In this document: positions 1 through 64,000 of the stretch, one piece after another | Position numbering within the stretch: position 1 is the first letter of the stretch | Layout: each line of letters opens with the position of its first letter | Source: Curvularia clavata | Lineage: Eukaryota | Direction: 5' to 3' | DNA length: 64,000 bases | Assembly (NCBI GenBank): GCA_023920165.1 | Contig: CP089274.1 | Span: 4,154,001 to 4,218,000 of the forward strand | Translations under genes and position numbers: made by a program | The notes under the pieces: model-generated | What the model was told of the DNA's origin: nothing | Database searches by the model: none | What the model saw: only the letters and a program-made list of their open reading frames with translations

Positions 1-178
1 CTATAGTCACGTAGCATTTAACACTTCGCAAGCCGCCATCTCGCTCACTACCTTACTGCTAAAAGTCTCTTGTAGATCTATAGTCCCTTAAATAATTGTG
101 TACTTTTGAATCCAATGTAGCTTGATCATCAACATCGAGATCATGTTAAAGCGTTTTTTATCTCGGTAGCGACGACAT
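1..178 (-). pseudogene. RIP-degenerated ORF (5' part; continues beyond the window start)
   Basis: Minus-strand ACAACA-ATG at 178 reads MSSLPR*KTL*HDLDVDDQATLDSKVHNYLRDYRSTRDF*Q*GSERDGGLRS. All 4 stops are TAA/TAG, which revert to CAA/CAG by reversing one C->T. Surrounding DNA is TpA-rich. Confidence 0.5.
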
Positions 179-717
179 TGTTGTAAGTTCCTTATGATAG
201 TTACGGAAAACACGGCAACGCTTAGTTTTCTAGAACCTCGAAAGCAAAATAGTCTCCATGGCATAGACTCCTGGTCTTCCTGTACAGCGGCTTTCCGTTT
301 GCGATGTTAACATAGCTGTATGCTGTGCTGTATTACTGTAACAGGTTAACTATTCAGTTGTTTAGTTAGCGTAGAGAGAATTGTAACGGCACGAGCAAGA
401 CTAGTCGAATCGGTTCCTGTGGGAAGTGTCACTTAAATGCACATGGAGGTGCGTGGAACAATAGAAACACCTTAGGTTTGGTAGACACTCATAGGCCTGG
501 TACGAAAGAATATTAAAAATCTACTAAACATCTATGGAAGGTACTAGGTACTTCTACCTTAGTACGGGTCTTCATCGGATCTGTCCCGGTTCTTGGTCGG
601 ATCTCGATGAGCCGTCTTATCTGGGGTAGGTCTTGGTCAATGTATGGTTACAATTAGTATATTTAGTAGCATAGCAGATTTATCTTAGAGTTGGAGTATG
701 TTATTATACTAAAGTTC

Positions 718-1047
718 TTAGTAGCTTTGCATAATAGGTATTATACGCACTAGAGATTGGGAACTTAAGACTAAACTATGATTACTTGCAGCGCCGGGAA
801 TAACAGCAGCCCGAAATATCACTCTCAGCGCCACAACCCCAGCCATAGTGCGCAGTAAAAGTTGCAGACATCTCAGCGCGCTAACTACTTCTGCCGGACG
901 TTGCTTAGGACGCACGACCGATTGCATGCTTTTCGACGATCTAAACTTCCACGTGCCGGGATGCACACTGCTCACTTTAAGTCGACTCTTTGAGTGTACA
1001 GTCTTGATCTTTGCTATCTTAGCTTTCTTTCTAGCCTACCGAGCTAT
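718..1047 (-). pseudogene. RIP-degenerated small basic-protein ORF
   Basis: CTTCAAC-ATA (probable ATG->ATA) GCT CGG TAG then ARKKAKIAKIKTVHSKSRLKV, in frame with ORF 718..975. Confidence 0.35.
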
Positions 1048-2233
1048 GTTGAAGTTTATGCTGTTGCAAAAAAAAACAAGAATTTATTAGAGGAAAGTTG
1101 ATGAATAGTACCAACGGAACAAGCGATAGTATGGTTAACAACCCGCTTTTTAGCGTTAGAGAGTAATATACTAGAAGAGTTAGAGGTATAGAATAGTGTA
1201 AGCAATTGAGTGTGTAAGAAGTATTGTGTATTCTCTTGTATATGATGCTGAGTACAAGTTTAAATACAGTGGCATTAGTCAGTGGCTAACCACGTGACTA
1301 TACATGGTACTTCTGGGCTTACAGATAGATATATATTGCGTTTATTTATTTTTGAGTACGTTACACGTAGCCTGAGCATCCGGAAGAAAAGGTATCCTGT
1401 TACACCGTGCGTCCCGGCACGAAGGGACGGACGTTACTTATTCAGTGAATGTATCCACCTTTAACACTGCATGCACTAAAAGGTATTCAAACTTGCTCGT
1501 TGAGTTTGCTTCTGCTCTACCTTGTGTCACAATGTGGTTTAATCCTCCATGCGCTACGCAAAGTATGTGTAAAGCTAGTGCTTTTTAGTAGACTGCGTGT
1601 GGATAAGATTTTGGCGCGGCTATCCCGTGGTCGTGACCGTGGCTGTAGTAGTGGCCAAAGATGTTCGAAATGACAGTTTGGGGCCAATAGTATTGCACGA
1701 TTGTTGTAACCCGGCTTCCGTGATGATGCTGACAGAATGCGTATGTCGCTTTGCTTTTTACGGCGAAGAGTGAATGTACATGCACGTGATTGCCGCGACT
1801 GCGAAGATGCTGCTACGAAAGATGGTGTTGTTGTGGCTGCAACTATGTTCACCAGTTGACTAGAAATGACTGAGACATCTCCACCTGAACATGTGGCTTG
1901 AGTCGGTTGCCTAAAGGCAAACATTGCTGTACGTCGCACACTGCGCGATTCCAAGGAGTTAAGGCATTATTAAAGATTGACTTTGTACCCTTCACAGAGC
2001 GAATGTCTCTTAGTTCTCAGCTTTCATCGCACCCATCATATTCGTACAATGTCATGTACAGATCTCAGTCTAACAAAGATGACAAAGGAGCACAATGCAT
2101 CCCTTGTCGCTCCCGCCTACTACACCCATCTGCTTCAAATAAGTTATATACTCCAATATCGCATCTTCGACCTTCCAGAAACATACCATCAATAACAGCA
2201 ACAAAAACAATAATAACTTCATTATCGCCCATC

Positions 2234-5062
2234 ATGCCTCGCAAAACCGTATACGTATCCAATCGATCTCCAAAGGACCTCATGGCTGGTCTTTTGGAGA
2301 TCGTACAGAACCAGGGCGGTGACAATCGCCTCACTGTTTCCTGTATGAGGGCTATGAACAAATACCTAACAACCAATCTGCGCCAATCCAATGCCAGAGT
2401 TCACTCACACGGTAGCAAGTGCTCAACCCACCGTCATATTTGCAGGATATGTGGAAGGAATCTTACCAAAATGGCCAACTCTGTGCCAGAAGCCCCACAG
2501 AATCTAGATGATTCACACAACTGTGAGGCTATGGAGGTCGACGATCAGCCTCATACCGAGATTCCACAGACCGACCTCGATGTGCCAGTCGTTAATGCAG
2601 CTACTGTACAGCCTGCTGGTGAGGAGCATCCATCGACAGAAGGTAGCGATGAAGCTTCCAAAGGACTACCGCAGGCCACTGTCGTGGCACCTGCCTCCGA
2701 GGAAGTCTCCGGGCAACCTGTTGGCGAAGAGCACCCATCCAATGAAGGCAACGATGAAACTGCCAACGAGGTTCCCCAGATTGAGAACCGCACCGCTCAA
2801 ACACAGTCTGATGCCGCGGCCAACCGGCAAGTGAGAACAAGGCGGATCAACGTGGCTGATGTGGACGCCAGTATCGATCCTTTTGATTTTCCCCAGGTCA
2901 CTGCTGACTCCAATACTCTTACCTTTCCTGGACACTTCGGTGAGTTGGATCCCAAGGGAAACATCATCGTATGGCCTGTAGAAAAGAAGAGATCTGAAAC
3001 TGTCGCAGTCGACGCTCCTAATAGTGTGTCCAAGCTATCATCACGCTCATCTTCAGGCTCATACTCACGCTCCCATTCACAACTAGTACGCTTATATTCA
3101 CGTTCATATAAATCCTCATCTTCCTCCTCATATGTACCCTCATCCTCATTCTCGTCCTCATCCTCGTCCTCATCCTCGTCCTCATCCTCATCTTCATTCT
3201 CGTCTTCATCCTCAACTTCAACCTCTTCTTCATCCTCATCTTCGCAGCCCCCTACAGAAACCCCTTCGAGGACTGTGTTCAGGGCTGGTACAAAGCCTGC
3301 GTCTGATCCTATTCGTAAGCTTCAGACTGCTCATATCCGAAAGGTCAAATCTAGCCCTATTTCTAAGGCTAGTCTCATCCGAAGGCTTACGTTTAGTCCT
3401 ATTCAAAAGTTTGTGTCCAGGGCAATTGCAGAGACCGAACCTACTCGAGATGAGAACCCCCCTCCCGGCGTTAATCCGGCCACCGGTATACCTGAGGTCT
3501 GTGTCCCTGAGGATCTTGAGTCCGACGTGACTGACGAGGAGCCCTCGCCGCCTCCATTTAATCAGCAAATTCGCGGTTCTCCTACCCGATTCGCACCCCC
3601 TTGCAACGTTAATCAGTCCTTTATGGTACACGAAGACTCCGGTTCCGATTCCGATGCCACTGTCGAGGTACCTTCGACACCTCCGCATACTACACAGATC
3701 CGCGGCTCGCCTACCCGATTTGCACCCCCTTGTAATGTCAATCAGTCCTTTATGGTACACAGCGATTCTGATTCCGACAAGACTGAAGAGGAGCCTTCGC
3801 CACTTCCACAAGCCGTACAGATCCGTGGCTCGCCTACGAGATTCGCACCACCATGCAATGCTAGTCAGTCCTTTATGGTACGCGATGATTCTGACTCTGG
3901 CTCACTTTCGCCTCCACGTTCCCAGCTTGAATCCTCTCCCCCGGCTATATCCAGGATTCCAGAGAGTCCGGTCTCCAGCAAACGTTCATTTAAAGATATT
4001 CCAGTTCCCAGAAGAGGTTCATTCAGAAGTAGTCCATACCCCAGCAGGGGCTCATTCGGAAATGCTCCAGTTCCTAGCAGTGGTTCAGTTAGAGATGCTT
4101 CCGCTACGATGAGTTTCCACCAGTCTGGCTCCCCCTCTAACACTGAAGATGAAGCTGAAAAAGCTGACGGTACGACTGGAGAACATGAAACCGCTGGAGT
4201 ACGTGACTTCCTCAAACTCATTAAAGGAACTCTAGGCCAGCCTTTCAACCCTGATGAGACATTAACATCGAGTGACCTCGTTACTTCATCTCCCTCCGCT
4301 CGTGAGAACGAAAATGCCAAACAGAACGGCGAGGATGACGAAGCGGGAGACTCTGACGATACTGAAGAAGATGAAACTCTTGACGAGGACCTCATCAACC
4401 GTAGCCTGATCACAGAAGGACCCAACCCCAGATACGTCAACCCGTTACCCATTCCCACTCCGCCATCTCAACGTCCCCGCACCCCGATCATCCTCCCCAC
4501 CATCACCCTCACAGACACTGACACAAACCGCGAGCAGACCGCCGACTTCCAAAACACCGATGACCCCGACTGTGGTATTGAGCACCGCAGACTCATGGGC
4601 CGTGTCCCCGAGTTCGCAAGGAATTCCAGGGAGTCTCTGGGGGTTCCACCCACGAATATTCAACCCCGGGCCACTCGCCACGTTGCGTCTCGACGACCTT
4701 CGGCTGCTTCTGAGCAGGGAGGAAAGCCACAGCCCGGTCCGTCCAATATGAGACGACCAAAGCGGTCTCGCGACGATGGTCAGGAGCATGCCTCGGAGCC
4801 TCGGAAGAGGGCCAGGTTCGCTTTTGGCACTACCGAAAAAGATGCGGAGTGGATGCTTACCAAAAGTGGACCTCGTGTATGGTTGAAAGATGGAGCGAAA
4901 TACTACGAGGACCCGGAGAAGAACCCTAACGCGACAGCCTTCCCATACAATGCACGCCGCGGGATGATACTAAAGGTCCAAAAGCGCCCGGAAATCGATG
5001 AGGAGGAGGGCAACGATGAGGAGGGCAATGCTGAGGAGAGCAACGCTGAGAAACAGCAGTAG
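2234..5062 (+). CDS. Large orphan low-complexity protein (Ser/Pro/acidic-rich) with internal repeats
   Basis: Frame is open from 1898 to 5062; a likely start is the ATC-ATG at 2234 (MPRKTVYVSN). It has a poly-Ser tract, three ~41-43 aa repeats, an N-terminal C/H cluster (HSHGSKCSTHRHICRICG) and an NLS-like PRKRAR. No family recognised. Confidence 0.7.
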   Translation: MPRKTVYVSNRSPKDLMAGLLEIVQNQGGDNRLTVSCMRAMNKYLTTNLRQSNARVHSHGSKCSTHRHICRICGRNLTKMANSVPEAPQNLDDSHNCEAMEVDDQPHTEIPQTDLDVPVVNAATVQPAGEEHPSTEGSDEASKGLPQATVVAPASEEVSGQPVGEEHPSNEGNDETANEVPQIENRTAQTQSDAAANRQVRTRRINVADVDASIDPFDFPQVTADSNTLTFPGHFGELDPKGNIIVWPVEKKRSETVAVDAPNSVSKLSSRSSSGSYSRSHSQLVRLYSRSYKSSSSSSYVPSSSFSSSSSSSSSSSSSSSFSSSSSTSTSSSSSSSQPPTETPSRTVFRAGTKPASDPIRKLQTAHIRKVKSSPISKASLIRRLTFSPIQKFVSRAIAETEPTRDENPPPGVNPATGIPEVCVPEDLESDVTDEEPSPPPFNQQIRGSPTRFAPPCNVNQSFMVHEDSGSDSDATVEVPSTPPHTTQIRGSPTRFAPPCNVNQSFMVHSDSDSDKTEEEPSPLPQAVQIRGSPTRFAPPCNASQSFMVRDDSDSGSLSPPRSQLESSPPAISRIPESPVSSKRSFKDIPVPRRGSFRSSPYPSRGSFGNAPVPSSGSVRDASATMSFHQSGSPSNTEDEAEKADGTTGEHETAGVRDFLKLIKGTLGQPFNPDETLTSSDLVTSSPSARENENAKQNGEDDEAGDSDDTEEDETLDEDLINRSLITEGPNPRYVNPLPIPTPPSQRPRTPIILPTITLTDTDTNREQTADFQNTDDPDCGIEHRRLMGRVPEFARNSRESLGVPPTNIQPRATRHVASRRPSAASEQGGKPQPGPSNMRRPKRSRDDGQEHASEPRKRARFAFGTTEKDAEWMLTKSGPRVWLKDGAKYYEDPEKNPNATAFPYNARRGMILKVQKRPEIDEEEGNDEEGNAEESNAEKQQ
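3030..3245 (+). repeat. Poly-serine-coding TCN microsatellite-like tract
   Basis: Runs of TCCTCA/TCCTCG/TCTTCA encode a long Ser-rich stretch. Confidence 0.85.
3530..3900 (+). repeat. Three tandem coding repeats (~123-129 bp) encoding QIRGSPTRFAPPCN(V/A)xQSFMVxxDS
   Basis: Near-identical GG(T/C)TCxCCTAC...TT(C/T)GCACC copies at ~3574, ~3703 and ~3826. Confidence 0.9.
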
Positions 5063-5684
5063 TTAAAACGAGTATGACTCAACCATTGGTGAGAATAAAG
5101 TACAGGACAGGATCCATGCCAAAGCATTATGCGCGAACGAGCAAGGCTTTTCAGGCCATAATACGAAGTAAGTGATAGAGAAAATGGCGTTTGTTTTGGT
5201 TGACTGGGCATTTCTGGAACGGAGTTGGGTTTGCCTTTTGTGTTTTTCTTTGTTTGCTTGACGCATGGTTGCTTGGGTGGTTATCGGAGTTTTTGCATAG
5301 TGTTTTTGTTTTCAGCATCTTGAGAGCCTGGTGCTCGAAATGACTTGTACGATAAGAGTTTGCGATTTAGCTTTCTTGTGATAGACCCTAGTAATATGAG
5401 AGGTACTTTGACTTTAAGCAACCTTGAGTTTATGCGCACATCAATGTCTACCAGGATTTTGTTAGAAAATCTGAACCGGTAAACTGGTAGAAATTCAGCA
5501 CACACGAATTGCAAATTGTCATGGTGTCGACTGATCTTTGTATCACATGGTTAAGGATCTCCCGAGGAGGTAATTCCCTCTGCTGGATAGCTTTGACATT
5601 ACAATAAGAATACGAGATTTTGATAAAATAGAGTTACCCTACTTGACCTGTGAGATTCAGTGTGAGGGGACCGCAAAGCTCGAT

Positions 5685-5762
5685 CTGCAATCTTTAGCAC
5701 AGAAGAGGTGTTGAGGCAAGGCTGTCTCTTGCTTAGTGCTACGTCTACGCTAAAGATTGCAG
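5685..5762 (+). repeat. Inverted repeat / 78-nt hairpin
   Basis: Perfect 14-bp arms CTGCAATCTTTAGC (5685-5698) and GCTAAAGATTGCAG (5749-5762), plus an inner stem with G-U pairs. Confidence 0.8.
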
Positions 5763-6375
5763 TGCAGTCAAGAGTGGGCTACGTGTCTCAGGTCCATTTG
5801 GTAACAGTGTGCCTCATTTCTCGCCACTAGGAGCACTCATATCCCCAGTGCCGTGCTTGACGGGCTCTCGGTGGGCTGAAATAGGTACTTGGATAGGAGC
5901 TGCGCTCGACGGAACAGACCCGCGCCTTACGAACAACTACCTCACTCGAACTTGAATATATTAATTTTGCATATATACTAGAACAAGCTCCTTCTACTTA
6001 GCATGCCTTCTGTATAGGTTGAAATCTTATTTCGGCTTATGCTGGCTATGTTCCAGGCTGTTGTTGCATAATAGGTGCACTGTTTGGCGAGCAGCTGCTG
6101 TTCGGGTATTTCAGCCCACTACTGAGGAACGGGGGGCCTCGTAATTTTGTCCTCCAATAGGCGGCCGTCTGATGCATCGGATGCGCTGAACGGACATCGG
6201 CACAGCCCCTCTTGAATCAGCTTACTCAGGCTGAGTGCAAGTCGTCGAAGTTCAGTGGCGATGCAAATACCAGAGCGACAGCAGTATACGTTCTTTGAAC
6301 AAATCCAAAGCCTTCATCGTCTCGAGTTCGAACCCACCTATCCTTCATCACTCTACAGCATCCACATCAATACCG

Positions 6376-9300
6376 ATGGAGGCTCTGGTCGCGATAGGAC
6401 TAGCAAGTAACATTGTACAATTTGCGGACTGTGGTATCCGATGGGTCTCGAGCGCAATAGAGTTATACAAAAGTGGAAATGGGGCGCTACAAGAGAACGG
6501 CGAGCTGCAGAAGGTTATCAATAGTCTTCGTTCCGTAGTACTTGGATTGAAGACGGAGAATCGTTTGCAGGGCGACAAGACCCTTGATGCGCTGGTCGCA
6601 GCGTGTCTACCCCTTGCTGATGAACTCACGGTTATCTTGAGCAAATTAAAGATTGACGGGCAGAACAGAAACCGACAGGAAATCATCAGAAAGGCCTTAC
6701 AAAGCTTGTTGAAGAAAGAGCATATACAGGACATTGAGCGCCGCCTGGAGAGGATTCGGGACCAGATCTGCGTCCATGTAAACTTTCTTTTAGTGTAAGT
6801 TCCTGCAATTGTAGTCTGAACCTAGCTTCCGCTGACATCCAAAAGCTCTCAGCAATTCGTTTTGATACCCAGCCTCCGTGAACTCACAGATGTCCAAAAG
6901 TGTGTGGCAGCCGATACTCAGGCTGATCTGTCTTCCATCCGGTCTAGACTCGAGGACATGTCCTTAAAACTACAGAAGATTTCAAGCTGGCCCCAGGAAT
7001 TCGCAACGGAATTTCCAAATCTCCTTCAAACATTTTGCGAAGAGACTCGCAATTTCAACAAGCTACGCAGAATACTCAAAAGCCTGTACTTTGAACAACT
7101 GCAAATGCGGCAGTCACAGGTGAAACAGGCTCACAAAAACACACTGGAATGGATTTTTACCAAAAATTCAAATGTCAATCTTTGTTCATGGCTGCGGTCC
7201 GGTGGTGAAATCTACTGGATCTCAGGCAAAGCTGGATCTGGCAAATCAACACTGATGAAGTTCCTCGAGGAACATGAGAGCACCCACAAACTTCTCAAGA
7301 AGTGGGCGGGGAGTCAAGATATCGTGATCGCATCCCATTACTTCTGGAGTGCCGGCACACCTATGCAAAAGTCGCAGGGCGGCCTGTTTCGAACTTTGCT
7401 CTCCCAAATATTGATTAGCTGTCCTGAGGTAGCACCTCTCATTTGTGGTGAAAGATGGGAGGACAACTCTTTGGACTCGCTCAAGGATTGGACCCACAAG
7501 GAACTTTGCGAAGCCTTCCAAGGCCTCTCCTCACTTCAGAAACTCCCTATACGATTTTGCTTCCTTATCGATGGTTTGGATGAGTACGACGGTGATCATC
7601 ACGAACTCGCCGAGCTCCTTGTCGGGATATCGTGTTCATCAAATATCAAGATATGCGCATCTAGTAGACCTTGGAATGATTTTATCGACGCTTTTGGACA
7701 GTCGCAGTGGAAACTTTTTATTCATGAGTTGACAAAAGATGACATCCGATTATACACCGAAGATAATCTCGAACAAAACCGTCGATTTCTTCAGCTCAAA
7801 GGCCGAGAGCCTGTGGCTGCCGAGTCTCTGATCCAAAAAATGTCTGAAAGATCGCAAGGGGTGTTTTTATGGGTTTATCTTGTTATCAGATCATTGTTGC
7901 GTGGTCTCGCCAACCGAGATGAGATCCGCGACCTCCAAAGACGACTAGACGAGCTCCCAAGCGACCTGGAGGAGTACTTTGAGCTCATGATGAGCCGCAT
8001 CGAGAACGTCTATCGAACTAGAACGGCGCGTATCTTCCGGACTCTAATCGAGGCGCAAGGTTCGTTGCCTTTGATAGCATTGCACTTTTTGGAGATGGAA
8101 CAAGATGATCCTGACTACGTTATCGGAAAGAAGATTGTTCCTCTAAGCGAGGACCAGCTGAACGAGATACTGGAAGATAAAAGATGGCAGCTAAACGCCC
8201 AATGCAAAGATCTTCTTGAGGTTGTGCAAGCACCAGAGGAAGAGCCCATCCTGGGTGAAAGATTTGGTTTCCTGCACCGAACGGTCATTGATTTCTAGTG
8301 TATGAAACGCATGGACATCCTTCTAAGAGCGCGTTCTGGGCCTGAATTTGACCCATTTCTTGCTGCTTTCAAGATTCGTCTAGCCTACCTCAAAATTCGC
8401 CCAGTCGATGACCCTTTTGCTAAGCAAAACACACCCTATTTGGTAGGTTGCATCTTGCATCACGCCCGCGAATTGGAGCTCCGCTTCAAGCGCTCAGAAA
8501 CTGTGTTGCTCGACGATTTTTGGGAAACACAATCAACCGCAATAGGACTGTTACCTTACCATTGGGCAGGTACAGCTCCGGCTCAATGCTGCTTTATGTG
8601 CGTTGCAGCAAACTACGGCCTTTTGCTGTATGTCACTCAGAACTTTGAACGGTGCTCAGGCGGAGAGAAGCATCAAGCCCGGCTCCTCCGGGCGTCGCTT
8701 GACTCCCAACCGATGACTTGTCCTGACGACATCGAGACCGAAAGCCACAGCAGTTTATCAACGGTCGAATTCTTGCTGGAAAAAGGAATTTCGCCAAATT
8801 CCGCATCCAATGAAACAGGTACAATTTGGGCCAACTATGTCCTGCTGGCCACAGGCAAAGGGCGTAAGCGCAATTTGGATGACGTGTTTGAAGTCTGCCG
8901 ATTGATGATCTACCACGGAGCGGACAGATGGATGCGTTCAGAAGTTGACGTTGAAACATCCGAATGCGGCAACCCAAACAACGATGTGATGCCGATTCTG
9001 CAACTGCTCGTCTCTGCGGAGGAATTTTGTATTCTCTCATCTTTGGATAAACAAGTAAGTGGCAGGATTTTACCGGAAACTGGACTGGCGAACAAGCGTA
9101 ATGAGAATGTTCATCACCCTTCGAAGAATGGAGGATCAGAGATGTCTTGGAAAGATCAAGGAAGAAGTCAAGTAAGAGGTCGAAGAAAGAGACGGACACA
9201 CCGTTATGGCCGTGGAGAAGCAAATGAAGGATATGCAACTTCTCCAGGAACAATTTCTTCCAACCCTTACACCCCAAGCCCATTTCCTCAACCTACCAAT

Positions 9301-9627
9301 CCTCAATGGCAACAGCCTTTCGGCCCTCACGCATATCACCAATCAAAACAAAATCAAGCAAATGGTTACTTCGCTACTCAAGTATATCCCGCGCCTTCAT
9401 CCTCTCAGTGGCCGTATCCTTTGGGCCCAACACCTCCCCACGCTTACTTACAGCCCCATATCCAGGCGAACACACAATTCACTGCTCAGTCCTACCACCA
9501 CTCCTCAGAGATCCCATCCTCCAGGTCGCCTCTCTACCATAATGGCGCATCTTATCCTAGTCATGAAATCACGCGTACAATAGGTTTCAACCTCTCGTCT
9601 AATTACCGCTCTCAGCGACCTTCGTAA
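6376..9627 (+). CDS. Fungal NLR-like STAND protein (HeLo-like/SesA-type N-terminus + NACHT + degenerate ankyrin-like region + low-complexity tail), interrupted by an in-frame TAG at 8296-8298
   Basis: ATG 6376 MEALVAIGLASNIVQF is a typical fungal STAND N-terminus. Intron 6795-6845 (GTAAGT..GCTGAC..AAG) joins in frame. Motifs: Walker A GKAGSGKST, Walker B FLIDGLDE, SSRP, GVFLWV and HRTVIDF. ORF 8302..9627 is in the same frame immediately after the TAG. Confidence 0.88.
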
Positions 9628-10277
9628 CAAGAGGGCAAAGAGCCGGGCCTACGCAGGATCAATAAAGCTCGGATTTTGATCTGATAATCTGAATTTTGGA
9701 ATTTTGAAGACAGGCGTGGTGTACTAGGGGTGCAAGGCTGATGTGGTTCTAAACACTCCGAAAGTAACGATTTATAGCACGATCAAGAGCCTTGTCTCCT
9801 TTTTTTTCTTTTCTATATACTAGTTTCCTGGAGAGAAATGTGTAAATCATAGTGAGAAGTACTTTATAAAACAATATATTCGCGCATAAAGAGCACAGAT
9901 GCGCTGATGATAAATTATTTTCCGCACAGGGGGTTCGCAGGGACGTTAGATCTTGACTCTGCTCCATTCGAGCACCACGACTACATTACATGCACACCAA
10001 GATGTGACTCCATCTCACATTTAGCCTAATAATAAAAACATTCCAGATTGAGACCAAATTCCATAAGGCCCAAATTTTTCAACGCGCCCGCTTCCACAAG
10101 TCCCTCTCGGCTCTCCAATCCCGCGTTGCCTACTCCGCTCCGCCCATGCATATGCACCCTACCCCGAACGCATCCCACATCTGAATCCGCTTACTCTCGC
10201 CTCCACCATATTACTCAACCTTCCAAATGCGCCTCACCACACTTCTCTCACACTCTCTTTCCCTACTTCCCACCACA

Positions 10278-10793
10278 ATGGCCACCCAATACCCCACCGC
10301 TTCTCAACCCATAACGCGCATTGCAACATTCCGATTCCGGCCAGAAGTAACACCAGCGCAAAAGAGCGATCGCGCAGCAGCGTTTCTGGCGCTGTACGAC
10401 GAGCATCCGGAGTTGCTGGCGGAAAAGCCCAAAGGCGGCAGGCCGTTGGATACGCCGCTAGATTTGACAGATGTGAAGAGAGATAGTGTGTGGGATATGG
10501 GGTTCGTGGTTGTATTTAAGGTATGTGTGGTTTTGTAGTTTAGAATGTGGGGGTGGGGTGCATGGAATAGGAAAAGAAAAAGAGGCTGATGAGATGTAGG
10601 ATGAGGCTGCGAGAGAAACATTCGACCGCGATCCGGGGCATGATAGGTTGAAGGTAAGCTTGCCTCTCTCTTTCCTTTTCCGTGGCAGTCGAGTGTTGGA
10701 TGATGCTGAGTCTTATTGCAGAACGAAACGGACCCGTTGCTGGCGCAGGTCTTCGTATATGACTTTGCTGCACAGCCTAATTTGGGCTGGTGA
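10278..10793 (+). CDS. Stress-responsive A/B barrel (Dabb-like) protein, 3 exons
   Basis: Exons 10278-10520, 10600-10653 and 10722-10793 give ITRIATFRFRPEVT...WDMGFVVVFK/DEAARETFDRDPGHDRLK/NETDPLLAQVFVYDF. This matches the Dabb F..E.....F...P.H and final vyDf pattern. Confidence 0.75.
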
Positions 10794-11322
10794 GGATAAG
10801 AGCGTTGATTAGGTCAATGTTCAAGTTAGGAAGATGGCTTTTTGAAAAACGGAGGTCTTGCTAGGTTGTTTGTGTTGGAAATTGAAACAGCGTAGTACAC
10901 AAGACTCGTCTTGTAGAGCAGCTGACTTACATCCGAACTAGATCGAATTGGCACTAATATCATGAACTTCTTGGGAGAGTGGTAGGAAGACAACGCCTCC
11001 AGTGATAGTCACACTAGAGATTACAGATAGGGGATTAAGTCTTTCAGGAGGCTCCGAGATCAACAGATTGCATATAGTAGGTAATCAGATGAGAAAGCCG
11101 TCATCAGGGTAGGGTGGACCTTCAGGTATCGGCTTTGGGTCACAGTATTGCCAGATGTGTTTGGAGCAATTTACAGTATTTCATTAGTAGGATTGTACAT
11201 CATTCCCGCCAAGATCACGTCTCTTGCGAAAGCTTAAGAAAAATGTAGGATGATTGATCCAGCCTCAAGACTTGTCGCCAGTGGAACACTCGTCGCCAGT
11301 GGAAAATTATTCGCAGTAGCTT

Positions 11323-12003
11323 CTAGTCGAGCGTCCTCCAGTATGTCATCGGTCTACATATGGCTTCGAATTCAGTGCCACGCGCAACTCGGCCATTAGA
11401 TGCGTCAATAAACAATAGCTTTTCTTCGTTGCAGGGCCAAGAATATTCACATGTAGCCCAAGCCCATACCGAGAAACCAGCTGTGCAGACTACGTGAATC
11501 TCTTCCACATTAACAAATGGTTTAAGTTCCTTTAACCCACTATAGCAGAAAGATGCACAACTACTCTCCCACTCAAATTTAAGGCGCTTGATTGCTGATG
11601 CGATATGATGATAGTTCCTGAACTCGGAATCCTTAATATCTACCATATCAATGTCGAAATTCAACCAGACATAGCGCTGTTCAGTTATTGGGGGATCTAT
11701 TTCGTCTTCTTGATCATCCGGGAAGAAAAAATCCTCGAAGGCGATCACGGGTACAAAGTTGCCTTTGAATTTCGGTCTTACAGCAACCTCAAAGAAGACT
11801 CGCTCGTAAAGGCCAAGGTTTCGGGCTTCCCGGCAGGATTGTAGTACTGCTGGTATGGGCGTAGAAGACATCGGCTGCTGGTCGTAGCGGTGAGGCCATT
11901 CTTGAACACACCGGACTTCGACGGTGCGCGGTTCAACGGTGTCCTTCCAGATTTGCTCCCGGAGCTCCAGAGGAAGCCGCGGAAATGGATGAAAAGCGGT
12001 CAT
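11323..12003 (-). CDS. 2EXR-domain protein
   Basis: N-terminal FHPFPRLPLELREQIW, followed by P.VLQSCREAR and YVWLNFDIDMV, all characteristic of fungal 2EXR proteins. Confidence 0.85.
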   Translation of the reverse strand: MTAFHPFPRLPLELREQIWKDTVEPRTVEVRCVQEWPHRYDQQPMSSTPIPAVLQSCREARNLGLYERVFFEVAVRPKFKGNFVPVIAFEDFFFPDDQEDEIDPPITEQRYVWLNFDIDMVDIKDSEFRNYHHIASAIKRLKFEWESSCASFCYSGLKELKPFVNVEEIHVVCTAGFSVWAWATCEYSWPCNEEKLLFIDASNGRVARGTEFEAICRPMTYWRTLD

Positions 12004-12717
12004 AGTATAGAATGTTGGCCGAGCATGCTACTGCTAGTAGTCGGAGCAGTAGGCAATAATGCTGTAAGCAGATGAAGAAGGCTGTCACACCGAGGGATGC
12101 GTCTGATACCAAGCGCTTCGTGTTCAGCCTTACAACATAGAAAAAATTGGATCGAATGCAGCGTAACGAGAGTTAGTTTATCTTTGAACGATCAGGCTCA
12201 GTTTAAAGGATTTGTCTGCCGCGCCAAGACTGATACAGGAGCGCGGCTGTGCAGGGGCTTAGATCTTAAACCGAGCCACGTGTCTGCGCTAGTTTACATG
12301 GCACCACGTATTCCCATATCCATTTGGGTCACTTTACTACCGATACTGATCCGACTAGTGTTACCTGCGCCGTTGCAGCTACATAGTGAGCAAACAGTCG
12401 TATTCTCACGAACGAGACGAATGAATAGTAAGCTAATCTAGTGATTTTCGATCATTTATATGTAGGATTGGGCTCCTTCTGACTAGATCAATATAGGTCG
12501 GGCTGTATACGGAAGAGTTGGTTCATTCAAGTCCAATGTCTAACAATAAGTGTATTCTAAAATATATAAGATTTCATTGAATGAAAGATTACCTGTCTAC
12601 TATAGAAGATTGGAAGTGAGTACTAATAAGAAGTGATTCGAAAGAACTAAATACACGGTACTAGTGTAGCTGAGATAGCATTAAGGAGCTATTTAAAGAG
12701 TACGAAACCTGCTACAT

Positions 12718-14644
12718 CTACGATTTATAAATAACCTTAAAAGTCCAAACGTATCTATCCGATGATAGAATGTCATCGTTCAGTTGAAGAGTTACTGTCC
12801 CATCGGTGTTCTTGTTTGCTGGTACCTCAGTTCCCGACATGCCACCACCTAATACCTGTACACTATCGCCATCCAAAAACGGGATCCTATCGGGGATTGA
12901 CAGCGTTGAGTTTGGCTTATCCAAAACGTGAATGTAAAACGCAGAGTCACTAGTCGTGTATCGGAAGCTTCCCTTCCCACTTGTAGTCTGCCAGAAGCGC
13001 GTATTGTAAATGGATTCACCACGTTCCTTGATCCACTTCCCCGCGTCTTTCAGGCCCTGCTGCATAATCTGGGGGATTGTACCGTTCGCCATTGGTCCAA
13101 TATCAAGTAGAAAATTGCCATTCTTGGATACAACGTCAACAAGCGTCTTGACAATATCGCTTCCCGTTAGGTATCCGCTGTCAGGTGTGTCCTTGTTATA
13201 TCCAAACGAGAACGGATCCATACCACGATTTGTTTCCCATTTGCTTACGACTGTATCACCGTTTGTGACATATTCAGGTGTTGTGAAGTCGCCGCCACTA
13301 GCGTCGGCATGGTCTGTTGAGCCGTATCCGCATCGGTTGTTGTATGTGACTTGGCGACCCTGATCCCGCGCCCAATTTAGCCATTTAGACAGCATAATCG
13401 TGGCATTATTGGCACCTCCAATGTCGCACCACATTATCTCAGTCTCATACCGTGAGTCGTATGCAAGTGTCTCCATTTGAGGTAGTTGCAGGCCTGTTAT
13501 GTAGTCCGCTACAGGTACGTGACCAGTATAGGGTACCTCGACGCCAGTGTAAGGGTTCTTAGGGGGTCCTCCAGGAAAACCACCGCAGCACTCGGTAGCA
13601 TATTTTGCGTAGTCTGGATTGAACCACTCGGGCATAGAGAAGTAGGTTCCGCGTCGGATGTCTGGATGATATGTTTTCGCTGCACTCATTAGTTCTGCCA
13701 GGAAGTCACGCTTTGGTCCAAGCTGAACAGACGATCGCAGGCTGGTTGACGTGGGAACGTCAAATATCGCAAAGCCTTCATGGTGTTCTGCGGATGTTTA
13801 GACCTGTTTTCTCTGCCGGTACCAACAACTCACTTGTCACAGGAACGATATACTTCGCTCCAGCCTCTGCCATCAGATCCACCCACTCCTTTGCATTGAA
13901 TTCGCTACCAGTGAACGAAGGAATAAAATCGTCATAGTTAAAATTCTCGCCGTAAGTATCTCTGTGGTGTTGATACGTCTGAGACTTGTAATCTGGCTGT
14001 GTCATGCGCATCCAATACCATTCAGCGTAATCTTCCTTATCACCTACGTTGCCAAACGCAGGAACAGAGTAGACACCCCAGTGAATGAAGATGCCGAACT
14101 TGGCATTATTATACCAGTCAGGAGTCCAATGCTTGTTTAGGCTAGCCTTGGTTGCAGTATAGTCTCCGAAACCGCAAGATCCAGTGACATCCTTCGAAAC
14201 TGCCTTGCCGCCAGCCCAGTTGGCAGTTATGGTTCCTGAACATGAACCTCCAGGCGTAAATCCCGCCTTTGTCTTGACACCAATTTGGGCAACAACCTGC
14301 TGCCCAGCCATGAGTCGAGTGATTCTGGCCGGTTGGATAAGATCAAAAGATGAAGAAGATGCCGTAATGGTCAGATTATCGGTCCTGGTAAAGGATTCTG
14401 CTGTGTCCTGGTTGGTGAGCACCATTTCGATGATCTGAACTTTATCGGAGCCTTCAATCCATTTGGAAGTCAACGTAGCGGCGTCAATGCTGATGCCCGA
14501 GGGGGCTGCTCGCACATCCAACTGAGAAGCTGCAACATATCCTGATGGAATAGCGAAGACGCCCAAGTGGGAGAGAAGAAGTAGAATCGTGCCAAAACCA
14601 TGAATCGAATGGTAAGGAGACATGTCAGTGTTGAGGATGTACAT
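12718..14644 (-). CDS. Secreted alpha-L-fucosidase (GH29), 2 exons
   Basis: Hydrophobic signal segment and GH29 motifs AKFGIFIHWGVYSVPA, YAEWYW, T/KHHEGF (joined across intron 13788-13833), IMWCD and DVVSKNGNFLLDIGP. The start may be the Met at 14623. Confidence 0.92.
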
Positions 14645-15269
14645 AACAAACGCTAAACAGCTAAATAGTGACTTGCACGATACTTTTACCTCCTATTTTT
14701 ATATAATTTGCGTTCGTCACATGGTTGAGCATTTGTAGATCTCTTCGGCTTTTCGGTCGGGACATCATTAAGGCGACCCCGCTGGATGTTCGTATGCTTG
14801 CGCACCTAGCTTCCTGTTTAAACGGGTTCCCCGCATAATTATAATAGATGATCATATGTGTTTCCTATTTGAGAAATTGACAATAGCGCATATTGTATCG
14901 GGAATTATCTCCGATACATATCGAGGCATCTCTCAGGAACAAGGTGCGAATCGTTTCCTGCACAGCCCTATTGGTGCAGAAATAGAGCAGGTTGGTGTTG
15001 CTATTGGTCCACTAGCCACAAGCGGGCGGAAGAGGCTAAGCTTTTCGGGTATCGTACAAGGATTGGTGAAGACAATTGCAAGAGATTTCGGAGCAGACGG
15101 AAGAGTTAAAGAAATTCGAGCACAAAGTCAAGAGGCACGGACAAAGATAAAGGGACTGATTGGGGCAATAGCCGTGATATGAACCGAACGTACACACGTT
15201 TGTAGTCACGTACCGCTCTCCACAAACCACCCACCATTACCACAGCGAAACCACATTAGAAACTCGATC

Positions 15270-17219
15270 TTAGCTTTGACCATCGCCAAGCAGAGTATAT
15301 GTATTGCTGATCTCTTGCTTAGACTGATGTCTCTGCTCAGCTTTCCTCTTCTTCCTGTTCGCTTCTCTTATTTGGCGCTTCTTCTTTTTGTTAGAAATTT
15401 GTTCAGTGGGCACCCCAAAGCCGGAGGCCACATAGATCTCTTCAACCAGGGCTTTTAGCTCCTCGTGGTGTGCTAGCACACGCTTCGACTGCCCTGGCAC
15501 ACCAAAGCCTTCCGGTATCGAAGGAAGAGTGCACATGCGCTGGTCCAAGCTGGTCAAGTAGCCACGCAGCTTTTCGTCTGCTGTTGGCTTGACTTGCAAC
15601 CACACTTTTACGATTTGACTAAACATACGTAGCGAATATAGGGCAGCTTGGAGACGAGCCATGAGCTGTACAAAAGCCCAGGAGTTATCGAAGTCGCCGT
15701 TGAGGACATGAAGCACCAGAGGAATTGCAGGACTGGTTTTGAGCTCTGCGAGCACCAGACTAAGCGCGAAAAGTGGCCAGAGCAGTGCAGGCTCCAGAGC
15801 TTTCAGGGTAGCCCATTCTATCAGGGTGCTAACTTGCTGCTCGAAGTCTTTGACTGGTATCAGCAGATTTGTTGCAGAGTAGGCAGCAATCTCCTGGACA
15901 GAAACAGCTTGCGCTTTGCGTCTATACTCGTGAACTACCGTTTTGTCAGATGCCAGCAACGAATAAGCCAGAGTGCGGATATCGCAGCCTGCATTCCATG
16001 CAGATGCTTGACTAGGGTCTTCTATCAGTAGTGGCAGGTATACAATTGGAGCTTCACAGTTTTTCAGAGCTTGAAGGACAAACTCTGATACCCGAACGTC
16101 CAGTTTAGGCATATCTGGGGAAATTTGGTTTGAGTCGGATGTCTGGGGAGGATCCACACTTTCGGTAATGTACCTTCTGGTGAAGTCGAGATATCGCGTG
16201 GACTCCTTATCAACGCTCCTTGCATCACTGGCCAGGTTGTTTGTGGAGTCCTGGGGAGCATCCAAAAGCGCAAAGGCGAAGGGTAACAAACTCTTCAAAC
16301 GCAACTTCTTGCGTATCTCCTCGGGCGAATATGCCTTGAGCCCAGCCGATATTTCAGCATCATGAAGGAAGACTATCAGCGTGTCTATGCAATAGTCGTA
16401 GAGGACAAGATCCGTGTCGCTAGTGAAGATGATGGATTTTGCGTGCTCTTTGGCATGTAATGCACACCAATCATCAGCTTCCCCCGGTACAATATGCGTC
16501 CTTGAAGCAAACGGCGACTTTTGCAGAGCCTCTTGGAGTGCTGGAGCAAGGAAGGCGTACGATATCGAGCCAAGATACGTAGGAACTGGGCATGCTGTGG
16601 TTGCATATGTTGCACGAAGCTGTTGTACACGCCTGTTATTCTGCTCGGTCCTCGACAGTCTCTCAGTCCGCTTTGATGGAGGCAGGGCTCCGTCGAAGAA
16701 GATGGCGGCCCTGACAAGTTGCAATCAGCAATCGAGGTCGTGGGGCAAGCATTGGATCAAATCCAGCGGATGAGGGTGTGGAGATCCGTTGTGCCCGGAC
16801 ATATATCGCGGTTTGGCGGATACATTGACATTGCAAATGTAGCAAAGCCGACACAGCCCCTGCACCGAATGGCGGTGAATAGAACGACATTTGTGCGCAC
16901 CCTATTGGTCTTGGGGCAAAGTTCCATGGGGTACGATATCGATTTACTGCACACACCGGCAAGGCGACAAAAAGCAACGGCGGTTCACTCACACCTTGAT
17001 GTTGTTGGCTTCCAGAGCGCTTAACCAGTCAATGGCTTGAGAGACAATGTCTGCGTAAGAGGGCATCCACGACGCGTTAGCAGCAGCCGAGAGGGCCAAC
17101 TTGTGAGCATAGTAGGCGAGTGCGGGTCCATCGACCACGGCTGAGTAGCCTTGGAGCTGTTCGGAGGAAAAGCGCGTCGCGTACGGCTCCAGACGCCTAG
17201 CGAGTCCCTGTATGCCCAT
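15270..17219 (-). CDS. Asteroid-domain (XPG/PIN-like) protein, 2 exons
   Basis: MGIQGL..., VVDGPALAY, then intron 16711-16992 joins KV/AAIFFDGALPPSK..R..R; also VPGEADDWCA and TSDTDL. These are XPG/asteroid motifs. Confidence 0.85.
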
Positions 17220-17617
17220 GTTGTCTGGGGCAACTGCACAGTTATGCAGCGTGTCGGGGCGGGCGATAGGTGTTGAGGGCGGATGCAATCAGACTTTTCC
17301 CCCAGGCTGGGAGGCAAGGCGGCGCAGAGGCAAAGAAGATGCGCCTCGGCCTCGAATGCAGGTCTAGCGTGTGCCGGCAGCGGCTGTTGGGAATGGATAG
17401 AGGAAAAATCTGGTGATGATAGTCGAGCGTGGCGTTGTGCTTCTCTCGGATGAGCTAGCGCAGGCGTCATCCCGCGTAGTGGGGGAGAGGAGCTGCTGCT
17501 CTGCCCCTCACCTCCCCTAGCCTAAAAGTTGCCAGCGCTGCCAACCTCCCAACACTTTTCCCAATTGCTTTGCTCTTGCTTTGCATTGCTTCAAACAAAC
17601 ACACACATACAGCCGCC

Positions 17618-19424
<1,807 letters not shown>

Positions 19425-19913
19425 GTGTGTTAGTAGCATTTGTGTAGAGTAATGAGTACGATGAGACGAGTAGGCTATGACCACGTAACGTTAGCATTAG
19501 TAAAATACAAAATTAGCCATGAAGGGCTAGCGCCCTGTAGAGTACCAGACTGCCCTAGGCGCACCCTGCTCGTGAAGGTGTCATGTGATCCTTGTGTGTT
19601 GCATCATTGACATCTGGATAAAATAAACACGGCAGTGGCAAGACTGAATCTTGCGGCTGCGGCTTGTGAGATCATCATGGCGAGCGTTGTGCTGTTGCCG
19701 TGTCCTGGTTAGCTCGCAGACGTCATCCAGTCTAAACGCGCCGTCTCCATAACACACGCATTGGCGTCCCGTCCCACCGCTAAGTTATCGCATCCCCCGC
19801 TTTTCCACGAATCCCTAATACTTGCACACGCGCAATAACTCCACGAGAGGCCGCTGTACTGGTACTCCCTCTGAAGCATATCCTAGGCACGAAATCACCC
19901 GCAAACCGCAACC

Positions 19914-21391
19914 ATGGCTGAGAAAGAAGGCGCGGCTGTGCCCCCTCAGGCGAAGAGTTCGTGGTCGAGCTTCCTCAAGGTACGACACACGAGCGACCAC
20001 GTCTGGGTCTTTTAGCTACAATGTCTATGGGACAGCTCATTAGGGGAAGCAAATGAAGCTGAAAGAGCCAATGTATGCCTTGAATCAAACTTGCTAACGT
20101 GCTACCATAGTCCATCGCATCCTTCAATGGCGACCTCTCCACGATGACCGCGCCCGCCTTCATTCTTTCCACAAAATCCCTGACCGAATTTTCTTCGTAC
20201 TGGACCGAGCACCCTTCCATCTTCGTCGCGCCCGCCGCCGAACAGGACCCCGCTAAACGGGCCATGCTGGTGTTGAAATGGTTCCTGAGCACATTGAAAC
20301 AACAGTACGCGAGTCGCTCCGAGAAGCTGGGAAGCGAGAAGAAGCCACTAAACCCGTTCCTGGGCGAGCTTTTCTTGGGCAAGTGGGAAGACGAGGCCGG
20401 CACCACGCAGCTTGTCAGTGAGCAGGTCAGGTACGTCTGCGTCTCTATTGGGTTGAGATTGGTGGCGCAATATTATTGGACAACTGCGGTGTCGTTGAAC
20501 ACGGATGTGCTAACGCAATACGTCCAGCCATCATCCACCCGTCACTGCTTACGGCATTTGGAACGATAAACATGGGGTCCGACTAGAGGGTTACAATGCT
20601 CAGAAGGCATCATTCAAGACGACCATCAACGTCAAGGTGTGCAAGATATCGACATTCCAACATTGTTCAATATTAACGGACCGCAGCAAATTGGCCATGC
20701 CATGCTCCATCTGGACGGCTTCAACGAAAGCTACTTGATCACTCTCCCTTCCCTCCACATTGAGGGTCTCATCACTGGATCGCCTTATGTGGAGTTGAAC
20801 AGCAGCACCTACATCCAATCCTCATCCGGATACACCGCACGTATCGATTACAGCGGAAAGGGCTGGGTTTCAGGAAAGAAGAACACATTCAGTGCCATAC
20901 TCTACCCCGAGGGCAAGGAGAAGGAGGTCATCTACAAGGCCGACGGACAATGGAACGACTCATTCCAAATCAAGGATGCTAAGACCAAGGCTGTCGTTGA
21001 TACGTTCGATCACAAGTCGACCAAGACGACACCCCTAATCGTAGCTGAGATCGAGGATCAAGATGACTTTGAGACTCGCCGGGCGTGGAAGAAGGTCTCC
21101 GACGCCATCAACTCAGGCAACATGGAATTGACATCGGCTGAGAAGTCTATCATTGAGAACCGCCAGCGAGAGATGAGACAGGAAGAAAAGGCCGAAGGTC
21201 GCGAGTGGGAACGCAAGTTCTTCTCTCGCACAAAGGAATTCCCGCTTTTTGAGCAATTGGCTAAGAAGATTGGCGAGAGCGTTAACGACGACCAGACCAA
21301 CGGTGTCTGGTGCTTTGACAAGCAAAAGGCAGAGACCGCTAAGCCACCGTATCACCCGTCGGTTGTTCCACCAATTTACGAGCGAAAGTGA
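19914..21391 (+). CDS. KES1: Oxysterol-binding protein (Osh4/Kes1 family), 4 exons
   Basis: [40 protein letters not shown] and the OSBP signature EQVS/HHPP split by an intron. Confidence 0.93.
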
Positions 21392-22331
21392 GGTAAAGCT
21401 TTCTGACAAACTTGCTCGACCTTTAAAGACCGGCCATCGTAATTTACAGATGTTATGATACAGGGAGAAGGATTAGGGAGAAGAGAAAACCAGTACTGGG
21501 TAAACAGGTATCTTGGGTGGCGTTTGTCCGTGGCGAAAACGACATACATGGGGTAATGGATGGTTCATCGGCACCTTAATCAAGCACGATTGGTAGAATA
21601 GGTTCACAGTATTGAAAAGTCAGAGGAAGATTTCGAGATGACCTTGTCAAGAAACAAGTCCTAATTACCATGCGAGGAGAATTGCTTATTGCGTGCTGAA
21701 TTTTGTACGCGTGTTGTTACAGTGAGCCTAGCGAGAGCAGATTATTTGGCATCCTTTGTCTCAGTCCGCTTATTATTTCCATGGCGCTGCCAGCATTGAC
21801 GGAAGATTTCCATCTAGTCAAGTTGTCTTGTTAGCTGCTGTTCCGCGTGCTGTTGTTGACTTTCGGCCCCGTCTCGGCTTCCGGGCTAAGATTCACACAA
21901 CTCGACTCACCTCTTCCTTGCAAGCCCGCCAGTCTTTCTTGTCATAGTAGCAGTCTGTCAATTTGGCATTCTCATCTATTTCCTCTCCATCAGTTTGACG
22001 CCCCTCGTTCACTATCATCCGCTCTGGACCTACCTGCACAGCCCGTGCTGAAGATCCGCTTGTCCCTACCCACCATCATCGTCAGCTTTGGGTCCCTCTT
22101 TCCCGTGACGCCCGCAATTGCAATTGCAACCTACCAGTCATCCGGTTCGTCGTCAATCATCATCTGCGCAGCAGCGGCGCGTGCCTTGTCATCACTCGAC
22201 ATTTTGAAAGAGCCTGGGATTGAAAATCTGGTGGTGTTGTTGAGTGTTCGAGGTAATCTGCGCAAAAGCACCGTGAAGGCGCTCGGACGTCCTCGGTCCG
22301 TAGGTACCTAAACGTCACCATATCACCCGCC

Positions 22332-24563
22332 ATGGCGACTAAGAAGATGAATGTCCTGGTTTACGCAGGTACGTTTGTTTTTCAGTAGGTGTGGAGATGG
22401 TTGTTGATACATCACAGGAAATGGAAGTACCTCCGAATCTGTCCGCAATTGTCTTTATACATTACGGCGGTTGCTGTCTCCTTCGTATGCCGTCATCCCT
22501 GTCACAGGGGACGTGATTATCAAGGAGCCATGGTTTAGCACCTGTGCTCTGCTTGTTTTCCCAGGGGGCGCTGACATGGGCTACTGTCGTACCCTCAACG
22601 GTGAGGGTAATCGGCGCATCAGTCGTTATGTGAATGCTGGTGGTTCGTACCTCGGCTTTTGCGCTGGTGGTTATTATGGCAGTGCGAAATGCGAATTTGA
22701 ACTCGACGACCCCAACATGGCGGTAGAGGGAGATCGCGAGTTGGGATTTTTCCCGGGTGTCTGTAGGGGATTGGCGTTTGCGGGGTTCAAATATGCTAGT
22801 GAAGCGGGTGCTAGGGCAGCTGATATCAAGATTCACAAAGAAGCGTTTGAGAGCGAGAGTGATGGCATTGCAGAGAACTTCAAGAGCTATTACAACGGGG
22901 GAGGTGTGTTTGTAGATGCGAAGAAGCTTGAGAGTCGGGGTGTGCAAATTCTGGCGAGCTATACGGAAGATTTGCATGTCGATTCAGGGGATAGCAAAGC
23001 TGCTGTGGTATATCGGAAAGTTGGCGAAGGTCATGCTGTGGTCACTGGTCCACACCCCGAGTATGTATGTAACTGTGTATGCAACACGTTTTCACTGACT
23101 CGAATAGATTTGCACCTCAAAATCTCAGCCAGGTACCAAGCCTGCCAGACTATGCCACACTAATTGAAGACATCACCGCCACTGATGCAATCAGGATAGC
23201 TTTCATGCGTTTGGTTCTTGAGAAACTGGGCCTGCGCGTTAATGAGAAGGAACAAGCGGTACCGTCCCTTTCCCGCCTCCATCTCACTGCTCATAGCCTG
23301 GCAGACGTCTCGGAGCTTGTCGCCAGCTGGTCTGAAATCATTACTGTGATTGACGGCGACAAGTACATCAAAGGACAAAATGACGTGTTTCGCATAGAGA
23401 AAGAAGGGACTGCTTGGAGTGTGAGGGAGCTGAAGAGAGCTGTGAGCGCAGTGTCAGAGAAACTGCCTGTGCTGGCCTCTGTGACAGATAGCAGCAAAGA
23501 AACTCAGCCAGAGGCAAGCAAGAAAAAGCCCAAGACGGACGAAGAAGAGATCCAAGAGTGCATTGAGTACACTGCAAACACAGACCCGGACCAAATATTG
23601 GAGTACGAGAAGATTGTGAAGGTCATTGTACCTCATGAGAAGAGCCTTCCATCGGTGAAAGATACGCCGTTCCACCACGAAGCTTACTACGCCAATCTGC
23701 ATCATTATCACAACAAACTGCGCAACCCGAATGCCTCATTCGGCAAGCATCTCATCTACGGTGAGGTAGTAACATCTACCAACACTCTACTGGAAAAGAA
23801 CCCCTCGCTACTGCGCAGTCTCCCCAACGGCTTCACCATGACCGCAACCACTCAGATCGCTGGTCGCGGCCGAGGCAGCAATGTATGGGTCGCACCCCGA
23901 GGCGCCTTAATGTTCTCCACCGTTCTGCACCACTCCTTCTCGCTGAGCCAAAGCGCCCCGGTAATATTCATCCAATACCTCGCCGCGCTCGCCATCGTAC
24001 AAGGCATCAAAGGCTACGCCCCCGGCTACGAAAAGATGCCTGTAAAACTCAAATGGCCGAATGACATCTACGCTCAACTCCCAGGTTCCCCTACCAACCC
24101 CGTTGTGAAGATCGGAGGGATATTGGTAAACAGCAGCTACTCGGGCTCCTCGTACGACATCGTCACAGGTATCGGACTGAACCTATCCAACGCCCTTCCT
24201 ACTACATCCCTCAATCTGCTTGCTTCTAGTCTCTCCCCGTCACTGAAACCCCTGACCCATGAGAAACTGCTCGCGTCTATACTCGCGCACTTTGAGACGC
24301 TGTATGCTTCGTTTTGCAACGAGGGGTTCAGTAGAGATATGGAGGGCGAGTACTATGAGCACTGGCTGCATACGGATCAGATTGTCACGCTGGAGAGTGA
24401 TGGTGGGGTCAAGGCGAGGATTAAGGGGATCACGAGGGATTGGGGGTTGTTGCTCGCAGAGGAGTTGGGCTGGGAGGAGAGGCCGACAGGGAGGGTGGTG
24501 GAGTTGCAGAGTGATAGCAATAGTTTTGATTTCTTTAGGGGGTTGTTGAGGAGGAAGGTGTAG
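22332..24563 (+). CDS. BPL1: Biotin-protein ligase (holocarboxylase synthetase), 3 exons
   Basis: BPL_N domain (MNVLVYAG, PGGAD, GFCAGGYY, HPE) plus the catalytic domain QIAGRGRGSNVW, LKWPNDIY and KIGGILV. Confidence 0.95.
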
Positions 24564-24953
24564 GGAGTATGGGTTGACAGGGGTTTTTGTGAGGAAGGGA
24601 TTTGTTGTAAAAATAAATAACAAAAGTGTTGCGGAATGTTAGATGCCTTTGGAAGAAGATCAATATATCATCTAGTTGATTGGACGTAAATTCGAGTCGC
24701 AAACGTCTCCCATGATACGTTCTCGTTCTTAGGAAAGTAAAAAGCACAATTCTCGAACCTTCCGCTCAATATTCCAGTGCAATATTCATAGAATGATTTT
24801 CCAACTTGAATGACGCAGTTGTCGACACTGGAGCGATGCTCAACTAGCCCCGCTTGGCGAACCAGGGTCCCTGCATCCTCGACGGAATTTCCCCAACACC
24901 ATCAACCTCGCAACATCTGGCGACAGCCATTCTCCCACACCACACCGCACACC

Positions 24954-25652
24954 ATGAGCCTCTCCTTCTTCCGACCGGCTTTCCGACCCTTCAAAGCGGC
25001 ATCGACACCGCTCCCGCGCGCCAATTGGGCACCCAGCACACGGCCATGCCCTCAGCAAAAGATACCTACTAGCACATCGCCTTTTTCCTCGACATCGCGA
25101 ATGCAAAAACGAGCCAAGAAAGGCGGCGGCAATGACCCAAGAATCAGTACGTCTTTTATCCTCCTTCCATTCCCTTCCCCCCAAATGACGCCAAGCAATA
25201 TCCAGAAGAAAGCCGAATACATATACTGATATGGATTTAAAACAGCAAACATCCGCTACCACCTCTCGCACCCCCTCACCCCCCGACCTCTACACTTCTC
25301 CCGCACCCGCGCCCTCCGCCACTGGACCATCCACCGCGCATGGATGCTTTTTCTCCGCAAGCGGCGCTGGGCCGAGGAGCGCGAGCTAGAGCGCCAGTAC
25401 ATGGCTATGCGGGATGCGTGCGAGCACCTGCGTCTGTTGGATTCCCACGGTAATAGGGTTTCGGAAGAAGAGGCGGGCGGTCAGGGCCCTGATGCTAGTC
25501 GTCTGGGCCCCAAGGGCAGGGAAGTGGGGAGGTTGTACAGGAGTGCGATGCTGAAGAGAGGGGTGTGGGGTAGTGTGCCGGTCGAGTATGCGAGAGTTCA
25601 GACGGAGTTTCCGGCGAGGGAGGGGTGGAATCATGCGTGGACGAGGAATTGA
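24954..25652 (+). CDS. MRPL28: Mitochondrial large-subunit ribosomal protein mL40 (MRP-L28 family), 2 exons
   Basis: Arg/Ser-rich mitochondrial presequence. After intron ~25147-25244 the protein reads IRYHLSHPLTPRPLHFSRTRALRHWTIHRAW...ELERQY.AM..AC..L...PVEYAR.QTEFP...GWN. Confidence 0.85.
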
Positions 25653-26443
25653 GGTCGTGGAAATTAGGGAGAGAGATTGCGTGGGTGTGGTATATTTTGC
25701 ATGGGGAATGATGAGCGCGAAGGAAGATGAGATTTTTTCTTTTTCTTGTACGATGAAAATGACGATTGTATAACATTTCGCGCATCTTGGGTATTAAGGA
25801 CATGGCAGCCACGCAGCGCTGTGATAAAGAGTTTCAAGGCTGTTGGAAACAGAAGAAGGGGGTTCCTATTTCTTCTCTTCATCTCCTTTCCTCTCATCAA
25901 TCTACCCACATGAGCCTCATCTGCTTGTACCTAGAATTCCACTTCCAGCACAGACATGAACACATTACCTGCATTCTCCGTTTCAAAAAAGCAGACCCAT
26001 TGTAAAAGGGGAGGAGGGATTAGTCCAGCTTCTCATCCCTTTAACTTTGCTCTCTCTGTCTCTCATACACACACTTGTTCTGTCTGTCCGTCTCTCTTCT
26101 CTAACCCCCCACTTCCTGAAGTAGAAAACGATGCTACAGAACAAAAAAAAAAGAAACAATCGCTCGAAAACGAAGACGATAAGAAAAGAAAAGAAAAAAG
26201 CGCCAGGCAAAGTTAAAAAAAGGTAGCAAAAGACAACAGCAAGGACAAATGGACGAGGATTATGGCTGGCAATAAGCGTCCAAGTGCATGTGTACATGAT
26301 ACTCCATATTGTACTCCGCCCAATGCATTTTATGTTGATGGAAAGTAAGGGTGAATAGAGGAGGCAGAGCAAGGGTTGCTGGAGGCGTAGTGGTAGAGAT
26401 GGCGGCGGTAGTGGTGAGAGAAAGAGCAACCATCGAAGTAGGT

Positions 26444-27541
26444 TTATAGAACAACGCATCCGCAGCCGGGGTTTTCCTTCTTATCGACGGAGAGGAGGGC
26501 GGCGCGGGTTGCGGCTTCAAAGACATCATCGACACCATCACCAGTCAGAGAACTGCATTCGAGGTACTTGCGAGCACCAATCATGTCCTTCATGTCACTG
26601 CCCTGCTTGGTGGTGGTGAAGCGCAACGACTTTTTGCGCATCTCCTCCTGGGCCAGCGGGTCGTCGCGGAGATCCTTTTTGAGGCCGACGAGGATGATGG
26701 GGACAGTAGGACAGCGTTCACGGGCCTCTTCGGCCCACTTGTGCTTGACGTTGTCGAGGGAATCAGGTGAGTCGACGGAGAAGCCGATGAGGATGACATG
26801 TGCTTTGCTGTATGCAAGCGGGCGTAGACGCTCGTAGTCTTCTTGGCCTGCGGTATCCCATAGGGCTAGCTGGACCGACTTGCCGTCTACTCTGCAGTCG
26901 GTGACGTAGTTTTCAAAAACGGTGGGAACATATCGCTGCACGTCGTGTCAGCATGCAGAGGAAAGGGCTACGGCGTGGCCGATGGATGGGATGACTTACC
27001 GTTGGGAAGTAGCCCAGAGTGAAGACACTCAAAAGACTTGTCTTGCCACAAGCACCATCGCCAATAATGACTAACTTCCTAGAGACTGAGGATCAGCATG
27101 GTGAACAAGGGGCGGCATGGACGAGACGCAGTGCCCAAGGAATCAAGGGTTTGATAATGCAAGGCGGCCGAAACGAGCAAGAATTGAGCGCGAGTCGATA
27201 AAAAGTGGACATGGGGATGCTGTGGGATGGGCTATTTTTAGATGGACGAATGTTCGGACCGGGCCCGCCAATGCAAGCTGTGACGCAAAAGCCGGGGTGC
27301 TTGGGACCATACTATTGACGCCTGTCAAAGTTGGAGCATCAGGAGGGCGCCGGCACCAGAACACGTTGTGGGTGAGGGGAGTGGGCTGGAATTGCAAAGC
27401 AACAAGGAAAAGGAAGATGAGTGAAGGAAACATGGGCGCAGCGGACGGCTCGCCAGGACGTAGGCTTGGAAAAGAAACGTAGGGATTGAATTGTACGCAC
27501 CTGCGCATAACGGGCTCGCCGTTTTGCTGTTGTTGAGCCAT
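26444..27541 (-). CDS. RHO2: Rho GTPase Rho2, 3 exons
   Basis: [76 protein letters not shown], with C-terminal CAAX CGCVVL. Confidence 0.95.
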
Positions 27542-28752
27542 GGTAAGGAGAAGAGTAGGGAGCGAGGGAGCGGAAAGTGAGGCGGCGGAGAGGACGGAGA
27601 CGAGGATGGAGAGGGTTGGACGGGCGGTCGGGATACAGTTAAGTAGCCGAGTCGAATCGAGTGCAGTGTCGCGGTGGTGGGGGTGTTGGTGGAGGCGTTG
27701 GTGGTGCAGCGACGTGTATGTCGTTCTGGCGCGGGAGTCAACAAGAGGCGGCGCAGGCTGGTTGGACGGCGGCGGGAGTGCGTGGAAGCGCGACAGCGAG
27801 CGAATGGAGGGCGGCGGGCGAAGACGGGTGCGGGCCAACCAGGAGCAGGCAGCCAAGCGCGAGACAAGCGACGGACTGGCGGCGGTGAGGAGCGGCGCGG
27901 TGGTGGTTTTGGGGGTGGGAGTGAGGCGGAGGGAGTCGGGGGGGAGAGGAGAGGATGAAGGCGAGAGCGGTTGGTGATGTAGTCGTGGTAGTGTGGGTGT
28001 CGTGCGACGGCGGCGGCGGCAAGGGAGCTAGCGACGGAATGGCTGGGCTGCGTGGGCAGCACAAGCACAGGCACAGACAGGCACAGACAGAGAGAGAGAC
28101 GGGCGCGTCGTTGCAGATGACGGGGGATTGCGGGACCCTTTAATAATGGCCGGCGTAGGGCTAGAGCGACGATCGAGGGCCGGCGAGAGCGAGGGCGGGC
28201 GTGCGTCTGAGTGAGAAGATGCGTCCGAGTGCCGTCTGGTTTGTGAGTCTGTGAGCGACAATACGAGCGGGCGGAAATGTTGTTGCGTTGCTGAGGCGCA
28301 GCTGGGGTGCCTGCACAGCCGCTGGTCGTGCCTGCCCTGTCCTGCCCTGCCCTGTCACGCCTGGCAGGAGCGACCGACCAAGGCTGGCCGGTGCCAAGAC
28401 ATGGCGCCTGCCGACGGCTGCGAATCTCCCAACGCCCGTACCACAGTCGTCAACACCACCAAGACACGACGCTGCTCTCTCTCCCCATGCCACGCCTGCA
28501 GACGACTCGACCACCATCACCGCCGCCACCCCGTCCACGCTGCCCCCTCGCTGTGCCTGCTGCCCGCCTTGACACGCCCCCCACTGCCCCAACGGCGGCC
28601 ACCACGCTCCCCTCTCGACACCACTAGCCGGCCCCTCATCCTGCCTCAATTCTCCCACGTCGCACCTTGCTGGCTTCGACCGCTGCACCAAACACGACAC
28701 ACGCACGCACACGCTGATTGCCCGCCCACCAGGCCCTCCGTTGTGCGAGTCC

Positions 28753-31700
28753 ATGGCCCAGGGCACCAGAGGCCCACCACCCGCTACCATGCCCGCCAAC
28801 GGCACCGCGACACACAACCCTGCCCCGACCGCCGTCAACCGCAAGAAGCAGAAGCGCCGCGAGAAGGAGGCTGCAAAGAAGGCCGCCCAGGAACTGCCTG
28901 TGCCTGCCCGGAATGGCGTGTCCCCCGCCCACCAACAGCAGCAGCAACAGTCACCACCGCCGCCACCGCCGCAACAACAACAACAACAACAACAATCCCA
29001 GCAACAGCAACAGCAACAACCACACCAGAAGCAACAGCACCAAGGGCAGCAACAGCAACACGCTCACCCAGAGCTCGACGAGCCACGGTACGATGAGGGC
29101 GCCTACTACTCGGACGAGGAGTACGAGCACGCATACGCCCCCAACGGCGACTACCAGCAGTCCTACAACCACGCTCCGGTGCGCGGCAGCTCGGGCAAGA
29201 AGTCGCGGCGGAAGAAGAAGACGACGGCCTCGGCGCCCCCGCCGCTCGCCTACTCGCAGCACCTTTCCTCGCGCCAGCCCCCCGCCCAGCAATCGCACTC
29301 GGTCGCCCGCTCCGCTTCCAGCAAGGACCGCATATGGAACACGTCGACGGCCGAGGAGCGCGAGCGCATACGCGACTTCTGGCTCTCGCTCGGCGAGGAC
29401 GAGCGCAAGTCGCTGGTCAAGATTGAGAAGGAGGCTGTCTTGCGCAAGATGAAGGAGCAGCAGAAGCACTCGTGCAGCTGCACCGTCTGCGGTCGCAAGC
29501 GCACCGCCATCGAGGAGGAGCTGGAGGTTCTGTATGATGCATACTACGAAGAACTCGAGCAGTACGCACACCTCCAGCAAGACGTCTCTAGTTTCATTCC
29601 CGAGGCTAATTATCGCTATGCGTCCAGTGCTCCTCATCCGCGCCCCATGCTCAATGCCCCGCAGTCCCACGGCCCCTACGACGACGACGAGGAAGAGTAC
29701 GACTCGGGCGAGGAAGACGACGAAGAAGACTCGGATTATGACAGCGAAATCTCCTCCGAAGGCGACTACAGCTCCGGCGAACCCAGTCTGCCGCCCCCCG
29801 AACCCTCCGACTTCCTCCAGTTTGGCAGCAGTTTACAGGTCAAAGGTATGCACATATACCTACATATACGCTTTTCGTTGCTGGGGAACAGGCTGATTCT
29901 TGCTTCTAGGTGGCATACTGACAGTTGCTGACGATTTGCTCAAGAACGACGGGAAAAAATTCATCGAGATGATGGAGCAACTCGCCGAGCGCAGAATGCA
30001 GCGCGAGGAGGAGGCCCAGTTCTCGGCGCATCCAAACATGCAGCATCGCTCCTACGCCGGTCACAGTCACAATGCGCCGCCGCCCGACGACGACGATTAC
30101 GACGACGAGGGCGAAGACGACGAGGAATACGACGATGACGAGTATGATGAGGATGAGGACGACGAGGAAGTGCGTATTTCATGTGCCGCACTATCTACTT
30201 GCAAACTAATCCACCCCAGGGTACCATGACCGAGGAGCAGCGCATGGAGGAGGGTCGGCGTATGTTTCAAATATTTGCAGCGCGCATGTTTGAACAGCGA
30301 GTACTCCAAGCGTATCGAGAAAAAGTAGCTGCAGAGCGCCAACAGCGGCTGCTCGAAGAGCTGGCAGAAGAAGACATACGGAAAGACGCAAAGGAGGCGA
30401 AAAAGGCAAAGGAGGCTCAAAAGCGAAAGGAGAAAAAGGACAAGCAGCGGCAGCAAAAGGCAGAGGAAAAGGCTCGCAAAGAGGCAGAACTCGCAGCAAA
30501 GGAGGCCGAGGCCAAGGCTGCAGAGGAAAAGCGCCTGGAAGAACAACGCAAGAAGCGAGAGGAACAGCGCAAGAAAAAAGAGGCTGAACGCAAGGCTCAA
30601 GAGGAGGAGAAGCAGCGCAAAGAGGCCGAGCGCCTGAAACGGCAGCAGGAAGAGCGCGAGCGACAGCAGGAAGCCGAAAGGAAAGCACGCGAGCAAAAAG
30701 CTCTAGAGAAAAAGGCCAAGGACGAAGCCAAGCGCAAGGAACGAGAGGAACGCGAAGCCAAAGAGAAGGAAGCAAGGGAGAAGAAGGCACAGGAGGAAAA
30801 GGAGCGCAAAGAGCGAGAATCAAAAGCAAAGGCTGAGAACAAGGACCGCCCACGCAAGGAGGATCAAGCTGCCGTTGCAGCCGCTCACAACGCTGTTGCG
30901 GGCGCCAAAAAGCCCTCACAGCCGGTGGCTGTCGCCCTGCCGCCCCAACTGCTCAAGCAGACCTCGTCTACAGGAACGCCCTCGCCCCATGTGACGCCGG
31001 CTATCCCCAAAGCCCCTACTCCGAATCGGCAGCGGCAAACATCGCAGCAGAATTCGCATGGCTCTTCGCCCAAGACACCTCACGCCACGTTGGCGACGAG
31101 CAAGTCAACATCGCCTTCCTCGCAATCGCACGCACAGTCGATGCCACGCTCGATCCTAACAAAGCCACCTGTTCCACAGCAAGCCATGTCTGCGCCACAC
31201 GGCCAGCCATCGTCACCGATGCCCCCCATGGGACCACCGCCAGGCATGCCAGGACCGCCGGGATTGGGTATGGCTAATATGCCTCCAGGATTGAACGGCT
31301 TTGCCAACCAAGCATCCATGATGCCTGGAATGATGGGACCACGCCCAAGCATGCCCTTCTTTCCACAACCGACTCCGCAAAGCTTTCGTGGATTCCCCCC
31401 ACCAGGTATGCACACACCAGGCACGCTACCCATGAGTCGAGGATTCCCAATGGAAGGACCACCTGGCTTCGCCGCGCCCCCTGGATTCACTGCACCGATG
31501 CCATCTGCATTCCCCATGAGTATGCCATCACACTCCCGACAGGGCTCTGGATCGTTTGAGCGACTGTCTAATGTGGAAAGCCCTATTGCTGCTCCCCAAG
31601 CACAGCCGATTCAGCGTCCAGCCCCTATCCAGAGACCTTCGAGCGTTAAACCAGGAGACGACCCGAGAGGATCTGATATTGACGATCTCGCGAGCCATCT

Positions 31701-32349
31701 TGGAAGCAAAGCCCTATTGGACGATGAAGACGACATGCCTGAGTTACCTGACCGACGACCTAGCTTGCAGCAGCATGGATCTGTGAGAGCCCCGTCGTTT
31801 GGATTTGCAGATATGCCAGGTTCGCAGTATGGTTCGTTTGGTGCGCCAGGCGGAGGAAGTATCTGGGGAACACCGCCTTTGCAGGGCTTCAATTCTGGTG
31901 CTACCTGGGGCCACTCGCCAACGTCCAACATCTTCAACAGTCCCTTCTCGACTCGCGGCCATGAGCGTAGCCCTAACGAGCAGCGCATTGTCTGGCTCCG
32001 CCGCACCATCTGCGCTGCTTGCAAGACACTAGCTCCTCGCTCAGATGCGGAGGGCTATGTCGACGCCTCCGAAGTGCATCGACACGTTGATGCATCGCGA
32101 AACGCGCTCGAACCTGCCGTGTCCATGGAGGAGATGAAGGAAGCTTGCGACATCCTGGACGTGACACAAACCAACGGCGGTGGTAGCCTCGAGTACAAGG
32201 AGGACAATGGTCGACTGTCGCACATCAAATTCAGTGACAGCGCTCCCGCTCCTCCACCTCTGGGTGAGATTGGCAGTCCCGTCCCGAGTCACAGCGTGTT
32301 GGCTGGCGGCTTTGGAAGGTTTCCTGGGCTTGGCCCACAAGGCTTTTGA
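28753..32349 (+). CDS. NST1: Stress response protein Nst1, 3 exons
   Basis: NST1 domain [21 protein letters not shown]...[31 protein letters not shown], then [45 protein letters not shown] and a long E/K/R coiled coil. Introns 29846-29909 and 30170-30219. The start could be the Met at 28789. Confidence 0.93.
28933..29059 (+). repeat. CAA/CAG poly-glutamine microsatellite in NST1
   Basis: (CAA)n/(CAG)n runs encoding [22 protein letters not shown]. Confidence 0.9.
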
Positions 32350-33191
32350 GAGCATATTGGCCTCACTCATTTCCATGTCCTTGTCTGGCAACTGTGCTAT
32401 CCTTGATTCGGCTCACAGTGCCATGTCTATTCTGGACTTTGTTCGATTCTTTAGATAATCCAGTCGTGCCTTACCCTAGCAGCGGAGGCAATCTACTTCA
32501 CTTATCTTGTGCCGAACCAATTTGACTCGACTCTTTACGCGCCATCATGTGATGTTTGTACCGTGTCTAACAGGCTGATGGAAAAGAAAAGCACGGCAAA
32601 TTACAAGACTAATGCGTTGGCGGGTAGCATCGGACGGCTCCACTCGAAACAGTGGTATGGAAAATGCGCGCGTTGTGGCAGTGTGGTAAGAGGAGCGGTC
32701 AAGCTCTCCGCCCCTCTTGACAACCCCGCAGTCGCGACATTGGCCGCCGCCTTTAAGTAGCTGCAGCAAAAAAGCAAGGTTAGTCAAAATCCAGTCCAAC
32801 CGACGGTGAACAATCTCGTGCTTTGGTGTCGACTAGTGATTTGGCCGAGCAAAAACTCTGGTACCTAGGGTGAGCTTTTGCAGCTAAGAATAGATTGAAG
32901 CTGATGGGGCGGGCGGTGGTGGTTAGCCAGGTACGAGGTGCAACGTCATCCAAGGCGGAAAGTAGCTGCCCTGCAGCATCCCTGCTAGCTGCGTGGGCGG
33001 GGTCCTACTTGCATGTCGGAGGACAACCACTGCTGGTCCTCAATAGCCACCCTCCCCCCACCCTCCCACGCTCAAAGCTGATTAACTAGCAGTCTGACAT
33101 CCTTTTCTTCTGTGTGTTCCCGTCTATTCTTCATCCCTTGATCAACACTCTTTGCTCCCCCCTCTTGGAAGAACCCATCAAACAACCCATC

Positions 33192-35120
33192 ATGTCTGAC
33201 CCAATCGCCGAGGCTGCACAGAAGCACCCTGCGCCTGAAGGACTCGTGTACACATACGGCACTGCTGGAGTAAGACCTGATGAGACGAGAGTACAAGAAC
33301 TAAGCTGATTGAGTACCCCTAGTTCCGAACAAAAGCGTACGAATCCCCAAGTTGCGGACTCGAGTCTGCTCGCACCCCGCCAATCCCCACACTGCGAACC
33401 CTGAGCACTCGGCTGACCATCATAGCGATGTCCTCGATTCTGTCTTGACCCGCGTTGGTATGATCGCAGCCCTTCGGTCGCGGGCACTCAAAGGAAAATG
33501 GATTGGAGTCATGATCACAGCCTCCCACAACCCACCTCAGGACAACGGCGTTAAGCTTGTTGAGCCAATGGTATGCTCCAGACGAAAACAATGACAATGG
33601 CAATGACTGACTTGAGACAGGGCAACATGCTGCAGGTATGTCTAGAATCTGCTTCCCATCCCACCCGCAATTGATTACAGACAACCTAACAAGCATAAAG
33701 GAGGATTGGGAGGTTATTAGCACCGAGATGGCCAACAAGGCCACGCCCGAAGATGTCTCCAAATACTACCAAGAGATTGCCGCCCAGCAAAAGATTGACC
33801 TGAGCACCCCCGCTCGCGTCGTCGTAGCTCGAGACACCAGGGCGTCTGGTTCAAGACTACTTGCATGCCTTGTGGATGGTCTGAACGGTGCTGGCGCTGA
33901 GATCAAGGACTACGGCTTTTTGACCACACCCCAACTGCACTACATGGTTCGTTGCCTCAACACTGAAGGCACACCGGATGCCTATGGCGAGCCCACTGAG
34001 AAAGGTTACTACGAGAAGTTTGGCACAGCCTTCAAGACGGCTCTGCGCGGAAAGAAGCCTTCGGGTAGCCTGACTGTCGATTGCGCCAACGGTGTTGGTG
34101 GGCCAAAGTTGAATGAGCTCATCAAGCATTTGCCATCCAAGGACGAGGGAGGTCTCGAGATTTTCGTTATCAACGACAATGTCATCAAGCCCGAAAGCTT
34201 GAATGTCGACGTAAGTTTTAACTCCTTTTGAATGCTACTTGGGCTAATCACCAGTAAAGTGCGGCGCGGACTTTGTCAAGACCAACCAGCGAGCACCCCC
34301 ATCATCAAAGGCCGGCCCTGGTGACCGATGCTGCTCGCTTGACGGCGATGCTGACCGTGTAGTCTACTACTTCAAGGATGACAAGAACGTGTTCCGCCTG
34401 CTTGATGGAGACCGTATCGCTACTCTGGTTGCTTCCTTCCTGGGCGACACGGTGCGTCAGAGCGGACTTGCCGAAAAGCTTACTATCGGAGTTGTCCAGA
34501 CGGCCTACGCAAACGGCGCCGCCACAAAGTACGTCGAGGAGACACTGAAGCTCAAGGTCGACTGCACGCCTACTGGTGTCAAGTACCTCCACCATGCAGC
34601 CGAAAAGCTCGATATTGGTGTCTACTTTGAGGCCAATGGCCACGGTACGGTCATTTTCTCTGCTGATACGCTCGATACGATTGCCAAACACGAACCTCGC
34701 AACCCGGGTGAGAAGGAGGCTCTTGACGTGCTTCGCGCGTGCATCAACCTCATCAACCAGTCAGTTGGCGATGCGCTTTCTGACTTCCTCCTCGTGGAGG
34801 TTGTCCTTGCACACAAGCAGTGGGGTCCGCAAGAGTGGCTCTCGACATACAGCGACTTGCCCAACCGCCTTCTCAAGGTACAAGTGCAGGACCGCAGGAT
34901 CTTCAAGACGACCGACGCAGAGCGAAAACTTACATCACCCGAAGGTCTTCAGGCACTGATAGACAAGGAGGTTCAGAAGGTGCGCCAGGGCCGCTCATTT
35001 GCTCGTGCCAGTGGTACTGAGGACGCTGTCCGTGTGTACGCAGAGGCCGAGACCCGGGCCGAAGCTGACGATTTGGCGAGAAAGGTCCACGATCTTGTCA
35101 AGGCGGCCGGTGGCGCTTAG
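33192..35120 (+). CDS. PCM1: Phosphoacetylglucosamine mutase, 6 exons
   Basis: YGTAG/FRTKA/DVL...[30 protein letters not shown], then [30 protein letters not shown] and [15 protein letters not shown]. Confidence 0.96.
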
Positions 35121-36836
35121 AAGACGTCATGTGTATCTGGTATTCTGGGTCATTTGGGCCAGGAAAATCTGTTTGACGGCATCATTAGTCAAGGGGATGG
35201 GGTCCATGAGGAAAACTTGGGAGAGAGTTTCAGTATGGACGATTTGTTTGCAAGCGATAAAAGTTTTAGGAGGAATGACAGTGCACAAAGTCTGTTGCAA
35301 ATGGGCGAGAACTTTATTTTATTCCCTTCGCCTCGGGACGGAGATGCGTCATAGACGTTGTGCTAGATCAAGGTCATGGTGCTAGTCGTATGAAGAAATC
35401 CTTCTCAAAAATATACAAGGCTCCGTCATTATTAATGTGGTACACAGCTACGTGAGATGTTCTTGGTGTCGAACTATGAGAGTTCTCCGGTCTCCATTGC
35501 GTCCGCTACGTTGTACATCTGGTGCAGTCGCTGAAGTATCGCAATCATCCCTTCGTGCAATGATTTGGTAGGCCTCGAAGGAATTTACCGTTTAGGAGGA
35601 AGTGCCAAGGCGGAAGACCCATTCGGGAAATAGCTGGGAGAGAACAAAGACTACTCCACTTCCACCAGCTGGCATTCACGCACCGTTGTTTGATCGCGGA
35701 AATCGCCATACCCGCACTCCCGAGAGACTAGTCATGGATCAAGTCATCTCCAGAACAGATAGTGTGTTCTACATGACACAAGCCTCTTGTCGCAAATGAG
35801 CAAAGGGTCTCTACATGTTTCAATGCTAGCTTCGATTCCAACACGATTGAAAAAAAAACAAAGAAAGTGCTTACAGCCTCAAGCATCATTTTCTGCGTGA
35901 CAACAGTCGAACTACTCCTCGTTATCCATGTGGATTCTTCGTGTCCATGGCAAATCGGAAGACTCGGCGTGGCCGTGTCCAATTAAAGATGCAGCGCCAC
36001 GTGCACACGAAACCCCCTCTCCAAGCATGAACAAAGTGGTCATTGTGCTGTCGTCTGAAACGCGCAACTAGCAAACGGCAACCTCATTTGGACTAAATCC
36101 CAGCAGTGGACACGAGAAATGGTATCATCTCGGCTGTAGGAAGCTCCATCTCCGACTGATAAACCACCGCGACTGTGCCGCAGCCGAGTGGCGGTGCAAA
36201 AGAGAGCGGCGGTCGTTTCTCCGCAAAAAAGAACGCGAGAGCCTCCAGGTTACGGGTCGATCCTTTTCTCCTGTTGAGTGGACGGTCCAAGGCGCTTGCA
36301 GCTCCGTCCAAGCCGGTAGTCCAGGGCCTGGAACCCAAAAATAAAAAAAATTATGGACAGCCTTGCCTTGGCTTGCCGCGCACCCTTTTCCTCGACGGCG
36401 TCAAACGGCAGCGCTCAGCCAACGAATCGGCGGGCGTGCCTGGACGTGTGACAGGGATGCTGGATACAAGGGGGGCTAATCGTCATCCTAGGGCGACAGG
36501 CAAGACAGCGACGATCGCAACATTTCACTCAACGGCCTTGCGACACACGACTAACACGACACAACGTAGCACACACTCTCTTTCCTATCTCTCGTTCTCT
36601 TTTCCATACTCACAATCGCTTCACAACTTGCTCTTTCGCCTCACAAAGAGCACAGTATTCCTACGATTAGCCACATCTGCGCTGTATAAGGCGATCGTCG
36701 GCGGCGAAAGACATGCGCTGAACAGCCTCCCACTCTCTCGCTCGAGACTTACTAGGCCTGCAGTAGAGTCGAACTACACATGTCCAACTAGACATCCCTC
36801 GCTACATAGACCCACGAAAACACACTTACAATCATT

Positions 36837-39800
36837 ATGGCATTCCTTCTCTCCAGTATGCTGCTCCGGCGGGACCTGAGCGTGGAGGAGAAGTTTGAAC
36901 AGTTGATGGAGAACAATCCGCTGGGCGCTCAAGTACGTCTACATACCTAGTCAACTCCTACCAGAGACATTCTGACAGCACCAGGTATCGCAAGATTCGG
37001 TTCTTGTCGCCATAGGCACCTCCTTCGGCATGACGGCCGCCATTTTCCTTGCCTTTCTCATACTACGACCTTTTAATACCATCGTTTACGCACCCCGCCT
37101 CCGTCACACAGACGAAAAGCACAAACCGCCGCCCCTAGATAAGAGCATCTTCGCATGGTACAAGCCAGTGTTCAAAACCAACGAGCCCGAATACGTGGAT
37201 AAGATTGGCATGGATGCGACGCTGTTTCTGCGCTTCGCCCGCATGTGCAGGAACATGTTCGTTGTCCTTGCTGTTCTGGGCTGCGCCATCATAGTTCCCG
37301 TCAATGTCGCCAGTTCAGTGCCGGGTCAGAAGAAGGTTGATGGCGACCTCAGTTCCAAGATCATCTTCCTCATGACGCCTAGAGACCTGGCTGGTCAGGT
37401 CTTTTGGGCTTTCGTTGCGTTCGCTTACATCCTGGATATTACTGTGTGCGGATTTCTCTGGTGGACATATCGCGCGGTACACCGGCTAAGACGCCAATAT
37501 CTCGAGAGCCCGGAGTACCAGAACAGTCTCCATTCCCGGACCCTGATGATTACCGATATTAACCGCAGTTCCCGCAGCGACCAGGGCATAATTGAAATTG
37601 TCGACACGCTGAAGACCACACCCGAAGTACCTCGCGTATCCATTGGACGAAACGTAAAGGATGTTCCCGATTTGATTGAGGAGCATGAGGAGGCGGTTGT
37701 GGAATTGGAAAACGTCCTTGCAAAGTATCTGAAGAACCCAAATCAGCTGCCAGCCGAGCGTCCCCTGTGCACCCCACACAAGAAAGATCCAGAGTTCACG
37801 GGCCGGAAACAGAAGGTGGACGCTATCGATTACCTCACTGCTCGCATCCAGCGACTCGAGGCCCAGATCAAGGAGGTTCGAGAATCCATCGACAAGCGTG
37901 ACGCGCTTCCATATGGTTTTGCTAGTTACGAGAGCATTACTTCGGCGCACACGGTGGCATTCAATGCTCGCAGCAAGCATGTCAAGGGCACCACCGTCCG
38001 ACTTGCGCCCAAGCCAAAGGACATTATCTGGAAGAACTTGACCTTGGATGCGAAAACTAGGCGGTGGCGCAAGACTGTGAACAATTTCTGGATCACGCTC
38101 TTGACGCTGCTCTACTTCATTCCCAACGCCCTTATCGCCGTCTTTCTGTCCAAGCTCTCCAACCTGGGTTTCGTATGGCCGAGATTCCAGACTGAGTTGG
38201 CCAGACACGCCGACTTTTGGGCCGTAGTACAAGGTCTGCTGGCCCCAGCTCTGACCTCTCTGTTCTACTACTTCCTGCCCATCATCTTTCGCCGCCTCTC
38301 CATCAAGTCCGGAGACCAAACCAAGACGAGCCGTGAACGCCACGTGACTGCCCAATTGTACGCCTTCTTCGTCTTCAACAACCTGTTTGTGTTTTCGCTC
38401 TTCAGTGCCGTCTTTGGCATGATTGTCATGATCATCAACCTCTCAACTCAACAGAATGTGCCGTTTATGGATATCATGCGGTCCATTGCTTTCTTCGACA
38501 CTACTATGCGTACGCTGTGCGAAGTGTCGCCTTTCTGGGTTACATGGCTTGTGCAGCGTAATTTGGGTGCGGCTATTGATCTGGCGCAGGCTGTCAACTT
38601 GGCCTGGGGCAGTTTCTCGCGCAAGTTCCTGAATCCAACACCCAGAGATTTGATCAATCGGACGGCACCGCCGCCATTTGATTATGCGAGCTACTACAAC
38701 TACTTTTTGTTTTACTCTACGGTTGCTTTTTGCTTTGCGCCACTTCAGCCGGTTACGCTGGTTATTGTGGCTATCTATTTTACGCTGGACAGCTGGATGA
38801 AGAAGTATCTTTTGATGTGAGTATTGCCGTGTTCTTCAACTTGATGAGTTTCTGACAATTGTAGGTACGTCTTCTGCACAAAGAACGAATCAGGCGGTGC
38901 ATTCTGGCGAGTCCTCTTCAACCGCATGCTTGTTGGCGCTTTCCTTTCCAACTGCATCGTCGCACTCCTGGTGACCGCTCGTGGAGCCCAGTTCAAGTGG
39001 CAGATGCTCGCCGCCTTGATACCCCTTCCGCTCGGCTTGATTGGCTTCAAGTTTTATTGCAAAAGTACATTCGACAACTCACTCAAGTACTACACTCGGG
39101 GCGAGAGCAAAAAGGGCGTTGAGGCCCCTACGCCAATCGACAAGGAATCGAGGAGGAGGGACCGCGTTGCTGTGAGGTTCGGGTACGTCACTTTCTCTGA
39201 CAAAACTGCCACCCGGCTTCGAAGATTTATACTAATGTTTTTCCAGCCACCCAGCTCTCTACCAAAAGCTCACCGTCCCCATGGTTAACGAAAAATCCAA
39301 ACACCTCCTCGCCGAAGTCTATCGCGGGCGTCTCGACGGCGACATTGGCGACACCGCCGCCTTCAGCGACGTCTACACCATGAAGCGCATGTCCAAGGAA
39401 AACCCAGGTAAAATCGCTTCCTCAGCAGCTCCCCCAGCCCCCTTTGAATTCGTCTCCGAATCAAACATGGACTTTGAAAACTACAAAAACCGCCCTGAAT
39501 TCAGCGACGAACACGGCGGCGAGGGCTCCGTCTACGGCGGCGACGCCGCCCACAGCAGCATCCACCGACCCGACACACCCAACTCCTCGTGGCGCGGCCG
39601 CTCTGTATCCCGCGACTCGGAGCGCACAGTTGGTCCCACGGACGAAGCCGGCGTCTTATACCCGGCTGGATACCATCAGACGCCTTCTGCGCTCCGCGAA
39701 TACAGTCCCAGTCCCGATCGCGGTATCCAGCGGCTGGATAGCAGGGAGTCGCCCTATGAGATTCACGATGATGACGGAAGGAGGAATCTTGTCCATGGGG

Positions 39801-39913
39801 CTGCGCCCATGGGTGCCACGTCAATGACGACGAGCATTACGGGGGGTGCACAGCAGTATACGCCGTATAGTCCGAGCAGGGACGGGGCGCAGAAGGATTA
39901 TTTTGCGAGGTGA
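36837..39913 (+). CDS. CSC1/OSCA1-type (DUF221, RSN1/PHM7-like) calcium-permeable stress-gated channel, 4 exons
   Basis: LRP...VYAPRL, GMDATLFLRF, SRTLMI, APKPKDIIWKNL, multiple transmembrane helices, KYLLM/YVF and NESGGAFW. Confidence 0.92.
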
Positions 39914-40558
39914 TGGGAAGGAGAGATAGATTTGGAATATTCAATTGAAACGAATTTCTTTTGTCTTTTTCGAATGTGCGCTGATTTGGTTGTGAATGTG
40001 GTATGCTGTGTCGTTTTGAAATTGGTGGTGGTGCGGGTATTACCCGAACAATTGCTGTGTAGATCTCAAGCGTGCTCCATAAGACTGCTAATAGGTTTTA
40101 GGTTATAGGAGATTGATAACTTGGTTGTCCAGCTTTGTAGAAAAAAGAACCTAGGAGGGAGGTAGGGAGCGCAGAGGATTCAAATCGGGGGAGGGTTACT
40201 TAATTTCTAGGTTTTTTGGTTTTTGCTTCCAAAGGGAGCTTTTTTTTTGTTTCTTTTTGTTTTTTTTGGTGAAGCGAGATAGGTATGCAGAACTAGTAAG
40301 CAAAGAAGAGGAGTTTGAACATGGGAAATGCAAGAGTACAAGAGTCGATTAAGCTATTAGAGAGGAGGAAATCTAGCTAAAACATGTGTGGAAAAAGAGA
40401 TATATATTGCAGAATAATAGTAGGTAACTACAGCTAACTAATAATTGAAGTAAGACATATGAATTAAGCTACTGTTACGAAGAAAAAGCAGGGTATCTGT
40501 ACGAAACCCACGCAGACACATTAAAGAGACCTCTAGACCTCTTCAACACCGCGCTTTC

Positions 40559-41990
40559 TTATATGGTAAATAGCCTGGTGCCTGGAGCGAGGCATCTTTT
40601 CTCATAATCATAAGGGAATGTCATGCATAACTCCTTCCAAATTCTACTTTCCATGCGATCCTCTGCTTCTGTCTCCCATAATGGGTCATTCTCTAGTTGC
40701 TGCAGCCACGAGCGCCTAATTTCCCTTTGCTGTTCATAGCTACTATGGTTCCACTCCTCACGTATCTCTCTACGCAGTTCATCATTCTTATTATGTTTTT
40801 TTCGTCAGCGTGGTAGCGTGCTGCTCAAACTCGGCTTTGATGTCATCCGGAAGCCACTTGTAGGCTTCAACTTGGTTCCAATCTTGATGGTCCTTCGGTA
40901 CGTTGTGCATCACTGCCTCATGTAGCGCACACTCGCCTGCGCTCTGAAAGCTTACGTTGCAGTTTTGATTTGTACATGGGAAGGTTTCGCCTTTGTCGCT
41001 GTTGGAGAAACGGCGGTATAGGAACTCTACCATGGTAAACCATAGTCCGTGTCTTTCCAGATTAAGACGCGACATGTTGTATGAGCATTTGTAAATTCGT
41101 CCTATAGGGCCTGAAAAGGTTTTTGTTGGCGCAAAGACTATCTTCCAGTTTTGGTGGAACTTTGTCTTCTCCCATGAATCGTCTGGACGCGGTTGGTAGA
41201 GTGCTCTTTGCCACTTGGGAAAAGACGCGTAAATGGCATCAATGCCTGGTGAGGAAATGTCGACTAGCTCATCGGCTAGCTCAGGTACAAGCGCAGACGA
41301 CATGATCCCAGGGGGCGATGCTCGAATTAGAACTTGCGTTGCTTGTGGCACAGAATGCGTTCCGATTCTTCTGGAGGGGGGTATTAGACTCCGGTTAATA
41401 ACCACCCTTTTCACTCTCGGACACACCGCTTGTAAAACAGCCCAGAAACTCGCAATACTATCTTGCCGAGCCTCTATTTTCTGACCAGATTTCATGAGGC
41501 AGATTTTGTTATCTAATACTCGATCAAAGTCAATCTGTACATTCTGCACGTTTGCCAGAAAACCGAGATCGTCCAACGTGTAACCAGTGTGTGCACCTTG
41601 AAGTAGCCAGAATGCCCCGATTGCAAAGTAAGCGTCTGGATGCGCCCAGAAAAGTTTGCTTGCTTCTTTGCGGAGAAAGGACGATACTCGCATAAGTTGA
41701 AAGAGAGTAGGGCCAGAACAAAACGAGAGAATGTGGAGCTGGATCTCGGCTGGGAGGGTGGCGAAATCTAGACTTGGGCTGGTTTGGCACGGAGAATTCG
41801 GAGTGGTGACGCTGGGTTGAATGTAGAGAGAAAATGGCGTACGCTCTTCACCCCCACCTGTCAAGTAGAGCTTACGTTGCAAAGGGTTCGATGAGGCTGG
41901 TTGAGCGACTAATGCGAGGAAATTGCAGGCATAAACATAGGCAAATCTACCCTTGCGTATGAACACAGTGAAGGGGTAATTGTTAAACAT
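40559..41990 (-). CDS. F-box-like hypothetical protein with a C2H2-like motif; apparent +1 frameshift in an A7 run near the C-terminus
   Basis: FATLPAEIQLHILSFC...LFQLMRVS is F-box-like; FPCTNQNCNVSFQSAGECALHEAVMH is C2H2-like. The ORF stops at 40791, but a coding-like frame continues to TAA at 40559. Confidence 0.65.
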
Positions 41991-44111
41991 AGAAGAGACT
42001 CAGCAATGTGTCTTTAGTATTTCCTTAGGTTTCTGGTATCTTGGGCGTCGATGCCGGCTGTGTTCGTTAGAAGATGTAAGCTTCAAGCATCAAGTTTGGG
42101 CTTCTGGTCTTGGCAAGACGCTACATACCAAAAAAGTAGTCACACGTGATGATCTCCTTGCAATGAGTGCTCATCCTACTCAGGTGTTGCCATGGATAAC
42201 ACCGAGTTGTATTATAATTCCTCTTGTCTCCGAAAAGTGCACAGCCTCTGTAACAAGAGTTTGAAGAAACACCACTGATCTCTCTGGAAGCCTGCTGTCC
42301 TCATTGTTTCAGCATCCACCTCCTGCTTGCACGGAATTTATACCACTGACTGTAGAGAAATGCTCGAAATAATTACTACATAGCTCACCCATTTTGGTTT
42401 CCTGCAGTGGCGATCTATGACAATACACAAATATCCAATTGAAAAATTCCAAACAAGAGCTATCACTGAACAGTATTCTCAGATGCGCTGATTTTCCCGA
42501 GTCATAACAGTGTCAATGGGATACAAGCGTTGCGACACGCTTATCCGCAGAGATCGTCGAACCTAGTTCCTAAACGGCTGAAGTTGAACTCTCATCGCAA
42601 GAGAATACCATACTACAGCTTGCCCACCCATAAGCGCCTGAACTCCGACGGGTCACCTAGAAATATTCTGTAAGGCGGTAGTACATAGTAAAGCTGTACA
42701 GGCTTCCACTTTGAAGTGATCAGTTGCGAGGCTATAAGGTGGTAGATCAGCTTTCACGTCAAAAATTTATTAGGATGATATTGCTTCAACGTCATGTAAC
42801 TTACCATTTCAGTAGATCGAGGAGGATCTTCAAAGTGGGTGTTACGCTCTACGAGTTGTGTTTGCTCAGCTTGAGCCGCTGGGACGGCCGCCATAAGACT
42901 GAAAAGGGTTCTAAAATGAATATATAATTCATGGTCGCTGTTTCATGTAGTTGTTGAAAAATTTTGACAGTGAAGTTAATGTTCTGAGAAGAAGATAGTT
43001 TGAGGAGGGAACGGGTAAGCATAATATGATTTTTACATCTATCAATCCAATACTCTACTCTCATTATAGTTAGTATGCTCTGGTTTAGGTTATGTTCAAA
43101 AACGTGAGCCAACGTCAGCGTAGCATCTGTCCGCCATACGTAGTCCTTATTCGGCCCTGATTAGGTCCTTATTCGGTCCTAAATCGAGATGGAATGTGCG
43201 ATGTAAGTCTCACTTTGACTCTTTGCTCTTGACTCCGATCATTGAACAACAGAAGCACAGAAAACAAAGCAACTTCGATGCTCCATGTGCGATCGATGTA
43301 GTGATTTTTCATACTCTACGGTCCCACCACGGTCCGTAATACAGCATTACCCGTGGGAATGCCTCGGCCCGTGGTAAAATGTAGCATGTCCATCTTAGTC
43401 AGGGTGCACGTCTCTTTGAATAAGCTTACAGTGACATATCAAACAAAAATACGGCGTAGCCTATCCTCCCGATCGATAGTCTCAGCCACGACCAGTTATG
43501 ACGATCGAGATCCAATTGTCATTATATAGCTACTCGACAGCGTTCTCAAGCTTCAGCAACGCCCGAAGTATCCAAAAGAAGGTTCGATCGGATCATTGAG
43601 GGGACCGGTGCTCGTATGAATGTGCAAAAGGGGGAAGAAAGAGAGTTACGACTTGAGAAGGCTGAAATATTAAAGGTGAGAAGTATCACTTCCTGCACAA
43701 GCTTTGAACAGCTGGAGAAAAATGTATAGCACAGCAGAAATGAGCTTTGCTGAGGCTTCCTCACTGCCTCGAACGGAAATCAGAGATAATTCAATGCATA
43801 TCCGGCCATTGAAACGATGGGCTGCCGTAACAGCTCACGATCATGACATCACACTTCTCCGTACATGTTGGTGGTTTAGATTACCTGTAGGGAGCACCAT
43901 GCTACTCAATTGAAATTCCTCGTAGTTGCCATTATGGTAGGTGATTGTTGAGTCTCGGTTTCGTTGGATTAGGAACATGTTTTGTTGGGTATGAACAAGT
44001 TCAGAATACTATATGGGTGGACACCGTATAATATTTGGTGAAATAGCAAATCGACACAGACATCATGTTCGTTTGGGGAAACATCACACTGACTGGTTTC
44101 ATACAATAAAT

Positions 44112-46655
44112 TCATTGCAGTAGAAAATTAACCAAACCGGAGACCTCTGCAAATATGGAAATTCTGGGCCACATGAGCTGCATCCTGGCAAAAAACACAG
44201 ACACAATGCTTAGCAAAGCTTGATCCAAAGGATCATAATCCTTTTCTGGTCCTGTGGCGACACGTAACGAAAGTAAGCATGCAGCAAGGATGCTGAGCCG
44301 AATTAGGTGACTAGGCATGTCAGAATTATTACAGCATGAGTGACTTTCTTCTTTGTAACACTTACCAGGTTTGTAGAAGATCGTCAAAAGATAAAATACT
44401 CGAAAACAAGATAACCTCTCGGACCGAACGTTTGGATAGATCTTGGTGTCCCTGGTGTAGAGTAGGAGTGGCGGGGGACGAACAAGACAAACTGATGATA
44501 CCTAATTGAACTAGAGCCTCTTGATAGCGGCAGAAGATTTGATTTTCGAAGCGTGCCGTAGCAGCAGCATTTAACGATTGGACATATGGGTCTGTTTTGG
44601 CTGACTGGTACCACTCGCCAAGTGTTGTTGACAGCTTTACAATCATAGGATTAAGGTCTTTCGCTATAGGTTGTTTTACACTCTGCCAAAGTTCTAAGAC
44701 CTTGACACAGATTTTAGAGTATACAATCCTAATCCTTAGCCACCCTGGATATTGTGGTGGTGCATTAGCGTCCTTAAATTTGTCTTTGAATAGGTTTAAA
44801 GTTGGAAGAGAATCCTCCCTCAGTGTCTTTGCCAGCTGTATTAGCCACATTTTGTACTAGAAGAGAGGTGAAGCGTACAGGGAAGGTCTGCCACCTCAGG
44901 GCGTGAGCCTTATCTATGCAGTGAAGAACCCACATGGCGTGCGTGGCCTGAGCCTGCTTGCTTCTAACGCCAGGATAGTGTAGGCCCAAGGCTGAAGCAA
45001 CTAAGGAAGCATCACATATTAAGTTTGGTAACTTGTTTAACCCGATAATCTCAGCGAAACAGACCTAGATATGTTAGCCAACATCTATTCTGATTCCAGG
45101 GAGATCGAACGCACTATCGCTACAAGGGCCTGATATAGTTTAGTATGAGTTTAGCGATGAGCTGAGAAGACTCACTAGGAATTTTTGAACTGTATTGTTC
45201 TGTTGGAGAAGACACTTTGAGAGTACTGGAATAGTATCTACTAGTGCTACTAACATGGACAAGTCTCCTTCCCGAGGATCTAGGAGTGCTCCCCATGTAA
45301 ACGACACAACGAGCACTGATAGGTCGCTGATGTTAATTGCTGGCCTATCCCACTTGACAAAGCGCTCTTGAACACGCAGAACATCTTCCTCTCTGTTGAA
45401 CATAGCTAGCCTAGTTAAGAGTAAGTACACCTAGCCACTCTGAAATGAATTCAACTTACCCAAATGGTTCTTGGAATGCTCCTGTGGCCGGTTAGTAACT
45501 CATGTATGTACATTATAACTGTATCTCAGAGCATCGTTAACGTACTTTTGATGAGCCTCTCCATAGGTAGTGAATATAGATCTATACCATGGCTTACTCC
45601 ATCACATTCGGCCTGGCGCAAGAGACTGGGCAAGCAAATTTGATGTTCTAGTGACAGTACGCTTTTGATCTTGTCCAGTGTTGTTTGCTGCCGAAGGTCT
45701 GTAATTTTCGTTTCTCGGAAAAACCCGTCGATTCTGTGCGCTTTTGGTCCCAGGAAAGAAGGTTCCTTAGTCAATTTAGTGGTATTGACTTGAGATAAGA
45801 GATGGTGGCACCTACTTCGACGTTTTCATTCGCTATGCGAGCAGTGAGTGCATCCAAAACTGATATAGGAGAACGATGTTCTGCTTGAATCTCAACAGGA
45901 TTTTCGGACCAGATCACATGGTCCAGCAACAGACTTGAATCAAAGCTCTCTTTGAGGGTATTCGGTGGCAATGTATCATGTTCAACACCATGATATCGGC
46001 TCTCCTCTACTTGGGTAATTACGTGACAATTTTGTTCTGGTTTCTCATTAGCTATTTATACTCAGATAAAAATTCTTCTTTTCTCCTTTTTTTCAACTCC
46101 ATGAATCCACACTCTCATAATTAGATCTATAATAAAAGGTCGTAGGACGTACCCATGTCTTTTGGAAAATAGTTGTCAAGGATACTCGTTTCACATAGAC
46201 CTAAATCAAGAAACAGTGGTGTAGATTCAGGTGTTGGCTGGAAGAAACGATCATCTGTTGTAGAAGCTACAGTGGCTCCCAAAATGCCCTTGACTTGATT
46301 CACAACAGTTTCAGGTGAATCGTTTTGACTGGACAGAACGGGAATCATGTCTTCAGTGATTGGGTCCTGCTGCAAGCGCTGCGCGATTTCCCTTTGGTGA
46401 CGACGCTGTGCACGATCTGTATGGACATATTCGCAAGGCGATGAACTTCGCTATCGAACGGTGAGCTAGGCCTAAGAAAAAGAACCGGGCTTATCAAATA
46501 CTTCACATTGGCTGCAAGGCTTTGCCCCATCACCTGCAGCTATGTCTCAGTAATCGTAGAGAGCGTTAAGAAACAGCCTTACATCTAATTCTTCTCTGAC
46601 GACAAAGTTTGCAAGCGCCTCTCCGTCGGATAAGCTTGGGGCGAGGAGGATGCAT
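44112..46655 (-). CDS. Zn(II)2Cys6 fungal transcription factor with middle-homology domain, 11 exons
   Basis: Splicing from ATG 46655 gives MHPPRPKLIRRRGA-CKLCRQRRIRC/DGAKPCSQCE/RSSSPC (CX2CX6CX5CX2CX6C; introns 46534-46582 and 46451-46501). Eight further GT-AG introns keep the frame through LGLH...AMWVLHCIDKAHALR (Fungal_trans-like) to the stop at 44112. Confidence 0.85.
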
Positions 46656-47478
46656 GCAGAAGAAGAAATCAATAGTTGCCTATCCAAAAGCAAAGAGTAT
46701 TTCTGAGCAAAAGGTATGAGAATCGTAGACCCACATCATTCATATAGCTCCCTGACGTAAGAGTGTTAAGAACTATCTCGAGGTAGGCATTTTCCTGGCG
46801 CCATGCAACTCAAGAATGGGAACAGCCAATGGTTTTCAACCGGTGGAGTATACCCCGCGTCAGAAAGCCACAATAGCATGGGGCAGCTATGCTTGATCAA
46901 ATGCCATCCCTGATAAGAGCTTTCCTCGTACGCGTATGTTGTGCCAAAGGGACTCCATCCGCCAATCTCCGGCGCCTGGCGCCAAGATGTCAGGACTTTA
47001 CAGCACAATTCTAGATTGTGTATCTGACTCATCACCTGGAGTCAGGGAACTATCCGGCCCAAGATAGTAGTAGCGGCAAATGCCTGCTACCCGTTTATAC
47101 TGATATTCAAGGAAAACTATGAGAACAGCACAGGCTTACATGTCAGTGCTCTCTTTGACCGAACAAGCACCGATTTTAGGCAACTCACTGTTTGCATCTC
47201 TATTTTTCTTCTAAAACAGCGAGAATCTAAGAAAAGTAATATAACAAGCTCTCTTTCCAAATTTCTGTCTAACATGTAAATCAATCAAGATTTGTCGCGT
47301 CCCTCTATTACGATCAATGTAGAGATTATATGACCCAATCATGTACGCAGAAGCTGATTCTACTGCCTAGACATCCTAATAACGGTCATCTTACTTAGCA
47401 AAATTTAGGCCACTGTAAGACTTGATCTCACCGAGTCGGCTCCTTTATGCCAGATGGGTCCGGGGCTTTACCTAGATA

Positions 47479-47559
47479 CACAACAGGGGTAAGCCTGTTA
47501 TCCCATCGACTTGGCTTCATTATCCCCAACAGGGTCGAGACTTCACAACAGGGATAAGC
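47479..47559. promoter_or_regulatory. Repeated motif cluster (CACAACAGGGRTAAGC x2 plus partial/inverted copies) ~0.85 kb upstream of the Zn2Cys6 gene
   Basis: 16-mer direct repeat with 1 mismatch at 47479-47494 and 47544-47559, CAACAGGG at 47527, and TTATCCC at 47498 and 47520. Confidence 0.4.
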
Positions 47560-50524
47560 ATGCAACCTTGCCAAGCCGGTTTCTTCCTGGGTACAAAGTT
47601 AGTCGTTTCTTACCATCATCATCAGTTTCCCGATATGTAACCAATCAGAACTTATTACCTACAGGCTCACACTGCGACTGTCCGTCTTCAGATTATCTGA
47701 AAACTAGAGATGTTTGAAAGTAAAATAGATCAACGCGTCTAGAACAACGCTATCGAGTTCAAGACTTCCGCACAGCGGAGAGGACCGCAATCCTATTCCC
47801 AGCCGTCTTATGAGATGCACGGCAAGCGTCAGGCGCTGCGCTGACTATATATACTATCCTGTGCAGAGCATTAGCAGAACGCCGATTACTCGTACCTTTT
47901 TGGTTGCAGTAGCCCAGTGGCACAGTTGGCTGAGCTTCTGACAGCAAGGCTTTGAACACCCCTGCCACAAGATTGAGTCTTGCCCTGGCTGCTGTGAATA
48001 TATCACAACCCTTTTCTTAGGGAATGGGTGCGCCATTATGTCTGTAAGACACCACATTCCACGTACACCGGATAATGTAGTCTCTAGGACTTTTGCTTAA
48101 TCTTACAGCGGCTTGAAGGGAGACTGGTAGGATATGTGGATACAATAGTCTTGAGTAGAGAGCGGTACGGCGGACACGCTCTCTTGTCCAAAGCTCGATA
48201 TGGTTCCCACCGTTGGTTTGGAAAAGAGTTGAAGAGGTCCATGCTCTCATTCCACCCGGTTTTCTCCGCTTGAAAGATATCATAAAAAAGTGAGATTTTC
48301 GAATAAAGCTTGGTGGGGATGAGCATATGGTTGCCAGTGGTGGATAATTTGGTTGTTTACAACAGAGCGATTTAGATCGCAATTTACGCATCCAAGGACC
48401 TAGTCGGCGTCTGAGACCACCCATGTGCTACTGCGCCAGCTTGGACCAGCTTTACGGAAATGCCATATAGCCATGCTGACATGATTCAGAGTGAGATGCA
48501 AAAAAAATGTCAACTAAGGTTCCTGGTGTCTATGCACCAATAAGCAGGTCAATATGTAGATAAGGGACGGCAAATATTTTGACTTGGGTTGGGCCGACAT
48601 TGCTATCAGTGCTGCAAACGAGGCGTGTAATGTTTTCATGTTTCGAATGATGCTGACATACTTGAGGGTAGTTCGGGACACTCCGGGCTTTTCCTCAGCG
48701 CTCTGCTTGGCGTCGCCCGGTTTCTTTATACGCTCGAACCAATGTCATATGGGAAAGTAGAGACCCTGTGGAGCTTGGCGAGTTTTATACATCATAGTCG
48801 GCGTTTGCTAGTTCGGGTCTCATCCGCAGTATCTGGTGGTCATTAGTTAATGTATGGAAGAGGGAAGAAAAGCTATCTTTTTCGGTAAGGCTGACCATAT
48901 TGTTGGCTTTCTCATGCAAATGAACAAATGACTAAGTTATCCAAAGTAATGCCGTAATCCTTCCTATCACGCTATCCACTCTCATTGACGAGACACTGCT
49001 TTGCCGACGCTCGGATTGCTACACCTTGAGTAAGACCTCGGACCTCCAACTCCGCTGTATCTTTTTTTTTTTTTTAAAAAAAAAAACCCCCCGGAACCAG
49101 ACACATGAATCACAACAAATCTGGTCTCTTGCATCTCATGAATGCAACACAACATATAGATCGCTACCCAAAAAGCCCACACGTGACGAATGGACATACC
49201 GACGGGATGGTAGCTACGATGCGGTCTCGGCTTTAATGAGACTTCTGTCTTTCCTCACTACTTCAAAGCCACCACCAGAGACAAACTTGTGAACAGAGGT
49301 GTAATGGCACGTGATGTTGGAGTAATGACAAGTCACGTGCTATACAACAATGGGAAAAGGAAGGTGCAACAATATTATCTCCCACCTAGCATAATACGGA
49401 CGGCCCTGGCTTTGTCCTTCCCCCAGTCATCGCGCAACTTACCATCTCGAAGCCGACTGCATGTTGAGTTTCATAGCAATGTTCCGCCTGAAGCAAGCAG
49501 CGAGTAGACAGCCAAGTCGCTCGGCCTCGATGTTACTGCAACGCTATGCCCAGCTCAACGCGACAAATGCTACCGAGCCGCTATCATGATCGCCGATTCT
49601 GCGAACATTCCTGGATTTTTCTCAATGCAAACCAGCAGTTGTTCTCCGCCCTTGGCTCTTGGATCTTGGACATTGGAGGCCGAGCCATAGCCCAGCGGTC
49701 TGGCAATCCTGGATGCTGTCTCAGGACCCTGCCACGAAACAGGTATTACCCGTGTTAGGAGCGTTGAAAGTGCATCCTCATTTGAACCATCTGCAGGTCC
49801 AACGACGAATAGGCGAGACACCGATGATCCGGTAATGGGTACGTCACACCCACCTAACCTTGTCGGCTCTGTTGGTGTAGTATGACTTGGCAAAAATTAG
49901 TGCCAGGATTCGGATGCGCTCATGCCGAAACCAAAAGGCAAATACACCAGGGAGACACAACCACGTTGTTGTCAGTTGTCTAGCGCTGCTCTGGCAGTGG
50001 CTATCTCAACAGAGATCAAGTGGCGCAGCCTGGACACGGAGCTGCTGATGGAATTCAGCAATTGGCCCCCACCTGCATGAGCTGAAAGATGGCGGCCCAA
50101 ATATAGGCTGGCTCCACTGCGGGGACCAGCCGCCCTACGAGTCCGCCATAGTGATAGCAGCCTGAGCTCACCGTGTTTTGTGCGAAACATTTGGCTTTGC
50201 ACGGGATCGCATGGGCTGGGAGGGTATAGGAACAGAGCACAGCGCTTTCAGGGTCTCTCTGACATTCCTCTCACCACGTGCGCGACGCGTATGCCTATGC
50301 CGGTCTTGGGCACTGGTGATTACTACTGCTACGCTAACAGCATACTTACACAAGCAATTACACCGTCAGCAGGGAGCTTATTATCCGTCTTCTAGCCCCC
50401 TCGCCAGGCGCCCACCCTCCTCGCTCAAGCCGCATCAGCAGGAGTTTTGCGTAGAAACACTCTTCTCCCACCCACTCAACACCCCTATTCCCCAGTGTCC
50501 AGACGTTGATCGCCGACCACCAAC

Positions 50525-51682
50525 ATGATGCGCAAAAAGGTATCGTATGTGCAAATTACGCCCATACCCTCCTTCATACCGCGCCAGCTCGCCATCGACT
50601 TCCTGCATAACCACGCCGAAATTCTCGAGCTGAATCCGCTCGTCACCGGCCATGAGCCCATCAAAGCACCGCGCGACGCCCCCGCTGACGAGTTTTACTC
50701 GACTTGGTATGAGATCTCACAGCGCATCCAGTACATACCCGGCATTGGTAAAATGGGTAGCGGCGCGATCAAGTTTCGGGGCGTGTTCCACGACCTACCC
50801 TTCGGTCTGCAGACACATACATATGCGCCTGCGAATGTCGACCTGCGAAACAAATGGCAGGTCTGTGGAAACCAACCTGGTGAACCACCGGAGCCAAAGG
50901 AACTAGGCTCTAGTGCGCCGCCAGAAGGACTATACATCAGAGAAGACGTTGAGATCAAATGCAATGTCGCCATGGTGAGCTTTGTAAAGAAAGAGATGCA
51001 GGCTGCCGCCAAAGTCATGGTAGACAGGTTGGTGAAGAAGGCGGAACTGCTCGACTCTGGTGCAATTCAAGCGATGATGGAGAATGGCCGACTGAAGACA
51101 ATCAACCCAGCAGATCGCTCAGCATATAATCACACCTCGCCACATCCATCACCGACACAACCATACCAAACACCCGGATCGCCCGGCCAGTCGCCATCTT
51201 ACCTTCATCGGCAGAGCCTAAGCTATGCCCAACCCGACCAGCAATATGCCCCTCCTGTTCCACCAAAGCAACTTCTCGGTCAGAACAACGTTGTCATGGA
51301 ACTTCCCGGCGATTTCTACTATCCCCAATCGTCCCCGTCGCAGACGCAGGCGCAGTTCAATGAGAAACGTGCCTCTTATGCTTCCGAACCGTCACAAGCT
51401 TCTCCCCGATTGCAAGACGTACGCTGGTCGACAACCTCACATAGCACAATGTCGTCACGGCCAAGCTCCTATGCTCCGTCCGAGGGCATGCGCTCGCCCG
51501 GGCTCGAGGGAAAGGCATTTGCGACTGAGCTACCCACCATGGAAGAGACAAGGGAAGAGCACGACACGAGACAGAGGAGGGAAAGTGGACAAAAACTTCC
51601 GCAACAGTATACCTACAACCCGCAAGACTTTGCAAGGACTCAGCAACAGTATGCACAGGGATCGCCGTACCCGGGCTACTGA
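50525..51682 (+). CDS. Conserved fungal protein (DUF7053-like N-terminal domain + disordered P/Q/S tail)
   Basis: TPIPSFIPRQLAIDFLHNH.E...LNPLV, FHDLPFGLQTHTYAP and LYIREDVEIKCN..VSFVKK, resembling this fungal family as I recall it. Confidence 0.75.
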   Translation: MMRKKVSYVQITPIPSFIPRQLAIDFLHNHAEILELNPLVTGHEPIKAPRDAPADEFYSTWYEISQRIQYIPGIGKMGSGAIKFRGVFHDLPFGLQTHTYAPANVDLRNKWQVCGNQPGEPPEPKELGSSAPPEGLYIREDVEIKCNVAMVSFVKKEMQAAAKVMVDRLVKKAELLDSGAIQAMMENGRLKTINPADRSAYNHTSPHPSPTQPYQTPGSPGQSPSYLHRQSLSYAQPDQQYAPPVPPKQLLGQNNVVMELPGDFYYPQSSPSQTQAQFNEKRASYASEPSQASPRLQDVRWSTTSHSTMSSRPSSYAPSEGMRSPGLEGKAFATELPTMEETREEHDTRQRRESGQKLPQQYTYNPQDFARTQQQYAQGSPYPGY

Positions 51683-51914
51683 AAGTTTGGTTTCCGCGCC
51701 CTTTTTGAACGATTTTCCTTTCTTTTGTGAGCGGGGAGTAAAAGATGACGACGGATAACGAAATGCTTTTGTGAATTTCGGCGTTGGTCATATACAGGGA
51801 CATACTCAGGATGGCTTGGACACTATAAATTGGTTTTCAGATATCCCTTTGCGCCTTGTAACGGTTGAGCAACGTAATGTTATTTTCTTGTTAATCGCAA
51901 GTGCCAACTCTTCT

Positions 51915-53165
51915 CTAAACCACCACTACGTTCAAAGCGCGCTTCTGGTTTTTCCTGATCTCTACCCACCCGTCTGCCTCCACCCTCACGATCTTACCAT
52001 CTACACAAATGCGTCTCCAGCGGCTGTCTTTCTCCATACCCTTGAACCGGATGCGCAGGCCATCGATATCCTCATAGCGTACAGCCGGGTCGTGCACATG
52101 CGAACCCCCTTGATACGCTAAACCCATGATACGCATCGCATCGTCTCCACTCGTCGGGCCGAAATGCACGAGACGCATGCTCCCGTCGAGCGGGCTGGTA
52201 CTCGGAGAAATGCAAAACGGCTGTTCGAGATGCGACACGAGCGTTGCCAAGACGTACATGTGCTCCTGTTGTTCCAGCTGTATCCACTGGCCGTTCTGGA
52301 ACACCTCGATGCAGGCCTTGTAGGCATGGGGTGCGGCACCGTCGGCAGGATACAGAGCTTCCTTTGCGGCCATTTTGAAGCGCTCGACGCCGTATTGGCG
52401 GTAGTGCGCGGTATCGCTGTCGCCGACAAGAGAGGCGTGCATGCCCCAGCTTGCTACAACTGCACCGTGGAGCACGCCGTTGCCGTCTTCATTCTGCGGC
52501 AGACTTTGTTCGCTGCGTGCCTCGTCGACTAGCAGACGTGCGCCTGGGGAAAAGGAAGCTGTGAAGACGGGGAGAGGCTTGGACACTGTCGATCCAAGGG
52601 TGTTGATACCCCAGCTTAGTGGTTTCCCTGCGTTGATGGAATGGTACAGGGCGTTTGCGGTTCCGAGAGGCAACAAAACGACCTCTGGGGGAACGTATGC
52701 GTCGCTTTGCGGGGGAGGTACCAGACCATTGACTAAGTCGACAATGCCACCGTCCCCCGAGAGCAAGATGATGCGAATGGGGTTTCCGCTGTTTGCAGCC
52801 GGGAAGAAGATGTTATTTGTCAAGTCGGAGATGCTGGCTTCCGAGGTCGTGGTGTGAATTTTGAACTTTGATACCCCATCTTCGCCATGAATGGCTGTCA
52901 GAATCGGCTTCACAACATTCTGGAAGAAAGGCTCTGCTTGCCGGCCACCAGACCCTATGGAAACAATTACGTGTGTTTCGCGTTGGGAAGATTGTTTATC
53001 TGGGAGTGGGGATTCAAGAGCTCGTTTGGAGATGTCCAGTAGTTTTGGTGGTTGGGTCGCGTCTTTGTTCTCTTCTAAAGTGATAGTGGTTTGAGATGTA
53101 CCGTCTATAGTACTTATATCAGCGGTAATTTTCCGAGGCTGAGGTGCCTCGTTCGGAGACGCCAT
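51915..53165 (-). CDS. Diacylglycerol/sphingosine kinase-like (DAGKc) protein
   Basis: VSIGSGGR.A, LLSGDGGIVDLVNGL, LPLGTANAL and C-terminal ICVDG. Confidence 0.85.
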   Translation of the reverse strand: MASPNEAPQPRKITADISTIDGTSQTTITLEENKDATQPPKLLDISKRALESPLPDKQSSQRETHVIVSIGSGGRQAEPFFQNVVKPILTAIHGEDGVSKFKIHTTTSEASISDLTNNIFFPAANSGNPIRIILLSGDGGIVDLVNGLVPPPQSDAYVPPEVVLLPLGTANALYHSINAGKPLSWGINTLGSTVSKPLPVFTASFSPGARLLVDEARSEQSLPQNEDGNGVLHGAVVASWGMHASLVGDSDTAHYRQYGVERFKMAAKEALYPADGAAPHAYKACIEVFQNGQWIQLEQQEHMYVLATLVSHLEQPFCISPSTSPLDGSMRLVHFGPTSGDDAMRIMGLAYQGGSHVHDPAVRYEDIDGLRIRFKGMEKDSRWRRICVDGKIVRVEADGWVEIRKNQKRALNVVVV

Positions 53166-53967
53166 GACTTAGGGGTTGGAGGGGTCAACTGAGGGGTGTG
53201 GAGCTATGAGAATGATATCATTGAGGGGCTGTTTGTCAATGCATGGGAAGCTTCTCAACGGAAGATGGAGAAGTTTGTGGTTGAGCCTATTTTTCTGCAT
53301 CTGATTGGTAATCCAGTCTTCGTCACTAACGAATATGTACCTATCATCAGGCTACATATTCCTATACCCACGTTTATCGTGCAGTAGAGAGACTTGGAGA
53401 CCAATTGCCGCACTGTGCCCTATTTTTATCGCCCGACAGCTGCGCTAGCCCGTACGCGGCACGCCAATAAACAGGCGCCGGTGGTCGAGCAGAACCAGAC
53501 TGCACACGTCTGTGTGAACTTGGAATTATGCAGTGGTAGCTTGCGGCGAAGATTATCCGCGGGAATAAACATGTTTTCTGTCTTGTTGAGACGGAAGACA
53601 GCATGATGAGAGAGCAAGCACGTGCTTGCGGACAGCGGCGGGAGTGAGGGTTACGTCATCACTTGGCGACGGGCGCTGAGAAAGAAGCCTAGAGTGAAGA
53701 GCGGGCAGCCAAAGACACAGCCTCGCTCTGTCAGCTGAACAAACATCTCAAGTACGACGTGCTGTATAAACCCAATCTCCCCAAACCGCACACGAGCCTC
53801 GCCGCCGCCGCCGCCTGTGCTCATCTTGCGGCCATACCCCGTCCGTAAAGGCCGAAAACCCAACCCACATCGTATCCGCGCCCTCGCGATAGCCTCTGTC
53901 ATCACGCACATGCGACACTAACCACCTCTCCTCTCCTCCACACTCTCGCACTGCCATCACCGCAACC

Positions 53968-54678
53968 ATGAACGGCTGGCTCGTCTTCGCCATCATCCTC
54001 ATCCTCGTCCTCTCCTTGACCTACTTTGGCTGGTATTTCTACGCGCGCTGGAATGCTTCGCGCAATGGCCTGCCCCCGCCGTCCATGAACCCTATGGTAG
54101 CTTTCAGCAGTTCCTCAGGCGCTGAAGCATCAAACTACCCGGGCCCCGCTCCTACAGGCATCAAAGGTTGGATCGACACCCAAGTACGCAAGTTCAAGAA
54201 CCGCAACAACAGGTACACGACCGGCAGCGGCTACGAAGACACGGGCTATGGAAATTCGCGCGGCGTCGGTGGCGGCCGTGGCGCTGGCAGTCGCTTGGAC
54301 CCCGACGAGGCATGGAGTTCCCGCGTGGGCGACGAAGCGTACTACGAAGAACAGGAGTTGGGCCTCCACGACCCTGTGTCTACCCACCAATCTGCAAATC
54401 CTTTTGCCGGTGAACCCGCTCGCGGCCGCAGTCGCACCCGTGAGTCGTACGACGAGCATCTCGATGCGCATAGCGGAAAGAATCCATTTGGCGACGACAA
54501 TGCGGCTAGTCTACGCGGCGTGAGCCCAAGACCCGTAATGGACGCTGATACTGGCTATCACGGTGCTGCGACGGCGACCATGCCCAGCGCGAAGCCGAAT
54601 AGGAAAAACGGGAGCATTGACAGCCATGATGATAGTCCGACAGAGAGTCGGCGGAGCGTGTTCAGGGAGGCAATATAG
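53968..54678 (+). CDS. Single-pass membrane hypothetical protein (N-terminal TM, NPF motifs in the tail)
   Basis: ACC-ATG start, a hydrophobic segment of ~23 aa, LDPDEAW..RV, YYEEQELGL, two NPF motifs and a C-terminal RRSVFREAI. Confidence 0.8.
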   Translation: MNGWLVFAIILILVLSLTYFGWYFYARWNASRNGLPPPSMNPMVAFSSSSGAEASNYPGPAPTGIKGWIDTQVRKFKNRNNRYTTGSGYEDTGYGNSRGVGGGRGAGSRLDPDEAWSSRVGDEAYYEEQELGLHDPVSTHQSANPFAGEPARGRSRTRESYDEHLDAHSGKNPFGDDNAASLRGVSPRPVMDADTGYHGAATATMPSAKPNRKNGSIDSHDDSPTESRRSVFREAI

Positions 54679-55235
54679 ACGAGGTGTGATGAAAGCGGGG
54701 GAGTTGTAATTGAGACGGTTTAGCGGGGACTACGTTTAACATTTTCCTTTACAAATGGGAGGGTTTTTTCTTTCTTCTCTGTTCCATATCATAGCTTTTC
54801 AGCAAGCAAATGGCACGCGCAGTGGCGCTGGGGCGGGTTGTGCAACGGAACATATAACCGTGTAACTTCCTTGCGGGAAAAAGCACTTTTTAACCTGGAA
54901 ATATCGTTGACCCTGTTTTGTCCCCGTATTCTTATCTATCTGTCATGTGGGGGAAGCGTTGCGCACGACTCATGGGATCTACACACGGCACAGACTAGAT
55001 GAAACATAAGAGTTCAAATTCGTATTGCAATAATGATCATGCACGTCTATCACCACCAAGACTAGGACAAGATGCAAAAATGCAGTCAAGAAGCAATGGC
55101 GAAAATCAACCTAGTCTATCTGGCATGCTCCAACACTAAATGCAAGAAACCAAAAGAGTGTAGAAAGTGAGGAAACGATAACAAAATGAGAAGAGGTCTC
55201 GTAACTTGGCTTACATTGCCATCCCCCATGCAAGC

Positions 55236-56573
55236 TCAACCAACCCACTCACGAGCCTGCACACGCTCTTCGCGGCGGTGAATGTCGTTTGCTGCTTCGT
55301 GGACGATGGCGGGAGTCCAATGCGGTGGAGTGTAATGATAAAGGCTTGTGAACCTATCAGCAGCTGCCTGGATGCTGTTGTCCTCTTGAGTCGTTCCCGC
55401 TGAAGTCTCTGGAGCTGGGGCTTCAGAGGTTGTTTGGGGTGCTGCTGATGGAGTGCTCTCCTGGTCAGAAGACTGGCGGGGGAGAACGTGAGGACGAGGA
55501 ACGGGCGCAGTTCCCTCGATGGGTGTGTCGTCCCCAGCAAATGCCTCTCGTTTCCTCCCGATCAGTGGTGGATTACCACCATCACTAACATCACTCGCCT
55601 GCTCATGGACGATGGCTCCAAGTGGGATGAGGCCGCGTTTCCTCCACACTCCGGAAGCTGGGTTGTGGATAATCATATCGTTAGGGGCATTCGCCCTAGA
55701 TTGACCTTCTAGTGAGCCTACAGAGCTGACGTCTCGTTTACTCCCAGCGGGCGGCTTCTCACCACCGTTACTGACATCAGACGCTTGCTGGTGGGCTATG
55801 GGTCCACTTGGCAGGGAAATAATTGGCCTTATGTCGCGTTTTCTCCACACCCCGGTAGCCGGATTGTGAATAATCACGTCGTTGATGGAATTGGCATTGG
55901 ACTGCCCTTGTAGTGAGGACACAGGGTTAGAATCTCGTTTTCTCCCAGCGAGCGGTTCGTCACCACCTTCACTGACATCACTCGCCTGCTGGTGGACTAT
56001 AGCTCCAACTGGCAGCGTGCCGCGTTTCCGCCACACGCCAGACGCTGGTTTGTGGGTGACAGAGTCGTAGTTTGCACTAGCCTGGTCTTCCACGATCCCA
56101 TTAGCAGCACCATCGTTATGGGTTCCTGTTGGCATCTCTTGGCGGGCGTAGATGTCATTTGTCTTATGATGGGTCTCGATCCAATGGCCCTTGGTAACAG
56201 CTTCCAATGGTAGGCGACGGTAGATCCCATTCGCTCTTTCATGAGTGTCAGGACCGTCCCCATTACACCGCTGGTTCCGTACAGATCTGTGCTCGATAAG
56301 TATCTCATCATCTCTTACTACAGTGGGCTAGAACGTACGCCGGTATGCCTGTTATGCCCGGTCTCTGGCAAGGATCGCAAACTTTCAATCTCTCCTGCCT
56401 GGTCTCCGTCAATATCTATACAGTCAAACACAATTGCTGGATTCAACTTACCAGGATATAGTGGTGTCAATACACATCGGTGGGTTTATAGGGTCGTCCG
56501 GTGTGGGTGCTGCTATGACTTGCAATGAGATCATACTAGCAAGCACCACGTAGGCAAAGCATTTTTGCACCAT
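55236..56573 (-). CDS. Secreted Kex2-processed repeat protein (KEP) / multi-peptide precursor, 3 exons, ~410 aa
   Basis: ATG 56573; exons 56573-56452, 56398-56339 and 56286-55236 splice in frame. Signal peptide MVQKCFAYVVLASMISLQVIA-AP. Six RKR/SKR sites separate alternating repeat modules. Confidence 0.85.
55545..56070 (-). repeat. Tandem ~190-200 bp coding repeat units in the KEP gene
   Basis: Recurrent H(N/K)PA(S/T)GVWRKR and H(Q/E)QASDVS(E/N/D)GG..P..G(R/S)KR blocks, three copies each. Confidence 0.85.
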
Positions 56574-56770
56574 CTTTACGAGGGCTTATGGCACTCTTGA
56601 TGATCGACAAGAAGAAAAATGAAGGTGCTTAGAGGAGTTGTTGAATCGGAAGTCTTGGGGAAAATCGACTTTTTCCAAGTAAGCCGCTCGTCGTGTTCGA
56701 TGTGAACTCAATGGACTAGTGTTGAACGTGATTGTCCAGCTTGATTTATGCTCAAGAATGCATTCCTCTC

Positions 56771-56776
56771 TTTATA
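56771..56776 (-). promoter_or_regulatory. Putative TATA box of the KEP gene
   Basis: TATAAA on the minus strand ~200 nt upstream of ATG 56573. Confidence 0.45.
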
Positions 56777-57581
56777 GTGCCTTCAATGTCCTGGTCGATG
56801 AGCAGGTTCAAGCAACGGAACGCCAGTGTCGTTCCTCCTCATCAACCCAACTCCGTGATCGTCCTTCAGGCCAACCCTCTCACCATTAGAAAGCATGCAT
56901 CAGCGCAAGATTGGAGTGTTCGCCCCTCAGCTTTTGCGCCATGTCTTTCCGTCTTTCTCAATTTGGCTCCATGGAGAGGCGGGTCGAGGACGGGATGAGA
57001 GTAGGATGCAAGAGTATGCAAGACCATGCAAGATCGGCTTCGAATAGAAACAACCTAGTTCATAATGAATCTACTTGGATAATTGCCGTTAGAAACGATG
57101 AAACTAGTTCGGAAGCGAGGCTCCCGACACCCAGGTTTGAGATCGGGGTTCCTTGGCGTGGCGTTTGGCCCCCGGTCGGCTATGTAAAGGGTTGATGATT
57201 AAGCGACCAACACGATGACCTACTCCGAATAATTGGGGGCCGTACGCTAAAGTCAGCTCTTTGACTTGCGACTACTCCAAACTTGAGTTAATCACTCGAA
57301 AATGGTAGTACACGTGCTAGTCAGGGCCAGCCGTAATGGGGCCGAGACACAGTAATGTTGTAACTAGAGCCGCGTGTCTTGGACAGTAGCGAAGCACTAT
57401 TCGTCCTCAGTGAAAATCGAAGTAATCGGCTCTATCCGTCTGGCCTTATCGGAATTTCATGACCTTCTTGTTTGATATCAGCTTCACCGTAGCTGGGGTT
57501 GTCAGACGACGCAGTGTCGAACGGCCCAGATCGATAAACTGATAGCTTGGTAACGCCTATCAGAAACCTCCATCACACTTT

Positions 57582-59514
57582 GTGTTTTCGTATGACCCAT
57601 ATATCTTCCGTATTCTACTGCTCCTAGTATTAGTATTCCTTTTCAACCGTTCAGAAATCTACGCTTAGACATACCGGTGCGTGTTGTCGTTTCCAAGCGG
57701 GATGTTGTCAGCCCGGTCTTCTCGTCCAGTGGCGAGTGCAACGCCAATCTCCTTTTCGCCGTCCCAATACTTTGATGGAAACGATGGAAAATGGTCCACA
57801 TTCATGGTGCGCGCAGGTACACCGGAGCAGACTTTTCGTGTTCTGCCATCAACGGTCACCAGCGAAACATTCCTTCCAATGGCTGGGGCATGCAAAGACA
57901 ATCAGACAATAAGCAAGGTTGGATTGCCCCGTTTCTCAACCTAAGAGTTTTGACTGATGCTTATTTAGCAAGATTGCATGTACTCGCGTGGTGCGGAAAT
58001 CTACCAGGGCAGACCAAACGATGGATTCCAAGCAGATCTGTCCAGTACATGGCATGAGATCGGTATCTACCGTACCGAGACGCGATCAGAACTGGGCTAC
58101 AATGCTTCTGGTCTATATGGTCTTGATACTTTGGGATTAATGGTTGCCAACTCAGGGGGGCCCACTCTTGAGAACCAAACGATCGGAGCGGTCGTAAACC
58201 CACGCTTGTGGCTTGGGCGACTGGGTATGGATGACAAGCCGAACAACTTTTCCGATTTCGACAACCCACAACGGAGTTTGATAAAGACTTTGAAAGAGGA
58301 AGGACTCATACCCAGCTTAAGTTATGGGTATACAGCTGGAGCATATTACAGTAAGTTGAAACGCCTACGCTGTGATTTGAAGGCATAAAAGACTTACAGT
58401 TCATCTAGAACAGCCGAGCATGTTCGGCAGCTTAACCTGGGGTGGTTACGACCAGTCTCGATTCGTTCCAAACAACATCACATTCCCCTTTGACGCCAAC
58501 GACAGTCGTAAGCCTAGCTTGAGCTTGCAGTGGATAACAACACAGAATATCACTGGCCAGTCTGTCAGTATTCTGCAAGAGAGGGCACCGTATATGCTGG
58601 TCGATTTCGCAGAGTCTCAGATATGGCTCCCAGTATCTGCCTGCGACCAGTTTGCAACGGCGTTCAATTTGACATACGACAACACCACAGATCTCTACTT
58701 GGTCGACGCGTCGACACATGCAAAGCTCGTGCAACAAAACCCAAATATAACCTTCAGATTTGGTCAATCTGCATCCGACCCCACAACTCAAGTGGATGTC
58801 GTGCTCCCCTATAGCGCATTTGATCAGCAAGCTTCATTTCCCATTTACGAAAATGCAACCAACTATTTCCCCATAAGACGGGCATATAACGAAACCCAGT
58901 ACACCTTGGGGCGTACATTCTTCCAAGAGGCGTATATCAAGATGGACTATGAGCGACAACATTTCTCAATCCATCAAGCATTGTTCCCAGCAGCCAATGA
59001 AAAGCAGCAGCTTATTCCAATATCGAGTATTGAAGCAGCGGTTGCACCCGTCGAGAAGCGTTTGAGCAAAGGCGCTATAGCAGGAATATCAATAGGCAGC
59101 TTCCTGCTGTTAGTAATAATGTCACTCCTGGGATTCTGGTTTTGTCGCCGAAGAAGAAGAAGAAGAAGATCTAAGAACCAGTCTGAGCCTGAAATCGAGG
59201 CTCCAAAGGTGGAGTGTGGTGGACAGGAGAAGGTAGAGTGCGACGGGCAGCAAAAGGTAGAGACCGAAGGTGTGGCTATCTTTGAGAAAGACGGGCTACC
59301 GTACGCGGAGATGGAAGGGCACATCTTCCCGGAATTATACGGCGGCGAACCGGAAGGCGAAAGGGACGTACCTGATATCCATATTCAAAAAGCAGATATG
59401 GATACGGTTTTCGAGTTGTACGAGAGTACTGACAACAACAGACGGTTCAGTTATGAAGAAACTACGTCTACTGTGTTTGAGCAAGAGGGGTGCCCTTCAA
59501 AAGGACAGCAATAA
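57582..59514 (+). CDS. Membrane-anchored pepsin-like (A1) aspartic peptidase homologue; 5' end degenerate
   Basis: PSQYFDGNDGKWSTF.VRAGTP.Q.FRVLPST, IPSLSYGYTAGAYY, GSLTWGGYD.SRF, YTLGRTFFQEAY, a TM helix GAIAGISIGSFLLLVIMSLLGFWF and a poly-Arg stop-transfer. Introns ~57918-57968 and ~58350-58407. The signal-like segment is cut off by a TAG at 57666. Confidence 0.8.
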
Positions 59515-59902
59515 CATCCCTTGATAGCTAGGCAATATATTGTTTAGAAAGTTAAAAGTTCCTTTTTATAGTTGTATGGCTAAAACAGAGAATCAACATG
59601 AAGTACATGACTAACATCAAGACTGAGCGTACCTGAAACTTATAATGCGTTGTGCAAATATCCAGACATAGATATTCTATGCCATAGATGCCTTCCGCTG
59701 CTTTGCACGCGGCAAACAGACTACAAAGATTTGGTGACATCAGAGAATGGTGGTGAAGCGGTCCGTAAAAGCTAAATACGTTTATCAACTGTGAATTCGT
59801 TAGCTGAACAGAAATCTGCAGTGAAAGTTCGGTTGGCCACTACGGGTATTTAGGCTCAACCCCAGCTCCCTTACACACACTCCTTCTCAACAACCTCTGG
59901 AG

Positions 59903-60718
59903 ATGGCTCAATTTGATGAAATTAGATTCAGTCTGATCCCTAAGACAGCACCGCCAACGGCATTGTCAAATAGGAGTCAGAGCAGTATCCTCATCAATGA
60001 TGTTAAGTGGCAATCAACCTTGCCGGATAGTCGACGTTCCCAATTACCACAGGGTAAACGTACCAGAACTTTCCCGCTCGAAGAAGCCGAGAGATATTAT
60101 AAGTGAGACGGCAACCGTGGCCGCAGCCGTTCACCTGCTGTCATCGAAGACCAAAAGTATATTGCTGCTACCGAGAACGAGCTCAATATCAAGATGAGCG
60201 ATGCGAGAATTTGGAAACGTCCAAGTATCCGTATAGTTGTAATTACGAAAATAATTGGTACTATGAGGATGATCAGTAAAGTAAGTTGACAAAAAGCTCT
60301 TTGAAACTATTACCAATAACAACTTCGTCCCCATAAAAGTGGGAAGAATGACAATATCGAAGAATGCCTCGAGAAAGCAAGCACTGAAAGTTGCTATCGG
60401 TGCGGAGATCCTAGTTATACAACGTGCAATTGTGATTTGGACACCGACGACGATGTCGGTAGAAGGTGTTTTGAAAGTGCCCCAGAGGCAAACTCGCCGC
60501 TTGTCGATGAAAACAGCGTTCCTATACCGCCAACAGTGTATGACCTTCGCGCATATAGCCAACACGTCCTCTCAAATGACATGAATCGGCCTACAAGTGA
60601 GCGATTCGTCAATGGATACAATGACAAATTTTTGCCATCCAATTATGCATTTGATCTCCGTCACAACTTTGATCTCTGCTACGCCACTTTCGTGACGTCC
60701 AGTTCCTCTGACAAGTGA
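59903..60718 (+). pseudogene. Degenerate ORF with a decayed CCHC zinc-knuckle-like motif
   Basis: ORFs 59903..60106 and 60437..60718 share a frame, separated by stops and a possible GTAAGT intron at ~60281. CYRCGDPSYTTCNC lies at 60392-60433. Confidence 0.35.
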
Positions 60719-61001
60719 CTGAAATGTCCTTGGCTTCATCATCCCTTGACAAAGGCGGAGCGGGATTGGATCGATAACATGGGAAGTGACTGTCTAAGAA
60801 TGATCTTGGAGGATGTTAACAGGTTCCGGCATCCCCGATGTGCCGCTACCTCGTTGCGACATGCAGACTGTGGAGGGTAGTTGAGATATAGCCTAGATGT
60901 TACTGGTGGTATATAGAGACCAGTTGTATGTGGAGGATACATGGCATTGGAAGATCCGTAGTATAACTCCTCTATATGTTTCCAAACCGTAGCTCCTGGA
61001 T

Positions 61002-62354
61002 TCATTTTGAGTATAATAAAGTCCCACCACGTGTAAGATACCAGCCGCGTATATCATCAATCCCTTGCAAGGAGATGAGGAGCATATTGGCAAAAACATC
61101 CAGGTCATCCGGTTGCGCATTCTCCAAGATGTAAGAGAAATCCAAGTCCTTGACAACGAAATGATTCTTTGTGTTCCAACTCATGGCGAAATCAACCGCG
61201 TTGGTGGCATTCCAAAGGTGTGCAGATAATGTGATAGAGGATCCCAAAGAAACATTCTCTGAACATTTTGTCATCCGTCCACTAAGAAGATTACACATGA
61301 CAGTGATTTGGAATGCCGAAAGAAGCGTCCGTCGAGTTGACTCTCGAAAAATATACGATTTCCATGCCGAGTAAGCTGCGGTGGTGGGATAAAGCGGAAG
61401 TGGGCCTACAGGCTCATTCTCCTCGGCAGCAATTGGTAGTAGCAGTGCACCCATGTATTCAAGGCATGGTAGCAACGCCTTGGCTTGTGCATAAAAGCGA
61501 AAGTCCCCTCCAAATACAAGCATGATCTGGTATAGCATGATTGCATGTGTTCGGGCCAAGATTTCAAGCGGTGAATCGGGCACAGGGGCGTTGATCAAGT
61601 CCTCTACACGACTCTGGATATACCGCGCGACGCGCTCAGCATTGGTCTGGTTTTTGACAATATAAAGTGCACATGCAGCGTAGGCATCCTCCAAGGAACG
61701 CGGCATGTGGTCTTCCCAGAGCATTGGGTGCATCCACGGGGTGCAGTTCCGCTCCACCATCATTCTTGGGACAAGCTTTATATTCTCGACAGCGTACTCC
61801 ATCCTCGCCTTGGCAAACGACGAAAGGTGTGCCAATGAAAACGAATGTTTCGATTGCACATGGCTTGTTTGAAGTGTCATTTGATTTTCGGCATCTGGTG
61901 ATTGTCGCAGTACAGCCGAAAGGGGGTTGGTGCAGCTTGTGCTAGCTGGGAAATCGAAGTCCAGGAAATCCGAAGTGGAAGCCGTCGCAATAGCTGACAT
62001 GTCGAAATCGAAATCAAGGTTGGCATTTTGTTCTTCTGAGATGTCCAAATGTAGCTGGGCATTATCGAGGCTGGTGTCATTGTCGGGCGTGGTATCATGC
62101 GGAGTTGCGGTTTGCGTGCGAGGCTGCGGTGGATAAATACAAGAGACGTGCCGTCGGATGCATCGTATACAATCTGGTTGCTCCAAGCCACATTTACGTT
62201 TAGATTTGGCGCACTCAGCGCACGACTTTTGTCGGCCCTGAGAATTGACCGTTCTCGTCCGATCTACTGGCATGATGCAGGGCTTGGCGTGGGTGTTCGG
62301 ACGAGGCGTGTTACTAGGCGATGTACCAGTGCTGACATTGATGGCGCCTGCCAT
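61002..62354 (-). CDS. Zn(II)2Cys6 transcription factor
   Basis: RQKSCAECAKSKRKCGLEQPDCIRCIRRHVSCIYP, plus TPWMHP.LW, LARTHAIMLYQIM and W.SYIFRESTRRT. The start may be the Met of MPVDRTR. Confidence 0.9.
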   Translation of the reverse strand: MAGAINVSTGTSPSNTPRPNTHAKPCIMPVDRTRTVNSQGRQKSCAECAKSKRKCGLEQPDCIRCIRRHVSCIYPPQPRTQTATPHDTTPDNDTSLDNAQLHLDISEEQNANLDFDFDMSAIATASTSDFLDFDFPASTSCTNPLSAVLRQSPDAENQMTLQTSHVQSKHSFSLAHLSSFAKARMEYAVENIKLVPRMMVERNCTPWMHPMLWEDHMPRSLEDAYAACALYIVKNQTNAERVARYIQSRVEDLINAPVPDSPLEILARTHAIMLYQIMLVFGGDFRFYAQAKALLPCLEYMGALLLPIAAEENEPVGPLPLYPTTAAYSAWKSYIFRESTRRTLLSAFQITVMCNLLSGRMTKCSENVSLGSSITLSAHLWNATNAVDFAMSWNTKNHFVVKDLDFSYILENAQPDDLDVFANMLLISLQGIDDIRGWYLTRGGTLLYSK

Positions 62355-63098
62355 CGTTACTCAGCATGGGATGCCTTAAACCGAACTCCGCCACGACATT
62401 AACAATTGCAATTTCCATACATATCTCCGTGTTCGTATGCATCATGAACCACTCGAATGCTCCACTATGAGCCCCATTTACATCAACGACGACCAGAAAC
62501 GCTCGTTAACAGCCAATGTGGGGCTGCACATCTGCGGAATTCCGCTCACTCGCTTGGAGTGAACTTCTATCATGGTCCTGTTCATTGAACATGTTCTGGC
62601 GCCATGTTGTTATATCTCTAATATATTTGAATAAATTGGTGCACCCACTGAATTATACCTTGATAATATCTGCATTACCCTGCCCACAGCTTAAAGTTCC
62701 TTCTAATAACGGATTCCAATGCCTATGAACGATACAATCCCCACAATTGTCGAGATTGCTGATTTCCAAACAACCAAATTCGTAGTGGCGTTCTAAATGG
62801 ATCAGGTTTGTCACGCCGCTCAATGGCTTTGTTTACAAGCGACTGTCAACCCCAATAATAGAAAATGGTAGAGTATTTTGTAATGTTTGGTAATTTCCAT
62901 TGAGTAAAAGCTCTCGCATGGCTGTCCATTGAAGGACTCAGCAGCACTTGGTGCTGATGTACCTATTCATACATCTTCTCCACCTGGTCTCCCTCGTCGT
63001 TGCATTCTGTAAGCACTCTTTCCCGAACTTGGTATGTGTATAGTAATCTTCTCCACAGATTCGCGCATCTGACATTCTTGAAAGATTCAGAAGCCTGA

Positions 63099-64000
63099 CT
63101 AGAGGAGGGATGTCTCATCTTCAGGCCTTTGTCTACGAGCCTGCATCCAACTCTTGACATAGTACACCGCAAAGGCGACTATCACAGCAGAATGGAAAAT
63201 CACCGTTTCTGCGGCCTTGTCCAATGATTGCGAAACGGTCCTGGACGATCCTGTCTGCCTGCGTACCAAGCGACGCTCGTTCGGGGTGTTCCACCATGTC
63301 CACAACTTCTTAGCGGCTGCTGTAGCAACGGTAGCCAGGGCCCAAGTGCCACCAAAGATGATGGGAGCTCCGAAGCCACCCATCATTGCACTAGTACAGG
63401 TAGCGAATAGGGACCCGGCTACCACATTGCCGATTCCGGCCTGGATAGCGGCTGCTGCACTACCTATAACAAGTCAGAACTTCGGACTGAACCTCGGGTA
63501 TTGAGTGAATGAGACGTACCCGCTGCAACGCCACCTGGACCAAATCCAATAGCCAATAGAGTTATGGCAGCACATGCTGTAGCAACGAGCGGCACGACAA
63601 TGAGAGCGGTCTCCCATGGATGCTCCTGGGCCCAATCTTTCAAAGCCTTTGCGGCACCGATGACGCCTTTCTCCTTCAGTTGGTTGACAGCTGAGTTCAC
63701 TGAGTCTCGGGCCTGCAAGGCAGTCGCCTTGACCTTGCTTGCAGCCACTTTGGCCCCTTCTATAACCAGGCCAGATACATCACGACTGAAATTCTGGAGG
63801 CTTATGGCAATGCCATTATCTTTGTTCGGGTCCCTGCTATCGTTACTAACCCTGTCTCCGGGCTCTGAATTATTATGGGCTTCGTGAGCTTCAGCAACGT
63901 TGTCAACTTCGTGGTCGGTGCCATTCTCTGCATTCTCTGCATTCTCTGCATTCTCTGCATTCTCTGCATTCTCTGCATTCTCTGGCACCTGAGGTTCTGC
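63099..64000 (-). CDS. ISG12/IFI6-motif-like glycine-rich membrane protein (5' end outside the window)
   Basis: Intron 63464-63519 joins AIGFGPGGVAAG/SAAAAIQAGIGNVVAGSLFATCTSAMMGG, flanked by hydrophobic helices. Confidence 0.7.
63922..63984 (-). repeat. 9-bp perfect tandem repeat (CATTCTCTG)x7 encoding (AEN)n
   Basis: Directly visible, and in frame within the 63099.. gene. Confidence 0.95.

Follow-up and report, generated by a model that had tools for sequence, protein, structure and literature searches.

A spliced three-exon gene for a 410-amino-acid protein

The window analyzed here is a 64,000-nucleotide stretch of Curvularia clavata contig CP089274.1, and all positions given below are positions within it. 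Its minus strand carries a three-exon gene (56573-56452, 56398-56339 and 56286-55236) whose spliced coding sequence of 1233 nt is in frame and specifies a protein of 410 amino acids. Exon 1 (56452..56573), which aligns with the N-termini of Bipolaris proteins, opens with the start codon at 56573 (A at position −3, G at position +4) and holds the signal-peptide region together with the first Cys of a short N-terminal region. Exon 2 (56339..56398), also covered by the alignment, comprises 60 nt and adds a C-x-x-C pair. The fourth Cys, every His-core module and all eight dibasic sites are encoded by exon 3 (55236..56286), which ends in a TGA stop codon (55238-55236). Intron 1 (56399..56451) is 53 nt and runs from GTAAGT to CAG, and intron 2 (56287..56338) is 52 nt and runs from GTACGT to CAG.

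The two small upstream exons had been proposed in an earlier note on this DNA, and public sequencing runs bear out both the exons and their splicing. Both introns, which read CT..AC on the plus strand, are exactly absent from contigs of three of the four runs (X1, X2 and X16), and these represent three studies and three organism labels. The contigs pass from 56397 to 56451 across intron 1 (‘cut +1’) and from 56286 to 56339 across intron 2, and pieces covering 56339-56397 of exon 2 are found in all three. The fourth run, X10, has just two short pieces, both of which lie within exon 3. Among the transcript-like contigs, the longest (X1 record 2; 55041..56734, minus strand) is 1589 nt without the introns, with a 195-nt trailer and a 161-nt leader that lacks an upstream ATG. 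The kind of each run is a guess (‘RNA?’), and we infer that the intron-less contigs are transcripts because their depth is uneven, their ends fall at the gene borders and they carry adaptor tails. With the contigs so interpreted, the gene is expressed and its transcript is spliced to give the 410-amino-acid frame.

A hydrophobic N-terminus and no predicted fold

The upstream exons supply a hydrophobic signal region and a four-Cys segment, as the earlier note had claimed, and both align with independently annotated Bipolaris homologues. The N-terminus has Lys at position 4, a 16-amino-acid stretch with a GRAVY value of 2.06, and then small residues ahead of Pro23. The strongest Kyte–Doolittle window of 19 amino acids reaches 1.87 at residue 5, and the maximum after residue 30 is at most 0.37. 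By this hydropathy heuristic, together with the conservation in Bipolaris, the protein has a putative signal peptide and, beyond it, no membrane segment.

The remainder of the protein is predicted to be unstructured. An AlphaFold2 model has a mean pLDDT of 44.7 and a pTM of 0.15, and Pfam assigns the protein to no family. Weak Pfam matches to Kelch_6, Tox-SHH and CD24 (E-values 0.012-0.53), none of which reached its cut-off, were dismissed. A sequence search of the PDB with the family profile returned 0 matches at E-values up to 1, and the ESM Atlas yielded no usable match.

Alternating His-core modules are bounded by basic pairs

Eight [KR]R sites punctuate the protein in the order RR, RKR, RKR, RKR, KR, RKR, RKR, RR, and cleavage at these sites in silico yields nine fragments. 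Shuffled versions of the mature protein have 2.6 such sites on average, and only three of 5000 shuffles reach eight, a comparison in which sites within duplicated repeats depend on one another. The dibasic runs take up 21 of the 39 Lys and Arg residues, and the P1′ residue that follows a site is mostly D, E or G. The core H-x-x-[AT]-[STN]-[GD]-[IV] occurs nine times versus an expectation of 0.009, with a maximum of two in 20000 shuffles, and three of the nine cores sit outside the tandem part. Tandem Repeats Finder (TRF) detects a period of 201 nt, which corresponds to one A+B pair of modules, in 1.9 copies with 77% matches at 55634-56015.

The modules of the minus strand can be followed from the N-terminus to the C-terminus of the protein. 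The first His-core module (56214..56246; residues 75-85) ends in RR, closes the four-Cys N-terminal fragment and has a homologue in the Bipolaris ...GVW-RR module. The fragment that follows (56022..56213; residues 86-149) consists of 61 amino acids plus RKR and combines a degenerate module with an H-K-P-A-S-G-V-W module that is present family-wide. The earlier note had read the degenerate module as ending in DIY-AR. A module is indeed found there, but it lacks a dibasic site; the corresponding residues are VR in the orthologue and RR in the Bipolaris homologues.

Next come the alternating peptides. Three peptides of type A, of 26, 32 and 26 amino acids, share the core H-[QE]-Q-A-S-D-V-S and are followed by RKR (55935..56021), KR (55734..55835) and RKR (55548..55634), respectively. 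Two free type B peptides (55836..55934 and 55635..55733), each of 30 amino acids plus RKR, end in ...I-I-H-N-P-A-[ST]-G-V-W, and the first of them is preceded by an invariant KR-[DE]-[AS]-N-P-V junction. Of the three type B modules previously listed, the first is not a separate peptide; this third copy closes the 61-amino-acid fragment. All of the peptides are acidic, with pI values of 4.1-5.4, charges of −1 to −4 and GRAVY values of −0.46 to +0.30.

The C-terminal fragment of 90 amino acids (55272..55547) consists of a Ser/Thr/Pro-rich spacer followed by a conserved W-T-P-A-I-V-H-E-A-x-N-D-I-H-RR module, and a tail of 11 amino acids (55239..55271) extends past the last RR. The tail is conserved in the orthologue P0001. 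After the last RKR the earlier note had read EA-FA; Phe is replaced by Leu in all four runs, and the resulting EA-LA still consists of X-Ala dipeptides. Overall, four of the nine fragments are non-repeated pieces. With these adjustments, the proposal of a signal peptide followed by alternating His-core modules between dibasic sites agrees with what is found.

A small family of putatively secreted proteins in Pleosporales

The earlier note had called for a profile search, which was run on proteins with HMMER. An exhaustive search of 1.84 billion proteins revealed a small family of five matches (E = 2.8e-169, 5.8e-18, 1.2e-13, 3.0e-13 and 5.6e-4). One is the orthologue P0001, and hypothetical Bipolaris proteins are among the rest. 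The Bipolaris proteins and four further sequences belong to the family as judged by E-values, N-terminal alignment, invariant columns and shared modules. Among named organisms, the family is found in Pleosporales only, and every homologue is annotated as ‘hypothetical’. Scans of metagenome contigs with family alignment A2 and with P0004 confirmed no homologue locus. For six homologue locus tags or accessions, no publication was found in a search that covered articles without their supplements.

Three of the eight invariant columns among nine aligned homologues (R86, K116 and R117) are dibasic-site residues, and H78, P80, A81, W85 and R86, which belong to the H-K-P-A-S-G-V-W module and its basic pair, are invariant in all nine. 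Across 10 family proteins, 46 of 60 H-x5-[IVL]-[WYH] cores are directly followed by R[RK]; shuffled sequences contain at most 0.004 copies of this strict motif per protein. The family signature can be written H-x-x-A-x-x-[IVL]-[WYH]-RR.

Retention of the dibasic sites, on which the earlier proposal depended, extends from the orthologue to the distant homologues. P0001 has two A/B pairs versus three in the C. clavata protein, and its module borders keep RRR, KKR, RKR and RKR with one pair fewer. The last 33 amino acids of the 90-amino-acid C-terminal fragment are nearly identical in P0001. The Bipolaris proteins (XP_014556001, COCSADRAFT_184100, COCMIDRAFT_24711, EMD89484 and others) are true homologues that share the signal region and the four Cys residues. 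They also have the H-K-P-A-S-x-[IV]-W-RR module, a KR-E-A-x-P-V junction and, at the C-terminus, the W-T-P-A-[IL]-T-H...D-I-H-RR module, and the D-I-H-RR module occurs two to three times in each. However, they are only 24-28% identical to the C. clavata protein, and their modules are far apart and not in tandem, with no amplification of the A/B pair.

This scattered arrangement bears on whether the protein is cleaved at all. In the homologues of Bipolaris and in P0012, the motifs lie within long, variable Pro-rich stretches, and the conserved element is therefore a motif rather than a ‘peptide’. The protein might be secreted as a disordered repeat protein and act either intact or only partly cut, for example as a hyphal coat or as a binder of the host or the cell wall, with H...[WYH]-RR serving as binding motifs. 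The Ser/Thr/Pro-rich spacer and the AlphaFold model without a fold are compatible with such a role, and there is precedent in Rsp3, a repetitive effector that Ustilago maydis secretes and that is described as decorating hyphae.

Several observations argue against an intact protein. Within the modules, conservation is highest at the basic pair, and at the KR-[DE]-[AS]-N-P-V junction K and R are invariant even though no His core is present. Moreover, secreted proteins that expose KR or RR in disordered stretches travel past the kexin of the Golgi and would need protection to escape cleavage. A hydrophobic C-terminus of the GPI type is also absent. We consider an intact mode of action unlikely.

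Relation to known KEPs and a proposed route of maturation

By both published working definitions, the C. clavata protein belongs to the Kex2-processed repeat protein (KEP) class of fungal peptide precursors, with the signal peptide assigned by a hydropathy heuristic. As given by Umemura (2020; PMC7329392), a KEP has a signal peptide and at least three tandem repeats of 8-100 amino acids between KR, KK, RK or RR. The pipeline as described by Le Marquer et al. (2019; PMC6339444) asks for at least four fragments and at least three repeats that account for at least 15% of the length. The C. clavata protein has nine fragments, with type A present three times and type B twice as a free peptide, plus a third copy that closes a larger fragment. 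Type A repeats account for 3 × 26 = 78 amino acids (19%) and type B repeats for 3 × 30 = 90 (22%), so that 168 of 410 residues (41%) lie in repeats.

The similarities to KEPs therefore include the signal peptide, three or more repeats bounded by KR or RR in one region, and, in relatives, X-Ala or X-Pro pairs after KR. There are also differences. The repeat cores are unlike the motifs named in PMC6339444 (DADAATxYV[AV]D, YVW[GA][GS], SPPHKT, QKLKVD and xSDW), and six core strings gave 0 matches in four supplement files of that study, a set that did not extend to its peptide-sequence Table S2. The conserved module stands directly ahead of a dibasic site, at which cleavage is predicted, even in the non-tandem homologues. 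None of five Bipolaris homologue accessions appears in Umemura's Table S2 of KEPs, which consists of accessions only and in which the C. clavata protein itself may be present. Because the Bipolaris modules are scattered and these accessions are missing from the table, the family as a whole seems to resemble a classic KEP less than its C. clavata member does.

The earlier note had classed the gene as a KEP, and each element of that assignment that could be checked has held. The best explanation for these characteristics, and one we regard as probable, is that this gene of a Pleosporales fungus specifies a KEP-type pre-pro-polypeptide from which Kex2 would release linear peptides. Once the protein has entered the ER, Kex2, the kexin of the Golgi, would cut behind each KR or RR to give the nine fragments. 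A carboxypeptidase of the Kex1 type would then strip the basic tails, and the type B peptides would therefore end in Trp. Since the junction in relatives reads KR-[DE]-A-N-P-V-P, a dipeptidyl aminopeptidase of the Ste13 type may trim X-Ala or X-Pro pairs there. Such trimming is doubtful for the C. clavata protein because the type B N-terminus (D-S or D-V) is not an X-Ala pair. The acidic linear peptides would leave the cell without further modification.

A comparable route is described for Ece1 of Candida albicans, in which Kex2 and then Kex1 release the peptide candidalysin of ∼30 amino acids (PMC5784256). Both systems have a pre-pro-protein, basic pairs and unmodified peptides of ∼30 amino acids, with the processing in C. 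clavata inferred. By description rather than by sequence comparison, they differ in that candidalysin damages membranes, whereas the C. clavata peptides are acidic and repeated and have no predicted helix. The Rep1 repellents of Ustilago maydis (PMC3133707), which are described as forming amphipathic amyloid fibrils on aerial hyphae, are likewise set apart by description and not by sequence; Rep1 is a basidiomycete protein, and the peptides considered here are hydrophilic and acidic.

The architecture also resembles that of an alpha-type mating pheromone precursor, which includes a signal peptide along with a pro-region and repeats separated by KR, and the KR-EA or KR-DA junctions of the relatives fit this pattern. 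However, the Pleosporales pheromone core P-Y-G-[LM]-P-[IV]-G, as given in PMC6339444, does not occur in the protein, which agrees with the earlier remark that the cores are unlike those of alpha-pheromones. The same source places this class at 9-24 amino acids, compared with 26-32 for the C. clavata peptides, and here two types of peptide alternate. That the gene encodes the mating pheromone of the fungus is extremely improbable.

Neighboring genes give no sign of a biosynthetic cluster

A signal peptide followed by repeated cores between KR sites is also the architecture described for precursors of the ustiloxin type (PMC7329392), such as UstA. The C. clavata gene could accordingly encode a RiPP precursor, with cores that enzymes encoded elsewhere in the genome modify, for example by a His–aromatic cross-link. 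The spacing from His to the aromatic residue, which is fixed throughout the family, speaks for this reading. Unlike UstA-type (dikaritin) precursors, however, the C. clavata gene has no DUF3328 gene nearby among the ORFs scanned, its units of 26-32 amino acids are much longer than dikaritin repeats, and its neighbors are housekeeping genes.

We examined 262 stop-to-stop ORFs of the window with Pfam: 116 of at least 95 amino acids between 1 and 35.4 kb, a set of 19, 126 of at least 70 amino acids between 35.4 and 64 kb, and the exon-3 ORF of the gene itself. None of them matched DUF3328/UstYa or a tyrosinase, P450 or methyltransferase domain, in a scan that small exons could escape and in which the right flank measures just 7.4 kb. 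This result upholds the earlier statement that the window lacks a DUF3328/UstYa oxidase. For comparison, PMC7329392 gives a figure of 22% for KEPs accompanied by a DUF3328 gene, which on average lies 3.09 genes away. We regard a RiPP origin as quite improbable.

A neighboring pepsin-like gene was considered as a dedicated processing enzyme. Its C-terminal lobe alone matches the Pfam family Asp, and does so weakly (E 1.3e-6); the ORFs upstream of it have no Pfam match. This candidate was set aside because the match is weak and partial, and adjacency alone is not evidence.

Possible roles of the peptides

If the peptides are released as the KEP assignment predicts, then a ligand role, either in signaling or directed at a host or competitor, would be the most likely function, and it would be exerted through the conserved His-to-aromatic end. 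A membrane-lytic or cationic antimicrobial role is unlikely because of the charge of the peptides. Metal binding, which had also been suggested, would have a single His per peptide on which to draw, and the peptides contain no nameable metal-binding motif.

A broader proposal, which we put forward tentatively, is that H-x-x-A-x-[GD]-[IV]-[WYH]-RR marks an undescribed family of secreted pro-proteins. Its kexin-released ligands, serving as self-signals or addressed to a plant or microbial partner, would be read via the His-to-aromatic end. The lineage of the C. clavata gene probably amplified one A+B pair, and in this proposal the amplification would have raised the dose of two such peptides.

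Fungal peptide precursors of this class are common, and the gene is an uncharacterised member. By the account in PMC7329392, 7878 KEPs occur in 1345 strains, with a mean of 5.25 per ascomycete strain, and 2560 of them have no homologues. Two motif types within one precursor also have precedent, being reported for 77 of 1193 KEPs (PMC6339444). The function of most fungal KEP-derived peptides is described as not known (PMC9769878). The C. clavata gene offers a well-defined test case, with a supported gene model, expression, and two types of ∼30-amino-acid peptide suited to chemical synthesis. An orthologue that differs in copy number allows comparison, and the homologues in Bipolaris, a genus of cereal pathogens, point to the key residues, namely His, Ala, the aromatic residue and the basic pair. 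Should the peptides prove to be signals or effectors, the family would constitute a new class of ligands in Pleosporales. Otherwise, the gene joins the several KEPs that are usual for an ascomycete genome.

Divergence among repeats and strains

The repeat copies are old. In five of six pairs, pS is 0.44-0.77 and pN/pS is 0.31-0.72, values that we count as support for the peptides probably being under selection. The pair A1-A2 has a pN/pS of 1.17, and in the strain comparison 16 of the 28 coding differences listed change the residue, in a table with 22 further rows that may be partly noncoding. These two observations indicate that the sequence evolves fast.

Gene structure and expression

Reading of the minus strand and splicing by coordinates place the putative KEP (Kex2-processed repeat protein) gene in three exons: exon 1 at 56573-56452, exon 2 at 56398-56339 and exon 3 at 56286-55236. 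The exons are separated by introns of 53 nt (56451-56399, GTAAGT..CAG) and 52 nt (56338-56287, GTACGT..CAG). The third exon corresponds to the minus-strand ORF 55239-56327, and the gene starts at 56573. The spliced coding sequence of 1233 nt is in frame and yields 410 aa, and no upstream ATG was found in the leader. These limits are identical to those proposed in an earlier note made from the sequence alone.

Four public sequencing runs (X1, X2, X10 and X16) were compared over positions 54900-57000 of the window; none of the 18 rows of the run listing is recorded as RNA, and the run kinds are guesses. In X1, X2 and X16, which represent three studies and three organism labels with 95-99% identity to the window, one contig each links 56286 to 56339 and 56397/8 to 56451/2. 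The contigs therefore lack both predicted introns (CT..AC ends on the plus strand), as anticipated in the earlier note from its two spliced upstream exons. Run X10 gave just two short pieces, both within exon 3. The contig of X1 (1589 nt) spans 55041-56734 and ends there, and read depth is zero across the intergenic positions 56746-56958; in X16, depth is very uneven and the pieces bear adaptor tails. These contig ends, depth patterns and tails fit transcripts. The same joins could arise by exact DNA loss of both introns in three relatives, which is the less likely explanation. A second, independent check on exons 1 and 2 comes from sequence comparison, in which the spliced N-terminus aligns with annotated Bipolaris N-termini across the signal region and all four cysteines. 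We conclude that the gene is expressed and spliced. The coding parts of X1 and X2 show neither insertions nor deletions relative to the window, and the repeat number is therefore the same in these relatives.

Architecture of the predicted precursor

The N-terminus carries Lys4 and a hydrophobic stretch of 16 residues (GRAVY 2.06), with small residues ahead of Pro23. Hydropathy over 19-aa windows peaks at 1.87 at aa 5 and never exceeds 0.37 after aa 30. Four cysteines lie downstream of the hydrophobic stretch. Eight [KR]R sites divide the protein into nine fragments. Fragment 1 is N-terminal, contains the cysteines and ends with a His-core module and RR; fragment 2 (61 aa) ends with H-K-P-A-S-G-V-W and RKR. 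Fragments 3-7 alternate between the two peptide types, A (26 aa), B (30), A (32), B (30) and A (26). They are followed by a Ser/Thr/Pro-rich fragment of 90 aa that ends with H-E-A-A-N-D-I-H and RR, and by an 11-aa tail. Tandem Repeats Finder (TRF) reports a 201-nt period, equal to one A+B pair.

Of the 39 basic residues in the mature protein, 21 fall in dibasic or tribasic runs. Shuffled sequences have 2.6 dibasic sites and reach the observed 8 in 3 of 5000 cases; duplication inflates the observed number. A common core, [AV]-I-[VI]-H-x-x-A-[ST]-[DG]-V, is present in both peptide types; a looser form, H-x-x-[AT]-[STN]-[GD]-[IV], occurs 9 times versus 0.009 in shuffles. When all six frames of the 64-kb window are considered, the strict module, H-x5-[IVL]-[WYH] followed by RR or RK, has five matches, each of them inside the KEP gene.

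An AlphaFold2 model from a nine-sequence alignment has a mean pLDDT of 44.7 and a pTM of 0.15, with two 5-residue strands and one 12-residue helix. The model is compatible with a disordered polyprotein, and nothing in it points to a repeat fold, although this is weak evidence because the alignment is shallow. An intact disordered surface or effector protein could give a similar model; we regard that alternative as unlikely.

Relatives and conservation

A Pfam search with the protein gave no match above threshold, and a word-indexed search returned a single hit among 5.8 billion proteins. An exhaustive HMMER search of 1.84 billion representatives, with a two-sequence profile as query, gave five: P0001 (287 aa, 53% identity), P0002 (a 189-aa fragment), P0003 (a Bipolaris victoriae hypothetical protein), P0004 (421 aa, from a metagenome) and P0005 (B. 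maydis). Searching with P0003 adds P0012 and proteins of B. sorokiniana, B. oryzae and B. maydis. Relatives are few in number, and the named ones are all annotated 'hypothetical', with no Pfam family found in them. Bipolaris is the only named genus recovered by the HMMER and P0003 searches, which reflects rapid divergence, a patchy distribution or failure to annotate this three-exon gene. In the B. oryzae homologue P0010, residues 1-62 form an extra stretch before the conserved Met and signal region with which the other Bipolaris homologues start. The annotation probably sets its start codon too far upstream, an error that would make secretome predictions miss the signal peptide.

The orthologue P0001 has two A/B pairs versus three in the window protein. 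It keeps a basic pair at each module border (RRR, KKR, RKR, RKR), and its last 33 residues are near-identical. The nine-sequence alignment has eight invariant columns (H78, P80, A81, W85, R86, P92, K116 and R117), three of them in dibasic sites. Across ten family proteins, R[RK] directly follows the H-x5-[IVL]-[WYH] core in 46 of 60 cases. A second conserved border, KR-[DE]-[AS]-N-P-V (KR-E-A-N-P-V-P-P-P in Bipolaris), contains X-Ala and X-Pro pairs, the type that Ste13 removes according to Le Marquer et al. (PMC6339444). The architecture and the conservation of basic pairs are directly observed.

The repeats did not arise recently: in five of six pairwise comparisons, pS is 0.44-0.77 and pN/pS 0.31-0.72, the sixth (A1-A2) having values of 0.18 and 1.17. 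Thus, the cores were retained under moderate constraint while the DNA drifted. Among the 28 coding differences listed between window and runs, 12 are synonymous and 16 non-synonymous, the latter concentrated in the C-terminal spacer, and none hits a dibasic residue; the table has 22 further rows, some possibly outside the coding region.

Processing and function

A KEP is the best-supported reading of this gene. The protein falls within the working definitions of both KEP surveys (Le Marquer et al., PMC6339444; Umemura, PMC7329392). The searchable parts of both catalogues, which exclude the Le Marquer peptide table, hold no trace of the H-x5-[IVL]-[WYH] family; the Umemura table check covers the homologues rather than the window's own protein. 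No paper naming the homologues by locus tag was found. Two motif types in one protein are already known for 77 of 1193 KEPs, according to Le Marquer et al. (PMC6339444). What is added is a family-wide module placed directly before the predicted cleavage site, and a clean contrast between the tandem-amplified form of the window and the scattered forms of Bipolaris.

We infer secretion, cleavage and trimming of the peptides. The precursor would be imported into the ER and cleaved by kexin after every KR/RR, a Kex1-type carboxypeptidase would take off the basic tails, and the acidic peptides would be secreted without modification. This order follows Le Marquer et al. (PMC6339444) and the Ece1 paper (PMC5784256). 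Every fragment is acidic (pI 4.1-5.4 for the five repeat peptides); charge and the absence of amphipathic structure speak against peptides that lyse membranes or act as cationic antimicrobials. Our preferred guess is a ligand read via the conserved His-to-aromatic end. An alpha-pheromone precursor is scarcely conceivable, since the P-Y-G core is missing.

Genomic surroundings

The genes neighboring the KEP gene are ordinary. A Pfam scan of 262 stop-to-stop ORFs in the window identified a DAGK-type kinase, DUF7053, an F-box protein, a CSC1/RSN1 channel, AGM1, NST1, a Ras GTPase, biotin ligase, an oxysterol-binding protein, PGM, an XPG-I protein, a fucosidase, a NACHT protein, a Zn2Cys6 factor and a weak pepsin-like protein. 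The RSN1 neighbor is 88% identical to proteins of Stemphylium lycopersici and an Alternaria species and 85% to a Pyrenophora teres protein, which places the source of the window within Pleosporales, close to Pleosporaceae. No DUF3328/UstYa domain turned up in the scanned ORFs, in agreement with the earlier note, and none of the P450, tyrosinase or methyltransferase type did. We consider a RiPP precursor modified by unlinked enzymes improbable.

The pepsin-like gene (57634-59514, plus strand) is divergent from the KEP gene. Pfam Asp matches its C-terminal lobe only, weakly (E 1.3e-6, profile positions 143-312 of 315), and the expected D-[TS]-G triplets appear degenerate by eye. The ORF ends with a hydrophobic segment, a run of ∼8 Arg and an acidic tail, so the product may be a membrane-anchored, inactive aspartic-protease homologue. 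A convergent single-exon ORF (53968-54675, plus strand, ∼236 aa) starts with a membrane segment at its N-terminus and continues into a Gly/Ser/Arg-rich region in which no domain is apparent; it has no Pfam family. The X2 contig connects it with the KEP transcript, which suggests that the 3' ends overlap.

Positions 42000-50000 (∼8 kb) have a G+C of 0.44-0.48 versus 0.53 on both sides, few long ORFs and no Pfam match in ORFs of at least 70 aa. Two plus-strand open frames, 1889-5059 (1057 aa) and 30157-32346 (730 aa), have no Pfam match at E up to 1e-4. The latter adjoins the NST1 domain ORF in a region with G+C of 0.57-0.63 and AT skew of 0.23-0.32, and is probably low-complexity coding sequence. 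The NACHT / NPHP3_N / DUF7791 gene (6826-9624, plus strand) belongs to the NLR-like type that filamentous ascomycetes commonly carry.
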